Shown here: piece after piece, positions 1 to 64,000 of the stretch
How the letters are laid out: every line of letters starts with the position of its first letter
How positions within the stretch are numbered: the first letter of the stretch is position 1
Origin: Candidatus Eiseniibacteriota bacterium
Lineage (GTDB): Bacteria; Joyebacterota; Joyebacteria; Joyebacterales; Joyebacteraceae
Reading direction: 5' to 3'
DNA length: 64,000 nucleotides
Assembly: GCA_030595835.1 (NCBI GenBank)
Contig: JAUVLG010000001.1
Span: 4,614-68,613, forward strand
Position numbers and translations under genes: made by a program
Notes under the pieces: generated by a model
What the model was told of the DNA's origin: nothing
Databases searched by the model: none
The model's input: only the letters and a program-made list of their open reading frames with translations

Positions 1-496
1 GAACCCGGAGACGACCTCCGGCGGGCGCGCGCTCAAGTTCTACTCGAGCGTCAGGTTGGACATCCGTCGTATCGGCGCGCTCAAGACTGGAGACGTGATC
101 GTCGGTAACAGAACCAAGGTCAAAGTCGTGAAGAACAAGGTGGCGCCGCCGTTCCGGATCGCCGAGTTCGACATCATCTACGGGAAGGGCATCTCGCTCG
201 CTGGCGACTTGCTCGATCTGGGGATGGAGCACGGGCTGGTCACCCAGAAGGGAACCTGGTTCAGCTACGGTGACCTTCAGCTCGGGCAGGGGCGGGAACG
301 GTCCAGGACATATCTCGAAGAGGACGCCACCGTCCGGGAGCGGCTGGAGCGCGAGATACGTGAGGCCACGGGGCTGGTGGCTGGTCGCGCCGCGGCCCCT
401 GCTCCGGCGAAAGAGAAGTCGGCTGAGGTAGAGAGCAAGGCCAAGAAGGCTACGAAGAAGGAGCTGGCTCGGCAGGCGGTGGGCGCGAAGAAGTGA
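1..496 (+). CDS. recA: Recombinase RecA, C-terminal part (5' end lies outside the window)
   Basis: Frame-2 translation from nt 2 reads [25 protein letters not shown]...[26 protein letters not shown], the conserved RecA C-terminal core. It ends in a Lys/Ala/Glu-rich tail and a stop at 494-496. Confidence 0.9.
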
Positions 497-536
497 GGTC
501 TGAGGGACTCCACGCGGATGACGGGGACGGACGCCT

Positions 537-1178
537 GTGAGCGGCAGGATCACCGAGATCAGGAAGAGCCCGGGCGACGACCTGCGCCTGACGGTGTTCG
601 TCGACGGCTCTGAGGCGTTCACGGTCTCCGAGGAAGTCGCGCGCGAACTCAAGCTTTGCGTGGGATGCGAACTGGCCCCGGCGGCGACGGAGCGGCTGGG
701 GGAGAACGACGAGCGGAGCAGGGCCAGAGAGGCGGCTCTGAGGCTCCTGGCCGTCCGGGCGAGAAGCGAGGGCGAACTGGTCGACCGCCTGAGACGGAAG
801 GGCTTCACTGAGGAGCTGACCGCTGTCGTCGTGTCCGGTCTGGCCGAGGTTGGTCTGGTCGATGACGCTGCGTTTGCGAGGGCGTGGGCCGACGAGAAGA
901 TGAGGCTTCGTCCCATCGGACCGCGGCGACTGACATCTGAGCTTCTGTCGAAGCGGATACGCAAGGAACTGGTGGCCGTGGTTGTGGACGAGACCTTCCG
1001 AGAGCATTCTGAGCTCGAGCTGGCCCGCAGGGCGGTAGAGAAGAAGGTGCGAGTGTCAGGAGGCGCGGACGCCGCGAAGCGCCGCGCCCGCCTGCACTCG
1101 TTTCTGCTAAGAAGGGGCTTCTCCTACGAGGTCGCGGCCACGATCCTCAAGGAGATAGAGGGAGAGTCCGATGCCTGA
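537..1178 (+). CDS. recX: Recombination regulator RecX
   Basis: GTG start 40 nt after recA. The 213-aa product has three repeated helical modules (RLLAVRARSEGELVDRLRRKGF...) typical of RecX. The recA-recX-alaS synteny is conserved. Confidence 0.75.
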   Translation: MSGRITEIRKSPGDDLRLTVFVDGSEAFTVSEEVARELKLCVGCELAPAATERLGENDERSRAREAALRLLAVRARSEGELVDRLRRKGFTEELTAVVVSGLAEVGLVDDAAFARAWADEKMRLRPIGPRRLTSELLSKRIRKELVAVVVDETFREHSELELARRAVEKKVRVSGGADAAKRRARLHSFLLRRGFSYEVAATILKEIEGESDA

Positions 1179-3858
1179 CGGCATGTCTTCGAACGAGATC
1201 AGACGACTGTTCATCGAGTATTTCACGGAGCGGGGACACGAGCACGTGGAGAGCGCGCCCTTGATACCCCGCGACGATCCGACGCTTCTCTTCACGTCGG
1301 CGGGGATGGTGCCGTTCAAGCCCTACTACGTGGACGAGAACCCTCCGTTCAAGAGAGCGGTGTCCATCCAGAGGTGCCTCCGTCTGTCCGACCTGGACGA
1401 GGTCGGGCGCACCCCTTATCATGCGACGTTCTTCGAGATGCTCGGGAACTTCTCCTTCGGCGACTACTTCAAGGAAGAGGCGATCGAGTGGGGTTGGGAG
1501 TTCCTGACTGAGGTCATTGGTTTGCCCGCTGACCGTCTGTGGGTGACCGTCCACAAGGACGACACCGCGGCGGCCGAGATCTGGCGCACGCGAGTGAAGT
1601 TCCCGGTCGAGCGCATCGTGGCGCTCGGCGACGAGCACAACTTCTGGGGACCGGCCGGCGACTCGGGCCCCTGCGGCCCCTGTTCCGAGATACACCTCGA
1701 CATGGGAGCGGACGTCGGCTGTGGCAGGGCGGACTGCGATCCCGGATGCGACTGTGACCGTTTCCTGGAGGTCGGGAACCTGGTGTTCCCACAGTTCGTC
1801 CAGGCGGTAGACGGCACTCGCGAGCCGCTCAAGCGTCCCGGGATCGATACGGGTATGGGATTCGAGCGTCTCGCCAGCGTCGTCCAGGGGGCCGCGAGCA
1901 TCCACGAGACGGACACGGGACTGCCCGTGCTGGAGGCCGTTCGGAACGAGGCCGAGGCGGCAAGCGGCAAGCGGCCGCCCGAGGGCAAGCCGGGGATGGA
2001 ACTCATCGTCATCGCCGACCACGTCCGGGCCGCCACGTTCGCCATCGCGGAGAACATCCTGCCGTCAAACGAGGGTCAGGGTTACGTTATCAGAAGGCTG
2101 ATCAGGAGAGCCGTCCGTCGAGGGCTGTCCCTGGGCATAGATCAGCCGTTCTTGTACCGTCTCAGCGGTGTGGTGACCGAGACGATGGGAGAGGCGCATC
2201 CGCACCTCCTGCAGAAGCGTGAGCACATCGCTCTGGTTGTTCAGTCGGAGGAAGAGCGTTTCCACGAGACGTTGGCTGCGGGCAGTGCGGTGTTCGGGGA
2301 CATGATCGAATCGCTTGAGAGAAACGGCTCCAGGGTCGTTCCCGGAGATGTCGCCTTCAGCCTCTACGACACGTACGGATTCCCGCTGGACCTTACCCGG
2401 GAGATGGCAACCGAGCGCGGCTTCACCGTCGACGAGAAGGGCTTCCAGACCGCGATGGAAGAGCAGAAGGAACGCGGGAGGCGCGCTTCCACGTTCGCTG
2501 AGAGCAGCGACGCCGGGGTCTGGGAGGGACAGCGCGCTGAGACCGATTTTGTGGGGCACGAGCTGCCGTGCGCGTGTGGGGACGGCTCTGCATGCGAGAC
2601 GGCCGAGACGCTTCTGTCCGGTCCTGTTGCTACGGTCGTCACGGAAGCGAGGCGCATGAGCAACGATGGAGTGGAGTTCACACTGACCGAGAGCCCGTTC
2701 TACGCGGAATCGGGAGGGCAGGTCGCCGACACCGGAACTCTCACCGTCGGCGACGCGACCATCGACGTGGCGAATGTGTTGAGGAGAGACGAGCGCTACG
2801 CGCACGTTGCGAGCGACCCCGACCGGGTCGTACGACCGGGCGCACGAGCTGAGGCCCGTGTCGACGTTGCGAGGCGGCGCCTGATAGAGAAGAATCACAC
2901 CGTGACCCACCTGCTTCAGGCAGCGCTGCGTGCCGAGCTGGGTGACCACGTGCACCAGTCCGGTTCCTGGGTGGGTGCTGACAGGTTGAGATTCGACTTC
3001 ACGCATTTCTCGGAACTCTCAGGACGCGAGATCGGGGCCATCGAGGACCGGGTGAATGCCTGGGTCCGCGCTGATATTCCCGTCACGCCGGAGAGTATGA
3101 CGGTTGAGGCGGCGCTCGAGAGGGGAGCAATGGCACTCTTCGGCGAGAAGTACGGATCCCTGGTTCGCGTCGTCTGCATCGGGTGCGATGAATCCGGAGT
3201 GAGCCTCGAGCTGTGCGGCGGCACTCACGTCGAGCGCACGGGCGAGATAGGCGCCTTCTCGGTAGTGAGCGAGTCGAGCGTGGCCGCCGGCGTCAGAAGG
3301 ATAGAGGCAGTGACGGGCAGAACGGCATCCGCGCGGGCCCGCCACGATGCGGAGCTGCTCCGGGAGTTCATGAGCGTGCTCAAGGTGGCGCCGGATGAGA
3401 TGTTGGCCAAGGCCAGGGAACTGACGGCCGAGACATCTGAACTCAGGAAAAGCATCGAGAAGGAGAGACAGAAGGCGGCCGGAGGGTCGATTGACTCACT
3501 GATTGCCGGCGCCCGCGAGGTGGCCGGTGTGCGGATGTTGTCGGCACGCACCGATGCACCGGACATAAAGACACTTCGCGGACAGGCGGACCGGCTGCGC
3601 GACGGATTGGGCAGCGGCGCCGGCCTCCTGGCTGCTGTCACCGAAGGTGGGGTCATCCTGATAGCGGTGGTCACGGACGACCTGGTCAGTAAGGGCACGC
3701 TCAAGGCCGGAGACATCGTGCGGGAGGCCGCGGCGGTCATGGGAGGCCGCGGTGGAGGGAAACCGCACCTGGCGCAGGCGGGTGGCGGGGATCCGGCGCA
3801 ACTCGAGCAGGCTCTGGAGGCATTCTACGAGATCGCGGAGCGGCTGACCGGCAGTTGA
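1171..3858 (+). CDS. alaS: Alanine--tRNA ligase
   Basis: 895 aa. N-terminal SNEIRRLFIEYFTERGHEHVESAPLIP and FTSAGMVPFKPYY class-II motifs are present. It also has the zinc/editing region and a C-terminal DHHA1-like end. It overlaps the recX stop; the alternative start at 1183 reads MSSNEIRR. Confidence 0.95.
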   Translation: MPDGMSSNEIRRLFIEYFTERGHEHVESAPLIPRDDPTLLFTSAGMVPFKPYYVDENPPFKRAVSIQRCLRLSDLDEVGRTPYHATFFEMLGNFSFGDYFKEEAIEWGWEFLTEVIGLPADRLWVTVHKDDTAAAEIWRTRVKFPVERIVALGDEHNFWGPAGDSGPCGPCSEIHLDMGADVGCGRADCDPGCDCDRFLEVGNLVFPQFVQAVDGTREPLKRPGIDTGMGFERLASVVQGAASIHETDTGLPVLEAVRNEAEAASGKRPPEGKPGMELIVIADHVRAATFAIAENILPSNEGQGYVIRRLIRRAVRRGLSLGIDQPFLYRLSGVVTETMGEAHPHLLQKREHIALVVQSEEERFHETLAAGSAVFGDMIESLERNGSRVVPGDVAFSLYDTYGFPLDLTREMATERGFTVDEKGFQTAMEEQKERGRRASTFAESSDAGVWEGQRAETDFVGHELPCACGDGSACETAETLLSGPVATVVTEARRMSNDGVEFTLTESPFYAESGGQVADTGTLTVGDATIDVANVLRRDERYAHVASDPDRVVRPGARAEARVDVARRRLIEKNHTVTHLLQAALRAELGDHVHQSGSWVGADRLRFDFTHFSELSGREIGAIEDRVNAWVRADIPVTPESMTVEAALERGAMALFGEKYGSLVRVVCIGCDESGVSLELCGGTHVERTGEIGAFSVVSESSVAAGVRRIEAVTGRTASARARHDAELLREFMSVLKVAPDEMLAKARELTAETSELRKSIEKERQKAAGGSIDSLIAGAREVAGVRMLSARTDAPDIKTLRGQADRLRDGLGSGAGLLAAVTEGGVILIAVVTDDLVSKGTLKAGDIVREAAAVMGGRGGGKPHLAQAGGGDPAQLEQALEAFYEIAERLTGS

Positions 3859-3896
3859 CGGGCCAGCCGTGCGGGAGCCGAACGGAAGGGCGCACA

Positions 3897-4652
3897 ATGC
3901 GGGACATCGGCAGGACACTTGCGTGGCTGGAGAGCGGCATCGGGACTCTCGGTGCGCTCTATCTCGTGCTTCTGGACCCGGACAGGTTCGAGCCCGCGGA
4001 GAACGTGAGGCTGGCCGAGCTGGCCGTGGGGGCGGGAGCCGACGCGTTGCTTCTGGGGGGCAGCCTGTCCCTGAGGGAACGCTGTGACGAGACGGTGCGA
4101 GCCATCAAGGCCGCCGTGGACGTTCCCGTCATTATCTTCCCGGGCGATGTGGGCTTCGTGAGTGAGGCTGCTGACGCGATCCTGTTCCTGTCTCTCGTGA
4201 GCGGGCGCAACCCGCAGTTCCTCATCGGGGAGCACGTACGCGCGGCTCCCGTTCTGAAGAAGATGGGACTCGAGGCGATACCGACGGCGTACATGCTGGT
4301 CGACGGCGGCGTGACGACGTCCGTCGAGTTCATGAGTTCGACCAGACCCATCCCTCGCGATAAGCCGGACATAGCCATGGCGCACGCGCTCGCGGCCCAG
4401 TACCTGGGTCTACAACTCGCCTTCTTCGACGCGGGCAGCGGTGCCGCGGAGCACGTTCCCGAGGAATTGGTACGCGCCGTATCGGGGTACGTCGATCTGC
4501 CGATCATGGTCGGCGGGGGAATTCGTGAGCCCGAGGTGGCCGGGCGGCTGGTGGAAGCGGGCGCAGGCGTGATCATCACGGGCGACGTGGTCGAGAAGAC
4601 CGGTGACGCTGGACTTGTGAAGGCGATTGCTGCGGCGGTGCACGGGCATTAG
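3897..4652 (+). CDS. PcrB/GGGPS-family (hepta/geranylgeranyl)glyceryl phosphate synthase
   Basis: TIM-barrel prenyl-glycerol-phosphate synthase motifs are present: LVLLDPDR, LLLGGSLSL, IMVGGGIRE and VIITGD (compare B. subtilis PcrB LDPNK / IIGGS / GGGI / VVGNA). ATG at 3897 has a GGAAGG ribosome-binding site. The ORF track's 3855 start would overlap the alaS stop. Confidence 0.75.
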   Translation: MRDIGRTLAWLESGIGTLGALYLVLLDPDRFEPAENVRLAELAVGAGADALLLGGSLSLRERCDETVRAIKAAVDVPVIIFPGDVGFVSEAADAILFLSLVSGRNPQFLIGEHVRAAPVLKKMGLEAIPTAYMLVDGGVTTSVEFMSSTRPIPRDKPDIAMAHALAAQYLGLQLAFFDAGSGAAEHVPEELVRAVSGYVDLPIMVGGGIREPEVAGRLVEAGAGVIITGDVVEKTGDAGLVKAIAAAVHGH

Positions 4653-4716
4653 GGGCTTGTGAGGGCGAGGCACCAAGGGCGCCCGGGATTATTTTCAGGA
4701 GACAGTCGAAAGGCAG

Positions 4717-5790
4717 GTGGTTCGCATCAAGGCTCTGGTTCTTTCCGGCGGCAAGGGTACGCGGCTGAGACCGATCACACACACGAGCGCAAAGCAGCTT
4801 GTCCCGATAGCGAACAAGCCCATTCTCTTCTACGGGCTAGAGGCGATCAGGGATGCCGGGATCGTCGATGTTGGCATCATTGTCGGGGAGACGGCGAAGG
4901 AGATAGAGGCCGCCGTCGGTGACGGGTCGTCGTTCGGACTCAAGGTCTCGTTCATCCACCAGGAGGCCCCGCTGGGGCTGGCCCACGCCGTGAAGATAGC
5001 TGCTGACTACATCGGTAAGGAGCCGTTCGTGATGTACCTCGGCGACAATCTGATCATGGGTGGCATAACCGATTTCGTCGCCGAGTTCCAGAAGAACAAA
5101 CCGAACGCGCAGATACTGCTGGCGCGCGTCGACAACCCGAGCGAGTTCGGCGTGGCTGAGCTGGCCGGGGGACGGGTGGAGCGTCTGGAGGAGAAGCCGG
5201 AGAACCCGCGCTCGAACCTCGCGCTCGTCGGGGTCTACATGTTCGACGCCGAGATCTTCGAGGCGGTCGATAGCATCAAGCCGTCGGCACGCAATGAACT
5301 TGAGATCACCGATGCGATCCAGAGGTTGATAGATACGGGGAAAGAGGTGAGGGCGCACGAGGTCATTGGTTGGTGGAAGGACACGGGGAAGCTCGACGAT
5401 ATCCTCGAAGCCAATCGGATGATCCTCGAGACCGTCAAGCGTGACATCGCGGGCAGCGTGGACAGTGACTCGCGCGTCGACGGGAAGGTGGTGATAGCGG
5501 AGGGAGCTCACGTGCAGGGCAGCGTACTGCGTGGACCTCTCGTCATAGGACGCGACTGCAAGATCGTGAAGTCGTACATAGGGCCCTTCACCTCCATCTA
5601 TCACGACGTGACGATCCAGAACTCGGAGATCGAGCACAGCATCGTGCTCGAGAACTCCAGGATCTCGAATCTCGGGAGCAGGATGGAGAAGAGCCTTATC
5701 GGGAAGGACGTCGAGATCAGCAAGAGCGCCACGATGCCCAAGGCCTTCCGCTTCATGGTCGGTGACGCCAGTCGGATCGAGGTGCCGTAG
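4717..5790 (+). CDS. rmlA: Glucose-1-phosphate thymidylyltransferase, long form with C-terminal left-handed beta-helix
   Basis: N-terminal LVLSGGKGTRLRPITHTSAKQLVPIANKP nucleotidyltransferase signature is present. The length (357 aa) and C-terminal hexapeptide-repeat region match long-form RmlA-like enzymes. GTG start. Confidence 0.7.
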   Translation: MVRIKALVLSGGKGTRLRPITHTSAKQLVPIANKPILFYGLEAIRDAGIVDVGIIVGETAKEIEAAVGDGSSFGLKVSFIHQEAPLGLAHAVKIAADYIGKEPFVMYLGDNLIMGGITDFVAEFQKNKPNAQILLARVDNPSEFGVAELAGGRVERLEEKPENPRSNLALVGVYMFDAEIFEAVDSIKPSARNELEITDAIQRLIDTGKEVRAHEVIGWWKDTGKLDDILEANRMILETVKRDIAGSVDSDSRVDGKVVIAEGAHVQGSVLRGPLVIGRDCKIVKSYIGPFTSIYHDVTIQNSEIEHSIVLENSRISNLGSRMEKSLIGKDVEISKSATMPKAFRFMVGDASRIEVP

Positions 5791-6665
5791 TGGGAAGCGA
5801 GGCGCCGGAGAGAGGACGCGGCAGGACGAGAGTTCTGGTCACGGGTTCGGCCGGGATGCTGGGAACGGAGTTGGTGCGTCTCTTTCAGCGCGAGTTCGAC
5901 GTGACCGAGGCCGACCTGGGCGAGTTCGACATACGGGACAGCGTTGTGACCGACGCGTTCGTCGCGGGGGCCACTCCCGACATCGTGATCAACTGCGCCG
6001 CCTACACGGACGTCGACGGCGCTGAGAGCGATTCGGAGGAGGCGTTCGCGGTCAACGCGAGGGGAGCGGGGAACATCGCGGCCGCGGCGGAGAGGGTCGG
6101 CGCTCGGGTGGTGCACGTCAGTACGGACTACGTGTTCGACGGCACGGGCGACAGGCCCTATGAGGAGACGGACGAGCCCGGGCCAGTCTGCGTGTACGGG
6201 CGTTCGAAGCTCGCCGGTGAGCTAGCCGTCTCAGAGGCTGCTCAGGACGCACTGATAGTCCGTACGGCGTGGCTCTACGGGCAGGCGGGGCCGAACTTCA
6301 TTGAGACGATATTGACTCTGGCGTCCTCTGGACGGGATTTGAAGGTCGTGGAAGACCAGGTGGGTGCTCCGACCAACGTTCGAGACCTTGCGCGGACGAT
6401 TCTGGAACTAATTGCAGTCGGGGCCACCGGTGTGGTAAACGCTACGAACCGGGGGTGGTGTACCTGGTTCGAGTTTGCCCGTGAGATACTCGACCAGGCG
6501 GGATATCGGGACATGCCCATAGAACCCGTGACCAGTGAGCAATTTCCTCGGCCCGCGCCGCGGCCAGGCTATTCGGTTCTGTCTCTCGCGAGGCTCGTAT
6601 CGCTCACGGGGAAGGAACCGCGGAGCTGGCAGGATGCGCTGACCGAGTACCTTGCCGAAAGGTAG
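5790..6665 (+). CDS. rmlD: dTDP-4-dehydrorhamnose reductase
   Basis: VLVTGSAGMLGTELV Rossmann start and an RmlD-like layout (YTDVD..., VHVSTDYVFDG, YGRSKLAGE with YxxxK). Its GTG start overlaps the rmlA TAG stop. Confidence 0.75.
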   Translation: MGSEAPERGRGRTRVLVTGSAGMLGTELVRLFQREFDVTEADLGEFDIRDSVVTDAFVAGATPDIVINCAAYTDVDGAESDSEEAFAVNARGAGNIAAAAERVGARVVHVSTDYVFDGTGDRPYEETDEPGPVCVYGRSKLAGELAVSEAAQDALIVRTAWLYGQAGPNFIETILTLASSGRDLKVVEDQVGAPTNVRDLARTILELIAVGATGVVNATNRGWCTWFEFAREILDQAGYRDMPIEPVTSEQFPRPAPRPGYSVLSLARLVSLTGKEPRSWQDALTEYLAER

Positions 6666-6670
6666 GTCGA

Positions 6671-7261
6671 ATGGGACGAGAGACTGAGACGGGCGCCGAC
6701 CGAGTGAGAGCAATCTTCGCGGAGTCAGCGAGGGTGCACGAGATGGCGGCTGAGTCGCTTTCTGATGTGATCGCTGCTGCGGCAACTGCTTTGACGAACG
6801 CGCTCCGGGCTGGGCGGAAAGTGCTGCTGTGCGGCAACGGAGGGAGCGCGGCCGACGCGCAGCACATGGCGGCCGAGCTGGCGGGCAGGCTGCGTCTGGA
6901 GCGTGGGGGCCTGCCGGCCATCGCGCTAACGGTGAACTCGTCGGTGATGACCGCGCTGGCGAACGACTACGGGTACGACATGGTCTTCGCGCGGCAGGTG
7001 GAGGCCCTCGGGCGAGAGGGAGACGTACTGATCGGTATCTCTACGAGCGGTAGGTCGGCCAACGTTGTTAGGGCCCTGGAGGCGGCCAGAGCTGCCGGAC
7101 TCGTGACCGTGGGGCTGGTCGGTCGGGACGCAGGGCCCATGGAGGGCCTGTGCGATCACCTGATCGCGGCTCCGATCCAGGACACACAGCGCATTCAGGA
7201 GATACACATCGCCGCCGGACATGCGATGTGCGAGATAATCGAATCGGCGTTGTTCGGCTAG
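6671..7261 (+). CDS. gmhA: Phosphoheptose (sedoheptulose-7-phosphate) isomerase
   Basis: SIS-domain motif [22 protein letters not shown] is near-identical to the GmhA consensus. Size is 196 aa. Confidence 0.8.
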
Positions 7262-7286
7262 ACGCTGCCTGGCAGAGGGAGAACGA

Positions 7287-7907
7287 GTGGATCCAATAAT
7301 CATCGGCATCGGGGGAGGAACCGGCTCGGGGAAGACGACCGTCGCGAAGCAGGTGCGCAAGCACTTCCCGGAGACGAGCGTCGTCATTGTTCACCACGAT
7401 TCATACTACGTGGACCGTGGTGATCTCCCACCTGCGAGTCGCGAGAAGATCAACTACGACCACCCGGATTCGTTCGACAACGAGCTTCTGATAGCGCAGT
7501 TGACCGATCTAAGGGGCGGGCGCGAGATCGAAAAGCCCATCTACGACTTCGAGACCCACACCAGGCAGAAGGAGACCATCACCGTTCGTTCCGCGCGGAT
7601 CATCCTTCTCGAGGGCATTATGGTGCTGGCGGAGGACGCGCTCAGGGAGACGATGGACATCAAGCTCTACGTCGACACGGACGCCGACGAGCGCTTCATC
7701 CGACGCTTGAAGCGTGACATTGCGAATCGAGGCAGAACGGTCGATCAGGTGATCGAGCAGTATCTTCGGACCGTCCGGCCGATGCACCTGCAGTTCGTTG
7801 AGACCAGCAAGCGGTACGCCGACGTCATAATCCCCGAGGGCGGACTGAACCTCGTGGCGGTGGACCTGATCGTGACGAAGATAAAGGACATCCTCGCGGA
7901 CAGCTAG
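7287..7907 (+). CDS. udk: Uridine kinase
   Basis: P-loop [19 protein letters not shown] is followed by HHDSYY and the typical Udk layout. GTG start with a GAGGGAG ribosome-binding site. Confidence 0.85.
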
Positions 7908-7952
7908 CGGTGGGCAGGGCGCCAGAAGAAGCGCGGAAGGGACCCTCGGTTG

Positions 7953-8840
7953 ATGCTGCGACACATCATCAGGATGCTCAGACCGGAGCAGTGGACGAAG
8001 AACCTCGTGCTCTTCGCCGGACTGCTCTTCGCCGGCGGGCTCGGGACACGGACGCTCGTTCTCCACGCGGCCGGGGGGTTCTTCGCGTTCTGCGCGCTCT
8101 CGAGCGCGACGTACGTGTTCAACGACCTCATGGACGTGAAACGTGATCGTGAGCACCCGATCAAGAAGCACAGGCCACTCGCTGCCGGCGACTTGCCGGT
8201 CGGGCTCGCTGCTGCCATCGCGGTTGTGCTGGCGGCGCTGGGGCTAGTCTGGGCCTACAAGCTTCACCTGAACTTCGGGTTGGTAGCGGTCGGCTACCTG
8301 ACCCTCCAGGTGCTCTACAGCCTGGCGCTCAGGAACATGGTCGCGCTCGATGTGATGGCAATCGCCGTGGGGTTTGTGCTGCGCGCCGTCGGGAGCGTGG
8401 AGGTTCTCAAGGGGCCCGCTCCGCATACGGAACTCTCTCCGTGGCTTCTCGTCTGCACGTTCTTCCTGGCTCTGTTTCTGGGGTTGGGGAAGCGCCGTCA
8501 CGAGGTCCTGGCCCTGGGCGAGGATGCGGGGAGGCATCGCCCGGTACTCAAGCATTACCCACCGCCGCTCATCGACTCATTGTTCGGTGTGGTGACCGCG
8601 TCGACCGTGATCTCATACACGATCTACACCATCTGGCCCGGTACCGTTGCGAAGGTGGGCGGCACCGGACTTGTCTACACGGTGCCGTTCGTGGTGTACG
8701 GTGTCTTCCGCTACTTCTATCTGATGTTCGCGGCAGGCGCGGGAGGAGAACCCTCGCGGGCGCTCCTGTCGGACGTCCCGCTCGCGGTCAATATAGTCCT
8801 GTGGGTGGTTGTTGTGGCCTTCGTGATCTACGCAGGGTAA
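7953..8840 (+). CDS. UbiA-family prenyltransferase, decaprenyl-phosphate 5-phosphoribosyltransferase (DPPR synthase)-like
   Basis: Polytopic membrane protein. It has RPEQWTKNLVLFAG and NDLMDVKRDREHPIKKHRPLAAG, matching the RPRQWVKN / NDVRDVEADREHPTKRFRPIAAG signature of mycobacterial Rv3806c-type enzymes rather than UbiA/MenA or archaeal DGGGP synthase. Confidence 0.65.
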   Translation: MLRHIIRMLRPEQWTKNLVLFAGLLFAGGLGTRTLVLHAAGGFFAFCALSSATYVFNDLMDVKRDREHPIKKHRPLAAGDLPVGLAAAIAVVLAALGLVWAYKLHLNFGLVAVGYLTLQVLYSLALRNMVALDVMAIAVGFVLRAVGSVEVLKGPAPHTELSPWLLVCTFFLALFLGLGKRRHEVLALGEDAGRHRPVLKHYPPPLIDSLFGVVTASTVISYTIYTIWPGTVAKVGGTGLVYTVPFVVYGVFRYFYLMFAAGAGGEPSRALLSDVPLAVNIVLWVVVVAFVIYAG

Positions 8841-8943
8841 CTGTTCAGCGAGCGTCCCACGGGGCTCAGCTGATCGCATCGCGCCGAGGGCGTGTGCGCG
8901 GGCGCTGCCGTCCTCTGGCGGCAGCGCTTCTTCAGGGAGGGCG

Positions 8944-9849
8944 TTGAGACTGCAAGCGGTCAGGGTAGAAGCCTTCGCGAAGATCAACCTCGGACTGGCC
9001 GTGACGGCGTCACGGCCTGACGGCTATCACGACATAGAGACGCTGTTCCAGAGTGTGTCGTTGTCGGACACACTCATCCTGGCGCCCCTGGAGGGCGCTC
9101 CGCGAGCGGCTTTGAGCGTAAGCGGGATCCCCGTTCCTGACGGCGCCGAGAATCTCGCGTGGAGGGCGGTCGACGTCGCGCTGGCGGAGTTCGGGTGCCC
9201 CGGTGTGTCCATTGACCTTACGAAGCGGATACCGGTGGCAGCCGGGTTGGGTGGCGGCAGTGCCGACGCGGCGGCGGTCCTGCGTGGCATCGATGCCCTG
9301 TTCGAGCTAGGGGCCGCTCGCGCGACGCTGCTCAGGCTGGCGGCGCTCCTGGGCTCGGACGTGCCGTTCATGTTGTTCGGAGGGACGGCTCTGGGGACCG
9401 GGAGGGGGGAGAGCCTCGAAGCTCTGCCCGCGCTCAGAGGCGTCTGGTTCGTGCTGGCGACGCCGCGCTTCGGGGTCTCGGCGGGGGAGGCCTACGAAAT
9501 GGCGAGAATCGGGTTGACAGACCCCGTCAACTTCATTAGAGTAAACTGTTTAGCTGTCCGGGAAGGCGATATCCCGATGCTTGCCAAGGGGCTTCGGAAC
9601 GACCTGGAAGCTGGTGTCGTATCTGCATGTCCGGAGGTCGCGCGCGTGAAGGAGGCTCTGCTTTCGCACGGTGCCTTTGCGGCGGTGATGTCCGGGAGCG
9701 GGCCGACGGTGGTCGGTCTCGTCAAAGACGAGCCGGCCGGACAGAGTGTAGCGTCACGCCTTTCAGGGCGTGGTTGGGACATACATGTCGTAGCGCCGAT
9801 CGATGTCGGCCAGAGCGTGACTGCGGTCGAGGACAAACCACACGGGTGA
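8944..9849 (+). CDS. ispE: 4-diphosphocytidyl-2-C-methyl-D-erythritol kinase
   Basis: GHMP-kinase motifs AFAKINLGL and PVAAGLGGGSADAAAVL. TTG start with a GGGAGGG ribosome-binding site. Confidence 0.85.
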   Translation: MRLQAVRVEAFAKINLGLAVTASRPDGYHDIETLFQSVSLSDTLILAPLEGAPRAALSVSGIPVPDGAENLAWRAVDVALAEFGCPGVSIDLTKRIPVAAGLGGGSADAAAVLRGIDALFELGAARATLLRLAALLGSDVPFMLFGGTALGTGRGESLEALPALRGVWFVLATPRFGVSAGEAYEMARIGLTDPVNFIRVNCLAVREGDIPMLAKGLRNDLEAGVVSACPEVARVKEALLSHGAFAAVMSGSGPTVVGLVKDEPAGQSVASRLSGRGWDIHVVAPIDVGQSVTAVEDKPHG

Positions 9850-9918
9850 GTTTTCTCCGAGTGCACTCGGGCGCCGACTCGATCCAGTCCCTTCATCCAG
9901 GCGGAGGGCGGTGAAGCG

Positions 9919-10236
9919 ATGGAAATCACCGAGGTAAGGCTGACGCTGCGCCACGAGGAACGGCTGAAGGCGTTCGTCAGCATCACGTTCGACAACGCGT
10001 TCGTCGTCAGAGGGCTCAAGGTCATCGACGGCAACACGGGGATATTCGTTGCGATGCCCAGCCGGCGACGCAAGGACGGGGAGTTCAGGGACATCGCTCA
10101 CCCGATCAACAACGCGACGCGGCAAATGATCGAGGACGCCGTTCTCGCCGAGTATGAGCATCAGATTGCACTCGGTGGCGGTGAGCCTCAAACGGTGGAG
10201 CGCCAGCTGGTGCACGCCGATGAGTTGTGCGACTAG
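9919..10236 (+). CDS. spoVG: Septation/regulatory protein SpoVG
   Basis: The 105-aa product [64 protein letters not shown] is a near-textbook SpoVG. Confidence 0.9.
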
Positions 10237-10248
10237 AGAGTCAGTCGC

Positions 10249-10322
10249 TGGGGCGTCGTCAAGTGGCAAGACACGGGACTTTGGCTCCCGCATCGGAGGT
10301 TCGAATCCTCCCGCCCCAGCCA
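10249..10322 (+). tRNA. tRNA-Gln (anticodon TTG)
   Basis: 74-nt cloverleaf folded by hand. Acceptor TGGGGCG/CGCCCCA, D stem GTC/GAC, anticodon stem CGGGA/TCCCG with loop CTTTGGC, T arm GGAGG-TTCGAAT-CCTCC, discriminator G and encoded CCA. Overall similar to bacterial tRNA-Gln. Confidence 0.8.
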
Positions 10323-10392
10323 GATTCACTGCTGGGGCGGTGTGGCTATATCGGCGCTGGCAACGTGGTGGACGTGTTCCGGAGGAGACGAG

Positions 10393-11325
10393 ATGCTTAA
10401 CGATCTGGGCCTTTTCACCGGCAATGCCAACCGGGCGCTCGCTTCCGAGATCGCTGGATACCTGGGGCTCAGGCTGGGTGAGGCCGCGGTGGGAAGGTTC
10501 CGGGATGGGGAGATCAACGTCAGCATCTCCGAGAACGTGCGCGGCATGGACGCGTTCGTGATACAACCGACGGCCCCTCCAAGCGAGACGTTGTTCGAGC
10601 TGCTCATAATGATAGACGCTCTGAAGAGGGCGTCCGCACGACGAATCACGGCGGTTGTGCCTTACTTCGGCTACGCCAGGCAGGACCGCAAGGATCGCCC
10701 GCGGGTGGCGATCACGGCGAAGCTTGTTGCGAACCTGCTGACCGTTGCAGGGGCGGACAGGATTCTGACCATGGACCTTCACGCCCCGCAGATACAGGGG
10801 TTTTTCGACATACCGATGGATCACATCTACGCGGCGCCAGTGCTCCTTCGCTATTTCGATGAGCACGCCGGGAACGATCTCGTCATCATGGCGCCGGACA
10901 TCGGTAGCATTAAGATGGGAAGGGCGTTCGCCAAGCGACTCGGTGCGTCGCTCGGTTTCGTCGACAAGCGACGCCCGAGGCCCGACGCGACCGAGGTGAT
11001 GAACGTCGTTGGTGAGGTGGAGGGCAAGCACGTCATCATGATCGACGACATCATAAGTACTGGAAGCTCGATGATCCAGGCGGCGGCGGCCGTGATGAAG
11101 ATGGGGGCAGCGAAGGTGACGGCGGGCGCGACTCACGCGCTCTTCGCGGAAGGCGCCGTGGAGGCGCTCAGCGATTCGCTGATTGAGGAGATCGTCGTTA
11201 CGAACACGCTCAGCAACGAACATTGCGGATCGGATAAGATCCGGACTCTGTCAGTCGCGGAGTTGCTTGGGGAAGCGATCGACAGGATACATGGGGAGAA
11301 GTCGGTGAGCTCGCTCTTCGTCTGA
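10393..11325 (+). CDS. prs: Ribose-phosphate pyrophosphokinase
   Basis: MLNDLGLFTGNANRALASEIAGYLG start. PRPP-binding loop HVIMIDDIISTGSSM. ATG at 10393 is preceded by GGAGGAG; the longer 10342 start lacks a ribosome-binding site. Confidence 0.9.
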   Translation: MLNDLGLFTGNANRALASEIAGYLGLRLGEAAVGRFRDGEINVSISENVRGMDAFVIQPTAPPSETLFELLIMIDALKRASARRITAVVPYFGYARQDRKDRPRVAITAKLVANLLTVAGADRILTMDLHAPQIQGFFDIPMDHIYAAPVLLRYFDEHAGNDLVIMAPDIGSIKMGRAFAKRLGASLGFVDKRRPRPDATEVMNVVGEVEGKHVIMIDDIISTGSSMIQAAAAVMKMGAAKVTAGATHALFAEGAVEALSDSLIEEIVVTNTLSNEHCGSDKIRTLSVAELLGEAIDRIHGEKSVSSLFV

Positions 11326-11420
11326 CGCGGGCTCTCGTAGGACGGCGTCTCGGGCGCCGCGGTAACGGCGGCCCGATGGCTCCAGATGTCAACTGACAGG
11401 GGAACTAGGGAGAGGAATAC

Positions 11421-12110
11421 ATGGCGACGATCAAACTCGCGGTGCGGCGCAGAACCGACACCGGCAAGCAGGGAACCAAGCGAACCCGCGCGCTCGGCGA
11501 TGTACCGGCGGTGCTCTATGGGGAGGAGCAGGAGAACGTGCCGATCGCCATTAGCTTCAATGACCTTCGGATGACGCTATCGACACCGGCGGGCCGTAAC
11601 GTGATCATTGAGCTGGGGGTGGATGGTGAGGAGATGACGGCGAGTGCCGTCATCAGAGACCTGACGCGCGACCCGCTGACGCGAGAGATACTGCATGTTG
11701 ATCTGCAGCGGATCTCTGAGAACAAGGCCATCGTGATGCACGTGCCGGTTAGTCTGGTGGGTGAGTCGCTCGCGGTAAAGGAGGGACGTGGCATTCTTGA
11801 CCACACGATGCGGCAGTTGGAGGTCAGGTGTCTCCCTCGTGACATCCCGGAGTCGATTGAGGTCGACATCTCGAGCCTCGAGGTCAGGCACGCCATTCAC
11901 GTGAATGAGATTGTGGTAGACAAGCTCGAGATACTCGACCACCCAGAGCGTCCAGTCGTTGAGGTACTCCAGCCGACTCTGTTCGTCGAGCCGACCGCTG
12001 AGGGCGAAGAGGGCGTAGAGGGCGAAGAGGTCGAAGAGGGCGCGGAGGCGACTGCTGCCGGCGAGGAAGCCGCGGAAGGCGCTGCCGAGACCTCCGAGGA
12101 GAAGAGCTAG
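11421..12110 (+). CDS. rplY: 50S ribosomal protein L25 / general stress protein Ctc
   Basis: L25/Ctc fold signature (KQGTKRTRALGDVPAVLYG...) with an acidic Glu/Gly/Ala-rich C-terminal tail. The spoVG-prs-ctc-pth order is conserved. Confidence 0.85.
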   Translation: MATIKLAVRRRTDTGKQGTKRTRALGDVPAVLYGEEQENVPIAISFNDLRMTLSTPAGRNVIIELGVDGEEMTASAVIRDLTRDPLTREILHVDLQRISENKAIVMHVPVSLVGESLAVKEGRGILDHTMRQLEVRCLPRDIPESIEVDISSLEVRHAIHVNEIVVDKLEILDHPERPVVEVLQPTLFVEPTAEGEEGVEGEEVEEGAEATAAGEEAAEGAAETSEEKS

Positions 12111-12115
12111 AGGTA

Positions 12116-12691
12116 GTGAAGGTCATTGCCGGGCTTGGGAATCCCGGGCACGAATACGTGGGTTCCCGTCACAATGTTGGGTTCCTTGTTGTCGCCGGGC
12201 TGGCCGACGGGTGCGGTATCCGACTCTCGGCTGGGCGCGGCGACTTCATGAGTGGGGTAGGACGGATCGCGGGCGTGGCTGCGCGACTCGTGATGCCGCT
12301 GACGTACATGAACAGAAGCGGGCTTGCAATTGCGCAGGTTCTCGAAGAGACGAACACTGCGCCGGACGAGCTGCTCGTGGTCTGCGATGATGTGAATCTG
12401 CCGCTCGGTCAGCTGCGTCTCAGGGCCGCGGGCAGTGCCGGAGGGCACAACGGTCTGTCGTCAGTCATCGAACGGCTGCACACGGAGAGCTTCGCTCGCC
12501 TCCGTGTCGGAGTGGGACGTCCCCCTGATGGCGATGACATGGTCGACTTCGTCCTCGATGTCTTCAGGGATGAAGAGCGCACTGACGTGGACGAGATGAT
12601 CGGCCGCGCCGTTGGCGCGGTGGAGTTGCTGCTCAGTGACGGGATCGAAGCGACAATGACGATGTTCAACAGGAAGACGGACATCGCCTAA
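12116..12691 (+). CDS. pth: Peptidyl-tRNA hydrolase
   Basis: MKVIAGLGNPGHEYVGSRHNVGF and the catalytic His/Asp layout. GTG start. Confidence 0.9.
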   Translation: MKVIAGLGNPGHEYVGSRHNVGFLVVAGLADGCGIRLSAGRGDFMSGVGRIAGVAARLVMPLTYMNRSGLAIAQVLEETNTAPDELLVVCDDVNLPLGQLRLRAAGSAGGHNGLSSVIERLHTESFARLRVGVGRPPDGDDMVDFVLDVFRDEERTDVDEMIGRAVGAVELLLSDGIEATMTMFNRKTDIA

Positions 12692-12715
12692 GAACGAGTG
12701 ATGGCAGGAGGACTA

Positions 12716-14752
12716 ATGGCAGAGGTCTTTGTTCCGCTGGCGTCGAGCATCATCGGGCTCGTCTTCGTGGTCATCCTCGCACGGGACGTGCTGTCGAAGA
12801 ACCCCGGCAACGAGGTCATGCAGAAGATATCCCTGGCCATTCAGGAGGGCGCACGCACGTTCCTGAAGCGGGAGTATTCATACGTCTCTGTGCTGGTCGT
12901 CGTGGTCGCCGGTCTGATAGCACTGGCTCCTACGCTGTCGGGCAAGCCCGACCTGCCGCTGGGCTGGAAGACGGCGGTCGCGTTCGTTGTGGGAGCCGTC
13001 ATCTCGGCGCTCGCGGGCTACATCGGGATGAGCATCGCCACGCGCGCCAACGCCAGGACGACCCAGGCGGCGGTCGATGGAGGGGTCAGGGGAGCCCTGG
13101 GAGTGGCGGTTTCGGCGGGCTCGGTGATGGGTTTGAGCGTCGCCAGCATGGCGCTTCTTGGTCTTGCTATCGTCTACTGGGTGTTCCGCGTGCCTGCCGT
13201 GGTCAACGGATACGCGATGGGAGCATCGCTGGTGGCTCTGTTCGCTCGTTCCGGAGGAGGGCTCTTCACGAAGGGCGCCGACATGGGCGCCGACCTGGTA
13301 GGTAAGGTGGAGGCCGGTATCCCGGAGGACGACCCCAGGAACCCGGCCGTTATTGCGGACAACGTCGGCGACAATGTCGGCGATGTCGCGGGGCTGGGGG
13401 CGGACCTTCTCGAGTCGTACGTCGAATCCATGATCGCCAGCATGGCCCTGGCAGCGGCTCTCGTTACGGGCGCCGCGGTTTCCGAGCGGCTGATGCTGCT
13501 ACCCCTCAACATCGCCGCGGCAGGGATAGCGGCATCGATTATCGGGATTCTCTTTGTCAAGGTCGTGGGGCGCAGGAACCCACAGGCGGCCCTCATGGGG
13601 GGCACGTATGTTGCGGCGGGCCTGACGGCCGTTGCCAGCTTCTTCATCATACGAACCATGGGAACCGAATTCACGATCGGAGACACGACATACGGTGTGA
13701 TGGGACCGTTCTACGCGACGATAGCCGGTATTCTCAGCGGCGTGATCATCGGGATGGTCAGCGAGTACTTCACGTCCACGAAGTACCGCCCGGTCAGAAA
13801 CCTTGCTGAGGCCTCGCAGAGCGGGCCGGCGATCACCGTTACGGCGGGAACGGCAGTCGGCATGGGCAGCACGGCCGTGCCGGTGCTCGTGATCGGCGTT
13901 GCCATCGTTATCGCACACCACTTCGCGGGCATGTACGGTATCGCCATGGCGGCGTTCGGAATGCTCGCAACGGTCGGAATGGTCGTCGCCGTCGACTCCT
14001 ACGGCCCCGTCGCTGACAACGCGGGGGGCATAGCCGAGATGGCAGGGCTTCCGACGGAGATCAGGGACATCACCGACAATCTGGACGCGGTCGGCAACAC
14101 GACGGCCGCGATTGGCAAGGGCTTCGCCATAGGCTCGGCCGCGTTCGCGGCGATCGGACTTCTGTCGGCATACATGGTCTCGGCAGGGATAACCGTCGCC
14201 GACATGACCGAGCCCACGGTGATGGCGGGTCTCCTTGTCGGAGGCATGCTCCCGTTCTTCTTTTCTTCGATGCTCTTCGGAGCGGTGTCGAAAGTCGCCT
14301 TCAAGATGATCGACGAGGTGAGAAGGCAGTTCAGAGAGATACCGGGTCTTCTGGAGGGCAAGGTCATGCCCGATTCGGCGACCTGCGTGGACATCAGCAC
14401 CAGGGGCGCCATCGCCGGCATGATAAAGCCCGGCCTGTTGGCGCTGCTTGTGCCGGTGGCGGTCGGTCTGTACGACGAGAGGGCGCTTGCGGGGTTGCTC
14501 GTCGGCGCGGTTGTGACGGGCGTGGTTCTGGGCATTCAGACCGCCAATTCAGGCGGTGCGATGGACAACGCCAAGAAGTACATAGAGGAGGGGCATTTCG
14601 GAGGTAAGGGCTCCGATGCCCACAAGGCCGCGGTGGTGGGTGACACGGTAGGCGATCCGCTCAAGGACACCGTCGGGCCGTCCATAAACATCCTGATCAA
14701 GCTGATGTCCGTCATCTCTCTCGTGCTCGCCCCACTGTTCATCAAGGGGTAG
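12716..14752 (+). CDS. hppA: Membrane-bound proton/sodium-translocating pyrophosphatase (H+-PPase)
   Basis: [20 protein letters not shown] and DNVGDNVGD signature motifs with 15 or more TM helices. ATG at 12716 has an AGGAGGA ribosome-binding site; the track start 12698 is GTG. Confidence 0.9.
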
Positions 14753-14785
14753 CGTTCAGAGCGGGAGCAGGGCGCGGAGGCGTGA

Positions 14786-15880
14786 GTGGCTCTCGAACTC
14801 GGGATCATAGGCCTTCCGAACGTGGGCAAGTCCACGCTCTTCAACACCCTGGCTGGGACAAGCGTCGCTTGCAGCAACTACCCGTTCTGCACGGTCGATG
14901 CGAACGTCGGGGTGGTTGCTGTGCCCGACCGCAGGCTCGCGAAGCTAGGGAGTATCCTGGCTCCCGAGAAGCTGACGCCCGCGGCGATTCGCTTCGTGGA
15001 CATAGCAGGGCTCGTCAGAGGAGCAAGCAGGGGCGAGGGGCTCGGGAACAAGTTCCTCGCGAACATCAGGGAGGTCGACGCGGTCGCTCACGTCGTGCGG
15101 TGCTTCCAGGACTCGTCGGTTGCTCACGTCGATGGAACGGTCGATCCGGAACGTGACCTGTCCACTATCAGAACGGAACTGCTGCTGGCCGATCTGGAGA
15201 CCAGCGAGCGGAATCTGAAGAAGCGACGAAAAGAACAGCAGAGAGGCGACAAGGAAGCCGGCCCGATAGGCGACGCGCTCGAGAAGGCCAGGGACGCTTT
15301 GGACGCGGGAACGCCGCTACGGCTCGCAACGCTTTCCCGGAGCGAGCGAGGCCTCCTCGAGGAATACCGCTTCCTCACGACGAAAGACCACCTGATCGTC
15401 GCCAACATATCCGAGGCCGATGCAGGAACGGGCGAAGACGTGTGGATCAAGCGTCTGTCGGCAGCGACGGGCGAGCCTGAGTGGAAGATCGTGCCCATAG
15501 CGGCGTCGCTCGAGGCCGAGCTTGTGACTCTGGACGAGGAAGAGCAGGGGGAGTTCCTGGAGGGCTGGGGCATTAGGGAGAGAGGCCTCGAGAGGCTCAT
15601 CCGCGCCGGCTACCGGCTGCTTGGGCTCGTGACCTTCTTCACGGTCAAGGGACCTGAAACGCGCGCATGGACGGTTCCCGAGGGGACCACGGTGGCCGAG
15701 GCAGCGGGCAGGATACACTCCGATATGGAGAAGGGGTTCATCAGGGCCGACGTTGTGTCGTTCGACGACCTCGTTGCTGAGGGATCGATGCACGCGGTCC
15801 GCGACAGCGGACACCTGAGAACCGAAGGACGTGACTACGAGGTGCACGAGGGGGACGTCGTTCTCGTTCACTTCAGCTAG
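14786..15880 (+). CDS. ychF: Ribosome-binding ATPase YchF (Obg-family GTPase)
   Basis: [20 protein letters not shown]-loop, a coiled-coil insert and a C-terminal TGS domain. GTG start with GGAGG. Confidence 0.9.
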
Positions 15881-15931
15881 AGTGTGGTTGTTGTGTTGGT
15901 GTTGTGTGTGACAGAAGAGGGGCAAGTCTCT

Positions 15932-15980
15932 GGTCTCTAAGGAGACCTGAGATCTCCTCACCCCGTCCCGAAGGATGGGG
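15932..15980 (+). promoter_or_regulatory. Structured rpsF 5' leader / ychF terminator region
   Basis: Two hairpins lie between ychF and rpsF. GGTCTC-TAAG-GAGACC is a perfect 6-bp stem (15932-15947). CCCCGTCC-CGAA-GGATGGGG is an 8-bp stem (15961-15980). A GT-rich run and a GGGGGAGG ribosome-binding site follow. Confidence 0.3.
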
Positions 15981-16012
15981 TCGCAGTCAGACCAGGGGGA
16001 GGTAAGTAAGGA

Positions 16013-16300
16013 ATGAGGACCTACGAGGGTACGTTCATTTTCCGCCCGAGCCTCGACGAGACCGGCCTCGCGGAAGAGATGGGCAAGGTCGATGAGCTCA
16101 TCGTCGCTGAAGGTGGCGAGATCAAGGAGTGGGACAAGTGGGGCAAGCGTCGGCTCGCCTACGAGATCAAGGGTGAGCACGACGGGATCTACGCGTTCCT
16201 CACGTTCGAAGCGGACCCCGCGTCCATCGAGAAGCTCGTGGAGGCTTATCGCCTGCGGGAGAACATTCTCCGCAATATGAACATCGTGATGGGCGAGTAG
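16013..16300 (+). CDS. rpsF: 30S ribosomal protein S6
   Basis: MRTYEGTFIFRPSLDE...WGKRRLAYEI: canonical S6. Confidence 0.9.
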   Translation: MRTYEGTFIFRPSLDETGLAEEMGKVDELIVAEGGEIKEWDKWGKRRLAYEIKGEHDGIYAFLTFEADPASIEKLVEAYRLRENILRNMNIVMGE

Positions 16301-16342
16301 CCCGACCGTCTCGCATTACAATCATTGATTTCGGAGGCACAC

Positions 16343-16579
16343 ATGGCCAGACGTGAGAGGCACGGCAAGTTCTGCCGGTTCTGCCAGGACAAGGTCGATA
16401 AGATCGACTACAAGGACGAGAAGCGTCTGCTTCGGTTCGTCACGGAGCAGGGCAAGATCATTCCGCGCAGGGTGACCGGAGCCTGCGCAAGACATCAGAG
16501 ACAGCTGGCGGTGGCGGTGAAGCGCGCCCGCCAGATCGCCCTTCTGCCGTTCGTCGGCCGACATCACAAGCATGGCTAG
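16343..16579 (+). CDS. rpsR: 30S ribosomal protein S18
   Basis: [46 protein letters not shown]: canonical S18. ATG at 16343 follows GGAGG. Confidence 0.9.
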
Positions 16580-16618
16580 GCCGACAGTGGAAGGCCGTCA
16601 CAGAGAGGTGGATCCGCA

Positions 16619-17062
16619 ATGAAGGTTATACTCGCCGAGGACGTGGACCAGCTGGGGTCCAGAGGGGATGTCGTCACGGTCAAGGACGGATACGGCAGGA
16701 ACTTCCTCCTTCCGTCCGGAAAAGCGCTTCCCGCCACGCCGGGTGCACTGGCGCAGCTTGAGGTCAAGGTCCAGACAGACGAAGCGCGGGTTAAGAAGGA
16801 CAAGCGAGCCGCTGAGGAGATGGCAGAACGTCTGAGCGGCGTGTCCTGCACAGTACGTGTTCAGGCCGATGAGGGCGACAAACTCTATGGGTCGGTGGGC
16901 GAGAGGGAGATCGCGCAGGCGCTGGACGAGCAGGGACATGAGACAGACCCCAACAACGTGATCATGGAAGAGCACATCAAGATGCTTGGTGTCTACCCGG
17001 TCAAGATTCGCCTGTTCAAGGACGTCGAGGCGGAGATCAAGGTTTGGGTCATCAGAGAGTAG
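16619..17062 (+). CDS. rplI: 50S ribosomal protein L9
   Basis: MKVILAEDVDQLGSRGDVVTVKDGYGRNFLLP: canonical L9. Confidence 0.9.
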   Translation: MKVILAEDVDQLGSRGDVVTVKDGYGRNFLLPSGKALPATPGALAQLEVKVQTDEARVKKDKRAAEEMAERLSGVSCTVRVQADEGDKLYGSVGEREIAQALDEQGHETDPNNVIMEEHIKMLGVYPVKIRLFKDVEAEIKVWVIRE

Positions 17063-17136
17063 GAGCGGGACCAGCGCTCAGCCTGGGAGTGGCTTCGCGC
17101 GACAGCATTCGCTCAGAATCAAGCGGGGAGGAGCAC

Positions 17137-18306
17137 ATGTCGAGGAGTTTCACAATCGCCGCGCTCATGCTCGTCGTTCTCGCTGCGGGCATTTGGTGCG
17201 TGGGGTGCGGGTCCGGGGGCGACGACCAGATCGTAGCCAGAGTCGGACGAACGGACATTACGAAGAGCTATCTCATGCAGAAGCTGGCCGAGCTGCCACC
17301 CTTTGCTCAGCAGCAGTTCGCGGGGCCGGAGGGAACGATAGCGTTCCTCCATAGGTTGGTGGATGAGGAGGTGCTCTATCAGGCGGCCCTCAAGGCGGGG
17401 CACGACCAGGATCCCGAGGTGGTGAGAGCGCTGGACGCGGTCAAGCGGCGCGCGGTGATCCAGGCCTTCTACGCCCAGGGTGTCGAGGCGACGACGGTGG
17501 TTTCGGACGAGGACGTCCAGATCTACTACGATGAGCACAGCGAGCAGTTCCAGCGTCGCGGGCGCGTCAAGTTCCGTCACATCCTGGTGGCGACTCGCGC
17601 CGCGGCCGAGGGCGTCAGGTCGAGAGTGCTCGGTGGAGAGGATTTCGCGACAGTAGCACGCGAGGTCTCGACCGACACGGCGACCAAGAGCGCCGGTGGA
17701 CTCATGGGCTCCATCTCTGAGGGTGACGGCGCACCGGACGCCGGTATGGATGCGGCATTCATCGAGCGCGTCAGGGAATGGAAGCCCGGTGAGATCACGG
17801 ACCCGCTGCGATCTGACAGAGGGTGGCACGTTGTCTACCTCGAGGAGAAGGTAGATGGGGGCACCAAGCCTCTGGAGGAGGTCCACGAACAGATCGTGAA
17901 GAGCCTGCTGCCGGAGCGGACGAGAGAGCACTACGAGGAGGTGCTCGCGAGTCTGAAGGAGAGCTATGGTGTCAGGGTCAATGAGGAGGTCTTCAGAGCA
18001 AAGCCCAGGAGCGAAGAGGAGCTCTTCACGCTCGCTCAGGAGACGGACGATCCACTGACCCGCCTGAACTACTACTCCGAACTCGTCTTCAACTACCCCG
18101 ATGGAGAACACGCTGCTGAGGCGCAGTTCATGATCGGGTTCATCCACGCCGAGGAGCTGTCGAACTACGAGCCGGCGCGCAACGCATTCGAGAGAATGAA
18201 GACGCGCTACCCCGAGTCGGCCCTCGTGGCGTCCGCTGACTGGATGCTCGAGCACATGGGCGAGGAGAACCCGCCCTTTGATGAGGCTGATGTCATCTCC
18301 CAGTAG
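17137..18306 (+). CDS. Peptidyl-prolyl cis-trans isomerase, SurA/PrsA-like parvulin lipoprotein with C-terminal TPR-like region
   Basis: Lipoprotein signal MSRSFTIAALMLVVLAAGIWCVGC. SurA-like chaperone region, then parvulin core (KFRHILV...GGLMGSISEG). ATG at 17137 follows GGGGAGGAG. Confidence 0.7.
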   Translation: MSRSFTIAALMLVVLAAGIWCVGCGSGGDDQIVARVGRTDITKSYLMQKLAELPPFAQQQFAGPEGTIAFLHRLVDEEVLYQAALKAGHDQDPEVVRALDAVKRRAVIQAFYAQGVEATTVVSDEDVQIYYDEHSEQFQRRGRVKFRHILVATRAAAEGVRSRVLGGEDFATVAREVSTDTATKSAGGLMGSISEGDGAPDAGMDAAFIERVREWKPGEITDPLRSDRGWHVVYLEEKVDGGTKPLEEVHEQIVKSLLPERTREHYEEVLASLKESYGVRVNEEVFRAKPRSEEELFTLAQETDDPLTRLNYYSELVFNYPDGEHAAEAQFMIGFIHAEELSNYEPARNAFERMKTRYPESALVASADWMLEHMGEENPPFDEADVISQ

Positions 18307-18409
18307 GTGCGGGAGGGAGCCTGAGAGAGCTTCCTGGGAATGTTCCAACTCGCCGCCGTAACCGCGGTCTTCCCTGCGACCTGTGCTCTCAGATATGCCC
18401 GTACTCCAA

Positions 18410-18442
18410 GACGAGGGGTGGCGCCGAGCGCCACCCCTCGTC
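18410..18442. terminator. Bidirectional intrinsic-terminator hairpin between convergent genes
   Basis: Perfect 15-bp inverted repeat GACGAGGGGTGGCGC-cga-GCGCCACCCCTCGTC. It sits between the + strand PPIase stop (18306) and the - strand gene stop (18470). No clear U-tract. Confidence 0.55.
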
Positions 18443-18469
18443 TCACTGAGAAACACTGCTTCCGAACGT

Positions 18470-19684
18470 CTACCTATACATCGCCTTGATGCTGCCCCAG
18501 CTCTTCTCTTCAACGGCTGAACCGGTCCAGTCCTCAAGCCATGTGTCGTCCAGCATGATCCCGGCACCGCCAGCGGAACCCGGACCGCACCCGTTATCGG
18601 TCGAGTAGAACGTCAGCTTGAACTGGAACGCCGTTCCAGGCAGGAGCGAACTGATATCTACGCCAGCAATACCGCTGGTGCCCCAACCGTCGCACTGACC
18701 GAAGTCTCCCCACCACGCGCCGGTCATCACCCAGTTGGCGCCACCGTCGACAGTGACCTCCTCGGTCCAGTAGTCGTTGTCCACCGTGGGAACTTCGGCG
18801 TGGAGCAGGAAGCGGAGCGTGCAGGTCACGCTGCCGACAACACTGACGGCCGGAGAGATCAGGGAGTTGTTGAGGTTCGGAGGCGTCAGGGACGTGTCCG
18901 CGTCGTCGCCGCACCACCAGCTGTGCGGGTCGCTGTAGGCCGGGCAGCACCTGTCGATGATGTGCCACCAGTCGCCCGAAGTCGCCGGGATACCGGGCAC
19001 GCAGAGGCCGCCGCTCTCGCCGTCATCGTAGAAATACACGTAGCCGCCGAAGTAGTCGAAGACCTTCACGTTGTCGCACGCGAAGCCGCCACCGACGGAC
19101 GCATAGAGACCGTCCTGATCCGACCAGGCGCCGTCCGACAGGAAGCGGAAACGGGCGTTGAGCGGATTGTCATACGTCTGGAGAATGAAACCGTAGATGC
19201 CGATATCGGTCCACGGCTGCGTGCCGTCGTAGCCACGGTTCAGGTCCACGTAGACACCGAGGCTCTCGGCCTGCACGTACGTGTAGTCGTAGCCCGCCTC
19301 CGAGTCATGACGGAACGCGTATGTCAGGATCGGATACGTGGCGCCCGTCAGGTCCACTGTCGGGATGACCAGTCTGTCGTCCCAGCTGTTGCCGTAACCA
19401 CCGTCGGCATCGTAGTCGAAGCTACCGCACCACCAGGACTGACCGGCGAAGGCCATGTACGCGTCCAGGTGGAAGTGAGGCACCGATGTGGCGGTGTTGT
19501 CGACGGACGTCCAGCCGGCGGTGCCGGCCTCCATGTCGTCGAAGAACAGTATGACGGGATTGCGTGAGTGCGGTGCGTCGACATCGGTCGTGTAGTTCGC
19601 GGCCGTCTTCCTGGCTACTGCGGTCGTTGCAAGGGCGAACACAGCGGCAACAACTATCAGCACACAAAGCGTTCTCTTAAGCAT
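18470..19684 (-). CDS. Secreted hypothetical protein (Sec signal peptide; Trp/Asp/Gly/Tyr-rich, Cys-containing)
   Basis: Only convincing minus-strand gene; it fills an otherwise gene-free gap. The start at 19684 gives MLKRTLCVLIVVAAVFALATTAVA-RK (classic signal peptide) with a GGAG ribosome-binding site. The track's longer start is 19756. No catalytic motif was recognised. The C-terminus ends ...EEKSWGSIKAMYR. Confidence 0.6.
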   Translation of the reverse strand: MLKRTLCVLIVVAAVFALATTAVARKTAANYTTDVDAPHSRNPVILFFDDMEAGTAGWTSVDNTATSVPHFHLDAYMAFAGQSWWCGSFDYDADGGYGNSWDDRLVIPTVDLTGATYPILTYAFRHDSEAGYDYTYVQAESLGVYVDLNRGYDGTQPWTDIGIYGFILQTYDNPLNARFRFLSDGAWSDQDGLYASVGGGFACDNVKVFDYFGGYVYFYDDGESGGLCVPGIPATSGDWWHIIDRCCPAYSDPHSWWCGDDADTSLTPPNLNNSLISPAVSVVGSVTCTLRFLLHAEVPTVDNDYWTEEVTVDGGANWVMTGAWWGDFGQCDGWGTSGIAGVDISSLLPGTAFQFKLTFYSTDNGCGPGSAGGAGIMLDDTWLEDWTGSAVEEKSWGSIKAMYR

Positions 19685-20268
19685 CGCTTCAAACTCCATG
19701 TTGAAGCCCTGGGTCGTGAGGGGAGGTGTCACATGCCCCTCTCTGGTCCATCCCAATCGCCGGGCGGAAGATCCGCCCCGGATGTAAGAACGGTTGTCTT
19801 GATATCCTCCTTTGCTGCAGCCGAGCCCGTTGGCTCAAATGTCCCCTGAACGGTTCTCGCGGGGCCTACAGCTTCGTTCTTCGTGCAATTGACGTGCCAA
19901 GAGCGGCTTGTGACCTCTGTAACGAGCACAAGTGTGGGGGATTAGGAACTCAAGAGAGCAGTCGAGTAGCTCGAAGGAGAACTCGCGCCTCGCATGGCCC
20001 CGGGATCATGGAACGGGCCGCAGAGCATCATGCAAGCACCCGGTTGCACCGTGCCCTGCACGCGGCGGGGGGTGCCTCGCGGTACCCGTGGATTCTCCGC
20101 AACTTGCGACGGTGAAAGCCCTTGACCGCCTGTTCGATGACGGATATTCTGACGGTATTGCTGACTATTCGAGAGCGCGTTCGGAAGCGGCCGTTCTTCG
20201 GTGCGGGTACCCGCGCCCCGGAACTGCCGCGGAGGGCGCGCAGGCCCACAAGGCGTGAGCCCTGAGAC

Positions 20269-21681
20269 ATGACTGAGAAGAGCAACCTGAGCGCAATCCC
20301 TTCCGTGGATGCCGTCATGGCCCATCTCGCTGAGAGGGGCCTCGACGCGATCCAGCCGAGAGCGATCGCCCTGCGACTCGTGAGGGAGATCCTCGAACGC
20401 GAGCGCGCGGCTATGCTCGAGGGAGACGAGTGCGACGGTGAGTCAGCAGCGCGCGCGCGGCGCCGCATCCTGGCCGACGTGGAGGCAGAGATCATCCATT
20501 CTCCCGCGCGGGGGCTCGTCCCGGTAATCAATGCGACCGGGATCGTCGTTCACACGAACCTGGGCAGGGCTCCGCTGTCCGAGGAGGCCGTGGCCGCCGT
20601 CGCGGAGGTTGCGCGGGGCTACTCGAACCTGGAGTACGATCTTCTGCGGGGCGCTCGCGGCAAGCGTGACTACCTCGTGACGGACGCACTGTGCGAACTG
20701 ACGGGGGCCGAGGATGCGCTTGTCGTTAACAACAACGCTGCGGCCGTCCTCTTGGTGCTGAACACGCTCGCCCAGGGCCGTGAGGTTATCGTTTCGCGCG
20801 GTGAGCTGATCGAGATCGGCGGATCGTTCAGATTGCCGGACGTGTTCGAGCGCAGCGGCTCTCGGATGGTGGAAGTGGGAACGACGAACCGTACTCACCT
20901 TTCGGACTTCCGGGATGCGATCAGAAGCAGTACCGGCGCCCTGTTGTCGGCTCACTGGAGCAACTACTCGATATCGGGTTTCGTCGAGCGCGTGTCTCTC
21001 CGGGAACTGGCGGCGCTCGGGACGCACTTCGGTATTCCCGTGATTCACGATCTCGGGAGTGGCATCCTTGCCGAGCCCGCGAAGCTGGGACTCGCGGGCG
21101 AGATGACGGTCAGGGAAAGCGTCTCCGCGGGAGCGACGGTGTCGACGTTCAGCGGTGACAAGATACTCGGGGGCCCGCAGGCGGGGATCGCAGTGGGCAC
21201 GGCGAGCGCCATCGCCCGCATGAGGGCCAATCCACTGATGCGGGCGCTTCGCCCCGGGAAGCTGACCCTGGCCGCGCTGGCGGCGACCCTTCAGAGCTAT
21301 CTCAGGGGAGAAGCGGAGACGGCGGTCCCTGTGCTGGCGTCCATCCTGATCCCGCTCGACGCGCTCGCCCGAAGGGCAGAGGGTATGGCCGACTCGCTGG
21401 CGTCCTCGCTGGGCGATGTGGCGCGGGTGTCGGTGGTGGATCTGGAGGGACTGGTCGGCGGCGGAGCCGCGCCGGAGAGGGTGATACCCAGCATCGGTCT
21501 CGAGATAGAGCCGCGAGGTGATGTTTCGACGGGGTTCGTCAAATCGGCGATGCTGAGGCAATCGCCCGCCGTCGTGGCCCGGACTCATGAAGACCGGATC
21601 ATCCTGGATCTGAGGACGGTCGCTGAGAGTCAGGATCCCGCGGTTATTGCCGCGTTGCTTAGCGCATTCGAGGAGAAATAG
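20269..21681 (+). CDS. selA: L-seryl-tRNA(Sec) selenium transferase
   Basis: 470 aa. SelA-specific N-terminal domain, PLP fold and FSGDKILGGPQAGI lysine motif. Confidence 0.9.
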   Translation: MTEKSNLSAIPSVDAVMAHLAERGLDAIQPRAIALRLVREILERERAAMLEGDECDGESAARARRRILADVEAEIIHSPARGLVPVINATGIVVHTNLGRAPLSEEAVAAVAEVARGYSNLEYDLLRGARGKRDYLVTDALCELTGAEDALVVNNNAAAVLLVLNTLAQGREVIVSRGELIEIGGSFRLPDVFERSGSRMVEVGTTNRTHLSDFRDAIRSSTGALLSAHWSNYSISGFVERVSLRELAALGTHFGIPVIHDLGSGILAEPAKLGLAGEMTVRESVSAGATVSTFSGDKILGGPQAGIAVGTASAIARMRANPLMRALRPGKLTLAALAATLQSYLRGEAETAVPVLASILIPLDALARRAEGMADSLASSLGDVARVSVVDLEGLVGGGAAPERVIPSIGLEIEPRGDVSTGFVKSAMLRQSPAVVARTHEDRIILDLRTVAESQDPAVIAALLSAFEEK

Positions 21682-21683
21682 CT

Positions 21684-23237
21684 GTGGAACTGAGGTCCTC
21701 GTCGGGAGTGCATCGTGAAGAGCTCGAGCGTCTGCGCGAGTCCGGTGTGCTCGTTGGCTTCGTCACCCTGGAGCGTTTCGGGGAACCGCGTGCGCGTGTA
21801 CTGGTGCGTCCGGTGATTGGGGATGGGGTCGCAGGGTGGATGCCGGACCTCGAGAGCTCCCTGGATGTCGTGAAGGGCGTTGTCGGGATCTCCGGAACGG
21901 ACATGGCAGAGGCCGCGGGTCTCGCGGCCGACGCCGCAGCGTGGTTCGGTGACAGAGGAAGAGCGGTGGTCCTTGTAGACGCGGCCGTCGAACACCCCGT
22001 TCTTGGGAAGGCGCTCTACGAAGACCGCGATGAGGGATTGGTGGACGCGGTCCTGTTCGGAGTGTCGGGTGCCGCCGTTCTCCGGCGCACTCTCGCGGCG
22101 GGCGTAAGCGTGATCACGGCGGGTTCGCATCCCCTGTCGGTTGACAGCGTCTTCGAGACGGTGGAGTTCGCAAGGACGCTCAGGGGACTCGCTGAGGATG
22201 CGTTGGTTCTCGTGATCGTGCCTCCGAGCCATGTGCCGCAGACCCTGCGGCTTTTGGACGCCGCGGTCTGCGTTGCCGGGAGCAGCGCGGAGCTTGCGGC
22301 TCTGGCCTCGCTCACTGGTGACGTGAGGACGATAGGAGTGCTCGTTAGCGAGGGACGGGAGCTGGACGTGGACGTCGCGGATTCCGTGGACGCCGGGGAG
22401 TCCGTGGGCCTCGAGGGGTCCGGTGAGCGGGTCGAGGATCCAGTACTCGTGCTGCCGACGCGCGATCAACCCGGCATCGAGGAAGGAACTGAAGCGCCGG
22501 GGATGGATCCCACGCTCGAGGGTTTGGAACTCCGTGATGACGAGAGCGAAACAGCGCCTGAGGGTAACGAGAGCGCCCAGGACAGCTCCACTCTGATAGG
22601 CTCCCCCTCCGGACGCAGTCGGAGAAGGTCCCAGCATGTGGCTATTACGGTGGCAGTGCTTGTGATCGTCGGGATCGCGACGATCTTGTGGTGGTTCGTT
22701 GACGGAGAGCGCAGGTTTGCCTCGCGACTCGACGGACCTGTCCGGACGGCACAGGAGCGCGTGTTGCCGGATCGAGGCACGGAGATCTCAGAGGACGGGG
22801 CTCTGTCCCCCGGTGAACCGAGCGGAGACGTGCCGGCCGACGAAGGCGCGGCTGGCGCGGATCAAGGTCCGGGTGGCGCGGAAGAAGGCGTCGCTGGAGC
22901 GGAAGAAGGCGCGGCTGGGGCGGACGACTCCGCTGTGCGCCCGGCGCGCGAGCCGCTCGACGGGGACGCGGTGATCCGCGGACCCGGCGGTCGGTACCGT
23001 ATCATGATCAGCTCGCATCGCCACGAGGGCGCAGCCGTCTTCGAAGCAGGACAGCTGATCGAGCAGGGTGTGGCCGTGGAGGTGGTGGGGGCGGAGGTGG
23101 AAGACAGAGGAACCTGGTTCCGGGTCGTGGTGTCCGGGGGGTATCCAACTGTCACGAGCGCGCGCGAAGTTCTTGACACCATCAAGGTTCTTGGGTATGA
23201 AGGTGCCTGGATAGAGCGTGTGGCCGACAACAAGTAA
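21684..23237 (+). CDS. SPOR-domain membrane protein with an N-terminal degenerate ParA/MinD-like domain
   Basis: The N-terminal ~230 aa resemble a deviant-Walker ATPase fold, but the P-loop reads GISGTDMAEAAG (no GKT/S). An acidic Gly/Glu/Ala linker, one TM helix (VAITVAVLVIVGIATILWWFV) and a second low-complexity stretch follow. The C-terminus is a SPOR repeat (YRIMISSHRHEGAAVFEAGQLIEQGVAVEVV...WFRVVVSGGYPT). GTG start with AGGAG. Confidence 0.6.
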   Translation: MELRSSSGVHREELERLRESGVLVGFVTLERFGEPRARVLVRPVIGDGVAGWMPDLESSLDVVKGVVGISGTDMAEAAGLAADAAAWFGDRGRAVVLVDAAVEHPVLGKALYEDRDEGLVDAVLFGVSGAAVLRRTLAAGVSVITAGSHPLSVDSVFETVEFARTLRGLAEDALVLVIVPPSHVPQTLRLLDAAVCVAGSSAELAALASLTGDVRTIGVLVSEGRELDVDVADSVDAGESVGLEGSGERVEDPVLVLPTRDQPGIEEGTEAPGMDPTLEGLELRDDESETAPEGNESAQDSSTLIGSPSGRSRRRSQHVAITVAVLVIVGIATILWWFVDGERRFASRLDGPVRTAQERVLPDRGTEISEDGALSPGEPSGDVPADEGAAGADQGPGGAEEGVAGAEEGAAGADDSAVRPAREPLDGDAVIRGPGGRYRIMISSHRHEGAAVFEAGQLIEQGVAVEVVGAEVEDRGTWFRVVVSGGYPTVTSAREVLDTIKVLGYEGAWIERVADNK

Positions 23238-23253
23238 CGAGTAAGGAGGGGCG

Positions 23254-26200
23254 GTGTACCTCAAGACGCTGGATCTCTTCGGGTTCAAATCCTTCGCGCA
23301 CAAGCTGAGTCTTGAGTTCGGTCGCGGCATGACGTGCGTCGTCGGGCCCAACGGGTGTGGGAAAACGAACATCGCTGACGCCATTCGGTGGGTCCTGGGG
23401 GAACAGAGCCCCTCGGAGCTGCGCGGCGCCAGCATGGCCGACGTCATATTCAACGGCACGAAGCAGCGCCGTCGACTCGGTATGGCCGAAGTATCGCTGA
23501 CTATCGACAATTCCGGCGGCTACCTTCCGACCGACTACACGGAGGTCGTCATCGGGCGACGCGTCTTCCGGTCGGGAGAGAGCGAGTATCTTCTCAACAA
23601 GACCCCCTGTCGACTCAGGGACATCCAGGACCTGTTCCTCGATACGGGCCTCGGCACGCGGACCTACTCGCTGATCGAGCGTAAGATGGTCGACTCGATC
23701 CTCTCGGACTCCAGCGGCCACCGCCGCTTCATGTTCGAGGAAGCGGCCGGTATCATGAAGTACAAGGTCCGGAAGCGCTCGACACTCAACAAGATCGCCG
23801 CCACCGAAAGCGACATGCAGCGCGTGTCTGATATCATCAGCGAGGTCGAGAAGCAGGTGAGGTCGCTCAAGCGTCAGCTGGCGCAGGCGCGGCGGCACCG
23901 GCGCTACACCGACGGCCTCAAGGAACTGGATATCTCGCTGGGTCGCAGGGAATACGCCGAGTGGCAGGCCAGGAAGGACGAGTCGAGCGGCCGGCTCGAC
24001 CAGCTGCGCGGGACGATACGCGATTGTGACGCAGTGCTCGGGAGGTCCGAGCGTGACGGCATGGGTGTCCGCACGGAGCGCCACGACAAGGAAGAGGCAC
24101 TGGAGAGTCTCGAGATAGAGATCGGCGAACTGGATGCGCGGGCGCGTTCACTCGCGGACGGACTCCTGGTCGCCACCGAGAGGCGCAGTGCGTCGGAGCG
24201 CCGCGTCGCGGAACTGGACACAGAACTCACCGACATAAGGGCCGATCTGTCTCTCGCGCTTACGAAGGTGGCGCGACTCGATGACGAGATCAATGGAGCC
24301 GCGGAGAGGGCCGAGGAACGCGACGGCGAGCTGTCGTCCGTGACGGAAGGCCTGTCCGACGTTGAAGGGGAGTATCGCAGACTCAGGGATCTGCTCGACG
24401 GGCAGAAACAGACTCGACTCGCCGGTCTCGAGAGTTCGGCGGGACTCAAGGGAGAACTCGAGAGCTACAGGACGCGTCTGGACGATCTGTCGGAGGAGCA
24501 CGTCGCCCTCGAGGCGGGACTCGGTGAGAACAGGGGGGCACTCGCCGAGAAGGAAGAACTCATCCTGACGGCGCTGGAGTCTGAGAAGAGCCTCCGCGAA
24601 GTGGCTCACGAGGCCGCGGTCGCGCACAAGCAGGGGACCGCCTCGCTTGACGGCGCCAGAGAGAATCTCCTCGGAGCGCGCGAGCGCAAGACGAAGCTCG
24701 AGGGAGAACTGGACGCGGCAGAGCACAAGAGGCAGCTTCTGTCCGAGATGCGCGACGGCTACGGCGGCTTCCAGGAGGGTGTGCGATCGCTGCTGACTGA
24801 CGACGCGGGCACGGTCACGGGGCTTGTGGGAACGGTGGCCGACGTGATCAGCGTCGATCAGGGCATGGAGGGCGCCATCGAGACGGCGCTGGCGGGTGCG
24901 GTGCAGTACATCGTAACTCGTGACGTACAATCGGCGCGAGATGCCATGGGGCATCTTTCCAGAGGTGCGCTCGGCAAGGCGACATTCATCCCGGTCTCCG
25001 AGCTCGCCGGAATCCACGTGGAACGTCCGCCTGAAGGCGTTCTGTCGGCGGACGGTGTGGTGGGCCGGGGGTCGGACGTGGTCAGCTGTGACGCTTCCCT
25101 GGGAACGCTGCCCGAGTTCCTGCTCGAGGGCGTTGTGATCGTGCGCGACCTCGACACCGCGCTGGCTCTCAGGGGGCGAGAGGACGCGCGTACCCTGGCA
25201 TTCGTCACTCCAGAGGGCGACATGGCGACCGCGGCGGGGGTCCTGTCCGGGGGGCGCCCCGGGAATGAGGAGGCCGGCCTCCTGCGGCGCTCTGAGCGGC
25301 TCAAGGCGGCGGAGCGAGACGCGGAGGAACTCACGAAGCGTCTGGCGGAGGCGAGGCAGAACGAGGAGAAGGTAGAGCGTGAGCTGGCCGATGCGTCGGA
25401 GGCCGCGGAGCGGGCGGAGGCCGCGGCGGAACGTGCGGAGGCCGAGCTCTGGGAAGCCAAGCGACAGCTCACTGAGCTGGAACTAGGTAAGACGCACCTC
25501 GCCGACAGCGGCGCCCGGCTCGCGGCCAATCGGGACGCGCTTGGCGTCAGGATGGAATCCACGAGAAAGGACGTCGCGCTGCTGGCCGATCGACTGTCTC
25601 AGCTCTCGAGGGGCGAGGACGAGCTGGGAGAGCAGGTGGGCGAACTCGAGCGGAGATTCAAGCTCGCCGAGAGGGAGCGCGCCAAGGCGGCGGAGAAGGA
25701 GAAGCAGACTGAGATAGGCGCCGCCGCCGCGAGGTCTGAACTCACGCAGCTGAAGGCGGAGCACGCACAGCTCAACGAGAACGTGAGGACGGCGCGGAGC
25801 GCCATCGAGAGGAAGATGGAGGAACGCGAGCAGCACACACGCGTCGTGACCCAGTTGGACACTCGCAATGCGGCCGACGGCGAGGTCCTTTCCGGTCTGA
25901 ACGAACAGAAGAACGCGATCGAGCGGGACAGGGACTCGATGCGCGATCTGGTGAGGGAGCTCCGCGTTCGGATAGAGAGGCTGGACGAGGGTACCAAGTC
26001 GTCCAGGGAGGCCAGGGACGGAGCGCAGGTCGAGCTGCACGAGATCGAGCTTAGGAACACCGAACTCCGGAGCCGGTTCGAGTCCTTGCGGGAGCGGCTC
26101 ATGGAGGAGTACTCCGCTGATGTTCAGGAACTCGGCGACCTCCCGTCCGGGGAGGACGCGCCGCTCTTCGACGCTCCGAAGGCGAGGGAGGAGATCGAAC

Positions 26201-26865
26201 GCCTCAAGGCGCGTCTGCGCGCGATGGGACCGGTCAACCTCCTTGCGCTTGACGAGTATGACGAGGAGAGCAAGCGCCTTGAGTTCCTCACGGGGCAGTA
26301 TGAGGACCTCGAGAAATCCAAGGAGTCCCTGAAGGCCGCGATCAACAAGATCAACGAGACCGCGCGCGAGATGTTCCTCGAGACGTTTGCGCTGGTGCAG
26401 CGGAACTTCATCGATGTGTTCCAGCGGCTCTTCGAGGGGGGAGACGCGGACCTCAGGCTCGCCGAACCGGACAATCCACTCGAGTCGGCCATCGAGATAG
26501 TGGCATCACCACGGCAGAAGAGACTCGGCCGTCTCTCGCTGCTCTCGGGCGGCGAGAGGGCGCTGACGGCGATCGCGCTCCTGTTCGCGATCTACCTGGT
26601 CAAGCCGTCTCCGTTCTGTATTCTTGACGAGGTGGACGCGCCGCTTGACGACGCGAACGTGCAACGATTCGTCCGCATGCTGAGGGAGTTCTCCGCACGG
26701 ACCCAGTTCATCATCATCACGCACAACAAGGCGACCATGAAGGAGACCGATCGTCTCTACGGCATCACGATGGAGGAGTCGGGCGTTTCCAAGGTCGTTT
26801 CTGTCAGTCTCGATCACGCACGGGAAGAGGTGGCGAGTGAGGAAACCGTTCTCGAGACTGCGTGA
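23254..26865 (+). CDS. smc: Chromosome partition protein Smc
   Basis: 1203 aa. N-terminal Walker A VVGPNGCGKTNIADAIRWVLGEQS, long coiled coils, a hinge, and C-terminal LSGGERALTAIALLFAI...ILDEVDAPLD signature. Confidence 0.95.
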   Translation: MYLKTLDLFGFKSFAHKLSLEFGRGMTCVVGPNGCGKTNIADAIRWVLGEQSPSELRGASMADVIFNGTKQRRRLGMAEVSLTIDNSGGYLPTDYTEVVIGRRVFRSGESEYLLNKTPCRLRDIQDLFLDTGLGTRTYSLIERKMVDSILSDSSGHRRFMFEEAAGIMKYKVRKRSTLNKIAATESDMQRVSDIISEVEKQVRSLKRQLAQARRHRRYTDGLKELDISLGRREYAEWQARKDESSGRLDQLRGTIRDCDAVLGRSERDGMGVRTERHDKEEALESLEIEIGELDARARSLADGLLVATERRSASERRVAELDTELTDIRADLSLALTKVARLDDEINGAAERAEERDGELSSVTEGLSDVEGEYRRLRDLLDGQKQTRLAGLESSAGLKGELESYRTRLDDLSEEHVALEAGLGENRGALAEKEELILTALESEKSLREVAHEAAVAHKQGTASLDGARENLLGARERKTKLEGELDAAEHKRQLLSEMRDGYGGFQEGVRSLLTDDAGTVTGLVGTVADVISVDQGMEGAIETALAGAVQYIVTRDVQSARDAMGHLSRGALGKATFIPVSELAGIHVERPPEGVLSADGVVGRGSDVVSCDASLGTLPEFLLEGVVIVRDLDTALALRGREDARTLAFVTPEGDMATAAGVLSGGRPGNEEAGLLRRSERLKAAERDAEELTKRLAEARQNEEKVERELADASEAAERAEAAAERAEAELWEAKRQLTELELGKTHLADSGARLAANRDALGVRMESTRKDVALLADRLSQLSRGEDELGEQVGELERRFKLAERERAKAAEKEKQTEIGAAAARSELTQLKAEHAQLNENVRTARSAIERKMEEREQHTRVVTQLDTRNAADGEVLSGLNEQKNAIERDRDSMRDLVRELRVRIERLDEGTKSSREARDGAQVELHEIELRNTELRSRFESLRERLMEEYSADVQELGDLPSGEDAPLFDAPKAREEIERLKARLRAMGPVNLLALDEYDEESKRLEFLTGQYEDLEKSKESLKAAINKINETAREMFLETFALVQRNFIDVFQRLFEGGDADLRLAEPDNPLESAIEIVASPRQKRLGRLSLLSGGERALTAIALLFAIYLVKPSPFCILDEVDAPLDDANVQRFVRMLREFSARTQFIIITHNKATMKETDRLYGITMEESGVSKVVSVSLDHAREEVASEETVLETA

Positions 26866-27781
26866 TGGTCTGGCGAAGACAAGGCGGGCGATCACAGAGG
26901 GGATCCGGGGAGCGCTCGGTCGAGGCGGAGGCCTTGACGGCGCCGCGCTGGATTCGATAGAAGAGATCCTGATTGCAGCCGACCTCGGGGTCGAGACCGC
27001 CCTCCACCTGGTGGATGCACTCCGGAACCGCTTCGGAGGGAACGGCGCGGGCTCGGAGGAAGAGGTCAGGGAATTCCTCGCCGTGGAGATAGAACAGACG
27101 CTGCGAGCTGCTGAGCGAGAGGGCGCCCAGGGAGAACCCGGGGCGCCTCTTGTCGTCATGGTGGCGGGCGTCAACGGAGTGGGCAAGACAACCACGATCG
27201 GCAAGCTCTCGCGCATTCACGCAGACGAGGGACGCAGTGTCATCCTGGCGGCGGCGGACACGTTCCGGGCCGCCGCGAGCGAGCAGCTGTCCATCTGGGC
27301 GGACAGGAGCGCCGCGCAGTTCGTCGGGGGCCAGCTGGGTGGTGACGCGGCCGCCGTCGCGTACGATGCTCTGGACGCGGCGATCGCCCGTTCGGCGCAG
27401 GTGCTTCTGGTGGACACGGCCGGCCGGCTCCACACGCAGAAGAACCTGATGCAGGAACTCGTGAAGGTCAAACGAGTCCTCGGCAAACGACTTGCCAGCG
27501 CGCCCCACGAGGTGCTGCTCGTGATCGATGCGAACACGGGGCAGAACGCGCTCTTGCAGGCCAGGGTGTTCGATGACGCACTGGGTCTGACGGGGCTCGT
27601 GCTGACCAAGCTCGACGGGACCGCGCGCGGGGGCATCGTCGTCGCCATCGCCAGGGAGCTATCCATTCCCGTGCGGTTCGTGGGGGTGGGTGAGGCCATC
27701 GATGACATCGAGCCTTTCGACGCCTCCGCCTTCGCCAGGGGCCTCCTGGGAGTGCCCGCAGTGAGTTCCGAGACGACTTGA
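26837..27781 (+). CDS. ftsY: Signal recognition particle receptor FtsY
   Basis: MRKPFSRLRDGLAKTR start, NG domain with VVMVAGVNGVGKTTTIGKL and DTAGR. GTG start overlaps the smc 3' end by 29 nt. Confidence 0.9.
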   Translation: MRKPFSRLRDGLAKTRRAITEGIRGALGRGGGLDGAALDSIEEILIAADLGVETALHLVDALRNRFGGNGAGSEEEVREFLAVEIEQTLRAAEREGAQGEPGAPLVVMVAGVNGVGKTTTIGKLSRIHADEGRSVILAAADTFRAAASEQLSIWADRSAAQFVGGQLGGDAAAVAYDALDAAIARSAQVLLVDTAGRLHTQKNLMQELVKVKRVLGKRLASAPHEVLLVIDANTGQNALLQARVFDDALGLTGLVLTKLDGTARGGIVVAIARELSIPVRFVGVGEAIDDIEPFDASAFARGLLGVPAVSSETT

Positions 27782-27801
27782 CACCGCCCCACCGGGGTGG
27801 T
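27782..27801 (+). terminator. Possible ftsY terminator hairpin
   Basis: CACCGCCCC-acc-GGGGTGGT stem-loop (8 bp including one G-U) directly after the ftsY stop. No U-tract. Confidence 0.25.
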
Positions 27802-27825
27802 AGATTCTCTAGTGACATCTGAATA

Positions 27826-27945
27826 CAAGTTCCTTCGGGGCGGGGTGCAAGTCCCCACCGGCGGTCAGAGCCCGCGAGCGGAGCAATCCGCAGAGCCTGT
27901 GTAATCCAGGCGCCGACAGTGAAAGTCTGGATGGTAGGAGGAGCC
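27826..27945 (+). promoter_or_regulatory. FMN riboswitch (RFN element) upstream of ribD
   Basis: Highly conserved RFN segments are present: UUCGGGGCGGGGUGCAAGUCCCCACCGGCGGU, then AGAGCCCGCGAGCG, then CCGACAGUGAAAGUCUGGAUGGUAGGAG. They match the B. subtilis ribD-leader consensus (GGUGAAAUUCC...CCGACAGUGAAAGUCUGGAUGGGAGA). A U-rich expression platform (GCGUUUUCUUUGCCCGGCGGUGUUUCUC) follows. Confidence 0.85.
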
Positions 27946-28080
27946 GGCACGGTAGCAGTTTGTACTCGTGTCTCGTAGCGCCTCGAAGGATGTACGGGGC
28001 GCGTTTTCTTTGCCCGGCGGTGTTTCTCAGCGTCGCAGGGGATCCTTCTCACTGCTACATGAGGCGGTGGCGGTTTGAGT

Positions 28081-29262
28081 ATGACGACGAAGAACCGAGA
28101 CAGAACTCGCAGCGACGTCGACTCGTTCTTCATGAGCAGAGCATTCGAGCTGGCGAAGCGCGGGCGGGGCGCCACCAGTCCCAACCCGGTCGTCGGTGCG
28201 GTGATCGTCAGAGACGGCGAGATAGTTGGCAGCGGCTATCACGAGCGTTACGGGAGCGCGCACGCCGAGGTGAACGCTCTCGCTGAGGCCGGCGCGAGGG
28301 CATCCGGAGCCACGCTATACGTCACGCTGGAGCCGTGCTCTATCTCAGGTAAGACCCCGCCGTGCACGGACGCGATAGTTGCGGCGGGCATCGCCAGAAC
28401 CGTGGTTCCGGTCGAGGACCCGAACCCGAGAGTGTCAGGGGAGGGCATCTCGATCCTTCGAAATGCGGGGGTAGAGGTTGACCTTGGTCTGATGCACGAA
28501 GAAGCGCGGAGTCTGAACGCTGCGTACTTCAAGTATCGGAGTACGGGACTACCGTTCACCACGCTCAAGCTCGCGCTCTCACTGGACGGGCGCATCGCGC
28601 CGCCACCGGGCGGCACACGCTGGACCTCGTCCGAAGCGTCCCGCGAACTCGTACACGCAATGAGAGCAAAGGTCGACTGTGTGATGGTCGGCATAGGCAC
28701 GGTCCTGGCCGACGATCCGTTGTTAACTGACAGGCGGACCCGGACCGGTGGTCACGCGCCGGATGGCATGTCTCCCGACGGCGGCCCGCGGCAGCCGGCG
28801 CGGCTGGTACTGGACACGCACCTGCGCACTCCGCTCGAGTCGGCCATTGTCAGCGGCGCCCGTGATGTCCGGACCATCGTGGTGTGTCGTGAGAGCGCTG
28901 ATCCGTCGCGCCGCGCGCAGCTTGAGGGAGCCGGTGTCGCCGTGTGGAGTGCAGGCACTCTCGACGGAAGACTCGATCTGGACGTCGTCTTGAGGCGGGC
29001 GGCCGCCGAGGGACTCATCTCGGTGCTGTCCGAGGGTGGCGCTGGCGTTGCGAGCTCGCTCTTGAACGGAGGGTTCGTCGACCGCGTGGCGTTCTTCGTG
29101 ACGCCGAAACTGTACGGCGGCGGGGGGGTACCGGCACTTGGAACGCTGGACGACAGCTGGTGGAGCGAGCGCAGCAGACTGGTCAACGGAACGTGGACGG
29201 AGATTGGCGGTGACTGTCTGTTTGAGTCGGATGTGTTTGCCTCGGACGGGGAGCCCGTCTAA
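28081..29262 (+). CDS. ribD: Bifunctional riboflavin biosynthesis protein RibD (deaminase/reductase)
   Basis: FFMSRAFELAKRGRGATSPNPVVGAVIVRDGEIVGSGYHERYGSAHAEVNAL...YVTLEPC deaminase motifs, then the C-terminal reductase domain. ATG at 28081; the track's TTG start is at 28075. Confidence 0.85.
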   Translation: MTTKNRDRTRSDVDSFFMSRAFELAKRGRGATSPNPVVGAVIVRDGEIVGSGYHERYGSAHAEVNALAEAGARASGATLYVTLEPCSISGKTPPCTDAIVAAGIARTVVPVEDPNPRVSGEGISILRNAGVEVDLGLMHEEARSLNAAYFKYRSTGLPFTTLKLALSLDGRIAPPPGGTRWTSSEASRELVHAMRAKVDCVMVGIGTVLADDPLLTDRRTRTGGHAPDGMSPDGGPRQPARLVLDTHLRTPLESAIVSGARDVRTIVVCRESADPSRRAQLEGAGVAVWSAGTLDGRLDLDVVLRRAAAEGLISVLSEGGAGVASSLLNGGFVDRVAFFVTPKLYGGGGVPALGTLDDSWWSERSRLVNGTWTEIGGDCLFESDVFASDGEPV

Positions 29263-29274
29263 GGAGAGCCCTTG

Positions 29275-29946
29275 ATGTTCACAGGTCTCGTGGAGTGCAA
29301 GGGAAGAGTCGTGTGGATGCGTCGGGTGGCCGGCGCGGCGATCATTCGGATCACGGCACCCTTCGCTTCCGAACTCGAGCAAGGCGAGAGCGTGTCGGTG
29401 AAGGGCGTCTGCCAGACGGTCGTCCGGTCCGACGCCGCCGGGTTCGAGGTCGAGGCCGTGGCCCAGACGCTTGCGGTCACGACGCTCGGGGAGTTGGGGA
29501 GTGGCGACGAAGTGAACCTCGAACGCGCGCTCAGACTGGGCGACAGGCTCGGTGGCCACATGGTCGCCGGGCACGTGGACGGCGTCGCCCGCGTTCTGGA
29601 ACTCCGCAGCGACAGGGACGGGACTCGGCTGACGCTGGAACTGCCCGCTCCGCTTGTTCGGTACGTCGTGGCGCGTGGTTCCATCGCGGTGGACGGTGTC
29701 AGTCTGACGGTGGCGGAGGTATCGGGCGAGCGAGTGACCGTGGCTCTGATCCCGGAGACGCTGCGAGCCACAGGGGCCGCTTCGTACGAACCCGGCATGA
29801 AGGTCAACATAGAGACGGACATTCTGGCGAAACACCAGGAGAAACTGCTCGAACGACAGGGTGAAGCATCGGGCCCGCCGGACGGGAAGAAGAGCGCAGG
29901 CGGGTTGACAGAGAAACGACTCAGGGAACTGGGATTCATGGAGTGA
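29275..29946 (+). CDS. ribE: Riboflavin synthase (alpha chain)
   Basis: MFTGLVE start and two lumazine-binding repeats. AAGGAGAG ribosome-binding site 6 nt upstream of ATG 29275. Confidence 0.85.
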
Positions 29947-29951
29947 GGATC

Positions 29952-31208
29952 ATGAAGGAAAGACTCCGTACGGTTACGGCCGCGATCGAGGACATCCGTC
30001 AGGGCAAGATGATCATCGTGGTCGACGATGAGACAAGGGAGAACGAGGGCGACCTGATCATGGCCGCCGAGAAGGTGACGCCCGAAGCGATCAACTTCAT
30101 CTCCCGGGAGGGCCGGGGACTCATCTGCGTGTCGATGACCGGCGCGCGCCTCGACGACCTCGATCTTCATCCAATGGTGGGGAAGAACACGTCGATAATG
30201 GGCACGGCCTTCGCCGTGTCGGTCGACGCGGTCAAGGGGACGACGACCGGCATCTCGGCGCACGACCGCGCGACCACCATCGAGGCTTTGGTCGCTCCCG
30301 CCACAAGGCCGTCCGACCTCGGGAGACCGGGCCACATTTTCCCGCTGCGCGCGAGTGAGGGAGGAGTCCTCAAGCGGGCCGGCCACACGGAGGCGGCGGT
30401 GGACCTGGCGAGACTGGCGGGTCTGGCGCCCGCCGGAGTGCTGTGCGAGATCATGGGTGAGGACGGGAGCATGGCGAGGATGCCGGAGCTCACGCGCATG
30501 GCCAAGCGCTTTGAGCTGGGCATCGTGAGCGTCCGCTCCATCATCGAGTACAGGCGGTCGACCGAGAGACTCGTGCACGCGGCCGCGCGGACGGTCCTGC
30601 CGACGAGGTACGGCGAGTTCGAGCTGGTGGTATACGAGAGCGACCTCGATCGTGACCCGCATCTCGCGCTGATCAAGGGGGAACCGGCGCCCGAGAAGGA
30701 CGTGCTGGTCCGGGTGCACTCCGAGTGTCTGACCGGCGACGTCTTCGGGTCGGCGCGGTGCGACTGCGGCGACCAGTTGGGACAGGCACTGGAAGCGATA
30801 GAGCGGGAGGGCGAGGGCGTCTTCCTCTACATGCGTCAGGAGGGGCGCGGGATCGGCCTTCTCAATAAGCTCAAGGCCTACGAACTCCAGGACAATGGTA
30901 GAGATACAGTGGAAGCCAACGAGGAGTTGGGCTTCGAAGCCGACCTGAGGGACTACGGGATCGGGGCGCAGATCCTTGCTGATATCGGAGTCCGTCGCAT
31001 AAGGCTCCTGACGAACAACCCGCGGAAGGTGGTAGGGCTGGAGGGCTACGGGCTGACGATCGTGGAGAGAGTGCCGATCGAGATAGAACCCACTGACAGG
31101 AACAGGCGCTATCTGACGACGAAGAAGGAGAAGCTGGGACATCTGCTGGAGCTGGAGAAGTGCGCCGTCTGCACGAGCGGCGGCTCTGGTCCGGAACGAG
31201 ACGAGTAA
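29952..31208 (+). CDS. ribBA: Bifunctional 3,4-dihydroxy-2-butanone-4-phosphate synthase / GTP cyclohydrolase II
   Basis: [29 protein letters not shown] (RibB) and [15 protein letters not shown]...[10 protein letters not shown] (RibA) motifs. The start could alternatively be GTG 29943. Confidence 0.9.
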
Positions 31209-31225
31209 CGGAGGGAACTGAAGAC

Positions 31226-31693
31226 ATGAGCAAGGTCTACGAGGGGAACATCACCGGTAAGGGACGGAAGTTCGCGATCGTCATCTCGCGGTTCAACGAA
31301 TTCGTCTCGCTCAGGCTTCTGGAAGGGGCGATGGACTGTCTGAGGAGGCACGGGACGGCCGACGATGACATCTCCGTTGCGTGGGTGCCGGGCGCCTTTG
31401 ACATCCCCGCGGTCGCCAAAAGAATGGGTGGCTCCGGGAGTTACGATGCGGTAATATGCTTGGGCGTGGTCATCCGTGGGGCGACCCCGCATTTTGACTA
31501 CGTGGCCTCGGAAGTTTCGAAGGGTGTTGCGCATGTGGCGGCGGAAACGGGTGTTCCTGCCGTCTTCGGAGTCGTGACGGCCGACAGCCTGGAACAGGCC
31601 ATCGAGCGCGCCGGGTCGAAGAGCGGAAACAGGGGATGGGACGCGGCGCAGTCGGCCATGGAACTGGCCGACCTCTACGCGTGTATGGAATAG
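31226..31693 (+). CDS. ribH: 6,7-dimethyl-8-ribityllumazine synthase
   Basis: [13 protein letters not shown]...WVPGAFDIP...[18 protein letters not shown] canonical motifs. ATG at 31226 follows GGAGGG. Confidence 0.9.
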
Positions 31694-31719
31694 TGGACGG
31701 CGAGAGGGGCGTTCCATTC

Positions 31720-32133
31720 ATGGACGTCAGAAGGGAAGGCCGCGAGCTCGCCGTGATGCTCCTGTATCGCGAGAAGCTGACGGGGCTTGCGGACCTGACG
31801 ATACCGGACATAGAGGATGTCAGCGCGGATGCAGTGCGATTCGCGGGCAAGCTCCTGTCCGGCGTGCGTTCCGATCTTCCGGCCATTGACGCCGCAATAT
31901 CCGAGGCGAGCGAGCACTGGGATATCTCCCGGATGGGCCTCGTGGATCTCGCGATGCTCCGTGTTGGTGTGTACGAGCTGCTCGAGCGGCCGGACACGCC
32001 GGTTGGCGTCATCATCAACGAGGCGGTGGAGATAGCCCGCAAGTTCAGTTCGGATGAATGCAGCAGGTTCGTCAACGGAGTCCTCGACCGGATAGCCGGG
32101 GACGTCAGAGGCGAGGTGAACACGGAGGACTGA
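31720..32133 (+). CDS. nusB: Transcription antitermination factor NusB
   Basis: 137-aa all-helical protein directly after ribH (conserved ribH-nusB pairing). ATG at 31720. Confidence 0.8.
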   Translation: MDVRREGRELAVMLLYREKLTGLADLTIPDIEDVSADAVRFAGKLLSGVRSDLPAIDAAISEASEHWDISRMGLVDLAMLRVGVYELLERPDTPVGVIINEAVEIARKFSSDECSRFVNGVLDRIAGDVRGEVNTED

Positions 32134-32142
32134 CAGACTCCC

Positions 32143-32868
32143 GTGCGATACGCCATTCTGAGCGACATACACGGCAACTACGAGGCCTTCACGGCGGTGC
32201 TCAAGGCAGTCGACGGGATGGACATCGATGATGTCGTTTGCCTCGGGGATGTTGTGGGCTACGGCGCCAATCCCAACGAGGTCGTTGAACTCGCGAGAAC
32301 GAGAGTCAGGGTGACCATCCTAGGCAACCATGACCAGGCGGCCGTGGACCCGGCCGAGGAAGCGCACTTCAACTCGTGGGCCGTGCAGGCCATCCGCTGG
32401 ACGCGCGACAGGCTGACCGCGGACAGCTTGGACTACCTCAGAAGCTTGGCTTACGAGAGCCTTCTTCCGGATGTCCGCTTCGTTCACGCGTCTCCGAGTG
32501 AGCCCGAGAAGTGGCGTTACATCCTGAGTCCCCAGGCGGCGGCGCGGGAATTCTCGACGTTCGAGGAGTCGTTCTGTTTCATCGGTCACTCGCACGTGCC
32601 TATGATAGTCCTGAGAACGGAAGTCGGGACCAGTGAACTGCTGGACGGCGAAGTAGCCCTGCCGGCGGGCGCGCGCGTGCTGATAAATGTTGGGAGCGTG
32701 GGGCAGCCGAGGAACGGCGATCCGCGCGCGAGCTTCGCGGTCCTGGATCTTGAGGACAGGAGCGCGCATCTGGTCCAGGTTCCGTACGACGTTGACGCGG
32801 CACGTGCCAAGATAGTCGAGGCTGGGTTGCCTCGATTTCTGGGGGACAGGCTCCTGCTCGGACAGTAG
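32143..32868 (+). CDS. Metallophosphoesterase (calcineurin-like, YfcE/MJ0936-type)
   Basis: Motifs ILSDIHGN, CLGDVVGYG, ILGNHD and GHSH. GTG start. Confidence 0.7.
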   Translation: MRYAILSDIHGNYEAFTAVLKAVDGMDIDDVVCLGDVVGYGANPNEVVELARTRVRVTILGNHDQAAVDPAEEAHFNSWAVQAIRWTRDRLTADSLDYLRSLAYESLLPDVRFVHASPSEPEKWRYILSPQAAAREFSTFEESFCFIGHSHVPMIVLRTEVGTSELLDGEVALPAGARVLINVGSVGQPRNGDPRASFAVLDLEDRSAHLVQVPYDVDAARAKIVEAGLPRFLGDRLLLGQ

Positions 32869-32889
32869 ACGGTCGACCGGAGGATGAAC

Positions 32890-33822
32890 ATGCTGACAGC
32901 AAGCGTCGGCGTGATGGCATACAACGAAGAGCAGAACATCGGCAAGCTCCTGACGGCACTCAAGGGACAGTCCCTCGAGAACGTGGAGATTCGCCAGATC
33001 ATCGTGGTGTCCAGCGGCTCGAGCGACCACACCGACGAGATAGTCGCCGAGTGCGCGGCGAAGGACGACCGGATATCGCTCATCAGGCAGGAACAGCGCA
33101 TGGGCAAGGCATCGGCCATCAATCTGTTCCTGGATGCGGCCGAAGCGGATATCTTCGTGCTTGAGAGCGGCGACACCATCCCTGCGCCCGATTGCGTGGA
33201 GCGCATGCTCGCGCCCTTCACCAACTCCGGCGTGGGCATGAGCGGGGGCAGACCCGTTCCCGTCGATGACCCGAACACATTCATGGGTTTCGTGGTCCAC
33301 ATGCTGTGGCGGCTCCACCACATGCTGGCGCTCAAGTCGCCGAAGCTGGGAGAGATGGTCGCTTTCCGGTCGTTTGTGAGATCTATCCCAGCGGATACCG
33401 CGGTGGACGAAGCCAGCATCGAGGCCCTCGTCATCGAGGAAGGACTGTCGCTGGCGTACGCGCACGATGCCATCGTCTACAACAAGGGGGCCGCGACGGT
33501 CGGCGATTTCCTCAAGCAAAGACGGCGCATCTACGCGGGGCACATCTGGCTGTCGAAGGTCCAGTCCTACGAGGTGTCGACCAAGAAGGTCGGCGGCATT
33601 CTCTCGGTTCTGCTGGAGGATCTCAAACCGACCCCGCGGACGCTTCTGTGGACAGCCGGCGGCGTGTTCCTGGAGTTCGTGGGACGCCTGCTGGGCGCCA
33701 TCGACTATCACGTCCTGAAGAGGAACCCCTACACGTGGGAAGTGTCCCACAGTACGAAGAACCTCGACGCGCCCGTGAGTCATGACAGCGGAGCGAGGGG
33801 GGCGGGGGCGCTCGATGGTTGA
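32890..33822 (+). CDS. Family 2 glycosyltransferase
   Basis: VGVMAYNEEQNI start with DxD-type GT-A fold features (ESGDTIP). ATG 32890 has better ribosome-binding-site spacing than 32884. Confidence 0.65.
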   Translation: MLTASVGVMAYNEEQNIGKLLTALKGQSLENVEIRQIIVVSSGSSDHTDEIVAECAAKDDRISLIRQEQRMGKASAINLFLDAAEADIFVLESGDTIPAPDCVERMLAPFTNSGVGMSGGRPVPVDDPNTFMGFVVHMLWRLHHMLALKSPKLGEMVAFRSFVRSIPADTAVDEASIEALVIEEGLSLAYAHDAIVYNKGAATVGDFLKQRRRIYAGHIWLSKVQSYEVSTKKVGGILSVLLEDLKPTPRTLLWTAGGVFLEFVGRLLGAIDYHVLKRNPYTWEVSHSTKNLDAPVSHDSGARGAGALDG

Positions 33823-34918
33823 GATCCTCGCGAAGATCCCATTCTACAAGCTGGCCCGCGCGACGGGGTGGCCCCGCGTGCTCCCGCTGAACCTGACGGT
33901 CAGCGTTACGTATCGCTGCAACTCCCGATGCCTCACGTGCAACGTCTACACAAAGGAAGCGGCTGAGTTTACGGTGGACGAGTTCGATCGGACCTTCCGG
34001 TCGCTCGGCCGCGCGCCGTACTGGTACACGATGAGCGGCGGCGAGCCCTTCCTTCGATCCGACCTGCCGGATATCTGCGCGAGTGCGTACCTGCACGGCA
34101 AGCCTAGGATAATCAACATACCGACCAACGGTCTCCTCTCGTCGCGAATACCCTCAATGGTCGAGGAGATCGCGCGGCGCTGCCCGAGAACACAGATCAT
34201 CATCAACCTCTCACTCGACGGCATAGAGGACGAGCACGACAGGATCAGGGGCGTTCCCGGCAGCTTCGAGAAGGCCGTCGAGACGTACCGCGGCCTGCGG
34301 GCTCTGAACGTCCCGAATCTTGCCTTGGGTGTTCACACCGTGATCTCAGTACACAACGTCGAGCGGATACCCGCAATCTATGAGCACATCACCCGGGAGC
34401 TCGCTCCCGACTCGTTCATCACGGAGATCGCGGAGGAACGAGTGGAACTCGAGACGATCGGCGCCTCGATAACACCGCCGGCGGATGCGTACGGCCGCGC
34501 CGTCGACTTCCTGATCGCGCGCATCAGGGAGCAGAGTTACTCGGGCATCTCGCGCATCACGCAATCGTTCCGGATCCGCTATTACGAACTGGTGAAGCGC
34601 TTCCTCGCTGCCGGCGGCCAGCCGATCCCGTGCTACGCGGGAGTGGCGTCGGCCCAGATCGCTCCGGATGGCCACGTGTGGTTCTGCTGCATCAAGGCCG
34701 AGTCGATGGGGAACCTGCGCGACGTGGATTACGACTTCCGCCGCATCTGGTACGGCGAGCCGGCGGTGGAGGAACGGAAGAGGGTCCGTGCAGGCGACTG
34801 TTCGTGTCCACTCGCGAACGCCGCCTACACGAACATGCTGATGCACGTGCCGACGGTCGCGGGCGTGGCCTTCGAGGTTGCAGCAGGACGGAGCGGTGGG
34901 AAGACAAGGAGAGCGTGA
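33815..34918 (+). CDS. Radical SAM enzyme with C-terminal SPASM/twitch-like cysteine cluster
   Basis: CX3CX2C motif YRCNSRCLTCNV plus GGEPFL. C-terminal extra cysteines: CYAGV...WFCC...GDCSCP. ATG overlaps the upstream GT2 stop (ATGGTTGA). Confidence 0.7.
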   Translation: MVEILAKIPFYKLARATGWPRVLPLNLTVSVTYRCNSRCLTCNVYTKEAAEFTVDEFDRTFRSLGRAPYWYTMSGGEPFLRSDLPDICASAYLHGKPRIINIPTNGLLSSRIPSMVEEIARRCPRTQIIINLSLDGIEDEHDRIRGVPGSFEKAVETYRGLRALNVPNLALGVHTVISVHNVERIPAIYEHITRELAPDSFITEIAEERVELETIGASITPPADAYGRAVDFLIARIREQSYSGISRITQSFRIRYYELVKRFLAAGGQPIPCYAGVASAQIAPDGHVWFCCIKAESMGNLRDVDYDFRRIWYGEPAVEERKRVRAGDCSCPLANAAYTNMLMHVPTVAGVAFEVAAGRSGGKTRRA

Positions 34919-34921
34919 GAA

Positions 34922-36061
34922 GTGGCCGTTTTTCTGGAGGAGATAGGACGCTACCGGCTGGAGGATGTGCGGAACGCGATAGGTCGGGCCCTGGACGAAC
35001 TGGGCGTGGACCTCTCGGGCAAGCGCACGGCGTTCATCAAGCCCAACCTCGTCATCGCCGCGAAGCCCGGGACGGCCGTCGTGACACACCCCGTGGTGGT
35101 CGAGGCGCTCGTCGGCGTACTGCGGGAGCGAGGACTCACGTCGATCTCGATGGGTGATGGACCGGGGGTCGGACTCGACGTCGAGAAGGTCTTCCGCGTG
35201 ACCGGGTACAGGAAGCTCTCCGAGCGCCTGGGTGTTGAACTCGTCAATCTCAACACCACGGAGCGACGGAAGAGGGAATGGAAGTACGGGGAGATGGGAG
35301 TTCCCGCGATAGTCGAGGACACCGACCTCTATGTCAACGTACCGAAGCTCAAGACGCACGGTTACACGAAGGTCACGCTTGCGGTCAAGAACCACAAGGG
35401 CCTGCTGTCCGAGGCCGACAAGAAGCGCGATCATCAGTTGGGGTTGCACGATCCTCTGGCCCAGCAGGCCACGATACGTCCCCCTGACCTCATCGTGCTG
35501 GACGGCATAACAGGAGTGGAGGGGGACGGCCCCCTCAACGGCAAGGTTGTGAAGTCGCGCGTCTTCGCGGTCGGCACCAACATGGTCGAGGTCGATGCGG
35601 TGGCCGCGCGTCTGATGGGGTTCGATCCTGCCGAGATAGAGCACCTGAGACTGGCGCACGAACTCGGCGTGGGCAACATGGACCCCGAGGTCAGGGGAGC
35701 AGCGCCCTCGAGGCAGTTTGAACCTGCCAACGAGGAGTTCGGCCGCGTCGCGAACATCTACTCGTGGCGCGATCCTACCGCGTGCTCCATGTGCATCGAC
35801 TCATTCAGCGGAGCGGCACACCTGGCGGTGCGCAAGCCGAAGTACTGGTTTACGCTGGTACCGAAGCTGGCGTACTGGGGCGTGTTCAAGAAGCTCCACA
35901 TCATCCAGGGGAAGGCGGCACGGCTTCCGGGTGAGCGCGGACGAGTCATCTGCCTCGGACAATGCACCCGCGACCTTGCGGAGAGCGAGGGCCTCACGCA
36001 CATAGCCGGGTGCCCACCGACGCCCGAGGAAGTGGCCGAGACTCTGAGGAAGGAACTCTAA
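34922..36061 (+). CDS. DUF362 domain protein (putative Fe-S protein)
   Basis: Hallmark AFIKPNLV motif near the N-terminus. C-terminal cysteines: CSMCID, CLGQC, GCPP. GTG start 3 nt after the radical-SAM stop. Confidence 0.6.
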   Translation: MAVFLEEIGRYRLEDVRNAIGRALDELGVDLSGKRTAFIKPNLVIAAKPGTAVVTHPVVVEALVGVLRERGLTSISMGDGPGVGLDVEKVFRVTGYRKLSERLGVELVNLNTTERRKREWKYGEMGVPAIVEDTDLYVNVPKLKTHGYTKVTLAVKNHKGLLSEADKKRDHQLGLHDPLAQQATIRPPDLIVLDGITGVEGDGPLNGKVVKSRVFAVGTNMVEVDAVAARLMGFDPAEIEHLRLAHELGVGNMDPEVRGAAPSRQFEPANEEFGRVANIYSWRDPTACSMCIDSFSGAAHLAVRKPKYWFTLVPKLAYWGVFKKLHIIQGKAARLPGERGRVICLGQCTRDLAESEGLTHIAGCPPTPEEVAETLRKEL

Positions 36062-36064
36062 CGC

Positions 36065-36919
36065 ATGGCGGCGACGGACAAGGACACCGGACTGGGAACC
36101 AGCTACGAGCGCATCGCCGTGGCGCGGCTCCTCGCGGGACTCGCTGAGAGGTACACCATCAGCAAGGTGCTCGAGGGCCCCACGGACGGCATAACAGGAA
36201 TCAGCGGGCTCAACAGCATTCCTCTCGCGCAGCGTGGTGCGTCCGTCGAACTCGTGCTCGGGGATCCCGACGAGGTCGTGCTTGCCGAGCGCGCCTGGGA
36301 GACGCTTGGTCTGAAGGACAGGGTCACGATTCGGGCGGCCGGCGGGGATTCTCTCGGGGTCGAGCCACGCTCCTACGATCTGGTGTGGAACTTCAACTCG
36401 CTTCCCATTGTCGCGTCGGCTGACGCACTTCTGGACGAGATGTGCGAGGCCAGCCGTGAATTCGTCATGGTCTTCGTTTCCAACACGTGGAACTACGGGT
36501 TCCCGATCCATCGCCTTCACCACAAGGTCGCGGGTGAACCATGGAGCCACGGGAACATCTCCGTGATGAACACACGAATGGTATCCGAGAGGCTCGAGCA
36601 GCGGGGATTCAAGATCATCGAGCGCCTGCTGGTCGACACCCCGTGGTGGCCGGACATCGATTCACCGATAGAGGAGGTCGCCGCGACCTTCCTTCCATTC
36701 CTCAAGAGGTTCGTCAGCGGTTCGAAGAGGCTGGAGAGGTACACCTGGACGATAGACACGCTCCCGTACTTCGACGAGGAGCGACTCGCCCGTCTCCTGT
36801 CCGACATCGAGAAGCACTTCGCGATAGAGAACACCGGATTCAAACCCCTCAAGATCTTCTTTGCGCACCACAGAGGCGTGCTCGCGCGGAGGACCGGGGG
36901 CGGGGAGGCGTCGGTTTGA
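36065..36919 (+). CDS. Hypothetical protein, possibly a degenerate class I methyltransferase-like fold
   Basis: VLEGPTDGITGISGL and DLVWNFNSL resemble methyltransferase motifs I and II only loosely. No firm family call. Confidence 0.35.
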   Translation: MAATDKDTGLGTSYERIAVARLLAGLAERYTISKVLEGPTDGITGISGLNSIPLAQRGASVELVLGDPDEVVLAERAWETLGLKDRVTIRAAGGDSLGVEPRSYDLVWNFNSLPIVASADALLDEMCEASREFVMVFVSNTWNYGFPIHRLHHKVAGEPWSHGNISVMNTRMVSERLEQRGFKIIERLLVDTPWWPDIDSPIEEVAATFLPFLKRFVSGSKRLERYTWTIDTLPYFDEERLARLLSDIEKHFAIENTGFKPLKIFFAHHRGVLARRTGGGEASV

Positions 36920-37959
36920 GTCGGCGACTCCGCATAACGCTCGGGATCATAGCGGGCGTTGTTCTCCTGGCACTCGCCCTGTGGGGCGTGGATGCGACCG
37001 AGCTTCGGAACAACATCGCCCGAGCGAAGGTCGGCTGGCTCGCCGCCGCCGCCGTTCTCTACCTCGCCGCGTACTTCGTGCGCAGTCTCAGATGGCGCGC
37101 CATTCTCCACCCAATCGTTCCTGTCCGCGTCTCCGAGAGCTTCCACATGCTCATGGCCGGGTATTTCCTCAACTACATCATCCCGATCAGAGCGGGGGAA
37201 GTGGCGAAGTCGTTCTTTCTGAAGAGGCTCAAGGGTGTGCCGATCGCGACGACCCTCCCGACGGTGTTTGTGGACAAACTGTTCGAACTCGTCTCGATCC
37301 TCTTCGTCGTCACCATGCTGCCGATACTCTCGATCAGCATGAGCGCGACGCTCGCCGCGCTGATCTACACCGTCCTGGCCATCTTCCTGCTGGCGATCGG
37401 GTTGCTCTTCTTCGCGTTTCGAAACCCGGACGGCGCCTCACGTCTTCTGTGCGCCCTGTTCTCGTGGATGCCCCACCGTGTCTACAGTAAGCTGTCCGAA
37501 TTCATCAGCCTCTTCGTGCAGGGCATGGGGGTCGCCAGACGTGAGGCCCGCACGCTCTGGATGTTTCTGGGGCTGACGGGCCTCGCCGTGCTCATCGACG
37601 GGCTCTACTTCTACTTCATGTTCAGGGCCTTTTCGGTCGATGTCGCCTTTACGAGAGTCCTCTTCGGGTATACTCTGCTGACGTTGTCGTACATCCTGCC
37701 GACGCCACCGGCACAGATCGGCTACAACGAGTTCGTGATAGGGCTGATCTTCGCGGGAGGAATCGCGGTGGGCGGTGTGGCCCGAGATGAGGTGATGGCA
37801 GTGGTCATAGTCGCACACGCGATGACGGGGCTTCTCATCGCAGGTGTCGGCATGTGGTCGTTTGGTGCGATGGGTATCAAGGTGAAAGAGAGCTTCAGGA
37901 GGGTGGCCGGCGTCGCAGGGGACGACGGCACGAAGAGCGGGAGGTCGGAGCGTGAGTGA
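36916..37959 (+). CDS. UPF0104/flippase-like domain membrane protein (MprF-N-terminal/AglD-like family)
   Basis: Polytopic. Motifs ALWGVDATELRNNIARAKVGWLAAA, LRWRAIL and YFLNYIIPIRAGEVAKSFFLKR are typical of the TIGR00374 flippase-like family. TTG start at 36916 overlaps the upstream stop (TTGA) and follows GGGGAGG. The track's 36541 start lies inside the previous gene. Confidence 0.6.
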   Translation: MSRRLRITLGIIAGVVLLALALWGVDATELRNNIARAKVGWLAAAAVLYLAAYFVRSLRWRAILHPIVPVRVSESFHMLMAGYFLNYIIPIRAGEVAKSFFLKRLKGVPIATTLPTVFVDKLFELVSILFVVTMLPILSISMSATLAALIYTVLAIFLLAIGLLFFAFRNPDGASRLLCALFSWMPHRVYSKLSEFISLFVQGMGVARREARTLWMFLGLTGLAVLIDGLYFYFMFRAFSVDVAFTRVLFGYTLLTLSYILPTPPAQIGYNEFVIGLIFAGGIAVGGVARDEVMAVVIVAHAMTGLLIAGVGMWSFGAMGIKVKESFRRVAGVAGDDGTKSGRSERE

Positions 37960-38932
37960 GATCGTCCTAGTGACTGGCGCGGCGGGTTTCGTGGGTTCGC
38001 ACGTCGTCGAGCGTTTGCTGGCGGACGGGAAGACCGTGCGCGGTGTGGACGCCTTCATCGACTACTACCCGCGGGCGGTCAAGGAAGAGAATCTCAGGGC
38101 GGCGATGGAGAGCGATTCCTTCGAGCTCGTCGAGGCCGACCTGGCGGTGGCGGATCTCACGCCTATCCTCGAAGGGGTGACGTCGGTTTGTCATCTGGCC
38201 GCGCAGGCCGGGGTCCGTGCCAGTTGGGGAACGACCTTCTCCACCTACATCGACTGCAATATCCTGTCGAGCCAGCGCCTTCTCGAAGCGGTCAAGGACC
38301 GAGCGCTCTCGAGGTTCGTGTACGCGTCCAGCTCATCAGTCTACGGCGAGACGACGGACCTTCCGATGCGGGAGAATGGGCTGACGTGTCCCGTGTCTCC
38401 TTACGGTGTGACGAAGCTGGCGGCCGAGCACCTCGCGGTTCTTTACAATCGGAACTACGGCGTGCCGACGGTGTCGCTCAGGTACTTCACCGTCTACGGT
38501 CCGCGGCAGCGGCCCGACATGGCGTTCCACCGTTTCATCCGCTCGGGGCTTCTGGGCGAGCCGATTACGATCTTCGGTAACGGCCATCAGACGCGCGACT
38601 TCACGTATGTGGGCGACATCGTCGCCGCGACCGTGGCGGCCCTGGAATCGGGGCCCGAGGGAGGTGTGCTGAACGTCGGAGGCGGAAGTCGTGTCACACT
38701 CAATGAGGCACTGGACGCCATAGAGAGCACTCTCGGTATCAAATTGGAGAGGCGGTACATCGAGCGCGCCAGAGGAGATGTTACGGACACACTGGCGGAC
38801 AATTCGAGGGCGAGGGACATGCTCGGCTTCCGTCCGACCGTGGGGCTCGAGGAAGGTCTGGCGCTCGAACGCGGATGGATGGAATCGGCCGTGCTGACGC
38901 CTGGTGCAGCCGCGAACGAGGAGGCTAGCTGA
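37952..38932 (+). CDS. NAD-dependent nucleotide-sugar 4-epimerase (GalE/WbpP-like SDR)
   Basis: VLVTGAAGFVGSHVVERLL, SSSSVYGE and PYGVTKLAAE (YxxxK). GTG start. Confidence 0.75.
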   Translation: MSEIVLVTGAAGFVGSHVVERLLADGKTVRGVDAFIDYYPRAVKEENLRAAMESDSFELVEADLAVADLTPILEGVTSVCHLAAQAGVRASWGTTFSTYIDCNILSSQRLLEAVKDRALSRFVYASSSSVYGETTDLPMRENGLTCPVSPYGVTKLAAEHLAVLYNRNYGVPTVSLRYFTVYGPRQRPDMAFHRFIRSGLLGEPITIFGNGHQTRDFTYVGDIVAATVAALESGPEGGVLNVGGGSRVTLNEALDAIESTLGIKLERRYIERARGDVTDTLADNSRARDMLGFRPTVGLEEGLALERGWMESAVLTPGAAANEEAS

Positions 38933-38935
38933 TAC

Positions 38936-39889
38936 ATGGACATCTCTGTCGTAATACCGTTGCTGAACGAGGCCGACAGCCTGAGGGAGCTCTACGAACG
39001 CATCGACGACGCGCTCGGCCCTCTCGGCCGCGAATGGGAAGTGATCTTCATCAACGATGGAAGCACCGACTCCTCGATGGACGTTCTGCGCAGCCTTCAC
39101 GAGGAGAAGGAGAACGTCAGGGTGCTCGTGTTCGGGAGAAACCTCGGCAAGTCGGCCGCGCTCAGTGTGGGTTTCAAGGAAGCCGTGGGAGACGTCGTTT
39201 TCACCATGGACGCCGATCTACAAGATGACCCCGCGGAGCTGCCTGTGATGCTCAAGATGATAGAGAGCGGGTACGACCTCGTGTCGGGATGGAAGAAGGA
39301 GCGCAGGGACCCACTCTCGAAGCGGCTCCCGTCGAAGCTCTACAACGCGGTGACCGGGAGGCTGTCCGGCGTCGGGATCCACGACATGAACTGCGGACTC
39401 AAGGCGTACCGCAAGCAGGTCGTGAAGACCATCCGGGTGTACGGCGAACTCCACCGCTACACGCCCGTCCTGGCACAGTGGGCGGGCTTCACGGTGACCG
39501 AGGTTGTGGTCAAACACCACGCTCGCAAGCACGGACGCTCGAAGTTCGGCGCGGAGCGCTTCCTCAGAGGCTTCTTCGACCTCCTGACGGTGCTATTCCT
39601 GCGACGCTACATCACAAGACCACTCCACCTCTTCGGGATGTTGGGTGGGGTGCTCTTCTCAGGCGGGTTCCTGGCGGGGCTCTACCTCACGATCCTGAAG
39701 ATCATGGGGCAGGCGATAGGCCGCAGGCCCCTCCTGACGCTCGCGATTCTTCTTATGGTCGTCGGTGTGCAGTTCGTCTCGTTGGGACTCCTGGGAGAGA
39801 TGCTGGCAAATCTCAGAGGGGACGACATCTCGTACCCACTGAGGGAGCGTCTCGGGCGGAAGGACGGTGGGCTTGGCGATAAGTCCTGA
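38936..39889 (+). CDS. Polyprenyl-phosphate glycosyltransferase (GT2, GtrB/ArnC/Dpm1-like with two C-terminal TM helices)
   Basis: ISVVIPLLNEADSL...FINDGSTD...TMDADLQDDP GT-A motifs. C-terminal TM pair: LFGMLGGVLFSGGFLAGLYL and LLTLAILLMVVGVQFVSLGLLG. Confidence 0.75.
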   Translation: MDISVVIPLLNEADSLRELYERIDDALGPLGREWEVIFINDGSTDSSMDVLRSLHEEKENVRVLVFGRNLGKSAALSVGFKEAVGDVVFTMDADLQDDPAELPVMLKMIESGYDLVSGWKKERRDPLSKRLPSKLYNAVTGRLSGVGIHDMNCGLKAYRKQVVKTIRVYGELHRYTPVLAQWAGFTVTEVVVKHHARKHGRSKFGAERFLRGFFDLLTVLFLRRYITRPLHLFGMLGGVLFSGGFLAGLYLTILKIMGQAIGRRPLLTLAILLMVVGVQFVSLGLLGEMLANLRGDDISYPLRERLGRKDGGLGDKS

Positions 39890-41075
39890 GAAGAGCTCGT
39901 CAGCGGACGCGCCTCTCGGATCCGATGCGAGCGCGCGGATCGCCATTGTCGGTCCGGCATATCCTCTGAGGGGTGGCAACGCGCTCTTCGTGGCGCACCT
40001 CTACGACAGCCTGCGGCTTGACCACGACGCCTATGTCGTCTCATTCAGACGGCTGTACCCCTCGCTGCTCTTCCCGGGCAAGACACAGATGAACCTGAGC
40101 CACGACCCCGTCAAGAGCACGCCGTCGCGGCAGATGATCGACTCGGTGAATCCGTTCTCCTGGATTGAGGCGGTCCGGTGGATAACTCAGCCGAAGAGAC
40201 AACCGGACCTGGTAGTCTTCGTTTGGTGGAACCCGTTCTTCGGGGTCTGCTATGGCGCCATGGCACGGATGCTGAGGCGGAAGCTCGGCCACCGCGTCAT
40301 GTTCGTGTGTGAGAACGTCGTATCGCACGAGAATAGATTCGTCGATCGATTCCTGACGAGATTCGCGCTGAGCGCGGCAGACTACTTCATGGTTCTCTCT
40401 GGAGTGGTCGCCAGCCGTGTCCACTCGCTCTTCCCGAGGACGCCGGTGCGACAAGCGGCCCTGCCGATCTACACCTGCTACAATCCGTCCGGTGTCGACC
40501 GCGATGCGGTACGGGAATCGCTTGGGCTCACGCGGCCGACCGTGCTCTTCTTCGGTTACGTCCGTGAGTACAAGGGTCTTGCTTACTTGCTGCGCGCGAT
40601 GCCCATGATACTCGAGGAGATCGACGTTGACCTCCTCGTGGTCGGCGAGTTCTACGACGACCGCTCCAAGTACGACCACATCATAGAGAAACTGGACATA
40701 GGGAAGCGCGTCCGCGTCGTAGCGGAGCACGTCCCGGATGAAGCCGTCGGCAACTATTTCGGAGCAGCGGATGTGGCGGTCCTGCCGTACGTCTCAGCCA
40801 CGCAGAGCGGTATTACACAGATAGCCTTTGCCTTCGGGCTTCCCGTGATAAGCACGAACGTCGGTGGGCTGCCCGAGGTGGTGCGGGAAGGGGAAACGGG
40901 CTATATTGTAGAGCCTGGGGACGAGCGGAAGCTCGCCCGCGCGATCGTGCGCTACTTCACCGCCGGAGACGCTCCGCGGATGAGAGCGAACGTGGCCGTG
41001 GAGGCGCAGCGTGATCACGCTGGTGACCTGATGCGGAGGGCCGTGCAGGACTTTCTCGAGATGGCGAGGTCTTAG
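39867..41075 (+). CDS. Family 4 (GT-B) glycosyltransferase
   Basis: C-terminal GT4 motif ...ADVAVLPYVSATQSGITQIAFAFGLPVISTNVGGLPEVV...GYIVEP. GTG start overlaps the previous gene by 23 nt. Confidence 0.75.
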   Translation: MGLAISPEKSSSADAPLGSDASARIAIVGPAYPLRGGNALFVAHLYDSLRLDHDAYVVSFRRLYPSLLFPGKTQMNLSHDPVKSTPSRQMIDSVNPFSWIEAVRWITQPKRQPDLVVFVWWNPFFGVCYGAMARMLRRKLGHRVMFVCENVVSHENRFVDRFLTRFALSAADYFMVLSGVVASRVHSLFPRTPVRQAALPIYTCYNPSGVDRDAVRESLGLTRPTVLFFGYVREYKGLAYLLRAMPMILEEIDVDLLVVGEFYDDRSKYDHIIEKLDIGKRVRVVAEHVPDEAVGNYFGAADVAVLPYVSATQSGITQIAFAFGLPVISTNVGGLPEVVREGETGYIVEPGDERKLARAIVRYFTAGDAPRMRANVAVEAQRDHAGDLMRRAVQDFLEMARS

Positions 41076-41076
41076 A

Positions 41077-41973
41077 GTGCGGGATCCCCTGGTCCGGGCG
41101 GTGGTGATCAACTGGAACGGCAGGGAGGTTCTCGAGCCGTGTCTGCGGACACTGCTGGCCTCATCATACCCGAACCTCTCGGTGCTGGTTGTGGACAACG
41201 CATCCACCGACGGCTCCGCGCAGTTCGTGCGTGACGAGTTCCCATCCGTCAGTGTGTCCGAGCAGAGCTCAAATCTCGGCTTCGCGGCGGGAGTGAACGT
41301 AGGGCTGAAGGCAGCGCTCGAAGAAGGGGCTGACTACGTACTGCTCCTGAACAACGACATCGAACTGGACGGCGATGCTGTGAGTGCGCTCGTCGAGGCT
41401 GCGCTCGCGCATCCGGAGAGTGCATTCGTAGGTCCCTTGATCTACTACGCCGACCGGCCTTCGGTCATATGGTCGGCGGGCGGTGCGGTGTCCTTCTGGA
41501 CGGGAAACATACGTCACCTCGGCCTTCGTGAAGAGGACGCGGGACAGTACGCCGAAGTGCGGGAGGTCGACTACGTCACGGCTTGTGCCGTGCTCGCGTC
41601 AGCGAAAGCGGTCAGTGCGATCGGCCTGATGGACGAAGCCTACTACATGTACAACGAGGACACGGACTGGTGTATCCGTGCCGGAGATGCAGGCTTCGGC
41701 GTGCTTTTCGCTCCGAGCGCGAGGATCTGGCACAAGGTCTCGATGAGCTCGGGCGGCGGACTGACGCCTTTCAAAATATACCACCGGCTGCGCAGCACCC
41801 TCAGGTTCTTCTCCCTGCACGCGCGGCTCTATCACTGGCTCGGGATCGTCCCCTTCACTGTAGCTCGCACCCTGTGTTTCGCGGTCCGTGAGCTGGCTGG
41901 AGGAAAGGGCGCCAACGTAACCGCGGTCCTGCGCGGTACGTGGGACTCGATGACGCGACAAAGGAGAACCTAG
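41077..41973 (+). CDS. Family 2 glycosyltransferase (rhamnosyltransferase-like)
   Basis: AVVINWNGREVLEPCL...VVDNASTDGS...LNNDIEL...YMYNEDTDWC motifs. GTG start 2 nt after the upstream stop. Confidence 0.75.
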   Translation: MRDPLVRAVVINWNGREVLEPCLRTLLASSYPNLSVLVVDNASTDGSAQFVRDEFPSVSVSEQSSNLGFAAGVNVGLKAALEEGADYVLLLNNDIELDGDAVSALVEAALAHPESAFVGPLIYYADRPSVIWSAGGAVSFWTGNIRHLGLREEDAGQYAEVREVDYVTACAVLASAKAVSAIGLMDEAYYMYNEDTDWCIRAGDAGFGVLFAPSARIWHKVSMSSGGGLTPFKIYHRLRSTLRFFSLHARLYHWLGIVPFTVARTLCFAVRELAGGKGANVTAVLRGTWDSMTRQRRT

Positions 41974-41977
41974 CCAC

Positions 41978-43396
41978 ATGCCCCTTCATTTCACGGGGCC
42001 GCGGCGTGCGGTCCAGAGCAACTCCCCATGTGGGTCAACTGCCGCGTTCGTCCTGACGGCGGTCCTTCTGCTGACACTGCTGCTCGCGGTCGCCGGGTGC
42101 TCGAACGACGAGGCGCCCGTTGCGACACCGTGCCTCCTGTTCTTTGGAGTGGACGCTGGCAACTGGAACATCCTCACACCAATGATGCAGGCAGGTGAGC
42201 TGCCGACACTCACGTCACTGGTCAACAGGGGCTCGTATGGGATCCTGAAATCCGGTGTTCCGATCCAGTCGCCACAGATGTGGACCTCGATAGCTACAGG
42301 CGTCACCCCCGAGAAGCACGGCATCATGCGGTTCACTGCCGAGATCCCGGGAACGGGCCGCGAGGTTCCAGTGACGAGCAACATGAGGAAGGTGAAGGCT
42401 TTCTGGAACATCCTCTCGGAGGCGGACATCACAGTCGGGATAGTGGGGTGGTGGCCCAGCTGGCCCGCGGAGCCGGTCAACGGCTTCATGATCGCCCAGC
42501 GTGCCTGGCCGGTCAACTGGAGTCGGCACGGGATCCCCTTCGGCGCGGCCCGCGATGCGTCGGGCCGTTTGATAGTGGAGCATTTCGAGGGTCGGACCTA
42601 CCCTGAAGAACTGTACGCGGAGTTCGAGCCGTTCATCCTCACCGAGGAGGACGTTACCAGAGACGACCTCGCGCTCCTCTTCTCGGACCCGGCGTTCACG
42701 CCTCCCGTCAAGCAGTTCCACGCCCGCTGGGTGTTCGCGAAGGACAAGACTTTCGCCGATGCGGGTCTGGCAATGCTCAAGCGGTACACGCCGGACGTGT
42801 TCGCGGTCTACCTCCAGGGTACCGACGTCGTCTCCCACTACTACTGGGGCTATCAGCGCGAGGAAGGCTTCACGGTGGCTCCGGCCGACGAGCGGCTCTA
42901 CGGAGGCGTGGTGCGCAACTACTACCGCTACGTCGACGGCGTGATCGCGCGCTATCTGGCGGAGGCCGGAGAGAACACGACGGTCATGGTAGTGTCCGAT
43001 CACGGCTTCGAGACCAAGCGCGACCTCAAGGAGCTCTGGGAGAGGGGCGAGAAGATCCGGACCGAGGAGGGCGGGAAGGACGTGCCGTGGGACCACGGCG
43101 TGGACGGCATCTTCATAATGGCCGGTCCGGGTATCAAGAAGGACAACAGGCTCCCTGACATGTCAGTCGTGGACGTGACACCCACGCTGCTGGCGTACCT
43201 CGGCCTTCCCGTGGCCGAGGACATGGACGGCGCCGCGGAACTCGCGATGTTCGAGGCTTCCTTCCTGGAGGCGAACCCGGTGGCCACCATCTCGACCTAC
43301 GAAACCGGCGGCCCCGGAGGCGATGAGGCTCCGATGGAATCGCCGATGGACGATGGTATCAAAGAGAAGCTGCGGGCACTCGGCTACATAGAGTAG
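41978..43396 (+). CDS. NPP-family (type I phosphodiesterase / nucleotide pyrophosphatase, AlkP superfamily) lipoprotein
   Basis: Lipobox LLAVAGC. MWTSIATGVTPEKHGIM matches the ENPP nucleophile region (HYSIVTGLYPESHGII). VMVVSDHGF metal site. C-terminal ...KLRALGYIE. Confidence 0.65.
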   Translation: MPLHFTGPRRAVQSNSPCGSTAAFVLTAVLLLTLLLAVAGCSNDEAPVATPCLLFFGVDAGNWNILTPMMQAGELPTLTSLVNRGSYGILKSGVPIQSPQMWTSIATGVTPEKHGIMRFTAEIPGTGREVPVTSNMRKVKAFWNILSEADITVGIVGWWPSWPAEPVNGFMIAQRAWPVNWSRHGIPFGAARDASGRLIVEHFEGRTYPEELYAEFEPFILTEEDVTRDDLALLFSDPAFTPPVKQFHARWVFAKDKTFADAGLAMLKRYTPDVFAVYLQGTDVVSHYYWGYQREEGFTVAPADERLYGGVVRNYYRYVDGVIARYLAEAGENTTVMVVSDHGFETKRDLKELWERGEKIRTEEGGKDVPWDHGVDGIFIMAGPGIKKDNRLPDMSVVDVTPTLLAYLGLPVAEDMDGAAELAMFEASFLEANPVATISTYETGGPGGDEAPMESPMDDGIKEKLRALGYIE

Positions 43397-43426
43397 TAGG
43401 CCCTTGAGGGAGGCGGAGCCCTACAA

Positions 43427-44533
43427 ATGCCGATTCATGTGAAGACCGATTGCAGGCTGTTCCTTGGAGACAGACCCTGCGTATGGGGCGGGCGGTGTGA
43501 GGAGTGCGAGCACTACGCCAAGCGGGGCGAGCACATAGTCGTCATCAAACTGGCGGCGGCCGGTGACGTGCTACGGACCACGTCAATCCTGCCTCCACTC
43601 AAGAGAGCGCATCCGGATTCCTTCGTCACGTGGGTCACCGATCCCGTCGCGCTTCCCCTGATAGAGCTTAACCCTTTCGTTGACCGCGCAATCCCGTTTG
43701 GGTTCGACGCGTGGCTGACGCTCTCGGTGCAGTCCATCGACCTCTTGATCTGTCTGGACAAGGATGAGCGCGCGTGCGCCCTCGCCTCAACGCTCAACGC
43801 CGCCGAGAAGTCAGGCTTCGCCCTGTCGCCGGCCGGTGCGGTGGAGCCTCTCAACGAAGGAGCGCGTTACGACTACGATCTGGGGTTGTCCAACGAGATG
43901 AAGTTCCACGAGAACGCGATGACGTACCCCGCGATCTTCTGCCGCACGGCGGGGCTCGAGTATCAGGACGAGCCCTATCTGCTTGCGCTTCCCGAGACTG
44001 CGATCGAGCACGCAAAGGACTTTCTGGGTGGGCTGTCTCTGTCCGAACCCGTGATCGGCCTCAATGTCGGCGCCGGGAACGTTTTCGCGAACAAGGCCTG
44101 GACGACGGAGGGGTACGCGGGCCTGGCGGGCGCGATTCGCGAGAAGCTGGGCGGCACGTCGCTGGTTCTCGGTGGCCCAGCCGACAGGGAGCGTGCGGAG
44201 TCAGTACTGGTCGCAGCACCGGACACCGCCGTCGACGGCGGGCTGCACGAGGTGCTGGATTTCGCTGCGGTGGTCGGGATGCTGGACGCGCTCGTGACCG
44301 GCGACACACTGGCGATGCACATAGCCATCGCGCTCGGCGTGCCCACGGTGGTGCTGTTCGGACCGAGTGCGCCGCAGGAAATAGAGCTGTTCGGGGCAGG
44401 CTCGAAGGTGCTGACCCCGCTCGACTGTGCGCCATGCTACAGACGGGACTGTGACGTGAGGCCGTCCTGCATGGAGGCCATCGATATGGAGACGGTATTC
44501 GAGGCACTCGTGGAGGCGTTGGAGAAGGCATGA
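43427..44533 (+). CDS. Family 9 glycosyltransferase (ADP-heptose:acceptor heptosyltransferase-like)
   Basis: GT9 C-terminal motif VTGDTLAMHIAIALGVPTVVLFGPS. The N-terminus carries an unusual cysteine cluster: CRLFLGDRPCVWGGRCEECEH. Confidence 0.75.
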   Translation: MPIHVKTDCRLFLGDRPCVWGGRCEECEHYAKRGEHIVVIKLAAAGDVLRTTSILPPLKRAHPDSFVTWVTDPVALPLIELNPFVDRAIPFGFDAWLTLSVQSIDLLICLDKDERACALASTLNAAEKSGFALSPAGAVEPLNEGARYDYDLGLSNEMKFHENAMTYPAIFCRTAGLEYQDEPYLLALPETAIEHAKDFLGGLSLSEPVIGLNVGAGNVFANKAWTTEGYAGLAGAIREKLGGTSLVLGGPADRERAESVLVAAPDTAVDGGLHEVLDFAAVVGMLDALVTGDTLAMHIAIALGVPTVVLFGPSAPQEIELFGAGSKVLTPLDCAPCYRRDCDVRPSCMEAIDMETVFEALVEALEKA

Positions 44534-46311
44534 CAGGGGACGCGCTGAAGAACCCCGGCGGGGGAGCCGTCGTGTGGAAAACACTCGTCTTCTCGGGACT
44601 CGGGTTCGCGCTGGCCGTCGGCGCTCTGCTCGGTGTGGTCGGATTCCGGACCAGCGGGTTCGTGCTGACCCTCGTGCCCTCGCAAGTATTGCCAATGCTG
44701 GCCATCTTCGCACTTCTGTACACCGCGCTCGCCGGACTGTGTCTGCTCCTCACCGCCGGCGCGAGAAGGCGCGGCGGGAGCGCCCGCGCCTCCGAACGCG
44801 CGGTCATGACGGCTCTCTTCACCGCAACTCTCTGGGCCGCGCTCGTGCTGATGTTCCTCCCGCTCAAGGGCGCGGAGGCCTTCGTGCAGGCGGACACGCT
44901 GACCACGCTGCAACTCAACGTGATCGGGCTCGCGGTCGTACTGGTGGTCGGCCTTGTTGCGGGCTGGGTTCTCGGCCGGGTGTTGTCTGCCGTCCTCTCG
45001 GCTCTCAGAAGACGAATGGGCAGACGCGGAATCCTCCTGCTTGGAGCGGCGTCCGCGGTCGCGGCTGTCCTGGTCCTCATCGTGGGTGTCCAGCTCAGAT
45101 CCGGTGGGACGGGAGCCTCGGGCGTAGCTGTCGCGGCCGGCGAGACCCCCAGAGTCGCGATAATCGGAGTCGACGGTTGTGACTGGGAAAAGCTCGGACC
45201 TCTAGTTGAGTCGGGCAGACTCCCGAACTTCCGACGCATCATGGAGCGCGGGGCCTACGGACCGCTCCTGTCGGAGCCGCCTCTGGTCTCGCCTCGTATC
45301 TGGACGACCATCGCGACCGGCAAGACGGCCGACAAGCACGGCATCCGCGACTTCATCAACGACGTCGGGGTGCCTGTGAACGCCACAATGAGGACGGCCG
45401 CGCCCGTCTGGGACATCGTCTCCAGCTTTGGTCTCCCTGTCGGTGTTGTCGGGTGGTACGTCACATGGCCGGTGGACGAGGTCAACGGCTTCGTATTGTC
45501 CGACCGGCTCCATTCGTTGCTGCGTGGCCCGGTGCAGATGCTTCAGTCGCTCGGCCGCCACACGACGAACGAGCGTCTGGAGTCCTTCGGAGCGTTCACG
45601 TTTGACGCGGGGTACAAACGCCATGGGGAGGACGAGCTCCGCTTCCAGCTCAACAGGATTGTAGACGAGCCTCTTCGCTGGGGGTATCTGCGCGACGCCA
45701 TCTACACCCGCATGTCAACCACTCTGACGCCGGGCTACAGACCGGTCTTCTCAGCCGTATACCTACGCGGCGTCGACTTCGTTCAGCATTTCTTCTGGCA
45801 GTACGCGGACCCCGAGCCCTTCGGCGGCGTTTCTGAGGAGAGCATCTCGGCGTACGGGGAAGTGATCAACAACTACTACGAATACACCGACGTTCTGCTC
45901 GGTCGGTTGCTCGAGGCTCTGGACGACGACGTCAACATCATCGTGGTGTCCGACCACGGTTTCAAAGCGCGCCTGGACCTGGACCCGGGCAGACCGCAAC
46001 TGACCGGCAGGCATGACGTGGCCGGGGTCATCATTGCGTCCGGCCCCGCGTTTCGCGCGGCGGGACACTTCGAGGGCGCGACGATCTTCGACATTGCGCC
46101 CACGGCGCTCGCGATCATGGGGCTGCCCGTGGGGGAGGACATGGACGGCAGGGTGCTGTTGGAGATCATCAAGCGGGAGCACTTGGCCGTTCGGCCGCTG
46201 TCGTTTATCCCCTCGTACGAGCCCGCCCTCGGTAAGGAGAGGGGAGAGGTCGGGTCGACGATGGACGACGCGATAAGGGAACAGCTCAAGTCACTGGGCT
46301 ACATTGAGTAG
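44530..46311 (+). CDS. Membrane-anchored NPP-family phosphodiesterase, paralog of 41978-43396
   Basis: About 200-aa N-terminal polytopic segment, then PRIWTTIATGKTADKHGIRDF and IIVVSDHGF. C-terminal ...QLKSLGYIE parallels the upstream paralog. ATGA overlap with the GT9 stop. Confidence 0.65.
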   Translation: MTGDALKNPGGGAVVWKTLVFSGLGFALAVGALLGVVGFRTSGFVLTLVPSQVLPMLAIFALLYTALAGLCLLLTAGARRRGGSARASERAVMTALFTATLWAALVLMFLPLKGAEAFVQADTLTTLQLNVIGLAVVLVVGLVAGWVLGRVLSAVLSALRRRMGRRGILLLGAASAVAAVLVLIVGVQLRSGGTGASGVAVAAGETPRVAIIGVDGCDWEKLGPLVESGRLPNFRRIMERGAYGPLLSEPPLVSPRIWTTIATGKTADKHGIRDFINDVGVPVNATMRTAAPVWDIVSSFGLPVGVVGWYVTWPVDEVNGFVLSDRLHSLLRGPVQMLQSLGRHTTNERLESFGAFTFDAGYKRHGEDELRFQLNRIVDEPLRWGYLRDAIYTRMSTTLTPGYRPVFSAVYLRGVDFVQHFFWQYADPEPFGGVSEESISAYGEVINNYYEYTDVLLGRLLEALDDDVNIIVVSDHGFKARLDLDPGRPQLTGRHDVAGVIIASGPAFRAAGHFEGATIFDIAPTALAIMGLPVGEDMDGRVLLEIIKREHLAVRPLSFIPSYEPALGKERGEVGSTMDDAIREQLKSLGYIE

Positions 46312-46355
46312 CGAGTGAGACTTAAGCGACACGCTCGATCCTGCACGGAGGGCCG

Positions 46356-47624
46356 GTGAGGGCCATCAAGAAACTCCAGACCCTGCTTGCCACACATGCA
46401 TCTTCAACACCCACGCGGGTCGGTCGCGTTCTCGGCGTCGTGCTTCTCGGCGCTGGCCTGCAGATCGTCACGCAGACGTTGCTCGCCCGCACACTCCCCA
46501 AGACACAGGTTGGAGTGATATCGCTTCTTCTCGGCGCCCTTCCAATCCTGACAACGCTGTCAATGGCCGGGCAGGGCGCGTCCGTCGTGCGCTTCCTCTC
46601 GAGGAGCGCGCGCGGCACGTACGATACGGCCGCGCACGTACGACGTATCCTCGCTCTCGTACTGCCTCTCGGGGCCGTGGCGGCGCTGGCCGGCGCCGGA
46701 TTCTACGCGCTGGGCTGGGGGCTCGCTCTGGTGCTCGTCGCTCTCGTCGTCTCGCAGAACACAGCGGTGACCGTGAGCTCGGTCCTGCGCGCGGAGCACC
46801 GCTATGAACTTGCAATGGCGGCAACGCACCTGCCTGCCATGGCTGCCGCGCTCGCGCTCATCGTGCTGCGACTCTCAGGACTACTCACGTTCAGAACCGC
46901 CGTCGTGACCTTCGGCGTCGCGTTCCTGTTCTCCGGTTGCCTGATCGCCGTGCGCTGGGCCAAGACGGCTCGAACGGGCGGAAAACCGGTGCCCCGCTCG
47001 GTGGTGCGTGAGGGCCTCTTCCTCCTCGGCCTGAACATCTCCTTCGCGCTCATGGTGTCCGTAGACAAGCTCGTCATAGGGAAGATGCTGCCGTACGCTG
47101 AGTTGGCGGTCTACGCCTCGATCTTCAGCGTCATGAGAGGCTTCGACTTCCTCTTCTACTCGGTTACCTACGTGCTCATGCCGAGGGTCAACGTCCTCCG
47201 GAAGGTTCCGCTTCGGCAGTACAACATTGTGATTGCGGGTCTAGCCGGCGTTGTCACCGTGGGATACCTTCTCCTGGGGGACGACGTCGTGAGCTTCCTT
47301 TATGAGGGGCGCTACGACGAAGGGGCCTATCTCATACTGCCTTTCGCCTTGTCTGGCGTCGCCAAGCTGTTCTACTCTGTTCCCTCCAGCGTGATAGGCG
47401 GACGATTGCCACGACCGGCCCTGAGGCAGTTCCTGTGGTTCAACCTCGCTGCCGTGGTCGTGAACGTGGTTCTGGACATTATCATGATCCGGGCCATGGG
47501 ACTGATGGGGGCGGCGATCGCCACCGCGATCGCGTGGAGCTTGAGGCTTGCGGGAGGCTACATCATCCTCGCGCGGAACCGCTCCCTGCTCGACGTGCGA
47601 GCTGAGGGAACGCCTGAGCCGTAA
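46356..47624 (+). CDS. MOP-superfamily oligosaccharide flippase (Wzx-like)
   Basis: 422 aa with about 12 TM helices and a polysaccharide-biosynthesis-protein layout. GTG start. Confidence 0.65.
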   Translation: MRAIKKLQTLLATHASSTPTRVGRVLGVVLLGAGLQIVTQTLLARTLPKTQVGVISLLLGALPILTTLSMAGQGASVVRFLSRSARGTYDTAAHVRRILALVLPLGAVAALAGAGFYALGWGLALVLVALVVSQNTAVTVSSVLRAEHRYELAMAATHLPAMAAALALIVLRLSGLLTFRTAVVTFGVAFLFSGCLIAVRWAKTARTGGKPVPRSVVREGLFLLGLNISFALMVSVDKLVIGKMLPYAELAVYASIFSVMRGFDFLFYSVTYVLMPRVNVLRKVPLRQYNIVIAGLAGVVTVGYLLLGDDVVSFLYEGRYDEGAYLILPFALSGVAKLFYSVPSSVIGGRLPRPALRQFLWFNLAAVVVNVVLDIIMIRAMGLMGAAIATAIAWSLRLAGGYIILARNRSLLDVRAEGTPEP

Positions 47625-47730
47625 CTCGCCTCGGTCAGATTCGAGTTGCCGGGTGCGGATGCACCGGCAGTGGCATCGTGGGGAACTGGCTCAGAGGAAC
47701 GCTTGAGAGCATCGAGAGAGGGGAAGCACT

Positions 47731-50106
47731 ATGAAGACCAGCAAACGACACAGCGAAGAGCGGAGAGTGCGCGCGCCAAGGGACGGCGAAGCGCCGCCAC
47801 TCTTCGGAAGCCACGCGACACTCATCTCGATCCTGCTCCTGGTAGCCGCGGGGCTCATCTTCTTCTGGCGAGTGCTCTTCCTTGGTGAGATCCTGACGGG
47901 CGGCGACGTCCTGGCTGCGGCAGCCATCTTCGAGGACTACGCGACGGACCAGATGGCGAGCGGGCGGCTCCCCCTCTGGAACCCGTACATCTTCTCGGGA
48001 ATGCCGTTCTTCGACAGCATGAGCTGGAGTGCCTTCGTCTACCCGAGCTACTGGCTCACGTTTGCCCTGGAGAAGATCCCGGGCGTCGAGCTGCCCCGGC
48101 TCTTCTTCCTGTTCCTGCACTACGAGCTGGCCGCGCTCGGCACGTACTTCTACCTGCGGTCACGTAAGGTCGGCCACGGCGGCGCCGTCATCGCGGGGCT
48201 GGCCTTCATGCTGTCACCTCATATGATAGGCTTAGCTACGATCGGGCACGGAGGGAAGATACTCGCGACGGCTTATCTTCCGCTCATCCTGATGGCCGCG
48301 CACAAGCTGATGGAGTCGGCTGACAGGCGGTGGATCGCGATTCTGGGCCTCGTCGGCGGGCTGCAGTTCCTCGCCCGACACGTGCAGATAAGTTACTACA
48401 CATGGCTGGCCGTCCTCGTGCTTATGGTCTACTACCTTGTGGTGCGCCGCCGGGCAGGCGAGCCGTGGAACGCACTGGGCGCGAGCGTCGGGTCAGTGGC
48501 AATCGGCGGCGTTCTGTCCGCAATGCTCGCGGCCGTTCTGCTTCTGCCACTCATGAGTTACTCAGAGTTCTCTACGCGCGCCGCGCACGCCGGCGGGATG
48601 GGTTTCGAGAACGCGGTGATGTGGTCGATGCACCCCAAGGAACTCCTGACCTTCCTTGTCCCGTCCTTCTTCGGCCTGGCGAACGAAACCTACTGGGGGA
48701 CCATGCCGTTCCAGCAGGTCTCTCACTACGTCGGTTACGTGGTGCTCTGCCTCGGTGCTGTTGCGTTGATACGAAGGAAGGACCGCAGCGTCGGCTTCCT
48801 TCTTGCCCTGGTGGCCGTTGGGATCTTCATGTCGTTCGGACGGCACCTGGGACCTGTCTACAGGGTGATCTACCAGGTGCTGCCGGGCTTCCGGCGCTTC
48901 AGGGTCCCTGCCATGTCGCTGATACTGGCGCAGTTCTCGCTGGCGGTACTCGCCGGCTACGGTGCCTCGCTGCTGCTGGGGGAAACCGGGCGTCGCCGGG
49001 GAAGCATGGTACGGTGGGCCATCGGTTGCGCCGCGCTCGGAGGCGTGGTGAGTCTGATCGTAATGGCATCTCGGGGATCGATCGGATCCGCGGCCACAAC
49101 GGCGCTCATGCTGAAGCACGTCGGTGCCCAGGCATCCGCGCTCCGGGAGGTCGGCGCACGTGCGGCCACCATGGCGTTCCGGGACGCAGGAATCCTATTG
49201 GCATTCGCTGCCGCCTCGGGCGTGGCGGTCTTCGTCGCCGGCACGCGCAGGCTGCCTCGCCTGCTCGTGTTCACCCTGCTTCTCGGAGTGGTGATCTGGG
49301 ACGTGGGTGTGGTGAACGCGCGCTTCATGCACCCAGAGAAGATGAGTTCGCTCGATCAGTACTACCGGGAGTCACCGGCCGTATCGTTCCTGAAGCAGCA
49401 GGAGGGCGTGTTCCGGATCGCGCCCGTCGACAGGGAGTTCTCCTCGAACGTGTGGATGTACCATCGGATCCAGACCATCGGCGGCTACCACCCGGCCAAG
49501 CTGGCGGTCGCCGACGACCTTCTGGGCAAGCTGGGTATCGGCAATCTGAAGCTCCTGGCTCTCCTCAACGTCAAATACGTAGTCGGGCCGGAGGAACTCG
49601 ATCACCCGGCGTTTGTGCGCGTTGCACCCGGGGTACACGAGAACCTCGCTGCATTCCCAAGGGTGTTTCTGATCGGCTCGGTCAAGCAGGTCTCGCGCGA
49701 GAGGATGGCACTGACCGAGCTCGGTATCGACAACTTCAATCCGGCAGAGACCGCGATCTTGCTGGAGGAGCTGCCCGGCCCGGTATTTGGCACCGAGGGG
49801 AGCACAGCCGAGCTGGTTTCGTACGAAGCGCACGAGATGACCGTGCACGCCAGCATCCGGCAACCTTGTCTTCTCGTCTTTTCCGAGGTATACTATCCGC
49901 CGGGTTGGAAGGCGTTTGTTGATGGCGCCGAGACGACAATCTATCGAACCGACTACGCTCTGAGATCGGTGTATCTTACGCTCGGTGAACACACCGTGGT
50001 GATGAGGTACGTCCCATCTCAGTTGCGTCGTGGCCTCTTCATCAGTCTCCTCGCGGCCGCTGCCCTAGTGGGACTTTTGGTGTGGCCGGTGAAGCGACAC
50101 GAATAG
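47731..50106 (+). CDS. YfhO-family GT-C membrane glycosyltransferase
   Basis: 791 aa. Large N-terminal TM domain, then a C-terminal domain with EVYYPPGWKAFVDGAETTIYRTDYALRSVYLTLGEHTVVMRY, the characteristic YfhO tail. Confidence 0.75.
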   Translation: MKTSKRHSEERRVRAPRDGEAPPLFGSHATLISILLLVAAGLIFFWRVLFLGEILTGGDVLAAAAIFEDYATDQMASGRLPLWNPYIFSGMPFFDSMSWSAFVYPSYWLTFALEKIPGVELPRLFFLFLHYELAALGTYFYLRSRKVGHGGAVIAGLAFMLSPHMIGLATIGHGGKILATAYLPLILMAAHKLMESADRRWIAILGLVGGLQFLARHVQISYYTWLAVLVLMVYYLVVRRRAGEPWNALGASVGSVAIGGVLSAMLAAVLLLPLMSYSEFSTRAAHAGGMGFENAVMWSMHPKELLTFLVPSFFGLANETYWGTMPFQQVSHYVGYVVLCLGAVALIRRKDRSVGFLLALVAVGIFMSFGRHLGPVYRVIYQVLPGFRRFRVPAMSLILAQFSLAVLAGYGASLLLGETGRRRGSMVRWAIGCAALGGVVSLIVMASRGSIGSAATTALMLKHVGAQASALREVGARAATMAFRDAGILLAFAAASGVAVFVAGTRRLPRLLVFTLLLGVVIWDVGVVNARFMHPEKMSSLDQYYRESPAVSFLKQQEGVFRIAPVDREFSSNVWMYHRIQTIGGYHPAKLAVADDLLGKLGIGNLKLLALLNVKYVVGPEELDHPAFVRVAPGVHENLAAFPRVFLIGSVKQVSRERMALTELGIDNFNPAETAILLEELPGPVFGTEGSTAELVSYEAHEMTVHASIRQPCLLVFSEVYYPPGWKAFVDGAETTIYRTDYALRSVYLTLGEHTVVMRYVPSQLRRGLFISLLAAAALVGLLVWPVKRHE

Positions 50107-50118
50107 GGGAACCCCTGC

Positions 50119-50832
50119 ATGAAGACTACGGTGGTAGTGCCCACCTACAACGAGAGAGCGAACCTGGAAGAGCTGATACCGCGCATCCTGGGGCAGCTCC
50201 CCGACATTGAGCTTCTGGTTGTCGACGACGGTTCCCCGGACGGGACCGGCGAGTACGCGGACTCGGTGGCGGCTGAGAACCCGCGCGTCCAGGTGCTGCA
50301 CCGGCCCGGGAAGATGGGCCTGGGTTCCGCCTATGTCTACGGCTTCACGCATTGCCTCGCCACGGACACCGAGCTCGTGATCCAGATGGACGCGGACTTC
50401 TCGCACAACCCGGACGAGATTCCCAAGCTCGTCGAGCGGGCGCGCACACACGACGTCGTTCTGGGCTCGCGGTACATCAGCGGGGCCAATGTGGTCAACT
50501 GGCCGCTCAGGCGACTGTTTCTGAGCTACTTCGCGAACGTGTATACGCACATCATCACTGGACTGCCACTTCGGGACTCCACGGGCGGTTTCAAGTGCTT
50601 CCGCCGGAAGGTTCTGGCTGAGATAAAACTCGATACCATCAAGTCCGACGGGTACTCGTTCCAGATAGAAGTGAACTTCAGGAGCTGGAGAAAGGGCTTC
50701 TCGATGGTCGAGATCCCCATAGTGTTCGTGGATCGTCACTCCGGCACTTCGAAGATGTCCAGGTGGATAGTATGGGAGGCGATGTGGTTGGTCTGGCGCC
50801 TGAGACTCGAGAGAATACTGAGGAGGCTGTGA
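50119..50832 (+). CDS. Polyprenol-monophosphate hexose synthase (Dpm1/Ppm1-like GT2)
   Basis: VVVPTYNERANLEELI...LVVDDGSPDGT...IQMDADFSHNP: canonical dolichyl/polyprenyl-phosphate mannose synthase core. 237 aa, soluble. Confidence 0.8.
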   Translation: MKTTVVVPTYNERANLEELIPRILGQLPDIELLVVDDGSPDGTGEYADSVAAENPRVQVLHRPGKMGLGSAYVYGFTHCLATDTELVIQMDADFSHNPDEIPKLVERARTHDVVLGSRYISGANVVNWPLRRLFLSYFANVYTHIITGLPLRDSTGGFKCFRRKVLAEIKLDTIKSDGYSFQIEVNFRSWRKGFSMVEIPIVFVDRHSGTSKMSRWIVWEAMWLVWRLRLERILRRL

Positions 50833-53036
50833 GCTACCCTTCAGAGCCCGACCTCTCGATTGTCATCGTCGGCTACAACAGCCTGCCGGAGCTGGGCAGG
50901 TGCCTGGCGTCGGTTCGAGATACCGCGGCCGCCATACATCCTGAGATCGTGGTTGTTGACAACGCCTCCGCAGACGGTACGGTGGAGTTCCTGGAGCGGG
51001 AACTCCCCGATGTGCGTCTGGTGGCCAACGGCAGGAACGTCGGTTACTCCAGGGCGGTCAACCAGGGCATAGCCGAGGCCAGGGCACGCTATATCCTGGT
51101 GCTCAATCCTGACATCGTCGTGCTCCCGGGCGCGCTGGACCGACTCGTCTCGTTCATGGACGACCAGCCGGATGCCGGAATCGCAGGGGCGAAGCTACTG
51201 AACGAGGACGGATCTCTACAGCACTCGTGCAGGCGCTTCTACACATTCTGGACGCTGGTGCTTCGACGAACGCCACTCGGGAAGCTGTTCCAAAACGGCA
51301 AGACGATCTCACGCTATCTGATGCTCGAGTTCGACCACGAGGAGTCGAGGGAAGTAGACTGGGTTCTCGGCGCCTGCATGATCGTGCGGAGAACGGCGCT
51401 CGCTGATTTCGGGGGTATGGACGAGCGCTTCTTCCTGTACTTCGAGGACGTCGATTGGTGCTACCGCGTCTGGCAGAGCGGGTGGAAGGTCTGGTACGTC
51501 GCCGATTCCGTCATGCGGCACCGGCACGCGCGGGAGAGCGCGCGAGGCGGCCTCTCCAAGCAGCTCATCGCGCATGGGCTCTCCATGATCCACTTCTACG
51601 AGAAGTGGGGGAAGGCGATCTACGGGTTGAAGAAGTACCGGACGGTTCTCACCAACTCGGTCCTCCTGTTCACCGACCTCGTCGCCATCAACGTCGGCTT
51701 CGGACTCGCCTACATCCTGAGGTCCAGCCTGCACGGACTTCTCGAGAAGCCGATGTTCGGTGTCTCGATCTACGCGACATTGCTGGCGTTCGCCAACCTC
51801 GTTTTCGTGGTCTCGTACGGGTTCTTCGGGCTGTACGGGGCCTCCATCGAGAGGGAGCGGTCATCGGACGTGGCCCTGAGGATCTTCAGGGCGGCCCCTG
51901 TAGCCGCTATCATCCTGATGGCGAGCACGTTTCTCACATCGAGGACCGTCTACTCGCGCGTACTCATAGCCGCCTTCTGCGTCCTGGCGGTCGTCCTGAC
52001 GTTCCTTCTGCGGATGGGACTCAAGAGGCTCCACTGGCTGGTGCGCGCCGGGCGATTCGACCTGACGAGGGTGGCGGTGGTTGGTACGGACGAGACCTCC
52101 CGCAGAGTGGCGGAGCGGCTGCTCTCGCACTCCGCGCTGGGCTATGATCTGGCCGGGCTCGTGGCGGCCGACGGCGACGAACGACCACCGGGCTTCCAGG
52201 TTATCGGGCGGCTGGAGGATCTGCCCGAGCTCATCGAGAAGCACCGGGTCGGAGAAGTCATATTCGCGGACTCGGAGATCTCTCAGGAGAGGGTCGCCGA
52301 CTTCCTCCTCAAGGCAAGAAGAAGCGCCGTCGACGTCAAGATGGTGTCCGGACTGACCGGCATCCTGACGCAGCGGGCTAAGGTCGAGGAATTCCTGGAC
52401 CTCCCCGTTGTCGCATTCGAACGCGAAGCGCTCCTTAGAGCCGATGCCGGGATCAAGCGTACGTTCGACGTCGTCGCAGCCGCCCTGCTCATTGCCATCT
52501 GGGCGCCGCTTCTTCTCGTAACGTCCGTCGCTACCCTGATAACCAGGAAGACCGGGCCTCTCTCGACGGTCGAGTGCGCGGGTCTGGGCGGAAGAACGTT
52601 CAGCATGCACGTCCTCAACAGGATCGACGAGCCGTCGGCGCTCAGGAGGTTCACGCTTCGTCACGGGCTCTCTGTCTTCCCGGCGGTCATCAATGTGCTG
52701 AGAGGTGACATGAGTTTCATCGGTCCTCGCGTGGTCGCCCCGGTGGACCCCGGCTCCCTCAACCTGAGGGAGCGACTGCGATTCGATGCGAGGCCGGGGA
52801 TCACCGGCCTTGCGCGGGTGTCCGCGGGGGAAGATCTGTGTTCTCGAGACGAACTCGAGGCACTCGACGCCTACTACGTGCAGGGTTGGTCCCTCGGCGG
52901 GGACGCCAAGATCCTGATGAGATGGTCCATGCAGTGCCTTCTGGGATGGGTTCATGTGTCGGGTGAACCAGGTTCGCTCGGAGCGCCGACGGCGTCCGAG
53001 GAGCTCGCCGGATCCGGCGCGTCCGGCGACCATTGA
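50829..53036 (+). CDS. Fusion protein: N-terminal GT2 glycosyltransferase + C-terminal WbaP-type polyprenyl-phosphate glycosylphosphotransferase (large PGT) domain
   Basis: N-terminus has SIVIVGYNSLPEL...VVDNASADGT...YFEDVDWC GT2 motifs. Four TM helices and a CoA-binding-like domain follow. The PGT core carries KRTFDVVAAALLIAIWAPLLL...NVLRGDMSFIGPRVVAP...PGITGLARVSAGEDL...LDAYYVQGWSLGGDAKIL. GTG start at 50829 overlaps the upstream stop (GTGA) and follows AGGAGG. Confidence 0.7.
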   Translation: MSYPSEPDLSIVIVGYNSLPELGRCLASVRDTAAAIHPEIVVVDNASADGTVEFLERELPDVRLVANGRNVGYSRAVNQGIAEARARYILVLNPDIVVLPGALDRLVSFMDDQPDAGIAGAKLLNEDGSLQHSCRRFYTFWTLVLRRTPLGKLFQNGKTISRYLMLEFDHEESREVDWVLGACMIVRRTALADFGGMDERFFLYFEDVDWCYRVWQSGWKVWYVADSVMRHRHARESARGGLSKQLIAHGLSMIHFYEKWGKAIYGLKKYRTVLTNSVLLFTDLVAINVGFGLAYILRSSLHGLLEKPMFGVSIYATLLAFANLVFVVSYGFFGLYGASIERERSSDVALRIFRAAPVAAIILMASTFLTSRTVYSRVLIAAFCVLAVVLTFLLRMGLKRLHWLVRAGRFDLTRVAVVGTDETSRRVAERLLSHSALGYDLAGLVAADGDERPPGFQVIGRLEDLPELIEKHRVGEVIFADSEISQERVADFLLKARRSAVDVKMVSGLTGILTQRAKVEEFLDLPVVAFEREALLRADAGIKRTFDVVAAALLIAIWAPLLLVTSVATLITRKTGPLSTVECAGLGGRTFSMHVLNRIDEPSALRRFTLRHGLSVFPAVINVLRGDMSFIGPRVVAPVDPGSLNLRERLRFDARPGITGLARVSAGEDLCSRDELEALDAYYVQGWSLGGDAKILMRWSMQCLLGWVHVSGEPGSLGAPTASEELAGSGASGDH

Positions 53037-53082
53037 GAAGGCTCTAGCTAGGCTATGATCTTGCATGAAGGAGCAGACAACC

Positions 53083-54456
53083 ATGAGACTACTACTGCTT
53101 ATCTCACTCGTCGTCGCGCTCGTGCCTGCGCTCCCTGCGGGAGCTCAGGAGTGGCTGGAGGTGCCACTCCCGGACGGGCCGAGCGACGGGAACCCGAAGA
53201 TCCTCGACATTGCCGTGGAGGGTAGCACGGTGTGGTTCTCCACGCTGCGCGACGGCATCATCGGATACAACGGCGCGGAGTGGGTCCTTCATACGCTCGA
53301 GGACGGTGGGCTCCGCAGCAACAATTACCGGTACGTGATTTTCGTCGACTCGGACGGAGACAAGTGGACCTCAAAGGACAACAGCGATTTCGCCGTGGAC
53401 AGACTCGATGACGGCGGGAGTTTCCTTTTGAAGAGCGACGACATCTGGACCTACTACAACAGCCCCACACCGTTGCAGAGCAACCGTGTGTTCGCAATGT
53501 CCGAGGATTCGGCCGGAAACAAGTGGTTCGGGATCAGGGACGAGAGCAGCAGCAACGCGGAGCCTACTACACTCGAACTCCTTGTAGAGAACGACCCTGA
53601 TACGACCGCGGATGACGAGTGGTTGGCGTTCGACTACTTCGACGACGAGAGCCTCTTCTTCGATGATGATGTGAGGGGTCTGGCGGTCGACCACGAGAAC
53701 CGTCTTTGGATCGTCTACGCGCCCGAAGGCGTGGGGATGGGGCTCGACGTGTGGGAGTTCGGCGACTACTACTCCTTTGACGACGATACGGTGACGCACT
53801 ACGGCCCGCTCGAGGGCCTCCCCAGCAGGTCGGTGTACGACGTCCACGTCGGACCGAACGGCCGCGTCTGGGTCGGGACCCAAGCGGGCCCGGCGTATCT
53901 GGACGCGTCGACCGATCAGTGGGTCGCTATCGACGACGTCACGGCCAGGACCCGGTCGGTCGCATCGGACGCCCAGGGACACATATGGGCCGGCACCGAC
54001 GAGGGTGTCGTCATGCTCTACAGAAGCGGTGAGGTTGTGAAGACCTACACCGCGCTCGCCGACGGCTTGCACGACGATGCGATCGCCCTGGTTGGCGTTG
54101 ATCAGACGAACGGAACGGTGTGGGCCGTCTCCGTGAACGGCGTGGACGAGACCTTCCTCAACGTGCTCGAGTCCGGGTTCGGTCCGGAGCCGCGCCTCTT
54201 CGCCTATCCCAACCCATGGAAGGCAGGGGAGACGTCCGAGAGGAACGTGAGTATCCTGGGCGCACCGGAGGGCTCCACCGTCGAGATCCTTGATATCATG
54301 GGGCAGAGCGTCCGGAAGCTCGACGCGGAGCGTGAACCCTACGTCTGGAATTCACTGGACGACGACCTGAACGAGGTGCCGAGCGGAGTGTATGTGGTCA
54401 GGGTAGAGACCCCCGCGGGCGAAATGATGTTCACGAAGGTCGCCATCATAAGGTAG
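53083..54456 (+). CDS. Secreted beta-propeller-like protein with T9SS type-A / FlgD-Ig-like C-terminal sorting domain
   Basis: Signal peptide MRLLLLISLVVALVPALPAGAQE. Repeated ...W.GT..G... propeller-like units. C-terminal domain FAYPNPWKAGETSERNVSILGAPEGSTVEILDIMGQSVRKL...SGVYVVRVETPAGEMMFTKVAIIR, with G.Y...V and terminal K..I.R. Confidence 0.6.
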   Translation: MRLLLLISLVVALVPALPAGAQEWLEVPLPDGPSDGNPKILDIAVEGSTVWFSTLRDGIIGYNGAEWVLHTLEDGGLRSNNYRYVIFVDSDGDKWTSKDNSDFAVDRLDDGGSFLLKSDDIWTYYNSPTPLQSNRVFAMSEDSAGNKWFGIRDESSSNAEPTTLELLVENDPDTTADDEWLAFDYFDDESLFFDDDVRGLAVDHENRLWIVYAPEGVGMGLDVWEFGDYYSFDDDTVTHYGPLEGLPSRSVYDVHVGPNGRVWVGTQAGPAYLDASTDQWVAIDDVTARTRSVASDAQGHIWAGTDEGVVMLYRSGEVVKTYTALADGLHDDAIALVGVDQTNGTVWAVSVNGVDETFLNVLESGFGPEPRLFAYPNPWKAGETSERNVSILGAPEGSTVEILDIMGQSVRKLDAEREPYVWNSLDDDLNEVPSGVYVVRVETPAGEMMFTKVAIIR

Positions 54457-54459
54457 CCA

Positions 54460-55923
54460 ATGAACAAGCAGAAGAAGGAAGTTCGCACGCTGGTGGTTGG
54501 TGCGGGATCCGCCGGGACGATGGCCGCAACCGAGATGGCCAAACGCTCCGAGCATGGCTACGTCGTCACGGGGTTTCTTGATGACGATCCGGCGAAGCTT
54601 GGGCGGACGATCGCCGGGGCTCCGGTGCTCGGTGCCATAGCGGACCTTGCAGTCGTCGCAGCCGAACACGACATCCAGGAAGTAGTCATAGCCATACCCT
54701 CTGCATCAGGCCACACCATCCGCGAGGTGGTGCGACTCTGTGAGGGGGCCGGGCGCTCGTTCAAGATCGTCCCAGGCGTCTGGGAGATAATCCTCGGCGA
54801 CGTCCAGATCAGTCAGATCAGGGAACTCGAGCTCGCGGATCTGCTGGGACGCGAGACCGTCGCGCTCGACACCGAGAAGATGACCGCCTATCTCAGCGGT
54901 CGCGTCGTCCTCATCACCGGCGCGGGCGGTTCCATCGGGTCCGAGCTGGCCAGGCTCGTCGCCGGGTTCAAGCCTTCGTGCATCCTTCTGATGGGACGGG
55001 GGGAGAACAGCGTCTACGAGATCGACAGGGAGCTGGCGATCGACCACCCGGACGTCAGTCGGGTTCCTGTTATCGGCAGCGTTACAGACGAGGTGGCGCT
55101 GGAGAAGGTCTTCGCCGAGCACCATCCAGAGATAGTGTTCCATGCGGCCGCGCACAAGCACGTTCATCTGATGGAGTTCTTTCCGGACGAGGCCATCAAG
55201 AACAACGTTACCGGCACGCGCAGGCTGATCGAGGCGGCCACGAGGCACGACGTCGACCGGCTTGTGATGCTCTCGACGGATAAGGCGGTGCGCCCGAGGG
55301 GTGTCATGGGCGCGTCGAAGCGCCTGGCAGAGCTGACGATACTCAGGAAGACGGCGGCGGGGTGCCGCACCAAGCTGATCGCCGTGCGTTTCGGCAACGT
55401 ACTGGGCAGCCGAGGCAGCGTAGTACCCATGTTCCAGCAGCAGGTTCGGCTTGGTGGGCCCGTCACGGTGACGCACCCGGACGTGACGCGATACTTCATG
55501 ACCATCCGCGAGGCCGCGATGCTCGTGCTGGAGGCCGGTTTCGCCGGCCGCGGTGGTGAGATATTCGTGCTGGATATGGGGGACCCCATACGAATAGCGG
55601 AACTGGCCGAGCACGTGATCAGGCTGTCCGGCCTCGAACCCGGCACGGATATCGCTATAGAGTACTGTGGACTCCGTCCTGGCGAGAAACTGCACGAGGA
55701 GCTGTGGTCCTCAGCGGAGACCTTGTCGCGGACCGAGTACGAGAAGATCATGGTCCTGAAGTCCAGTGACACACCGCCGCTCGCGCAGACGACCGCTGCC
55801 TCCGACGCGCTGGAGGAACTGGCCGCACGCGGCGACCGCGAGGGAATTGTCCGGATGCTCCGTGAACTGTTCGAGGACATGCCGGCGGAGGAGCTAGATG
55901 AAGACGGCACTACCTGCGGTTGA
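54460..55923 (+). CDS. UDP-N-acetylglucosamine 4,6-dehydratase (PglF/CapD/WbpM family, soluble form)
   Basis: N-terminal CoA-binding-like domain, then SDR core VLITGAGGSIGSEL...MGASKRLAE... Confidence 0.8.
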   Translation: MNKQKKEVRTLVVGAGSAGTMAATEMAKRSEHGYVVTGFLDDDPAKLGRTIAGAPVLGAIADLAVVAAEHDIQEVVIAIPSASGHTIREVVRLCEGAGRSFKIVPGVWEIILGDVQISQIRELELADLLGRETVALDTEKMTAYLSGRVVLITGAGGSIGSELARLVAGFKPSCILLMGRGENSVYEIDRELAIDHPDVSRVPVIGSVTDEVALEKVFAEHHPEIVFHAAAHKHVHLMEFFPDEAIKNNVTGTRRLIEAATRHDVDRLVMLSTDKAVRPRGVMGASKRLAELTILRKTAAGCRTKLIAVRFGNVLGSRGSVVPMFQQQVRLGGPVTVTHPDVTRYFMTIREAAMLVLEAGFAGRGGEIFVLDMGDPIRIAELAEHVIRLSGLEPGTDIAIEYCGLRPGEKLHEELWSSAETLSRTEYEKIMVLKSSDTPPLAQTTAASDALEELAARGDREGIVRMLRELFEDMPAEELDEDGTTCG

Positions 55924-57097
55924 GGGCGGCGAACCCGTCAGGGAGGAATTCCTTCCGTTCGCGACGCCCTCCGTTGGCGAGGACGAGATAGCCGAGGTCG
56001 TCGAGACCCTGAGATCTGGATGGCTGACCGTCGGTCCGAGAACGAAGAGGTTCGAGGAGATGATCGCGGGCTACGTTGGGGTCGCACGTGCGGCGGCTCT
56101 CAGCTCGTGCACGGCGGGCCTGCATCTCGGCATGATAGCCCTCGGCGTGGAGGAAGGCGACGAGGTCATCCTCCCGGCACTCAACTTCGTTGCCGGGCCG
56201 AACTGCGCGATTCATCTTGGCGCGACACCAGTGCTCGTGGATGTGGACCCAGAGACGCTCAACGTAACACCCGAGATCCTGGCTGCCGCGATCACGGAGC
56301 GCACGAAGCTCATCGTGCCGGTGCATTATGGGGGACGGCCGATTGACATCGACGGCATCATGGAGGTTGCGCGCTCCCGGGGTATTCCGGTTCTGGGTGA
56401 CGCCGCGCATGCTCTGGGGTCGGACTACGGCGGACGCAAGGTGGGGTCCGTTGCTGACGCCACGTCGTTCAGCTTCTACGTGACCAAGGGGATCACAACC
56501 GGAGAGGGGGGCAGCCTGACCTCCCCGAACCCCGACCTGGTTGAGCGCGTCGGAGTCTTGAGCCTCCACGGAATGAGCAGCGGGGCGTGGAACCGCTACT
56601 CGGCGCGCGGCTCGTGGTTCTACGAGATCCACGAGGCAGGTTACAAGTACAACATGAACGATATCCAGGCCGCCATCGGCGTCCACCAGATGAAGAAGAT
56701 CGACGAGTTCAGAGACAGGCGAGAGAAGATCGCACGAATCTTCGATCGCGGGCTTCGGAGCGAAGAGGCGATCAGTGTGCCCTCCTCGTCCGAGTCGAGC
56801 GGACACGCGTGGCACCTGTACCCGATCCGCTTGAGAACGCAGGCGCTTAAGGTCGACCGCGACTCGTTCATAGGGTGTCTCAGGGACGAGGGAATAGGAA
56901 CGAGTGTCCACTTCATTCCGGTCCACTACCACGACTACTACAGCAAGCGGCTCGGCTACAAGCGCGGTAGTTTCCCTGTGACCGAGACGTTCTTCGAGCA
57001 CGCGGTCTCGCTTCCCATCTACCCGTCGATGAGCGATGCTGATGCGAACGATGTGGTCGAGGCAGTGACCAAACTGCTGGCCTACTACAGGAGATAG
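55898..57097 (+). CDS. DegT/DnrJ/EryC1/StrS-family PLP-dependent sugar aminotransferase (PglE/PorR-like)
   Basis: SFSFYVTKGITTGEGG lysine motif and overall DegT fold. Confidence 0.85.
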   Translation: MKTALPAVEGGEPVREEFLPFATPSVGEDEIAEVVETLRSGWLTVGPRTKRFEEMIAGYVGVARAAALSSCTAGLHLGMIALGVEEGDEVILPALNFVAGPNCAIHLGATPVLVDVDPETLNVTPEILAAAITERTKLIVPVHYGGRPIDIDGIMEVARSRGIPVLGDAAHALGSDYGGRKVGSVADATSFSFYVTKGITTGEGGSLTSPNPDLVERVGVLSLHGMSSGAWNRYSARGSWFYEIHEAGYKYNMNDIQAAIGVHQMKKIDEFRDRREKIARIFDRGLRSEEAISVPSSSESSGHAWHLYPIRLRTQALKVDRDSFIGCLRDEGIGTSVHFIPVHYHDYYSKRLGYKRGSFPVTETFFEHAVSLPIYPSMSDADANDVVEAVTKLLAYYRR

Positions 57098-57160
57098 CCC
57101 TTCTGGGAGCGTCCGGGGTGATCCCCAACGAGGCTATCGCCGAGGACAGGCAGAGAAGAG

Positions 57161-58147
57161 GTGGCTCAAGCGTTGGACATAGAGGTATCAGTCGGCATCG
57201 ATTCGCAGGAGTGGGGCTGCCTCGTCGCTGAAGACGAGGCAGCTACGTTCTTCCATACGTCGGAGTGGTCCGAGGTTCTGACCTCGACGCTGCCCGGCTT
57301 CGAGTCGGCGCACGTCACCGCGCGTGAGCACGGTCGTTTGGTGTCCATCATGCCGGTACTCAGTCGACCGAGGCTCAGGACCGCGACGCTGGAGTCAATG
57401 GCTTTCGGCACCTTCGGAGGACCGGTGCTGGGCGCCCACGCTCCCGCGGCCGCAGCGGGGGCGGTACTCGCTGCATTCGCCGGCGCTGCGGCGTCGCTGC
57501 GGGTCGGGCTGGCGCAGGTGGTCGACCGGTCGGGCCGAATACAGGACTCGCATCTGCCCGGCTTCCGCCGCACCGACGATACTCTGCAGGTCGTTTCTCT
57601 CGAGGCGAGCTACGACGAGCTCGAGAGACACTTCAAGCCGTCCGCCCGCAACAAGGTGCGGAAGGCCATCAAGGCCGGAGTGACAGTCAGACGCGCGGAG
57701 TCCGAGGCGGACTTCCTGGCCTACCACGCGGTCCTCGAGGAGTGCAGCCGCGAGTGGGCGATCAGGCCACGCCCGGGACGCGAGTTCTTCAGCGCGCTGT
57801 TTGAGCTCGACCGGGACGTGGTGCAGATGTGGCTGGCGTTTCACGATGGTGACGTGCTGGCGGGCGACCTCAACTTCGCCCTTCACGGGACCGTGATGAA
57901 CTGGGGCAACGTGTCGACCGACGCCGCCAAGTCGCTCGCGCCGAACAACCTCCTGCACGCCAACGCGATAGAGCAGGGCGTGCGTGACGGGTACCAGACC
58001 TATGACCTTGGCTCGAGCGGCGGCATCGAGGGAGTCAGAGCTTTCAAATCGTCCTTCGGGACGGCGGACGTCCCGCTGCGAAGATTCGTGATGGAGAAGA
58101 CCTGGTATCGTGGCCTGAAGAAGGCTACTGGTCGCCGGTCGGGCTGA
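57161..58147 (+). CDS. FemAB / Acetyltransf_6-family (GNAT-fold) acyl- or aminoacyl-transferase
   Basis: Motifs SARNKVRKAIKAGVTVRRAESEADF, FFSALFE, WLAFHDGDVLAGDLNF, YQTYDLGSS and AFKSSFG match the BioF2-like/FemAB-like acetyltransferase family common in polysaccharide loci. GTG start. Confidence 0.6.
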   Translation: MAQALDIEVSVGIDSQEWGCLVAEDEAATFFHTSEWSEVLTSTLPGFESAHVTAREHGRLVSIMPVLSRPRLRTATLESMAFGTFGGPVLGAHAPAAAAGAVLAAFAGAAASLRVGLAQVVDRSGRIQDSHLPGFRRTDDTLQVVSLEASYDELERHFKPSARNKVRKAIKAGVTVRRAESEADFLAYHAVLEECSREWAIRPRPGREFFSALFELDRDVVQMWLAFHDGDVLAGDLNFALHGTVMNWGNVSTDAAKSLAPNNLLHANAIEQGVRDGYQTYDLGSSGGIEGVRAFKSSFGTADVPLRRFVMEKTWYRGLKKATGRRSG

Positions 58148-58249
58148 GAACACCTGGAAGGCACGCGGCTTCCGCCCGGGGGCGTACATGAAGTTCACCC
58201 ATGAAAAGGACGCTCAGCAGGCGCTGACGGAAGACGGGGGAGAGCTCAC

Positions 58250-59536
58250 ATGAAATCCAGTGCCAGGATAGTCCTCCTCGTGGCCATCGCGGTCCACATT
58301 GTGTTCCTGGCGTCACTCATCGCCCCCGGGCACTTCCTGAATCCGCTTTTCCCCGAGGGGATGCACAATCTGGGTGAGGGGCAGGGCAGTGACTTCTATG
58401 CTTTCTATCAGGCCGGGCGCTACGTGCTCGACAATGAGAATATCTACACGAGACCCATGGACGACCCGGACCGCGTCGTTCCGTACGCGTACTTCTACCG
58501 CTACCTTCCATTCGTGGCGTACACGATAGGAGTTGCGGCGAATGCGGTCCCGCCCGTGGTCGCCTACTGGATCTGGGTCGCGATCATCGAGCTGGTCCTG
58601 GGACTCTGCATCTGGGGCACGCGCGGCATCACTCGAGACGGAAGCCTCTTCGCCTACCTGGCCGCGATGTGGCTCATGTACACGCCCTTCTATCTGGAAC
58701 AGTACATGGGGCAGCTCACGTTCGCGATGGCGGCGATGTCGTTCGCTTTCGCCGTGATGCACCTTCGGGGGAGAGCGCTTGCATCCGACGGTTGGTGGTG
58801 GGCCAGTGTGGTCATCAAGCACCTGACGGTGCTCTATGTGCCGATTCTGATCAGGTTGCGGAAGTACCGGACCATCGCCATCGCCGTACTGCTGCTGCTC
58901 GTGACGAGCGTTCCCTACTATCTGCTCCGGAACCACGGGACCGGCCATTTCACGCATGACAACTTCAGCCTCAATCTTGACCCCTACGCCGGGAACATGG
59001 GCGCTGTTGCCTTCTTCATGGTCATAAAGGAGCGTTTCTTCCCGTTCGCCTCACAGGTGCTGGTTCACCTGGGTCCGCTCAAACTATCGATCACACGCGT
59101 GGGCGTGGGGCTGATCATGGGCGTGCCCGTGCTCGTGAGTCTCTGGGCCACCTTTCGAAGGAGACCCTTCGATTTCCTCGAGTCCTTCGCGCTGTGGACG
59201 ATGGTGTACTTCTTCGTATTCAGAGAAGTGTGGGAATACCACTACGTTCTCCTGATGCCCGTGTTCGTGCTTCTCTACGCGCGGACGCGGGCGCGGGTGC
59301 TGTGGTTCATCTACGCGCTGGCCGCCCTCCCAACGCTCTTCGTTCTATATGACGTCCCCGGCTCGGACCCGGGAGAGGCGTGGGAAGCGTGGAGCGCGTT
59401 CGAGCACGTCCTTAACCACGGCTTGAAACTGATACCCGTCGTGTGGCTCTTCGTCTGGGTGGCCGCGGGCTACCTCCGCCGACACACGAAGCTCATGGAA
59501 TCCCGAATGGACACGGGACTCGACCTGCTCACCTGA
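58250..59536 (+). CDS. Polytopic membrane protein, candidate GT-C-fold glycosyltransferase (DUF2029/GT87-like)
   Basis: 428 aa, about 10 TM helices, aromatic-rich loops. The assignment rests only on context and topology. Confidence 0.4.
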   Translation: MKSSARIVLLVAIAVHIVFLASLIAPGHFLNPLFPEGMHNLGEGQGSDFYAFYQAGRYVLDNENIYTRPMDDPDRVVPYAYFYRYLPFVAYTIGVAANAVPPVVAYWIWVAIIELVLGLCIWGTRGITRDGSLFAYLAAMWLMYTPFYLEQYMGQLTFAMAAMSFAFAVMHLRGRALASDGWWWASVVIKHLTVLYVPILIRLRKYRTIAIAVLLLLVTSVPYYLLRNHGTGHFTHDNFSLNLDPYAGNMGAVAFFMVIKERFFPFASQVLVHLGPLKLSITRVGVGLIMGVPVLVSLWATFRRRPFDFLESFALWTMVYFFVFREVWEYHYVLLMPVFVLLYARTRARVLWFIYALAALPTLFVLYDVPGSDPGEAWEAWSAFEHVLNHGLKLIPVVWLFVWVAAGYLRRHTKLMESRMDTGLDLLT

Positions 59537-59626
59537 GCAGCCAGGGAGCACGTTCCGCCTTCACGCGGCCTCCCGCGACGGTGGGCGCAGCGGAGGCTGG
59601 CAGACGGTTGATATGGAGCTGACAGC

Positions 59627-60736
59627 ATGCGAATTGCGTATCTCTCAATAGGCGGACACATACACACCGAGCGGTGGCTCCGCTTCTTCGTGGATCGTGG
59701 GCACGACGTCCACCTGATGACGGTCCAGCCTGCGCCGATCGAAGGCGTGAAGCTGTACGACATCCGAACGGGCATTCCCTTCAAGGCTCTGCACTACGCC
59801 GTGGCGCTGCGGGAAGTGAAGAGGATCCTGGCGGAGATCCAGCCGGATCTCCTGCACACTCACTTCCTCACCGGGTACGGCTACTGGGGCGTCTTCTCGG
59901 GATTTCATCCCAACATCCTGACGGTCTGGGGCGATGACGTCTACCTGACACCCCACACGTCCTTTCTGAAGGGCTGGCTCGCACGCATGGCGCTGAGAGG
60001 CGCCGATCTCGTAACGGGAGACTCGGACGACATACTGGAGCATGCCATCGCCATGGGGGCGGAGAGGGAGGCGTGCCACGTGATTCAGTGGGGCGTTGAT
60101 CTGGCGGCTTTCAGGCCCGACGCGCCGTCCGACGTGCGGGAGCAGCTTGGCATCCCCGCCGACTCACCGGTCGTCATCAGCATCAGGAGCTTCACGCAGC
60201 CGTACTACAACATCGACGTCATCGTGCGTGCCATTCCCGGGATTCTCGAGAAGCGGCCGGACACACATTTCATCATCGCCGGAAACGAGGGCGACGACAC
60301 GGAGTTCAGAGCCCTGGCCGGAGAGCTGTCCATCGACGACAGAGCACACTTCGTGGGCAAGATCCCACACGAGGAGCTGCCGGGGTACCTGGTGGCTTCA
60401 GACGCGTTCCTGAGCGTGCCGTCGGTCGATGCGACGGCCGTGTCGTTGCTGGAGGCCATGGCGTGCGGGACTCCGGTCGTGGTGTCAAGCCTGGATTCGG
60501 CGCTTGAGTGGGTCACCGATGGGAAGAACGGACTCGTCGTCACTCCGCGCGACCAGGGTGCGCTCGAGTCCGCCGTCCTGCAGCTCCTGGACTCGCCAGA
60601 GCGCAGGCGCGAGTTCGGGACCATCACTGCCGGGATGGTTCGGGAGCGCGCCGACCACGACGCGCACATGTCCAGAATGGAGGAGCTCTGCGTGGAGCTC
60701 GTCGAGCGCTGGAGGAAGACCAGTGGAACCAGCTAG
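59627..60736 (+). CDS. Family 4 (GT-B) glycosyltransferase
   Basis: MRIAYLSIGGHIHTERW start, then GT4 C-terminal E-x7-E region ...LEAMACGTPVVVSSLDSALEWVTDGKNGLVV. Confidence 0.75.
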   Translation: MRIAYLSIGGHIHTERWLRFFVDRGHDVHLMTVQPAPIEGVKLYDIRTGIPFKALHYAVALREVKRILAEIQPDLLHTHFLTGYGYWGVFSGFHPNILTVWGDDVYLTPHTSFLKGWLARMALRGADLVTGDSDDILEHAIAMGAEREACHVIQWGVDLAAFRPDAPSDVREQLGIPADSPVVISIRSFTQPYYNIDVIVRAIPGILEKRPDTHFIIAGNEGDDTEFRALAGELSIDDRAHFVGKIPHEELPGYLVASDAFLSVPSVDATAVSLLEAMACGTPVVVSSLDSALEWVTDGKNGLVVTPRDQGALESAVLQLLDSPERRREFGTITAGMVRERADHDAHMSRMEELCVELVERWRKTSGTS

Positions 60737-61679
60737 ATCAGTTAGCGTCATCATCCCCACATTCGGGAAGCGGGAGCTCCTCGAGGCTACGCTCGACTCG
60801 CTCGGACGGCAGACCTACCCCGCGGAGCAGATCGAGATCGTCGTCGTTGATGACGGGTCCGATGATGACACGTTCGAGTATCTCCGGTCGCTCGATACTC
60901 CCTACGCTCTCGTTCCCATCAAGCACGAGATCAACAAGGGGAGGGCCGCCGCCCGGAACACGGCCATCGAAGCCTCAACGGGCGACCTCACCGTGTTCGT
61001 GGACGACGACATGCGCTGCGAGCCTGATCTCATAGAGCGCCACGTCTCCTTCCACGCCGCGCACCCCGGTGTTGTCGTCATAGGCAGCGCCGTCACGGCG
61101 CCGGAGCTCGGCCGCGCGACCGTGTTCACATACCTTGACGAGATGGGGGTGCACCGTCTGCCGGCAGGCTCGGTATCTCCGGCCCGGTACTTCGCCACCA
61201 ACAACGCGTCCGTCGAGCGGCGACACCTCCTGGACGTTGGGTTGTTCGACGAGTCATTCAGAAACTACGGATGCGAGGACACGGAGCTGGCCTTTCGTCT
61301 GGAGGACGATGCGGGACTGAGGTTCATGTACTGCGCCGAGGCCGTCGCATACCACATACACACGCAAACGCTCGACGATGTCCTCGCGAAGCGCATCGGC
61401 AGCGTCCCCCCGTTGCTGCTGCTGATCACCAAGCATCCTGACCGCGCCTCCGAACTCTCCATCGACGTGCTGATGCCGCCCGCGCCGGGAGACTCCGTTG
61501 GAGTCAGGCTACATAAACTCCTCCTTGCGTTCTCCACGAACCGGCTCTTCTATGCGCTGGTCAAGTCGCTCGCGCGAGTCGTCTGGCTCCGCGGCCTCTC
61601 CAGGGACGTGATGGTGTATCTCATCGCCTGCCAGTACCGTCGCGGACTGCGCCTGATCTCGGAAGAGAACAGCAGCTGA
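60723..61679 (+). CDS. Family 2 glycosyltransferase
   Basis: VSVIIPTFGKRELLEATLDSLGRQTYPAEQIEIVVVDDGSDD...VFVDDDM. GTG at 60723 follows GGAGGA; the track's 60429 start lies inside the previous gene. Confidence 0.7.
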   Translation: MEPARSVSVIIPTFGKRELLEATLDSLGRQTYPAEQIEIVVVDDGSDDDTFEYLRSLDTPYALVPIKHEINKGRAAARNTAIEASTGDLTVFVDDDMRCEPDLIERHVSFHAAHPGVVVIGSAVTAPELGRATVFTYLDEMGVHRLPAGSVSPARYFATNNASVERRHLLDVGLFDESFRNYGCEDTELAFRLEDDAGLRFMYCAEAVAYHIHTQTLDDVLAKRIGSVPPLLLLITKHPDRASELSIDVLMPPAPGDSVGVRLHKLLLAFSTNRLFYALVKSLARVVWLRGLSRDVMVYLIACQYRRGLRLISEENSS

Positions 61680-61822
61680 CGAGGTCGGGCCCGGGGGCCA
61701 ATGCGAACCGCCACACCCTTGCAGAATGAAAGGACCTGTGTGCCGTTCGCGTCCTTTCCAGGTCCCACTCCCCAAGCCAGTGACGCCGCCCGCTAGCTGC
61801 AGCGTCCGTCCCCCAGACCCCG

Positions 61823-61849
61823 CAGATCCCACAGATCCCACAGATCTCC
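61823..61849. repeat. 3 x 9-nt direct tandem repeat (CAGATCCCA CAGATCCCA CAGATCTCC)
   Basis: Read directly in the 660-nt non-coding region upstream of the microcompartment genes. Confidence 0.5.
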
Positions 61850-62218
61850 CTCAAGCCCCTTGCAATGCCCTTCCGGTGTCCGGTGGGCACACTTCCTGCT
61901 CCTCTGTACACCAGACAACTGAATAGGGACTTGCGTCCCCTGCCATGTTCGTGAGCAGTCACCAGGTCGTGGGCTGATCCCATTACCCAGAGAATGAGTC
62001 GTACGCTACCTGATTGCACGGCATGTATGCGGGGGACGCGTTATTGTACCCCAGTTCTACACTGGGCGGGGTATGCGTGCTCCGACCACACCGGGACAGC
62101 TGCACGCCGCGTCGAACCCGCGTGGGTAGTGGCGGCGCGGCATCCTGTCGGGGCACAGACTGCCTGAGAGATCCCCCTCCGCGACGATCACACCTTCCAA
62201 CAACCCTTTGCGTTTCCG

Positions 62219-62247
62219 TTGACAGGTATTGGGCCCGGTGCTAGACT
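62219..62247 (+). promoter_or_regulatory. Candidate sigma-70-type promoter for the microcompartment operon
   Basis: TTGACA, 17-nt spacer, TAGACT, about 95 nt upstream of the pduL-like ATG. Confidence 0.35.
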
Positions 62248-62342
62248 CACGCTCATCTCGGGACGGAAGCCACGTTCTCGTGCGGAGTTGCGGCGCCCGG
62301 TCCTTGATTTTCAGCTGCCTTTGAGCCCAGCGAGGAAGCCAG

Positions 62343-63095
62343 ATGGATGACGTCGAAAGGCTGGCCTCTGAGGTCATCCGAAGGCTAAGGGGAAACGAGA
62401 CCAACGCCAGCGGGCCCGGTGAGGGCCAGACCGCCGCAGGTGGCACGAGGGAACCCGCGTCCGGCGGAGGTGTATCCTCCGGCCAGGGACAGGGACAAGA
62501 GAAGCTCGGGGAAGCGGGCGCGCTGACGGGAATCCCGGTGACCGTGTCCGGACGCCACATGCACATCTCGAGGGGTGTGCTGGACCGGCTGTTTGGCGAG
62601 GGGTTCCAGCTGAGCAGGCTTCGCGACCTCGGTCAGCCGGGCGAATTCGCCTCCGAGCAGACGGTGACCGTAGTGGGTCGCTCGATGCGCACGCTTGAGG
62701 GTCTGCGTGTGCTGGGTCCCGTGCGGCCTTACGCGCAGATCGAGCTTTCTGGCACAGACGCTGTCCGGTTGGGTATCGACCCGCCCGTCCGGACGTCCGG
62801 CGATCTGGTCGGGAGCGAGAGCGTCACGGTCGTGGGTCCGTGTGGATCGGTGCATCTCAAGGAGGGCGTCATAATGGCGACCCGCCATATCCACATGACG
62901 GAGCGCGACGCTCGCGAGTATGGAGTTGCCGACGGCGCCCGCGTTCGCATACGCTTCTCGGGCGACCGTGCGCTGGTTCTGGAGAACGTGCTGGTGCGCG
63001 TCGGAAGAAGCTCGGCGCTCGAGCTGCACCTGGACACTGACGATTCCAACGCCGCGGGTGTGCGGCTGCCGATGACCGTGAAGATTCTTCGCTGA
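62343..63095 (+). CDS. pduL: PduL-type phosphate acyltransferase with N-terminal encapsulation peptide
   Basis: Two PduL repeats: GRHMHISRGVLDRLFGEGFQL..LGQPGEFASEQTVTVVG...LRVLGPVRPYAQIELSGTDAVRLGI and GPCGSVHLKEGVIMATRHIHMTERDAREYGVADGARV...LELHLDTDDSNAAGV. N-terminal amphipathic helix MDDVERLASEVIRRLRG, then a Gly/Ser/Gln-rich linker. Confidence 0.85.
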   Translation: MDDVERLASEVIRRLRGNETNASGPGEGQTAAGGTREPASGGGVSSGQGQGQEKLGEAGALTGIPVTVSGRHMHISRGVLDRLFGEGFQLSRLRDLGQPGEFASEQTVTVVGRSMRTLEGLRVLGPVRPYAQIELSGTDAVRLGIDPPVRTSGDLVGSESVTVVGPCGSVHLKEGVIMATRHIHMTERDAREYGVADGARVRIRFSGDRALVLENVLVRVGRSSALELHLDTDDSNAAGVRLPMTVKILR

Positions 63096-63131
63096 TCTTG
63101 AGGGTCGAAGCATTTGAGGGAGGTGTGGCAC

Positions 63132-63407
63132 TTGTCAGGCCTTGCGCTGGGGATGGTCGAGACGAAGGGCGTGATCGGGCTGATCGAAGCCACGGACGCC
63201 ATGGTGAAGACGGCGAATGTCACGCTGACGAAGTACGAACGGATCGGCGGCGGCTACGTGACGACGCTGGTCAGAGGTGATGTTGGTGCGGTCAAGGCGG
63301 CGGTGGCGGCGGGTGCGGAGGCCGCGCAGAAGATCGGCGAACTCGTGGCGTACCACGTGATACCGGCGCCTCACGAGATGCTGGAGGACGTACTGCTCAA
63401 GCCGTAA
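63132..63407 (+). CDS. BMC-H shell protein (PduA/EutM-like)
   Basis: [55 protein letters not shown]: canonical BMC domain. TTG start at 63132; the track's TTG is at 63114 and an in-frame ATG at 63153. Confidence 0.85.
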
Positions 63408-63478
63408 GGCTACCCTCGGCGGGCAGCCGGACGGACGATGCTGTGACGAACAACTGAATTCGTTCACAGGAGGTTACG

Positions 63479-63775
63479 ATGGGCGAGGCCCTAGGAATGA
63501 TCGAGACTCGCGGCTTCATCGGCATGGTTGAGGCAACCGACGCAATGGTCAAGGCCGCGAACGTCACGCTGGTGCACTACGAGAAGGTGGGCGGAGGCTA
63601 CGTCACCTCGCTCGTTCGCGGTGACGTAGCTGCGGTCAGAGCCGCGGTTGACGCGGGAACCGCAGCGGCCAGCAAGGTCGGCGAGCTGATCTCGACGCAC
63701 GTCATCCCGAAGCCGCACCTCAGTCTTGAGGACGTGCTGCCGATCGGGAAGACGACCGGAGCAAAATCCAAGTAG
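63479..63775 (+). CDS. BMC-H shell protein (PduA/EutM-like), second copy
   Basis: [60 protein letters not shown] follows AGGAGG. Confidence 0.9.
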
Positions 63776-63899
63776 CTGGGCGATCGTCCGGATGTTGTTC
63801 GGACGACCGGGCTCCGGCGGACCGGGTGCGCAGGCGCCCTCGCTTGTGCCGGGCACACCCAGCGCTATCCGCGCGCCCCAACCGGGGCAAGGGCGGAAC

Positions 63900-64000
63900 A
63901 TGAATCTAGGTAGAGTCGTCGGGACGGTGGTCTCGACCAGGAAAGACGAGAAGCTGGTAGGGACGAAGCTCCAGATCGTCCGGCAGATCGACCCGGAGGG
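63900..64000 (+). CDS. BMC-P vertex protein (EutN/PduN/CcmL family), 5' part cut by the window edge
   Basis: MNLGRVVGTVVSTRKDEKLVGTKLQIVRQIDPE matches the EutN/CcmL N-terminus (..GxViGtvvaT.K...L.G.KLL.v). Confidence 0.7.
   Translation, partial: MNLGRVVGTVVSTRKDEKLVGTKLQIVRQIDPE

Follow-up and report, generated by a model that had tools for sequence, protein, structure and literature searches.

Paralogous PF01663-domain proteins in an envelope-glycan operon of Candidatus Eisenbacteria: probable extracytoplasmic phosphodiester enzymes

Gene content of the locus

The window analysed here is a stretch of 64,000 nucleotides from an uncultured Candidatus Eisenbacteria bacterium, and it contains an operon of about 30 kb that is syntenic across the phylum. 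Two paralogous genes, which we call A and B, flank a gene for a GT9-family glycosyltransferase within this operon (Table 1). The three open reading frames all lie on the forward strand where a preliminary description of this DNA had placed them, and both the PF01663 matches of A and B and the PF01075 match of the gene between them bear that description out. From its 5' end, the operon encodes a metallophosphoesterase, a GT2 enzyme, a radical SAM/SPASM protein, a DUF362 protein, an unknown gene product, a flippase-like protein (TIGR00374), an epimerase, an ArnC/PgfS-like GT2, a GT4, a further GT2, A, the GT9 enzyme, B, a Wzx-like flippase, a YfhO GT-C enzyme, a GT2, a GT2-Bac_transf fusion, a Reg_prop protein with a T9SS tail, a PglF-like dehydratase, a DegT aminotransferase, a FemAB-like protein, an unknown gene product, a GT4 and a GT2. 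The genes are tightly packed, and the stop codon of the GT9 gene overlaps the start codon of B (ATGA). The same gene order is found in Eisenbacteria relatives whose B proteins are 54-57% identical, and also at loci L040, L043-45 and L053.

Table 1. Coordinates of the operon, of A, B and the gene between them, and of neighbouring genes discussed in the text
Feature	Position in window	Strand	Basis
Envelope-glycan operon	32143..61679	+	Co-directional genes; Pfam and NCBIfam matches
ArnC/PgfS-like GT2	38936..39889	+
Paralog A, 472 aa lipoprotein with NPP/PhnA-branch alkaline-phosphatase-superfamily domain	41978..43396	+	PF01663
Predicted signal peptide and lipobox of A (LAVAG-C41)	41978..42100 (Cys codon 42098-42100)	+	Read from sequence
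GT9-family glycosyltransferase, 368 aa, cytoplasmic	43427..44533	+	PF01075, 57.7 bits (cut-off 22)
Paralog B, 593 aa, polytopic	44530..46311	+	PF01663
Membrane module of B, aa 1-207, five TM helices, N-in/C-out	44530..45150	+	AlphaFold helices; K+R distribution
Catalytic domain of B, aa 208-593	45151..46311	+	Catalytic set D215, S254, D416, H420, D475, H476, H495
Wzx-like flippase	46356..47624	+
YfhO GT-C enzyme	47731..50106	+

The surface-glycan locus recognised earlier is a real one: the operon is best explained as assembling a polyprenyl-linked envelope glycan, with A and B as fixed components. Its PglC-like initiating transferase and Wzx-like flippase would serve this pathway, and the ArnC-like GT2 together with the YfhO GT-C enzyme may provide periplasmic glycosylation.

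The gene between A and B had been called a heptosyltransferase. Its membership of GT9 is clear, but the protein misses all three heptosyltransferase cut-offs in NCBIfam, scoring 66.0 bits against 134.6 for heptosyltransferase II, 64.9 against 185.3 for I and 41.5 against 170.2 for III, and no heptose-pathway gene was found among the approximately 45 window ORFs scanned. On these profile scores, heptosyltransferase identity is not established. The protein has an N-terminal (C9, C18, C24, C27) and a C-terminal (C334, C337, C342, C348) cysteine cluster, supported by the conservation of the Cys residues.

Architecture, catalytic site and family of A and B

A and B match PF01663 with 102.2 and 97.0 bits, respectively (cut-off 23), over model positions 1-226 of 342 only, and both have the alpha/beta core fold of the alkaline-phosphatase superfamily. 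The motifs quoted for them in the preliminary description are present, WTSIATGVTPEKHGI in A and WTTIATGKTADKHGI in B, each together with VVSDHGF, and the proteins end in LRALGYIE and LKSLGYIE, respectively.

A is, as was originally proposed, a predicted bacterial lipoprotein, and its lipobox has a conserved Cys. The strict lipobox pattern is matched by 54 of 77 orthologs, and close variants (LFGC or LWSC, for example) are seen in most of the others; a Cys following the hydrophobic stretch at the C41 position is kept in nearly all full-length orthologs. Judged from the Ser at position +2, the lipid anchor of A is possibly destined for the outer membrane.

B carries instead the N-terminal multi-TM domain of roughly 200 residues that had been noted before. 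AlphaFold (pLDDT 89.6, pTM 0.89) places its helices at residues 11-37, 50-82, 85-113, 126-162 and 165-191. Since loops 2-3 and 4-5 contain 5 K+R residues each, as opposed to 1 in loop 1-2 and none in loop 3-4, the positive-inside rule predicts that the catalytic domain lies outside the cytoplasm. The module has no match in Pfam, and a profile built from it and searched against 1.84 billion proteins retrieved B orthologs only; many family members, A included, are without it. It looks like an acquisition by B, as the preliminary description supposed. Conservation within the module peaks in the periplasmic TM3-TM4 loop, FLPLKGxExFV..LTTxQLN, which has invariant residues and reaches 0.81 compared with 0.75 for the catalytic domain of B. 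Because the module is conserved, its periplasmic loop most of all, and because a lipid anchor suffices for A, we infer that the module has a role beyond anchoring.

The catalytic residues of A are D59, S98 (the nucleophile), D283, H287, D341, H342 and H373, all invariant in the alignment save H373, which is kept in at least 90% of sequences. With that exception, the six metal ligands and the Ser are invariant in alignments of 66-74 sequences, and the full set is retained across all paralog classes. The nucleophile can be placed more exactly than in the preliminary description: S98 of A and S254 of B stand six residues N-terminal of the S/T that opens the motif it quoted, within (Q/V)-S-P-x-x-W (Q-S-P-Q-M-W in A, V-S-P-R-I-W in B). 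This Ser is invariant in alignments A1-A4, with Thr only in one outgroup protein (L056). The two PhnA sequences available in the PDB diverge at the aligned position, one having T and the other A.

A and B are 33% identical over 430 residues (E=7e-74), and their shared tail had been taken to mark them as duplicates. They are indeed paralogs, but the ending LGYIE is shared by almost every one of 240 homologs spread over many phyla, the family hallmark being L(R/K)(A/S)LGY(I/L/V), and, as it is family-wide, it is no sign of a close or recent duplication. Since A and B are as similar to each other as either is to family members of other phyla (31-39% identity), we infer that the split between them is ancient. 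On sequence grounds, both belong to a distinct, uncharacterised clade in the NPP/PhnA branch of the alkaline-phosphatase superfamily; no characterised member of this clade was found, the only label being 'predicted AlkP superfamily phosphohydrolase/phosphomutase'.

The family is expanded in Eisenbacteria as secreted lipoproteins, with 7-8 paralogs per genome that include a separate array of 5-6 in tandem. One paralog in the tandem array is a conserved pseudoenzyme, and the array has as neighbours a protein combining PMT_2 with TPR and another with a T9SS tail. A GT-C glycosyltransferase (PMT_2 or YfhO) lies within 10 kb of family members, and often adjacent to them, in 31/76 loci, a raw count in which many of the 31 are related Eisenbacteria arrays. 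Gemmatimonadetes, Planctomycetota and Latescibacteria are among the independent lineages represented in the 31, which also include the outgroup locus L004. Most outgroup loci have no glycan genes in common with the window.

Candidate roles of A and B

A and B probably attach or detach phosphate-linked groups in the extracytoplasmic space, and we have good, though not full, confidence that this is periplasmic phosphodiester chemistry tied to the glycan of the operon. Phosphodiester chemistry on the glycan, as suggested initially, is the most reasonable reading, with the exception of nucleotide-sugar cleavage, which is unlikely because both catalytic domains are predicted to be extracytoplasmic.

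In its full form our proposal is tentative, and we would give it a little under an even chance: A and B would be extracytoplasmic two-metal Ser-nucleophile phosphoryl-transfer enzymes, B transferring a phospho-substituent to the glycan and A modifying or trimming. The Ser of A or B would attack a phosphodiester or pyrophosphate to give a covalent phospho-enzyme intermediate. B would act on the periplasmic face of the inner membrane, where its TM module may hold a lipid-embedded substrate; the acceptor would be not water but a hydroxyl group of the growing glycan, to which B would pass the phospho-substituent. Candidates for this substituent are phospholipid head groups, such as phosphoethanolamine or phosphoglycerol, and a glycosyl-phosphate donated by a polyprenyl-PP compound. 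Lipid-tethered A would make a second such modification, or trim the first, on a more mature glycan. Bacterial polytopic alkaline-phosphatase-superfamily proteins are typically lipid-donor transferases. In this superfamily, the covalent intermediate can resolve by hydrolysis or by transfer, and some members are phosphotransferases for which phospholipids supply phosphoglycerol, PEtN or PCho and LPS or GPI serves as acceptor (PMC3249071). Weighing against the proposal are the lack of any characterised clade member, the many family members without a TM module and the outgroup loci, most of which have no glycan genes in common with the window. That the chemistry of A and B takes the transferase form is, in our estimate, plausible at rather less than an even chance.

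The complete NPP/AP-type two-metal site of A and B counts against transfer and would suit plain periplasmic hydrolases that trim phospho-substituents, release the glycan from its polyprenyl-pyrophosphate carrier or recycle Und-PP to Und-P. The closest folds and profile matches are likewise all hydrolases (Xac NPP, ENPP4/6/7, PafA and PhnA), among which ENPP6 and ENPP7 are described as cutting lipid or head-group phosphodiesters at membranes. The operon moreover has a Bac_transf/Wzx route, a type of route that releases Und-PP, and no BacA or PAP2 gene was found among the annotated cluster genes. However, the recurrent partners of the family, PMT_2 and YfhO, use polyprenyl-monophosphate-sugars and release Und-P, and therefore do not need a pyrophosphatase; 7-8 paralogs per genome are ill-suited to a housekeeping carrier phosphatase, and a five-TM module whose periplasmic loop is conserved exceeds what anchoring requires. 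We consider simple hydrolysis unlikely, while still a serious contender.

Quite improbable is a role in protein modification, in which A and B would add or remove phospho-forms, their targets being secreted proteins, outer-membrane proteins or glycans attached to protein, like PptA on Neisseria pilin, and the operon would be a protein-glycosylation system. Many family members carry fused C-terminal TPR domains, the paralog array lies beside proteins with a TPR and a T9SS tail, and the operon itself has PgfS- and PgfM-like (YfhO) matches, the PglF/DegT pair and a T9SS-tailed protein. A and B, however, lack TPR or any other protein-binding domain, the PgfS and PgfM scores fall far under the NCBIfam equivalog cut-offs, and T9SS-tailed proteins are probably common in such genomes, so that their adjacency may be due to chance.

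Organophosphate is mineralised by some bacterial PF01663 members, PafA among them (PMC8812569). This precedent and the expansion of the family as secreted lipoproteins would fit phosphate-scavenging phosphatases or phosphodiesterases of the PafA or PhoX type with no functional tie to the glycan operon. We judge this very improbable: throughout the phylum, even at 53% identity, the position between glycosyltransferases is strictly kept, start and stop codons overlap, and no Pho-regulon genes were found nearby among the annotated cluster genes. Sulfatases in which the radical SAM/SPASM enzyme of the operon would turn the Ser into formylglycine are scarcely credible and largely refuted by the motif, which is Q/V-S-P-x-x-W and not C/S-x-P-x-R; the ligands form the six-residue Asp/His two-metal NPP/AP site, PF01663 outscores PF00884 by 60-75 bits, and the top NCBIfam matches of the radical SAM protein are peptide or cofactor maturases, far under their cut-offs, with no sulfatase maturase among the best 25 of 43.

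On the broader and rather doubtful reading set out below, Eisenbacteria would install phosphodiester-linked groups on an envelope glycan, with B working from the inner membrane and A from its lipid anchor, and the 5-6 further tandem paralogs, including the conserved pseudoenzyme, would diversify that chemistry.

Comparison with known phosphoryl-transfer systems

The description of A and B as ENPP-like does not extend to true NPP kinship. In structural alignments they are only 15-22% identical to the NPPs (Xac NPP, ENPP4/6/7), which have a Thr nucleophile whereas A and B have Ser, and on both counts ENPP orthology is ruled out. A and B also differ in about 150 residues of family-specific insertions, in their hallmark LGY tail, in being anchored by lipid or five TM helices and in their biosynthetic setting. 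They match no NPP-type equivalog in NCBIfam, and single-sequence searches of the PDB with A and B reached no NPP. The best sequence-profile match of the family in the PDB is PhnA (TIGR02335; PDB 3SZY, 1EI6; E=1.7e-14), the N-terminal metal-ligand and nucleophile region of which aligns well. A was rejected as a PhnA phosphonoacetate hydrolase, scoring 28.3 bits against a cut-off of 407.55 with a partial, N-terminal match only.

EptA/MCR-1, LtaS/LtaP and OpgB share the superfamily fold with A and B, and the setting of envelope-glycan decoration or synthesis. B, but not the lipoprotein A, also resembles them in architecture, with about five TM helices, the N-terminus inside and an extracytoplasmic catalytic domain; homology of the N-terminal membrane domains was not found. 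They belong to the PF00884 branch, which is not the best family assignment for A and B. LtaS works alongside a CsbB-type GT2 and YfhO. B would function like EptA, LtaS, OpgB or PIG-N, yet stand outside the bacterial EptA/LtaS family.

PIG-N, PIG-O and PIG-G (Mcd4, Gpi13 and Gpi7) presumably fall under the PF01663/IPR002591 umbrella. They act between GT-C mannosyltransferase steps of the GPI pathway, which parallels the link of the A/B family to GT-C genes. PIG-N-type proteins have large C-terminal multi-TM domains in contrast to the N-terminal five-TM module of B. These GPI-pathway proteins are Zn enzymes with ALP-like active sites (PMC9168625), and as members of the alkaline-phosphatase superfamily they transfer phospholipid head groups to sugars on the non-cytoplasmic side of the membrane (PMC9168625, PMC3249071). 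A rather doubtful but broader proposal is that the widespread LGY-tailed clade would be an unrecognised class of bacterial periplasmic phospho-substituent transferases built on the PF01663 domain, counterparts of PIG-N/O/G that partner GT-C enzymes (YfhO, PMT_2). Such chemistry had been regarded as non-standard for glycan loci, but transfer onto envelope glycans is well known in the superfamily (EptA-C, OpgB, LtaS; PMC3249071), and the unusual feature of A and B is their PF01663-type catalytic domain, not phospho-substituent transfer as such.

Genes, family assignment and catalytic site of A and B

The three open reading frames named in the preliminary description are present exactly as delimited there and in one orientation (see table), with the GT9 gene indeed bracketed by A, the putative lipoprotein paralog, and B, the paralog with predicted N-terminal transmembrane (TM) helices. 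The ATG of A starts 4 nt past the stop codon of the preceding GT2 gene, with an AGGAG-like site upstream, and the GT9 stop and the B start overlap (ATGA). These junctions are those of a packed operon; a scan for promoters and terminators gave nothing above chance. A and B share 33% identity over 430 aligned residues (E=7e-74), and no third copy was found in the window using tblastn.

Both proteins belong to the alkaline-phosphatase superfamily and, within it, to PF01663, although two thirds of the Pfam model only were matched; secondary PF00884 matches were weaker. When single sequences were used to search the PDB, marginal matches only were obtained, to PhnA and iPGM, and relatives beyond that level were reached with a profile of the family, by which we mean A, B and their homologs of PF01663 type that carry the L(R/K)(A/S)LGY element. 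This profile matched PhnA (1.7e-14), Xac NPP (7.5e-12) and LtaS (1.3e-4), with EptA absent among the 60 matches listed, and a Foldseek search with the B model placed ENPPs on top, at an E of about 1e-11 and 15% identity. The NPP/ENPP-like label of the preliminary description therefore stands at the level of fold and of Pfam PF01663, but not as ENPP orthology, since identity to NPPs is 15-22% and the nucleophile of A and B is a Ser. None of the NCBIfam equivalogs was approached (PhnA, 28 bits where 407 are required), and A and B lie outside the ENPP, PhnA, EptA/LtaS and sulfatase families. Database labels for the family are solely 'alkaline phosphatase family protein' and 'predicted AlkP superfamily phosphohydrolase/phosphomutase', and no characterised member was found in the literature on COG3379, PF01663 and the AlkP superfamily. 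We conclude that A and B represent an uncharacterised, widespread, LGY-tailed clade, which appears here as a pair of lipoprotein and polytopic protein in a phylum-conserved envelope-glycan operon.

Invariant columns, identical for A and B in alignments of 66 and 74 homologs, show that each protein has the full two-metal site known from NPPs and alkaline phosphatases, with nucleophile and metal ligands kept in both: a metal-binding Asp (D59 in A, D215 in B), the nucleophilic Ser (S98; S254), an Asp-x3-His pair of ligands (D283 and H287; D416 and H420), an Asp-His pair (D341 and H342; D475 and H476) and a ligand His conserved at 90% or more (H373; H495). The nucleophile motif reads (Q/V)-S-P-x-x-W, so that the preliminary description had the right region, but the catalytic Ser lies six positions upstream of the start of the motif proposed there. 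In HMMER alignments to phosphonoacetate hydrolase, this Ser pairs with the sole T-vs-A difference between two deposited PhnA sequences, which we read as a probable engineered nucleophile mutant.

The common LGYIE ending had been taken to mark A and B as duplicates. Paralogs they are, but the tail does not prove it: almost every one of 240 homologs, from Nitrospinota, Deltaproteobacteria and Planctomycetota among others, carries L(R/K)(A/S)LGY(I/L/V)(E/Q/D), which lies internally, at the domain boundary, in homologs extended by a C-terminal TPR. Rather than a sorting signal or a mark of recent duplication, the tail is a hallmark of the family that closes the catalytic domain. Over 429 shared columns, A and B are no closer to each other (33%) than either is to members from other phyla (31-39%), and in a neighbour-joining tree their clades are joined only by a short, unsupported branch; they are ancient paralogs.

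Coordinates of A, B and associated features (window positions, or genome loci with an L number)
Feature	Position	Strand	Length	Match or remark
A	41978-43396	+	472 aa	PF01663, 102.2 bits (cut-off 23)
GT9 gene	43427-44533	+	368 aa	PF01075/GT9, 57.7 bits
B	44530-46311	+	593 aa	PF01663, 97.0 bits (cut-off 23)
Operon	about 32.1-61.7 kb
Block heading the operon	33782-37959			rSAM/SPASM, DUF362, weakly methyltransferase-like ORF, flippase-like (TIGR00374)
Operon ORF	36065-36919		284 aa	no significant family match
GT2+Bac_transf fusion	50763-53036		757 aa	PglC/WbaP-type initiating phosphoglycosyl transferase
Reg_prop-repeat protein	53065-54456
Operon ORF	58250-59536		428 aa	no significant family match
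PcrB-family gene	3855-4652			GGGP-synthase-like
UbiA prenyltransferase gene	7950-8840
SelA gene	20269-21681			selenocysteine synthase
Tandem-array locus	L015:7377-16743; L010:7304-16500; also L011, L013-L018, L021, L028, L030, L032, L033			Eisenbacteria and relatives
Family paralogs of the array	e.g. L015:7377-14279		410-460 aa each	signal peptide
Fourth array member	L015:11692-12933; L010:11385-12617
Tandem polytopic pairs or triples	L046:7263-11290 (Zixibacteria); L051:7326-11299 and L052 (LCP-89); L042, L077, L007		pairs about 680 + 638 aa, triples about 625 aa
Polytopic triple	L004:6006-11875		about 625 aa each	outgroup

Anchoring and membrane topology

The signal peptide of A ends in LAVAG-C41, in agreement with the lipobox noted earlier for one of the two proteins, and since a Cys after a hydrophobic stretch is kept in almost all full-length A orthologs, A is very probably a lipoprotein. 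Confident AlphaFold models were obtained for A (pLDDT 89.9, pTM 0.87) and B (pLDDT 89.6, pTM 0.89), the latter with five long N-terminal helices. Loops 2-3 and 4-5 of B each hold 5 Lys and Arg residues, loops 1-2 and 3-4 just 1 and 0, which gives an N-in, C-out topology and places the catalytic domains of both A and B outside the cytoplasm.

Within the membrane module of B orthologs, conservation peaks in the predicted periplasmic TM3-TM4 loop (FLPLKGxExFV..LTTxQLN), at 0.81 compared to 0.75 in the catalytic domain. In a search of 1.84 billion proteins, a profile of the module retrieved just seven representatives, each one a B ortholog or fragment, and the module had no match in Pfam, so that the earlier proposal of a TM domain gained by B is reasonable. 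Polytopic members also occur elsewhere in the family, often as tandem pairs or triples, with three in the outgroup locus L004. These polytopic relatives, which include those of Zixibacteria, LCP-89 and L004, have 4-5 TM helices and again a nucleophile near residue 254. No sequence similarity was detected between their TM regions and that of B, which may reflect either extreme divergence or independent acquisition.

Genomic setting of A, B and their relatives

Named homologs of A and B come from Candidatus Eisenbacteria MAGs, with orthologs throughout the phylum at 53-100% identity for A and 53-91% for B, followed by a sharp drop to about 40%. Even relatives with a B of just 54-57% identity keep the order of the whole neighbourhood, as do L040, L043-45 and L053. 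This order runs rSAM/SPASM, DUF362, unknown, flippase-like, epimerase, ArnC-like GT2, GT4, GT2, A, GT9 and B, and continues with a Wzx-like flippase, YfhO, GT2, GT2+Bac_transf, Reg_prop protein, PglF-like and DegT. A and B have a firm place in an operon for a glycan built on a polyprenyl carrier, and the same operon carries components of a periplasmic-glycosylation system (ArnC/PgfS-like GT2, flippase-like protein and YfhO). No lpx or ADP-heptose genes were found among the roughly 45 window ORFs scanned, and literature searches turned up no envelope biology for Eisenbacteria.

The block that heads the operon occurs phylum-wide, and its rSAM protein weakly resembles peptide or cofactor maturases. 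The Reg_prop-repeat protein inside the operon, whose position is kept in relatives, is secreted and carries a type IX secretion C-terminal sorting domain, confirmed in the window copy only. Likewise kept in relatives is the GT2+Bac_transf fusion, the annotated start of which overlaps the previous GT2 by about 70 nt. The longer of the two operon ORFs without a significant family match is a possible candidate for the missing polymerase or ligase. Upstream of the operon lie housekeeping genes, among them the PcrB-family and UbiA genes, which may belong to isoprenoid ether-lipid synthesis in a bacterium of the FCB group, and the SelA gene in the window suggests that the organism makes selenoproteins.

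The enzyme encoded between A and B had been called a heptosyltransferase, a name that is unproven because the protein scores far short of the equivalog thresholds for heptosyltransferases I, II and III. It contains two four-Cys clusters, both of which may bind a metal or an Fe-S centre; C334/C337/C342/C348 is kept in every family-linked GT9 found, including those of L004 and L056, and C9/C18/C24/C27 is confined to Eisenbacteria GT9s. The idea that GT9 generally accompanies the family was rejected: it is present in L004 and at 6 of 76 genome loci, all but one of these six being the Eisenbacteria A/B operon, and GT-C is far commoner. Overall, what the preliminary description observed is confirmed and its reading is supported in part, the NPP type being upheld at the level of fold and Pfam family, but not the tail argument or the name heptosyltransferase.

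Genome loci were collected with a 12-sequence alignment led by an Eisenbacteria paralog, so that Eisenbacteria are over-represented among the best 80 loci. A GT-C gene (PMT_2 or YfhO) lies within 10 kb of a family member, and frequently adjacent to it, in 31 of 76 loci from many phyla, including Gemmatimonadetes, Planctomycetota and Latescibacteria; the association is suggestive, as many of the 31 are related Eisenbacteria arrays and the count comes without a background rate. In L004, the three polytopic members lie among four PMT_2, three GT2 and two GT9 genes. Most other outgroup loci had no neighbours in common with the window, and the contexts of the outgroup proteins P0119 and P0091 held nothing informative on glycan function.

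A separate Eisenbacteria locus carries 5-6 tandem family paralogs downstream of glyQS, followed directly by an approximately 810-aa PMT_2 (GT-C) + TPR protein and then by a T9SS-tailed InhA-like protein. In both genomes examined, the fourth array member has its nucleophile changed from S to L/A, together with D59 to E/Q, H114 to Q and H287 to Q, at least two of which are metal ligands, and it has no LGY tail. It appears to be a conserved pseudoenzyme, possibly serving as a binding subunit.

A possible role in phosphodiester chemistry on the envelope glycan

By sequence and model, both A and B lie outside the cytoplasm and keep NPP-type catalytic machinery intact, the one lipid-anchored and the other equipped with a conserved polytopic module, and their involvement in periplasmic phosphodiester chemistry tied to the envelope glycan is likely. 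The covalent phospho-Ser/Thr intermediate of superfamily enzymes can be resolved by water, an intramolecular group or an acceptor hydroxyl, and a whole set of these enzymes use phospholipids as the source of the phosphoglycerol, phosphoethanolamine or phosphocholine that they transfer to LPS, teichoic acids or GPI (PMC3249071; PMC9168625). By analogy, we tentatively favour transfer of a phospho-substituent within this glycan-tied chemistry: B would act on a membrane-embedded substrate and most likely pass the substituent to the nascent glycan, and A might carry out a related modification or trimming at a later step. For B, this view draws on the fact that polytopic superfamily members of bacteria are typically lipid-donor transferases, on the conserved periplasmic loop of its module, whereas a lipid suffices to anchor A, and on the link between the family and GT-C, which mirrors the alternation of GT-C mannosyltransferases with PIG-N-type enzymes in the GPI pathway.

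Against transfer, most family members are without a TM module, the likeness of B to EptA/LtaS is one of architecture only, and all close structural relatives of A and B are hydrolases. The last point speaks for hydrolysis, including trimming and carrier-pyrophosphate cleavage, which within the same glycan-tied chemistry is conceivable, if on the unlikely side; an ordinary outcome, with A and B as accessory hydrolases, is quite possible. Protein-directed modification by A and B is improbable and phosphate scavenging decidedly more so. A sulfatase with an rSAM-maturated Ser was rejected, since A and B have no C/S-x-P-x-R motif, their ligand set is wrong for it and the rSAM protein is not maturase-like; sulfatase activity of A and B is scarcely credible.

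Transfer by B is a coherent lead that can be tested in vitro, for a function that we infer in uncultured organisms. Should the enzymes be hydrolases only, the outcome would be a modest annotation refinement, and either way the conserved 30-kb operon is a starting point for the Eisenbacteria cell envelope. If, on the other hand, B and its relatives are transferases, this would give a function to a large 'alkaline phosphatase family protein' family in many uncultured and environmental phyla and explain its repeated linkage to GT-C. They would then constitute a second, independent bacterial lineage for placing phosphate-linked groups, with their bearing on charge, antigenicity and resistance to cationic peptides, on envelope glycans, and one whose mechanism has more in common with the eukaryotic GPI-anchor enzymes than with EptA/MCR-1.

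What the first reader, a model, noticed from the sequence alone, without database searches (positions are those of the whole stretch)
50829..53036. GT2-PGT fusion whose phosphoglycosyl-transferase domain appears to lack the catalytic Asp-Glu dyad
The C-terminal domain aligns well with large (WbaP-type) polyprenyl-phosphate glycosylphosphotransferases (KRxFD..., NVL+GDMSFIGPR, PGITGLA...L.LD.YYV..WSL..D.KIL). In the conserved ...SLDELPQL.NVLKGDMS... segment, which holds the catalytic Asp-Glu dyad in PglC/WbaP, this protein reads ...GLSVFPAVINVLRGDMS (D to S, E to V). The upstream FxQxRxG...KFRTM stretch is also degenerate (TGPLSTVECAGLGGRTFSMHVL). This may be a pseudo-PGT domain retained for scaffolding or polyprenyl-phosphate binding, fused to an active GT2. 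If so, the locus's true initiating enzyme is another protein.
Basis: inference. Interest (0 to 1): 0.55.

Follow-up and report, generated by a model that had tools for sequence, protein, structure and literature searches.

The report
Dead phosphoglycosyl-transferase domain fused to GT2
This gene encodes a membrane protein with a well-conserved sugar-adding (GT2) domain fused to a WbaP/PglC-like "initiating enzyme" domain that keeps its fold but has lost every catalytic residue; the same dead-domain design recurs in about 80 uncultured species, always next to one partner gene, so the domain was probably kept as a scaffold.

Summary
ORF 50829-53036 (+) encodes GT2, four transmembrane helices, a CoA_binding_3-type DUF and a PGT-like domain.

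- **Catalytic residues are gone.** Against WbaP and PglC, the Asp-Glu dyad aligns to Ser615-Val616. Lys59/KFRTM is deleted, Arg88 and Arg145 are lost, and the PRP arginine is not conserved in the clade.
- **The domain is still maintained.** It models confidently as a PglC fold (pLDDT 91, TM 0.79) and evolves under purifying selection (dN/dS 0.16-0.22).
- **It is a family trait.** All 78 species-level relatives with the same architecture lack the dyad. They come from MAGs labelled Eisenbacteria, Krumholzibacteriia, Latescibacteria, Gemmatimonadota and Fibrobacteraceae. Canonical GT2-PGT fusions form the neighbouring group.
- **The GT2 domain is the conserved part.** 27% of its positions are at least 90% identical across the family, against 3% in the dead domain.
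- **Gene context is fixed.** A TM-less Dpm1/PpgS-like polyprenyl-phosphate glycosyltransferase sits directly upstream in 79 of 80 loci, usually preceded by a YfhO-type GT-C. No second PGT lies within ±10 kb in any locus.

Best reading: a pseudo-PGT scaffold for an active GT2, with initiation done by another enzyme, most plausibly the adjacent PpgS-like GT2. This is a new variant of a known kind. Biochemistry is untested.

The parts
50829..53036 (+). ORF for the GT2 / 4-TMH / DUF / pseudo-PGT fusion (735 aa from GTG 50829; alternative starts ATG 50772 or GTG 50763, in frame)
   Evidence: Homologues are 704-785 aa.
50841..51614 (+). GT2 (GT-A) domain, residues 5-262, predicted active. Conserved residues include D44, D49, N93-P94-D95 and E206-D207-x-D209.
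   Evidence: Pfam PF00535 4.6e-25. Invariant columns. 69 of 258 positions are at least 90% identical in 78 species. GT-A structural matches.
51639..52049 (+). Four transmembrane helices (residues 271-407), as in large PGTs
   Evidence: AF2 helices 271-300, 312-332, 345-370 and 377-407. Foldseek top hit is WbaP 8t53.
52059..52433 (+). DUF / CoA_binding_3-like domain (residues 411-506) plus a beta-hairpin (517-530). The hairpin corresponds to the domain-swap dimerisation hairpin of WbaP.
   Evidence: Pfam PF13727 6.1e-15. Strands E517-522 and E525-530. WbaP dimer and UMP-binding DUF in PMC10942596. Lowest dN/dS of all domains, 0.06-0.15.
52446..52928 (+). Pseudo-PGT domain (residues 540-700): PglC fold with a reentrant helix but no catalytic apparatus
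   Evidence: PF02397 79.7 bits. Domain model pLDDT 91.1 and TM 0.79 to PglC 8g1n and WbaP 8t53. Site table. dN/dS 0.16-0.22.
52551..52637 (+). Degenerate FxQxRxG...KFRTM stretch (residues 575-603, TGPLSTVECAGLGGRTFSMHVLNRIDEPS): Q45 to V, R47 to C, K59 to V, FRTM and the following loop deleted
52659..52667 (+). Arg611-His612-Gly613, a clade-specific conserved turn just before the former dyad helix (R in 59/64, H in 61/64, G in 59/64 of the Eisenbacteria clade). It is absent from the other clades.
52671..52676 (+). Ser615-Val616 at the position of the catalytic Asp-Glu dyad
50119..50832 (+). TM-less Dpm1/PpgS/AglJ-like polyprenyl-phosphate glycosyltransferase (237 aa). Its stop overlaps the fusion's start. 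It is the conserved partner gene.
   Evidence: Directly upstream in 79 of 80 pseudo-fusion loci and absent at both canonical fusions examined.
47731..50106 (+). YfhO-type GT-C glycosyltransferase (791 aa), PgfM1-like at its C-terminus
   Evidence: Within 4 kb upstream in 56 of 66 loci.
53065..54456 (+). Beta-propeller (Reg_prop) protein with a T9SS C-terminal sorting domain. Weakly PorZ-like (78.5 bits, cut-off 260).
   Evidence: Reg_prop protein downstream in L001-L003. A tblastn hit downstream in 39 of 64 loci.

Best explanation
**What is shown.** The protein is a dimer-type large-PGT chassis: four TM helices, a nucleotide-binding-type DUF with a swap hairpin, and a PglC-fold domain with a reentrant helix. 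The phosphoglycosyl-transferase chemistry of that last domain is dead. An active inverting GT2 domain sits on the N-terminus.

**What is inferred about the dead module.** It anchors the GT2 at the cytoplasmic membrane face. Through its retained reentrant helix (Lys-Arg, Asp, Pro) and a now non-acidic pocket, it docks a polyprenyl-phosphate-linked acceptor or a partner enzyme.

**What is inferred about initiation.** The first sugar is put on the lipid carrier by a different protein. The most likely candidate is the translationally coupled, TM-less Dpm1/PpgS-like GT2 immediately upstream, which would make polyprenyl-monophosphate-sugar. The fused GT2 would then extend this lipid-linked sugar, or work beside it. 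A YfhO-type GT-C in the same cassette would use the lipid-linked product on the outer face.

**Basis of each step.** Shown: loss of catalytic residues, retention of fold, purifying selection, GT2 conservation, fixed gene pairing. Inferred: what the pocket binds, physical partnership with the PpgS-like enzyme, and monophosphate-linked chemistry.
For: **Catalytic residues.**
- D93/E94 align to S615/V616.
- Across 64 Eisenbacteria-clade sequences the Asp position reads S33, D12, A10, T3, H3, F1, and the Glu position reads R28, S8, V5 and others.
- In 48 sequences of the second clade (MAGs labelled Latescibacterota or Krumholzibacteria) the two positions read V43 and N44.
- K59/FRTM is deleted, R88 and R145 are lost, and the PRP arginine is variable or replaced by Tyr.
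- The literature describes these as the nucleophile, an essential lysine and the substrate- or Und-P-binding arginines.

**Fold and framework kept.**
- The domain model has pLDDT 91.1 and TM 0.79 to PglC and WbaP.
- K7, R8, D11, P24, D169, G104, G110 and P134 equivalents are kept.
- Their roles in membrane topology and polyprenol binding are described in PMC6133551.

**Selection.** dN/dS is 0.16-0.22 for the pseudo-PGT domain, 0.09-0.17 for GT2 and 0.3-1.0 for the tail.

**Family-wide pattern.**
- None of 78 species-level relatives has the dyad.
- 27% of GT2 positions are at least 90% conserved, against 3% in the pseudo-PGT domain, where the conserved residues are Gly/Pro and one Arg.
- The pseudo sequences form one clade apart from 36 canonical DE fusions in an NJ tree of the non-PGT part, with bootstrap support 18/30.

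**Context.**
- The PpgS-like GT2 is directly upstream in 79 of 80 loci, overlapping here, and is absent at both canonical fusions examined.
- YfhO lies upstream in 56 of 66 loci.
- No second PGT lies within ±10 kb in any locus, and none was found among the ORFs scanned across the 64-kb window.

**Precedent.** Polyprenyl-P-sugar synthases are stimulated by co-transcribed membrane partners, as in GacI/GacJ and PpgS/Rv3632.
Against: - No activity data exist, and I could not read model coordinates, so the pocket geometry is unverified.
- The neighbouring PglF-like dehydratase, DegT aminotransferase and FemAB-like acyltransferase make a sugar type that is normally loaded by a PGT. The only PGT homologue nearby is this one.
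- 12 of 64 Eisenbacteria-clade members still have Asp at the nucleophile position.
- Arg611-His612 next to the old site is conserved in this clade and could be catalytic.
- The residues shown to bind Und-P in PglC (R88, R145) are not kept, which weakens the 'still binds polyprenyl phosphate' part.
- Gene adjacency does not prove physical or metabolic coupling.
- Whole genomes could not be searched for a canonical PGT elsewhere.
Confidence: 0.55

Rival explanations
1. The domain is still the initiating phosphoglycosyl transferase but uses non-canonical catalytic residues. Candidates are His612/Arg611 at the turn before the old dyad helix in this clade, and the invariant Asp of the 'SDxVNLP' motif in the second clade.
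For: - No other PGT lies in the locus or within ±10 kb in 78 related loci.
- PglF-like, DegT and acyltransferase genes are adjacent.
- R611 and H612 are conserved in 59 and 61 of 64 sequences; Asp is invariant (48/48) two residues before the old site in the other clade.
- A subset keeps Asp93.
Against: - No candidate residue is shared between clades. Across 78 species only R544, Gly and Pro are at least 90% conserved in the domain.
- Lys59, the PRP arginine, R88 and R145 are lost together with the dyad, and the KFRTM strand/loop is deleted.
- The nucleophile position varies freely (S/D/A/T/H/F/V) while the domain is under purifying selection.
- Some lineages delete most of the segment.
Confidence: 0.12
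2. The dead domain is a regulatory or heterodimerising partner for a canonical PGT encoded elsewhere in the genome. It would act as a pseudo-subunit that recruits the real initiating enzyme next to the fused GT2.
For: - Single polypeptides exist that carry a degenerate N-terminal PGT copy plus a canonical C-terminal copy: P0126, P0128, P0129, P0130, P0136, P0140, P0146, P0180.
- Large PGTs are obligate dimers.
- PGTs can be regulated by protein partners (PMC12802240).
Against: - No canonical PGT is ever encoded nearby.
- WbaP dimerises through the TM and DUF regions, with its catalytic domains 77 Å apart, so a PGT:PGT contact has no precedent.
- The constant neighbour is the PpgS-like GT2, not a PGT.
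Confidence: 0.15
3. The TM bundle plus dead PGT domain acts as a carrier or flippase-like escort for polyprenyl-phosphate-sugar. It would be the missing third component of a GtrB/GtrA/GT-C-type system made of the PpgS-like synthase and the YfhO transferase.
For: - The cassette has a synthase and a GT-C but no GtrA-type flippase.
- The WbaP dimer encloses a lipid-filled void between its TM bundles.
- The upstream, separate ArnC-like module does have its own flippase-like protein.
Against: - No PGT or large-PGT TM bundle is known to translocate lipids.
- The best-conserved part of the protein is a catalytic GT2, which a mere flippase would not need.
- A Wzx-like gene is present at 46356-47624.
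Confidence: 0.08
4. The domain is a functionless, decaying remnant of a formerly bifunctional enzyme.
For: It is the least conserved of the four structured domains: 51% mean pairwise identity against 60-65%, and 3% highly conserved positions. Some lineages carry further deletions.
Against: - dN/dS is 0.16-0.22, well below the roughly neutral C-terminal tail.
- The domain is retained at full length with a confident fold across several candidate phyla.
- No frameshifts or stops occur.
Confidence: 0.03

Closest known systems
Large monotopic PGTs (WbaP of S. enterica, PDB 8T53; WcaJ; EPS sugar transferases TIGR03025)
   Same: Same C-terminal 450-residue architecture: four TM helices, PF13727 DUF with a beta-hairpin, and a PglC-fold domain with a reentrant helix. 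WbaP is the top structural hit.
   Different: An extra N-terminal GT2. No Asp-Glu dyad, no Lys59/KFRTM, no Arg88/Arg145. A shortened loop. Scores fall below all NCBIfam cut-offs.
Small PGT PglC (C. concisus, PDB 5W7L/8G1N)
   Same: The fold (TM 0.79) is shared, as are K7, R8, D11, P24, D169, the G-x-M-S-x-x-G-P motif and the PG-x-TG motif.
   Different: All residues assigned to catalysis or substrate orientation are replaced or deleted.
Bifunctional PGTs, specifically canonical GT2 / large-PGT fusions (P0109, P0270-P0311; candidate division KSB3 and others)
   Same: Co-linear domain order, 36-40% identity overall and 51% in GT2. They are the nearest relatives of the family.
   Different: The canonical fusions keep KFRSM, DPR-T and SLDELPQL, and the two examined lack the PpgS-like/YfhO neighbourhood. 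A KSB3 subgroup has D-L instead of D-E, which may be an intermediate state.
Polyprenyl-phosphate-sugar glycosylation systems (GtrB/GtrA/GT-C; CsbB/YfhO; S. mutans PgfS/PgfM1; GacI/GacJ/GacL; mycobacterial PpgS/Rv3632/Rv3779)
   Same: The cassette contains a PpgS/PgfS/AglJ-like synthase and a YfhO/PgfM1-like GT-C. In known systems the synthase depends on a co-transcribed membrane partner.
   Different: The known partners are small (GtrA or DUF2304 proteins). None is a GT2 / pseudo-PGT fusion, and the link proposed here is untested.
Archaeal dolichol-monophosphate-linked N-glycan assembly initiated by AglJ (from my own knowledge of Haloferax volcanii Agl pathway)
   Same: AglJ is the best NCBIfam match of the upstream GT2. 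In that pathway a Dpm1-like GT2, not a PGT, loads the first sugar, and further GTs extend a monophosphate-linked glycan.
   Different: A different domain of life, and no PGT-like scaffold is known there. It serves only as an analogy for the novel reading.

Membership tests
Monotopic PGT superfamily (Pfam PF02397 Bac_transf, PglC fold) | Sequence homology above the family threshold | tested here: met
   79.7 bits against a gathering score of 27, residues 543-699.
Monotopic PGT superfamily (Pfam PF02397 Bac_transf, PglC fold) | PglC fold with a reentrant membrane helix (Lys-Arg and Ser/Ala-Pro motifs, Lys7-Asp169 pair) | tested here: met
   TM 0.79 to 8g1n and 8t53. K543, R544, D547, A559-P560 and D692 are present.
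Monotopic PGT superfamily (Pfam PF02397 Bac_transf, PglC fold) | Catalytic Asp-Glu dyad (Asp is the nucleophile of the covalent intermediate) | tested here: not met
   Ser615-Val616 in the query. None of 78 species-level relatives has D-E. The mechanism is described in PMC10541605.
Monotopic PGT superfamily (Pfam PF02397 Bac_transf, PglC fold) | Essential Lys59 in the KFRTM strand | tested here: not met
   Val595, with FRTM deleted.
Monotopic PGT superfamily (Pfam PF02397 Bac_transf, PglC fold) | Arg88 and Arg145 (Und-P binding) | tested here: not met
   Leu610 and Gly667. A neighbouring Arg611 is conserved only in this clade.
Monotopic PGT superfamily (Pfam PF02397 Bac_transf, PglC fold) | PRP nucleotide-binding motif | tested here: inconclusive
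   The query has P633-R634-V635. The Arg is variable in its clade (A18, E15, R11, Q9 and others) and is Tyr in the other clade.
Monotopic PGT superfamily (Pfam PF02397 Bac_transf, PglC fold) | Phosphoglycosyl transfer to polyprenyl phosphate | not testable with these tools
   Needs an enzyme assay.
Large PGT (WbaP/WcaJ type) | Four N-terminal TM helices, PF13727 DUF and a swap beta-hairpin | tested here: met
   compared with PMC10942596.
Large PGT (WbaP/WcaJ type) | Score above the NCBIfam cut-off for TIGR03025, TIGR03023 or TIGR03022 | tested here: not met
   206.7 < 295.55, 168.9 < 410.75 and 129 < 403.
GT2 (GT-A, inverting) glycosyltransferases | Pfam match, DxD-type metal/nucleotide site and acidic base motif | tested here: met
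   PF00535 88.9 bits. D44, D49, N93-P94-D95 and E206-D207-V-D209 are invariant or at least 90% conserved. GT-A structural hits.
Bifunctional PGT (two active catalytic domains in one chain) | Both fused domains catalytically competent | tested here: not met
   The GT2 domain looks intact, while the PGT domain lacks all catalytic residues.
Polyprenyl-P-sugar / GT-C glycosylation cassette | Co-located polyprenyl-phosphate glycosyltransferase and GT-C transferase | tested here: met
   PpgS/AglJ/PgfS-like GT2 at 50119-50832 and YfhO/PgfM1-like at 47731-50106, conserved in 79/80 and 56/66 loci. The fusion's own role in the cassette was not tested.

The most novel reading that the evidence does not exclude
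In these FCB-related candidate phyla the initiating phosphoglycosyl transfer has been replaced by a Dpm1/AglJ-like glycosyl transfer. The adjacent TM-less GT2 would load the first sugar on polyprenyl monophosphate while docked on the dead PGT module. The fused GT2 would extend it. A YfhO-type GT-C would then transfer the monophosphate-linked oligosaccharide outside the cell. That would be a bacterial, archaeal-style, PGT-independent route for building a lipid-linked glycan, with the PGT fossil kept as the assembly platform.
Probability: 0.22. Interest if true: 0.8.

Novelty: new variant of a known kind. Interest (0 to 1): 0.6.

Why it matters
Monotopic PGTs are treated as universally catalytic gatekeepers of bacterial glycoconjugate synthesis. 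Annotation pipelines name this protein 'sugar transferase' or 'polyprenyl glycosylphosphotransferase'.

This family shows that the large-PGT chassis can persist for long evolutionary periods without the chemistry. That gives a natural separation-of-function variant for asking what the TM bundle, the DUF and the PglC fold do besides catalysis, for example docking, dimerisation or lipid-carrier handling.

It also warns against inferring the initiating step of a glycan locus from a Bac_transf hit alone.

Finally, it defines a conserved cassette (YfhO, PpgS-like GT2, GT2/pseudo-PGT fusion, often a PorZ-like T9SS protein) in Eisenbacteria, Krumholzibacteriota and Latescibacterota. The product of this cassette is unknown. 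In the full-text library available here I found no paper combining 'phosphoglycosyl transferase' with 'pseudoenzyme', and none describing a dyad-less monoPGT. The 2021 PNAS network study of monoPGT fusions could not be read.

Tried and rejected
- **Search for another initiating enzyme in the window.** tblastn with PglC and a canonical large-PGT domain hit only this ORF. Pfam scans of about 45 ORFs found no PF02397 and no PF00953 polyPGT.
- **Second PGT near relatives.** None lay within ±10 kb in 84 loci. The one apparent hit, in L023, was an artefact of my ORF extraction: it is the fusion's own domain.
- **Regex classification of the dyad.** It failed on divergent members ('none'), so I replaced it with alignment to PglC.
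- **Midpoint-rooted tree.** It was uninformative. I re-rooted on a canonical fusion and bootstrapped, which gave only moderate support, 18/30.
- **Neutral-decay explanation.** Rejected on dN/dS.
- **Literature access.** The O'Toole et al. 2021 PNAS paper on PGT fusions is not held. What I say about 'Bi-PGTs' comes from the summaries in PMC10942596 and PMC10186338.
- **Model coordinates.** They are not exposed by the tools, so I could not measure where R611/H612 sit relative to the old active site.
- **PorZ assignment of the downstream gene.** I considered it, but the score is far below the cut-off (78.5 against 260), so I report it only as PorZ-like.


Full report
**1. Observation.**

From GTG 50829 it encodes 735 aa. 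That GTG overlaps the TGA of the upstream gene. ATG 50772 has AGGTGG 5 nt upstream and corresponds to the start called for the 91%-identical P0001, so it is an equally plausible start.

Pfam finds GT2 (PF00535, 4.6e-25), CoA_binding_3 (PF13727, residues 333-506) and Bac_transf (PF02397, residues 543-699). The Bac_transf score is only 79.7 bits. The NCBIfam models for EPS, WcaJ and WbaP sugar transferases all match below their cut-offs, and the match splits at residues 593-604.

phmmer against PDB aligns WbaP 'TSLDELPQLFNVLKGDMS' with 'HGLSVFPAVINVLRGDMS'. Translation of 52644-52718 confirms RRFTLRHGLSVFPAVINVLRGDMSF.

I verified the PglC sequence and numbering from the PDB alignment. Against it the query shows these replacements:

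| PglC residue | Query |
|---|---|
| D93 | S615 |
| E94 | V616 |
| K59 | V595, with FRTM deleted |
| R47 | C583 |
| R88 | L610 |
| R145 | G667 |
| PRP | P-R-V |

**2. Why these residues matter.**

In monoPGTs the Asp carboxylate attacks the beta-phosphate of the UDP-sugar and forms a covalent phosphosugar-enzyme intermediate. Lys59 is catalytically essential (PMC10541605). K59, R88 and the PRP arginine orient substrates and are conserved across monoPGTs (PMC12802240). Arg88 and Arg145 mediate Und-P binding, and their variants lose 100-200-fold activity (PMC10519829).

By contrast, Lys7-Arg8, Ser23-Pro24 and the Lys7-Asp169 salt bridge set the reentrant topology, and Pro24 contributes to polyprenol recognition (PMC6133551). 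The query keeps the second set (K543, R544, D547, A559-P560, D692) and has lost the first set.

**3. The fold is intact.**

- The AF2 model of the whole protein has mean pLDDT 86.5 and pTM 0.76. It shows four TM helices (271-407), a Rossmann-like DUF, a beta-hairpin at 517-530 and a confident C-terminal domain.
- Foldseek's best PDB match is WbaP 8t53, and the N-terminus matches GT-A enzymes.
- The domain-only model (pLDDT 91.1, pTM 0.86) superposes on PglC 8g1n with TM 0.79/0.73 and on WbaP with TM 0.79.
- The hairpin corresponds to the domain-swap element that holds the WbaP dimer together. The WbaP DUF binds UMP and UDP (PMC10942596).

**4. It is a family, not an accident.**

The first homology search returned 120 clusters.

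- 71 of them, at 55-91% identity and labelled Candidatus Eisenbacteria where named, read RRFxxRHGL[S/A/D..]x[F/V]P...NVLRGEMS.
- 48, at 39-44% identity (Latescibacterota, Krumholzibacteria), read SDxVNLP....GxxSxVGPYP.
- Both groups lack D-E and KFRTM and share the loop deletion. Only P0109 is canonical.

A scan of GTDB species representatives gave 80 loci. 78 of them lack the dyad: MAGs labelled Eisenbacteria, Krumholzibacteriia, Latescibacteria, Gemmatimonadota, Fibrobacteraceae and UBP1. Some lineages have further deletions. L049 is canonical; the other canonical locus, L004, is P0109's own locus.

A search seeded with P0109 found about 40 canonical GT2 / large-PGT fusion clusters, from candidate division KSB3 and others. 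The pseudo family came directly below them in the ranking. A KSB3 subgroup carries D-L, which may be an intermediate state.

In an NJ tree of the non-PGT 528 columns, all 139 pseudo sequences form one clade that excludes the 36 D-E sequences. Bootstrap support is 18/30, which is moderate.

**5. Selection.**

| Domain | Mean pairwise identity, Eisenbacteria clade | dN/dS, Nei-Gojobori, window vs three relatives and among them | Positions ≥90% identical in 78 species |
|---|---|---|---|
| GT2 | 0.65 | 0.09-0.17 | 69/258 (27%) |
| TM | 0.60 | 0.10-0.26 | 7% |
| DUF | 0.63 | 0.06-0.15 | 3% |
| pseudo-PGT | 0.51 | 0.16-0.22 | 5/161 (3%) |
| C-terminal tail | 0.24 | 0.32-1.03 | not computed |

The conserved GT2 positions include D44, D49, N93-P94-D95 and E206-D207-x-D209. 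The five conserved pseudo-PGT positions are R544, G626, G632, P656 and G657.

So the domain is maintained, but as architecture. No chemically reactive residue is conserved family-wide. The nucleophile position drifts (S33, D12, A10, T3, H3, F1). This is what a scaffold predicts, not an enzyme.

**6. Context.**

The window's 32-62 kb region is a glycan locus containing:
- several GT2, GT4 and GT9 genes;
- a Wzx-like gene;
- two phosphodiesterase/sulfatase-type proteins;
- a flippase-like protein, an epimerase and an ArnC/PgfS-like GT2;
- a PglF-like dehydratase, a DegT aminotransferase and a FemAB-like acyltransferase.

No other monoPGT was found, nor any polyPGT among the window ORFs scanned.

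Immediately upstream of the fusion are a YfhO-type GT-C (PgfM1-like) and a 237-aa TM-less GT2. The best NCBIfam matches of that GT2 are AglJ, ArnC, PgfS and PpgS, all polyprenyl-phosphate glycosyltransferases. Downstream is a Reg_prop beta-propeller protein with a T9SS sorting domain, weakly PorZ-like.

The order YfhO, small GT2, fusion, propeller protein recurs in Eisenbacteria and Latescibacterota contigs. Across the species set:
- the small GT2 is directly upstream in 79 of 80 loci (the 80th has a weaker hit);
- YfhO lies within 4 kb upstream in 56 of 66;
- a PorZ-like hit lies downstream in 39 of 64;
- no locus has a second PGT within ±10 kb;
- the two canonical fusions examined have none of this context.

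**7. Mechanism.**

*Shown:* a conserved, probably active GT2 is fused to a large-PGT chassis whose catalytic site is gone, and the gene is locked to a PpgS-like gene.

*Inferred:* the dead module tethers and dimerises the GT2 at the membrane interface and supplies a docking site. Replacing the acidic dyad by neutral or basic residues (E94 is Arg in 28 of 64) removes the Mg2+ site. In this clade a conserved R-R-F-x-x-R-H-G turn also sits at the N-terminus of the following helix. Together these would suit direct binding of an anionic lipid head-group. That motif is clade-specific, and R88 and R145 are not retained, so binding specificity is open.

TM-less polyprenyl-P-sugar synthases are known to need co-transcribed membrane partners, as in GacI/GacJ and PpgS/Rv3632. 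The 4-61 nt gene overlap and the near-universal adjacency make the fusion the obvious candidate partner.

YfhO-type GT-Cs use monophosphate-linked donors (established knowledge of CsbB/YfhO and Pgf systems). The cassette is therefore coherent with a route in which the PpgS-like enzyme, not a PGT, loads the carrier lipid.

I put about 0.8 on 'not a phosphoglycosyl transferase' and about 0.55 on the overall scaffold-plus-other-initiator model. I put about 0.2 on the specific PGT-independent, monophosphate-linked oligosaccharide pathway.

**8. Rivals.**

- *Residual PGT activity through new residues (His612/Arg611, or the SD-motif Asp).* It is kept alive by the absence of any other PGT near PglF/DegT genes. 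It is undercut by the lack of any shared candidate residue and by the simultaneous loss of six functional positions.
- *A pseudo-subunit for a PGT encoded elsewhere.* This is suggested by tandem degenerate-plus-canonical PGT proteins seen in the representative search. It could not be tested, because whole genomes were out of reach.
- *A flippase-like role.* This is speculative.
- *Neutral decay.* This is rejected by dN/dS.

**9. Comparison and novelty.**

The protein works like, and descends from, bifunctional GT2 / large-PGT fusions. It fails the defining catalytic tests of the monoPGT family while passing the fold, topology and architecture tests. It should be filed as a PGT-like pseudoenzyme domain, not as a PGT.

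Pseudoenzymes are common in general. In the full-text library available here I found no paper combining 'phosphoglycosyl transferase' with 'pseudoenzyme', and none describing a dyad-less monoPGT. The key 2021 network paper could not be read.

Verdict: a real feature, a new variant of a known kind, of moderate to high interest.

Noticed in passing
window 3855-4652 and 7950-8840: A PcrB-family (GGGP synthase-type) gene and a UbiA prenyltransferase lie close together. These are archaeal-type ether-lipid genes on what appears to be an Eiseniibacteriota contig.
   Followed up: no
window 53065-54456; L001-L003 downstream genes: The gene after the fusion encodes a Reg_prop beta-propeller with a T9SS C-terminal sorting domain. 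It is weakly PorZ-like (78.5 bits, cut-off 260). Longer versions (783-832 aa) follow the fusion in Latescibacterota. The cassette's glycan might therefore relate to T9SS cargo anchoring.
   Followed up: partly
proteins P0126, P0128, P0129, P0130, P0136, P0140, P0146, P0180: Single polypeptides carry two PGT domains. The N-terminal copy has a degenerate dyad (e.g. HLDVLP, HAYELP, GLAGLP, SLADLP) and the C-terminal copy is canonical (xxDELPQL). Dead PGT domains may be a wider phenomenon.
   Followed up: no
proteins P0291, P0294, P0296-P0299: A subgroup of otherwise canonical GT2 / large-PGT fusions (candidate division KSB3, e.g. Candidatus Vecturithrix granuli) keeps KFRS and the Asp but reads RLDLLPQF, with Glu replaced by Leu and a partly shortened loop. 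It may be an intermediate or an independent erosion of the dyad.
   Followed up: partly
window 36541-39889; L002/L003 951-5520: A second, separate polyprenyl-P-sugar module lies upstream: a flippase-like LPG_synthase_TM protein, an epimerase and an ArnC/PgfS-like 317-aa GT2. In Latescibacterota loci a TMEM260-like GT-C joins them.
   Followed up: no
window 33782-36061: A radical SAM/SPASM protein and a DUF362 protein are embedded in the glycan locus.
   Followed up: no
window 41978-46311: Two Phosphodiest/sulfatase-type (alkaline-phosphatase superfamily) proteins flank a GT9 heptosyltransferase-like gene. The arrangement is conserved in L001.
   Followed up: no
window 54460-58147: A PglF-like 4,6-dehydratase that carries its own CoA_binding_3 domain is followed by a DegT aminotransferase and a FemAB/PEP-CTERM-type acyltransferase. 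This suggests an N-acylated or aminoacylated 4-amino-4,6-dideoxy-hexosamine.
   Followed up: no
L069 4643 onward: In one MAG the fusion ORF reads through into the PglF-like gene, giving a 1435-aa ORF. This is either a further fusion or an assembly or stop-codon artefact.
   Followed up: no
window 1-64000: Nearly all sizeable genes lie on the + strand, and GC skew is positive across almost the whole window. SelA (20269-21681) indicates selenocysteine use.
   Followed up: no

Follow-up and report, generated by a model that had tools for sequence, protein, structure and literature searches.

A secreted propeller protein with a T9SS sorting domain in a conserved Eisenbacteria glycan operon: a possible minimal PorZ-like glycan presenter

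Why a gene for a secreted protein with a T9SS sorting domain should lie among genes for glycan synthesis is the question raised by one locus in a 64,000-nucleotide stretch of DNA from a Candidatus Eiseniibacteriota bacterium (the window; GCA_030595835.1, JAUVLG010000001.1:4614-68613). A preliminary description took the product to be T9SS cargo encoded in cis with the enzymes making the glycan that anchors or decorates such cargo. The protein does carry a type-A C-terminal domain (CTD) and is locked into the operon, but to call it cargo undersells it, since its whole length is colinear with the second propeller and CTD of PorZ, which is also its best structural match. A glycan-presenting role is at least as likely as that of passive cargo.

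The gene (53065..54456, plus strand, as are all features below) encodes 463 residues, with an alternative start at Met7 (53083), in the order signal peptide, seven-bladed Reg_prop propeller and C-terminal sandwich. The Sec signal peptide, read from the sequence at residues 1-27 (53065..53145), combines the hydrophobic stretch LLLLISLVVALVPAL with a cleavage-type AGA-Q motif (...ALPAGA, then QEW); this segment is the least conserved in the family (34% mean identity) and has low AF2 pLDDT. It is followed by the beta-propeller (residues about 30-370; 53152..54174; PF07494, E 3e-14), a homologue of the second PorZ propeller, and by a seven-strand beta-sandwich (residues 381-463; 54205..54453) that passes the T9SS type-A model TIGR04183 at 31.0 bits (cutoff 23), as do the five orthologues tested (28.7-34.7 bits). 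PF18962 (23.8 bits) and FlgD_ig (20.9 bits) both stay under their gathering score of 27. The AF2 model (pLDDT 85.5, pTM 0.81) consists of the seven-bladed propeller and the seven-strand sandwich. The C-terminal stretch, ...YPNPWKAGE...SGVYVVRVETPAGEMMFTKVAIIR, is the one quoted in the preliminary description, whose secreted propeller with a C-terminal sorting domain is real. Conservation within the protein peaks in the CTD, at 57.6% mean pairwise identity vs 50.3% in the propeller. Invariant propeller residues in the family alignment are mainly W, D, G and R, including many Asp; the propeller shows no catalytic signature, which is as far as the claim that this protein is the only non-enzyme of the island can be carried.

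Upstream lie a Wzx/MOP flippase-like multi-pass membrane protein (46356..47624; Polysacc_synt 27.3 bits, gathering score 28.2), whose orthologues in L002 and L004 carry PF01943 and whose gene is syntenic in every long locus; a YfhO-like GT-C membrane glycosyltransferase (47731..50106; PF09586 YfhO, 53 bits), conserved in position across loci; and a 237-residue GT2 resembling polyprenyl-phosphate sugar synthases (AglJ/ArnC/PpgS-like; 50119..50832; PF00535, 122 bits), with sub-threshold NCBIfam matches to AglJ, ArnC, PgfS and PpgS. The last, at 73-87% identity, is better conserved than any other gene of the cluster and is likely to supply the donor for the GT-C enzymes. Directly upstream of the propeller gene is the initiating enzyme, a GT2 fused to a WbaP-type phosphoglycosyl transferase (PGT; 50763..53036), with Glycos_transf_2 (88.8 bits), CoA_binding_3 (56 bits) and Bac_transf (79.6 bits) domains and 206.6 bits against TIGR03025, below its cutoff of 295. 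The flippase gene had been described as flanking the propeller gene together with this fusion; it is not adjacent, the YfhO-like gene and the 237-residue GT2 separating it from the fusion. Downstream of the propeller gene come a PglF/WbpM-type UDP-GlcNAc 4,6-dehydratase (54460..55923; Polysacc_synt_2, 365.5 bits), soluble, with an N-terminal CoA_binding_3 domain and C. jejuni WlaL/PglF as its best PDB match (5bju, 260 bits); a DegT-family sugar C4 aminotransferase (ArnB/PseC-like; 55898..57097; PF01041, 410.6 bits), which scores 373 bits with the PseC model (below the cutoff of 423.5) and 365 bits with the ArnB-type model, and among PDB entries is closest to ArnB (308 bits vs 145 bits for WbpE); and a FemABX-fold tandem-GNAT transferase (57161..58147; Acetyltransf_6 60.3 bits, FemAB 28 bits). 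The PGT fusion and these three flanking genes are as the first account describes them. Further on are a GT87/DUF2029-like GT-C membrane glycosyltransferase (58250..59536; syntenic, 61-76% identity), for which a Pfam search of the window's own protein gave no match while orthologues carry PF09594 (GT87); a syntenic GT4 glycosyltransferase (59627..60736; Glycos_transf_1 112 bits, Glyco_trans_4_2 87 bits); and the last conserved gene, a GT2 (60729..61679; PF00535, 98.5 bits) whose longest ORF begins at 60429, with an orthologue-sized start at about 60729 and 316-residue orthologues in the same position.

The propeller family is tiny: orthologues of around 450 residues fall into about 80 clusters, many named Candidatus Eisenbacteria, and a set of 1.84 billion proteins clustered at 50% contains about four full-length representatives. 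The 24 family loci compared jointly (38-59% identity, all Eisenbacteria-like) have one and the same gene order, and L196, a locus found through its FemAB-like protein, keeps it too, giving about 25 loci. Wherever flanking DNA is available, the PGT gene is directly upstream of the propeller gene and the dehydratase gene directly downstream. The propeller gene is separated from the PGT fusion by 29 nt and from the dehydratase gene by 3 nt, the dehydratase and DegT genes overlap by 26 nt, and there is no excess of terminator-like sites in the region. Co-localisation of the propeller and glycan genes is far beyond chance, and as the best explanation we infer an operon for a surface glycoconjugate, conserved across the Eisenbacteria phylum, of which this region forms the core. 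Within the cluster, the propeller gene is the fastest-evolving and least conserved in the loci compared, and its relatives at 29% identity or less stand without a glycan cluster.

By sequence, the dehydratase and aminotransferase look like a bacillosamine-type route. As in the Pgl pathway of Campylobacter and Neisseria (PglF, PglE, PglD, PglC), whose PglF is closest to the dehydratase among solved structures, a DegT aminotransferase comes next and a Bac_transf-family PGT is adjacent; here, however, a FemX-fold transferase stands in place of the PglD acetyltransferase, the PGT is of the large WbaP type and carries a GT2 fusion, and the aminotransferase is closer to ArnB/PseC than to recognised PglE. 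No PglB-type oligosaccharyltransferase was identified. The FemAB-like protein (AF2 pLDDT 93.3) has TIGR03019 as its best NCBIfam model, though at 72.5 bits, below the cutoff of 260; its top Foldseek matches are the aa-tRNA-dependent peptide synthases Sba18/Sbb17 and FemX (TM 0.70-0.72), and its profile finds Sba18 (E 3e-17) and FemX (E 1.6e-14) in the PDB. With Orf11, Sba18, Sbb17 and FemX it shares the double-GNAT fold (profile E 3e-17 to 6e-11) and the Phe-Lys catalytic motif, its invariant F295-K296 lining up with the Fem 'FK' motif, but it is only 14-17% identical to them, and its gene lies in a cell-envelope glycan operon, not in an antibiotic or peptidoglycan pathway. Sba18 and Sbb17 were crystallised with the amino-sugar compound streptothrisamine, onto which Orf11 moves Gly from Gly-tRNA (PMC12945691), and this provides a precedent for an aminoacylated sugar amine. 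For this enzyme we predict dependence on aminoacyl-tRNA and N-aminoacylation of the 4-amino sugar, and the operon probably makes an amino-acid-tagged sugar; its donor could instead be an acyl-CoA, or the amino acid could be capped once added.

By analogy, the enzyme would parallel in its logic VimA, the transferase that places Ser or Gly on the linking sugar of P. gingivalis and T. forsythia and that also matches TIGR03019 (PMC7468200). In the Wbp/Vim pathway (WbpA/B/E(PorR)/D, VimE, VimA, WbaP; Veith et al. 2020, PMC7468200), as proposed for this operon, a DegT aminotransferase builds the amino sugar, a FemAB/TIGR03019-related transferase aminoacylates its amine to give the sortase a free alpha-amine, and a WbaP-type PGT begins the glycan. 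The view of the neighbouring enzymes as counterparts of those for A-LPS holds for the activity classes (PGT, amino-sugar aminotransferase, FemAB/VimA-like), but they are analogues only, with other chemistry and no orthology: the DegT enzyme is 28% identical to P. gingivalis PorR and nearest to ArnB, and the dehydratase is PglF-like. No WbpA/B/D, WbpS or VimE-type deacetylase genes occur within the cluster. The Wbp/Vim sugar is a 2,3-diamino uronic acid, whereas the predicted product here is a bacillosamine-type 4-amino-4,6-dideoxy sugar, and here all the genes share one operon with the PorZ-like gene.

In the T9SS attachment complex of P. gingivalis, PorZ (PG1604/PGN_0509; PDB 5M11) is the component that delivers A-LPS. 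When the family was compared with the PorZ alignment, hhalign gave a probability of 99.87% (E 1.5e-31) over PorZ 372-767, colinear from the propeller start to the last residue. T9SS_PorZ is also the best NCBIfam match (E 3.9e-22), family members scoring 64-100 bits vs 50.6 bits for one ordinary Reg_prop-CTD cargo protein, but the protein fails the PorZ equivalog (NF052228; 78.5 bits, cutoff 260). Both have a signal peptide, a seven-bladed Reg_prop-type propeller and a type-A CTD sandwich, with shared motifs in the second propeller (GDKW ... DD-GT ... SDD ... AMAED-G-W-G) and in the CTD (YPNP, SGVY, K-x-A-V/I-I-R). The CTD matches that of PorZ residue by residue at YPNP, SGVY and the terminal K-x-A-I-I-R, and aligns weakly to that of PorU; FlgD proteins give E above 0.3. 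In contrast to PorZ, there is one propeller instead of two and a length of about 450 rather than about 760 residues, and PF21544, the N-terminal PorZ propeller, is absent by domain search. PorZ belongs to Bacteroidota and our protein to Eisenbacteria. The true porZ genes seen lie among unrelated housekeeping genes, whereas this gene is inside a glycan operon; in P. gingivalis porZ is unlinked to the A-LPS genes, and its product recognises phosphomannan, not the linking sugar. PorZ binds A-LPS and passes it to PorU, and its CTD is kept, not cleaved (PMC8545088). Reg_prop propellers are also glycan binders in HTCS sensors (PMC8545088), but the periplasmic sensor domains of Bacteroides hybrid two-component systems (BT4663, BT3049, BT4673) have two propellers with Y_Y_Y, a transmembrane segment and kinase/regulator modules, are without a CTD or secretion to the surface, and owe their high scores to 5-7 repeated partial matches, not a single colinear alignment.

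Both porU and porV homologs were found in a related Eisenbacteria assembly, GCA_964516845.1, which has the glycan/propeller cluster on contig CAZEXP010000001.1, with a propeller protein 44% identical to that of the window. Its contig CAZEXP010000005.1 carries, in this order, genes for PorU (505.9 bits, cutoff 420), a member of the PorV family (237.6 bits, cutoff 90) and a T9SS-dependent M6-like protease, and the same porU-porV pair occurs in two further Eisenbacteria MAGs. The objection that such genomes lack T9SS components thus does not hold for the attachment machinery.

Tentatively, and with less than even confidence, we propose that the protein works as a minimal PorZ-like factor presenting the glycan made by this operon; we infer the chemical steps, the surface location, the glycan binding and the link to PorU as follows. 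The dehydratase (54460-55923) and C4 aminotransferase (55898-57097) would convert UDP-GlcNAc to a UDP-4-amino-4,6-dideoxy-HexNAc, whose amine the FemX-fold enzyme (57161-58147) would acylate with an amino acid from aminoacyl-tRNA, so that a free peptide-type alpha-amine would remain on the sugar. The PGT half of 50763-53036 would put a sugar phosphate on undecaprenyl phosphate, and the GT2, GT4 and GT-C enzymes with the Wzx-like flippase would extend, flip and decorate the chain. The propeller protein, exported by Sec and then through its type-A CTD by T9SS to the cell surface, would stay on a PorV/PorQ-family barrel via its unusually conserved CTD, and its Reg_prop propeller would bind the glycan and offer it to the PorU sortase, which would exchange the CTD of other cargo for the amino-acid amine of the glycan. 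Outside Bacteroidota, this may be how cells attach proteins to their surface.

Counting against a PorZ-like presenter are the equivalog failure, the single propeller, the lack of PF21544 and P0087, a single-propeller Reg_prop-CTD protein whose gene has ordinary cargo genes as neighbours and no glycan genes close by; the fast-evolving propeller would also fit a variable surface antigen. Further points against it are the phosphomannan specificity and unlinked gene of P. gingivalis PorZ, a synteny that continues past the cluster, the alternatives of an acyl-CoA donor or a capped amino acid, the origin of the PorU and PorV evidence in a related genome, and PorV-family motif matches in phyla not known to have T9SS. 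The protein could be ordinary T9SS cargo in cis, either a surface lectin or structural partner of the polysaccharide or itself anchored or glycosylated, with no sortase role for other cargo, a reading we consider possible but doubtful. The type-A CTD and signal peptide, the score far under the PorZ cutoff, the example of P0087, the glycan-binding propellers of HTCS sensors (PMC8545088) and the low conservation expected of an exposed surface protein all agree with it, whereas the colinearity and structural match with PorZ, a CTD more conserved than the functional domain, which is unusual for a cleaved-off signal, and an operon predicted to make exactly the amine-bearing sugar type that the sortase needs argue for the presenter, as does the lack of any canonical PorZ among Eisenbacteria-like matches in a search of limited sensitivity.

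That the propeller instead acts on the polysaccharide itself, be it as an enzyme such as a lyase or hydrolase or as an assembly factor for chain length or export, at a periplasmic or surface site to which the CTD only delivers it, is unlikely. Seven-bladed propellers with the same repeat include virginiamycin B lyase (E 4.7e-10, TMt 0.76), SSL_N and the F510_1955 glycosylhydrolase match weakly, JGI labels some family members 'streptogramin lyase', and many Asp are invariant; yet all enzyme-family matches are far below threshold, the non-catalytic binders PorZ and HTCS sensors match much better, and there is no invariant His/Glu constellation, W, D, G and R being typical of Reg_prop blades and sugar binding. 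Quite unlikely, too, is an Ig-like/FlgD-type sandwich with no working T9SS signal, in a protein that is periplasmic or reaches the outer membrane otherwise: it would suit the sub-threshold PF18962 and FlgD_ig scores and the PorV-family motif matches in Elusimicrobia, Acidobacteria and Planctomycetota, phyla not known for T9SS, but not the TIGR04183 passes, the residue-level alignment to the PorZ CTD where FlgD proteins fail, or the PorU above its equivalog-domain cutoff beside a PorV-family gene in a cluster-bearing genome. Finally, there might be no functional link at all, the propeller gene being a passenger kept by strong general synteny in an ordinary O-antigen or exopolysaccharide locus. 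O-antigens are known to contain N-acylated 4-amino-4,6-dideoxyhexoses, and the shared gene order runs well past the cluster into an unrelated downstream PduL/BMC locus, so part of the conserved adjacency may be inertia. We hold this to be very unlikely, as the gene is tightly wedged in, with the initiating PGT on one side and the first sugar-modifying enzyme on the other, members of its tiny family were found only in the glycan-cluster context, and none of about 25 loci, with identities as low as 38%, has lost or relocated it.

The gene at 53065-54456 (alternative start 53083) encodes a 463-residue protein that carries the C-terminal motifs quoted in the preliminary description of this region, together with an N terminus that reads as signal-peptide-like. 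The proposal made there, that the protein ends in a T9SS sorting domain, holds up against the NCBIfam model TIGR04183, which matches residues 381-459 with 31.0 bits (cutoff 23); five orthologues also exceed this cutoff, at 28.7-34.7 bits. Reg_prop matches the propeller with an E-value of 3e-14, and the AF2 model computed from the family alignment (pLDDT 85.5, pTM 0.81) has a seven-bladed propeller at residues ~30-370 and a seven-strand sandwich at residues 379-463, running to the very last residue. The protein thus has a curated HMM match over cutoff, a Sec-like N terminus and a terminal seven-strand sandwich, features by which a type-A sorting domain is recognised.

The target is PorZ-like in architecture, with PorZ as its closest relative of known structure. 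We aligned the family profile to PorZ sequences from the PeerJ supplement of PMC7323717 supplemented with PorZ-like matches, and the two run colinear over the whole stretch from where the propeller begins to the final residue (probability 99.87%, E 1.5e-31), the matched region of PorZ being residues 372-767, i.e. its second propeller and C-terminal domain (CTD). The top NCBIfam model for the target is likewise T9SS_PorZ (NF052228), at 78.5 bits, which does not reach the equivalog cutoff of 260. PorZ has two tandem seven-bladed propellers, including PF21544, whereas the target has a single one within its 463 residues, and a Pfam scan of it gave no match to the PF21544 N-terminal propeller. What the two have in common, over the full length of the target, is the second propeller and type-A CTD that PorZ retains; it is because the first propeller is missing that the target lies outside the PorZ equivalog family. 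PorZ itself binds A-LPS and presents it to PorU (PMC8545088, PMC12365241). Within the target family the CTD is the most conserved segment (mean pairwise identity 57.6% compared to 50.3% for the propeller), while the gene as a whole evolves fastest of all in the cluster.

The Reg_prop superfamily is huge, with 130,050 matches in the representative library, so raw match counts are uninformative. The orthologous family of the target is compact, consisting of ~80 clusters of proteins of ~450 residues that are 42-100% identical; a library of 1.84 billion proteins clustered at 50% contains only ~4 full-length, single-stretch representatives. Where the source is named, homologues of the target and of its neighbours come from Candidatus Eisenbacteria. 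The gene contexts of the nearest relatives outside the family were uninformative: P0083 and P0084 are true PorZ proteins, encoded among housekeeping genes on contigs of 46% and 56% GC, and a third, P0081, sits on a 3.8-kb contig.

The interval originally singled out, 53083-58147, comprises four genes in the middle of a larger cluster, and most of the neighbours first proposed are indeed there: a GT2 and phosphoglycosyl transferase (PGT) fusion (50763-53036) upstream of the target, followed after it by a Polysacc_synt_2 dehydratase (54460-55923), a DegT aminotransferase (55898-57097) and an Acetyltransf_6/FemAB-like protein (57161-58147). The Wzx-like gene that was said to flank the target is not adjacent, lying three genes further upstream. 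The PGT fusion ends 29 nt before the target and the dehydratase gene begins 3 nt after it; the DegT gene then overlaps the dehydratase gene by 26 nt, and 63 nt separate it from the FemAB-like gene. Such tight spacing, with terminator-like sites not in excess, suggests one operon, for which the scan for promoters and terminators, showing no excess compared to shuffled sequence, gives weak support only.

We compared 24 family loci jointly, five from look-ups of exact proteins and 19 from a metagenome scan. The PGT fusion lies directly upstream of the target and the dehydratase directly downstream in every one of these loci that has flanking DNA, and the downstream order of DegT, FemAB-like, GT87-like, GT4 and GT2 genes is constant across family loci down to 38% identity. 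A look-up starting from a FemAB-like protein of 45% identity recovered the propeller again, and in a further 14 propeller/FemAB pairs the longest contigs of the two partners are identical in size. The cluster is absent around relatives at 29% identity or less. One family locus (L001; ERZ25039514 contig_24556, 2.2 Mb) has nearly all cluster genes called in fragments, for example a 226-residue Bac_transf piece and a 92-residue DegT piece, with the propeller called at 556 residues; this looks like frameshift errors of long-read assembly and not pseudogenisation.

The enzymes downstream of the propeller gene allow a more specific view of the sugar. The best match of the dehydratase is C. jejuni PglF (5bju) with 260 bits, ahead of PseB/CapE/FnlA-type enzymes (122-157 bits) and likewise of CapD. 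For the DegT protein, which had been likened to PorR, the aminotransferase class was correctly recognised and the particular type was not: its top match is the C4 aminotransferase ArnB with 308 bits, compared to 145 bits for WbpE, the structural representative of PorR. The nearest C4-acting enzymes are ArnB, perosamine synthase and PseC, and identity to P. gingivalis PorR is 28%. In the Wbp/Vim pathway WbpE/PorR acts on a 3-keto uronic acid (PMC7468200), whereas here the DegT gene adjoins that of a 4,6-dehydratase, and a Pfam scan of the 21 ORFs at 32884-61679 found none of the WbpA/WbpB dehydrogenases, the WbpD acetyltransferase or the VimE CE4 deacetylase. The bacillosamine route (PglF/PglE/PglD) also runs from a PglF-type retaining UDP-GlcNAc 4,6-dehydratase to a C4 aminotransferase, the order found in this cluster, but no PglD-type left-handed beta-helix (hexapeptide-repeat) acetyltransferase is seen among the cluster genes, the third position being taken by a FemX-fold enzyme. 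The PglF-like dehydratase and ArnB-like aminotransferase, with no WbpA, WbpB, WbpD or VimE, therefore point to a bacillosamine-like pathway and not to Wbp/Vim, with 4-amino-4,6-dideoxy-HexNAc as its predicted product. A pseudaminic-acid or Ara4N pathway was considered as the primary reading and set aside, as the dehydratase is PglF-like and not PseB-like and ArnA, PseG, PseH and PseI were not seen. An exosortase/PEP-CTERM link, raised by top matches to the XrtA-associated models TIGR03019, TIGR04063 and TIGR03013, was also rejected, since all three score far under cutoff and the cluster holds no exosortase gene.

The AF2 model of the FemAB-like protein (pLDDT 93.3) finds Sba18/Sbb17 first in Foldseek, then FemX, FemA and MprF synthase domains, with TM scores of 0.70-0.72; acyl-CoA-using tandem-GNAT relatives appear lower down the same list. 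Sba18 and Sbb17 are aminoacyl-tRNA-dependent peptide synthases that were crystallised with the amino-sugar compound streptothrisamine. The family profile agrees (Sba18, E 3e-17; FemX, E 1.6e-14), and the family-invariant F295-K296 aligns with the RFK of Sba18 and the AFK of S. aureus FemX, the “FK” motif of Fem enzymes, in which the key residue of FemX_Wv is Lys305 (PMC12945691). The protein thus combines the tandem GNAT fold and Phe-Lys motif of FemABX enzymes, and its donor is predicted, from the fold and the motif, to be aminoacyl-tRNA. VimA, of which it had been proposed as the counterpart, matches TIGR03019 and is credited with adding Ser or Gly to the linking sugar of P. gingivalis and T. 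forsythia (PMC7468200). The comparison stands as regards enzyme class and logic, but TIGR03019, though the best NCBIfam model for our protein, scores only 72.5 bits against a cutoff of 260. A distant FemAB-like relative (28% identity) at L197 8001-10229 also adjoins a DegT gene; its cluster is of another kind, containing GT4 and sulfotransferase genes and lacking a propeller. This is a hint that DegT and FemX-fold enzymes recur together as a module.

The genes scanned in the 64-kb window include no T9SS components, and we looked for the machinery elsewhere in the lineage. A profile search with the CTD alone returned short fragments only, PorU or PorZ-like proteins not being among the matches. 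For PorV, a GC-biased DNA version of its N-terminal motif (AR..GMG, 14 residues, WNP) was run against the GTDB genomes, and matches were checked with NCBIfam. Four loci titled Candidatus Eisenbacteria have PorV/PorQ-family genes above the family cutoff, two of them with PorU directly upstream at 437.7 and 404.4 bits (cutoff 420; the second is truncated by the contig end). The preliminary description had looked to porU and porV homologues in support of its T9SS reading, and the clearest case comes from a related genome, GCA_964516845.1. Its contig CAZEXP010000001.1 carries an orthologous glycan cluster with a propeller 44% identical to the target, and contig CAZEXP010000005.1 has PorU (505.9 bits, cutoff 420), a PorV-family protein (237.6 bits, cutoff 90) and a T9SS-dependent M6-like protease, in that order. 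With all of these in one assembly, the attachment machinery co-exists with the cluster. The loci matched by the PorV motif (L009-L128) include many on contigs titled Elusimicrobia, and some titled Acidobacteriota, Planctomycetota, Poribacteria or Hydrogenedentota, among others; the check with protein models covered the Eisenbacteria-titled loci and L063, the PorU-bearing locus of CAZEXP010000005.1. As the motif also occurs in phyla that are not known to have a T9SS, little can be concluded from PorV-family genes by themselves, and PorU over its cutoff is the stronger evidence. In the library searched, no paper connects Eisenbacteria with type IX secretion, and a multi-phylum search likewise returned nothing on T9SS.

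The pairing of porU with a PorV-family gene is common to Eisenbacteria MAGs (L063; L090, DASTSZ010000223.1; L098, WJJG01000144.1) and may represent a conserved attachment-complex operon outside Bacteroidota. In L063 and L090 a “T9SS-dependent M6-like inactivated metalloprotease” (208-382 bits, under the cutoff of 600) comes next. Eisenbacteria also have another type of PorV/PorQ-family barrel, encoded away from PorU at L013 5380-6447 (-) and L025 4292-5356 (-), the former with “PorV2” (NF052325) as its top match at 185 bits, under cutoff. These barrels adjoin CTD-bearing proteins, namely a choice-of-anchor J protein, an NHL propeller and a 684-residue protein with a weak match to the PorZ CTD at its C terminus, and are candidate PorQ-like partners, PorQ being the protein on which PorZ sits.

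A scheme that would unite these observations begins with the three soluble enzymes, which would make a UDP-4-(aminoacyl)amino-4,6-dideoxy-HexNAc bearing a free alpha-amine. A lipid-linked glycan would be initiated by the PGT fusion and extended, exported and decorated by the GT2, GT4 and GT-C enzymes and the flippase, and phosphodiesterase-family membrane proteins encoded further upstream may add phospho-substituents. The propeller protein would reach the surface via T9SS, be held on a PorV/PorQ-type barrel by its conserved CTD, bind the glycan and present it to PorU, as PorZ does with A-LPS. We infer each of these steps from homology and synteny in an uncultured lineage, and put forward the whole, an operon making an amine-bearing glycan and a surface propeller protein presenting it to PorU, as a tentative reading with somewhat less than an even chance of being right.

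The main rival is the view first taken of the region, that the propeller protein is mere cargo, or a lectin associated with the glycan, which we regard as rather doubtful. Scores for NF052228 bear on both sides here, the target family reaching 64-100 bits compared to 50.6 for ordinary Reg_prop-CTD cargo and 398-513 for true PorZ controls. That the propeller is a glycan-processing enzyme seems quite improbable. It is very improbable that the CTD is non-functional as a sorting signal. Pfam gives it 23.8 bits for PF18962 (Por_Secre_tail), under the gathering score of 27, and places it slightly under that for FlgD_ig; the same domain passes TIGR04183. Adjacency that is simply inherited has the smallest chance of all. 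The co-localisation of the target with glycan genes exceeds chance, with the caveat that synteny reaches the unrelated BMC genes as well, so part of the conserved adjacency is general.

An extended form of the presentation scheme, in our judgement unlikely, makes the operon a self-contained anchoring module. It would make an undecaprenyl- or other lipid-linked glycan with 4-N-aminoacyl-4,6-dideoxy-HexNAc as its linking sugar (not the Wbp/Vim product), and a minimal one-propeller PorZ, encoded in cis and co-evolving with the glycan, would feed that glycan to PorU. Were this so, the anchoring of T9SS cargo to glycans by a sortase would be an ancestral trait of the FCB superphylum, or widespread within it, and not peculiar to Bacteroidota. 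PorZ would have its functional core in the second propeller and CTD, and a DegT aminotransferase paired with a FemX-fold aminoacyl transferase would generally mark sortase acceptor sugars.

To our knowledge, how T9SS cargo becomes attached to the cell surface has been worked out in detail in Porphyromonas and Tannerella only. In these two, the genes for the acceptor glycan, those for the linking sugar and porZ are scattered over the genome, whereas here a predicted pathway to an amine-bearing sugar, the initiating transferase and a putative PorZ-like presenter are packed into one operon conserved across the phylum. The lineage concerned is uncultured, lies outside Bacteroidota and has both PorU and PorV. 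The parts are of known kinds (type-A CTD, Reg_prop propeller, PglF, DegT, FemX fold and WbaP-type PGT). The one-propeller PorZ-like family is new, as are its fixed place within a glycan operon and, in a PorU-bearing phylum outside Bacteroidota, the combination of a tRNA-dependent-type transferase with a C4 amino-sugar route. Three predictions are open to direct test: which sugar is the acceptor, that a nucleotide sugar is aminoacylated in a tRNA-dependent reaction, and that a single propeller binds glycan. The target offers a minimal PorZ for structural work, and the operon a genomic marker by which sortase acceptor glycans may be sought in other phyla. Should the link be non-functional, what remains is a clean account of a small protein family, not characterised before and annotated in the sources only as “two-component regulator propeller” or “T9SS sorting domain” proteins.

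The glycan-biosynthesis cluster as a whole extends from ~32.9 to 61.7 kb. Its upstream part encodes an unusual set of proteins, a radical SAM/SPASM enzyme, a DUF362 iron-sulfur protein and a flippase-like LPG_synthase_TM membrane protein (33782-37959), and an ORF without family match (36065-36919). Around a GT9 heptosyltransferase-like gene, and conserved in L002-L004, are two Phosphodiest/Sulfatase-superfamily proteins (41978-43396 and 44530-46311); the second resembles EptA or LtaS in having a multi-pass membrane region at its N terminus. Both proteins may provide phospho-substituents of the glycan, noteworthy because P. gingivalis PorZ recognises phosphorylated mannan. Immediately downstream of the cluster, at 62343-64000, are a PduL phosphate propanoyltransferase and two BMC-H shell genes; to judge from a promoter-like site at 62219-62247, this microcompartment locus may be transcribed separately. 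Homologous BMC loci (L002 18867-21344, L004 and L196) continue with EutN/CcmL, an aldehyde dehydrogenase and an RnfC-like protein, syntenic across Eisenbacteria.

The window has a G+C content of 61-66%, with all called genes but one on the plus strand. The exception, 18470-19756 (-), encodes 428 residues, has a coding-like GC3 of 0.80 and matches nothing in Pfam or NCBIfam. Its position coincides with a 2-kb bin where GC skew turns negative, the only such bin before 60 kb. The first 32 kb are housekeeping (recX, alaS, rpsF/rpsR/rplI, smc, ftsY and the rib operon). A UbiA-family gene at 7950-8840 is over the NCBIfam cutoff for decaprenyl-phosphate phosphoribosyltransferase (264.7 compared to 234 bits), an enzyme of the actinobacterial arabinan pathway that is unexpected in the Eisenbacteria lineage, and a PRPP synthase gene lies nearby at 10342-11325. 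The PcrB family, archaeal-type ether-lipid enzymes, is represented at 3855-4652 (geranylgeranylglyceryl or heptaprenylglyceryl phosphate synthase, 152 bits) and also in a Bacteroidota-like PorZ locus (L006). The presence of selA (L-seryl-tRNA(Sec) selenium transferase; 20269-21681, 520 bits) implies the use of selenocysteine; the ORF after it (21684-23237) is not SelB-like, having only a C-terminal SPOR domain. There is a single tRNA-Gln(TTG) at 10249-10322, and the ribD-led riboflavin operon is preceded by an FMN riboswitch (27827-27946, 107 bits).
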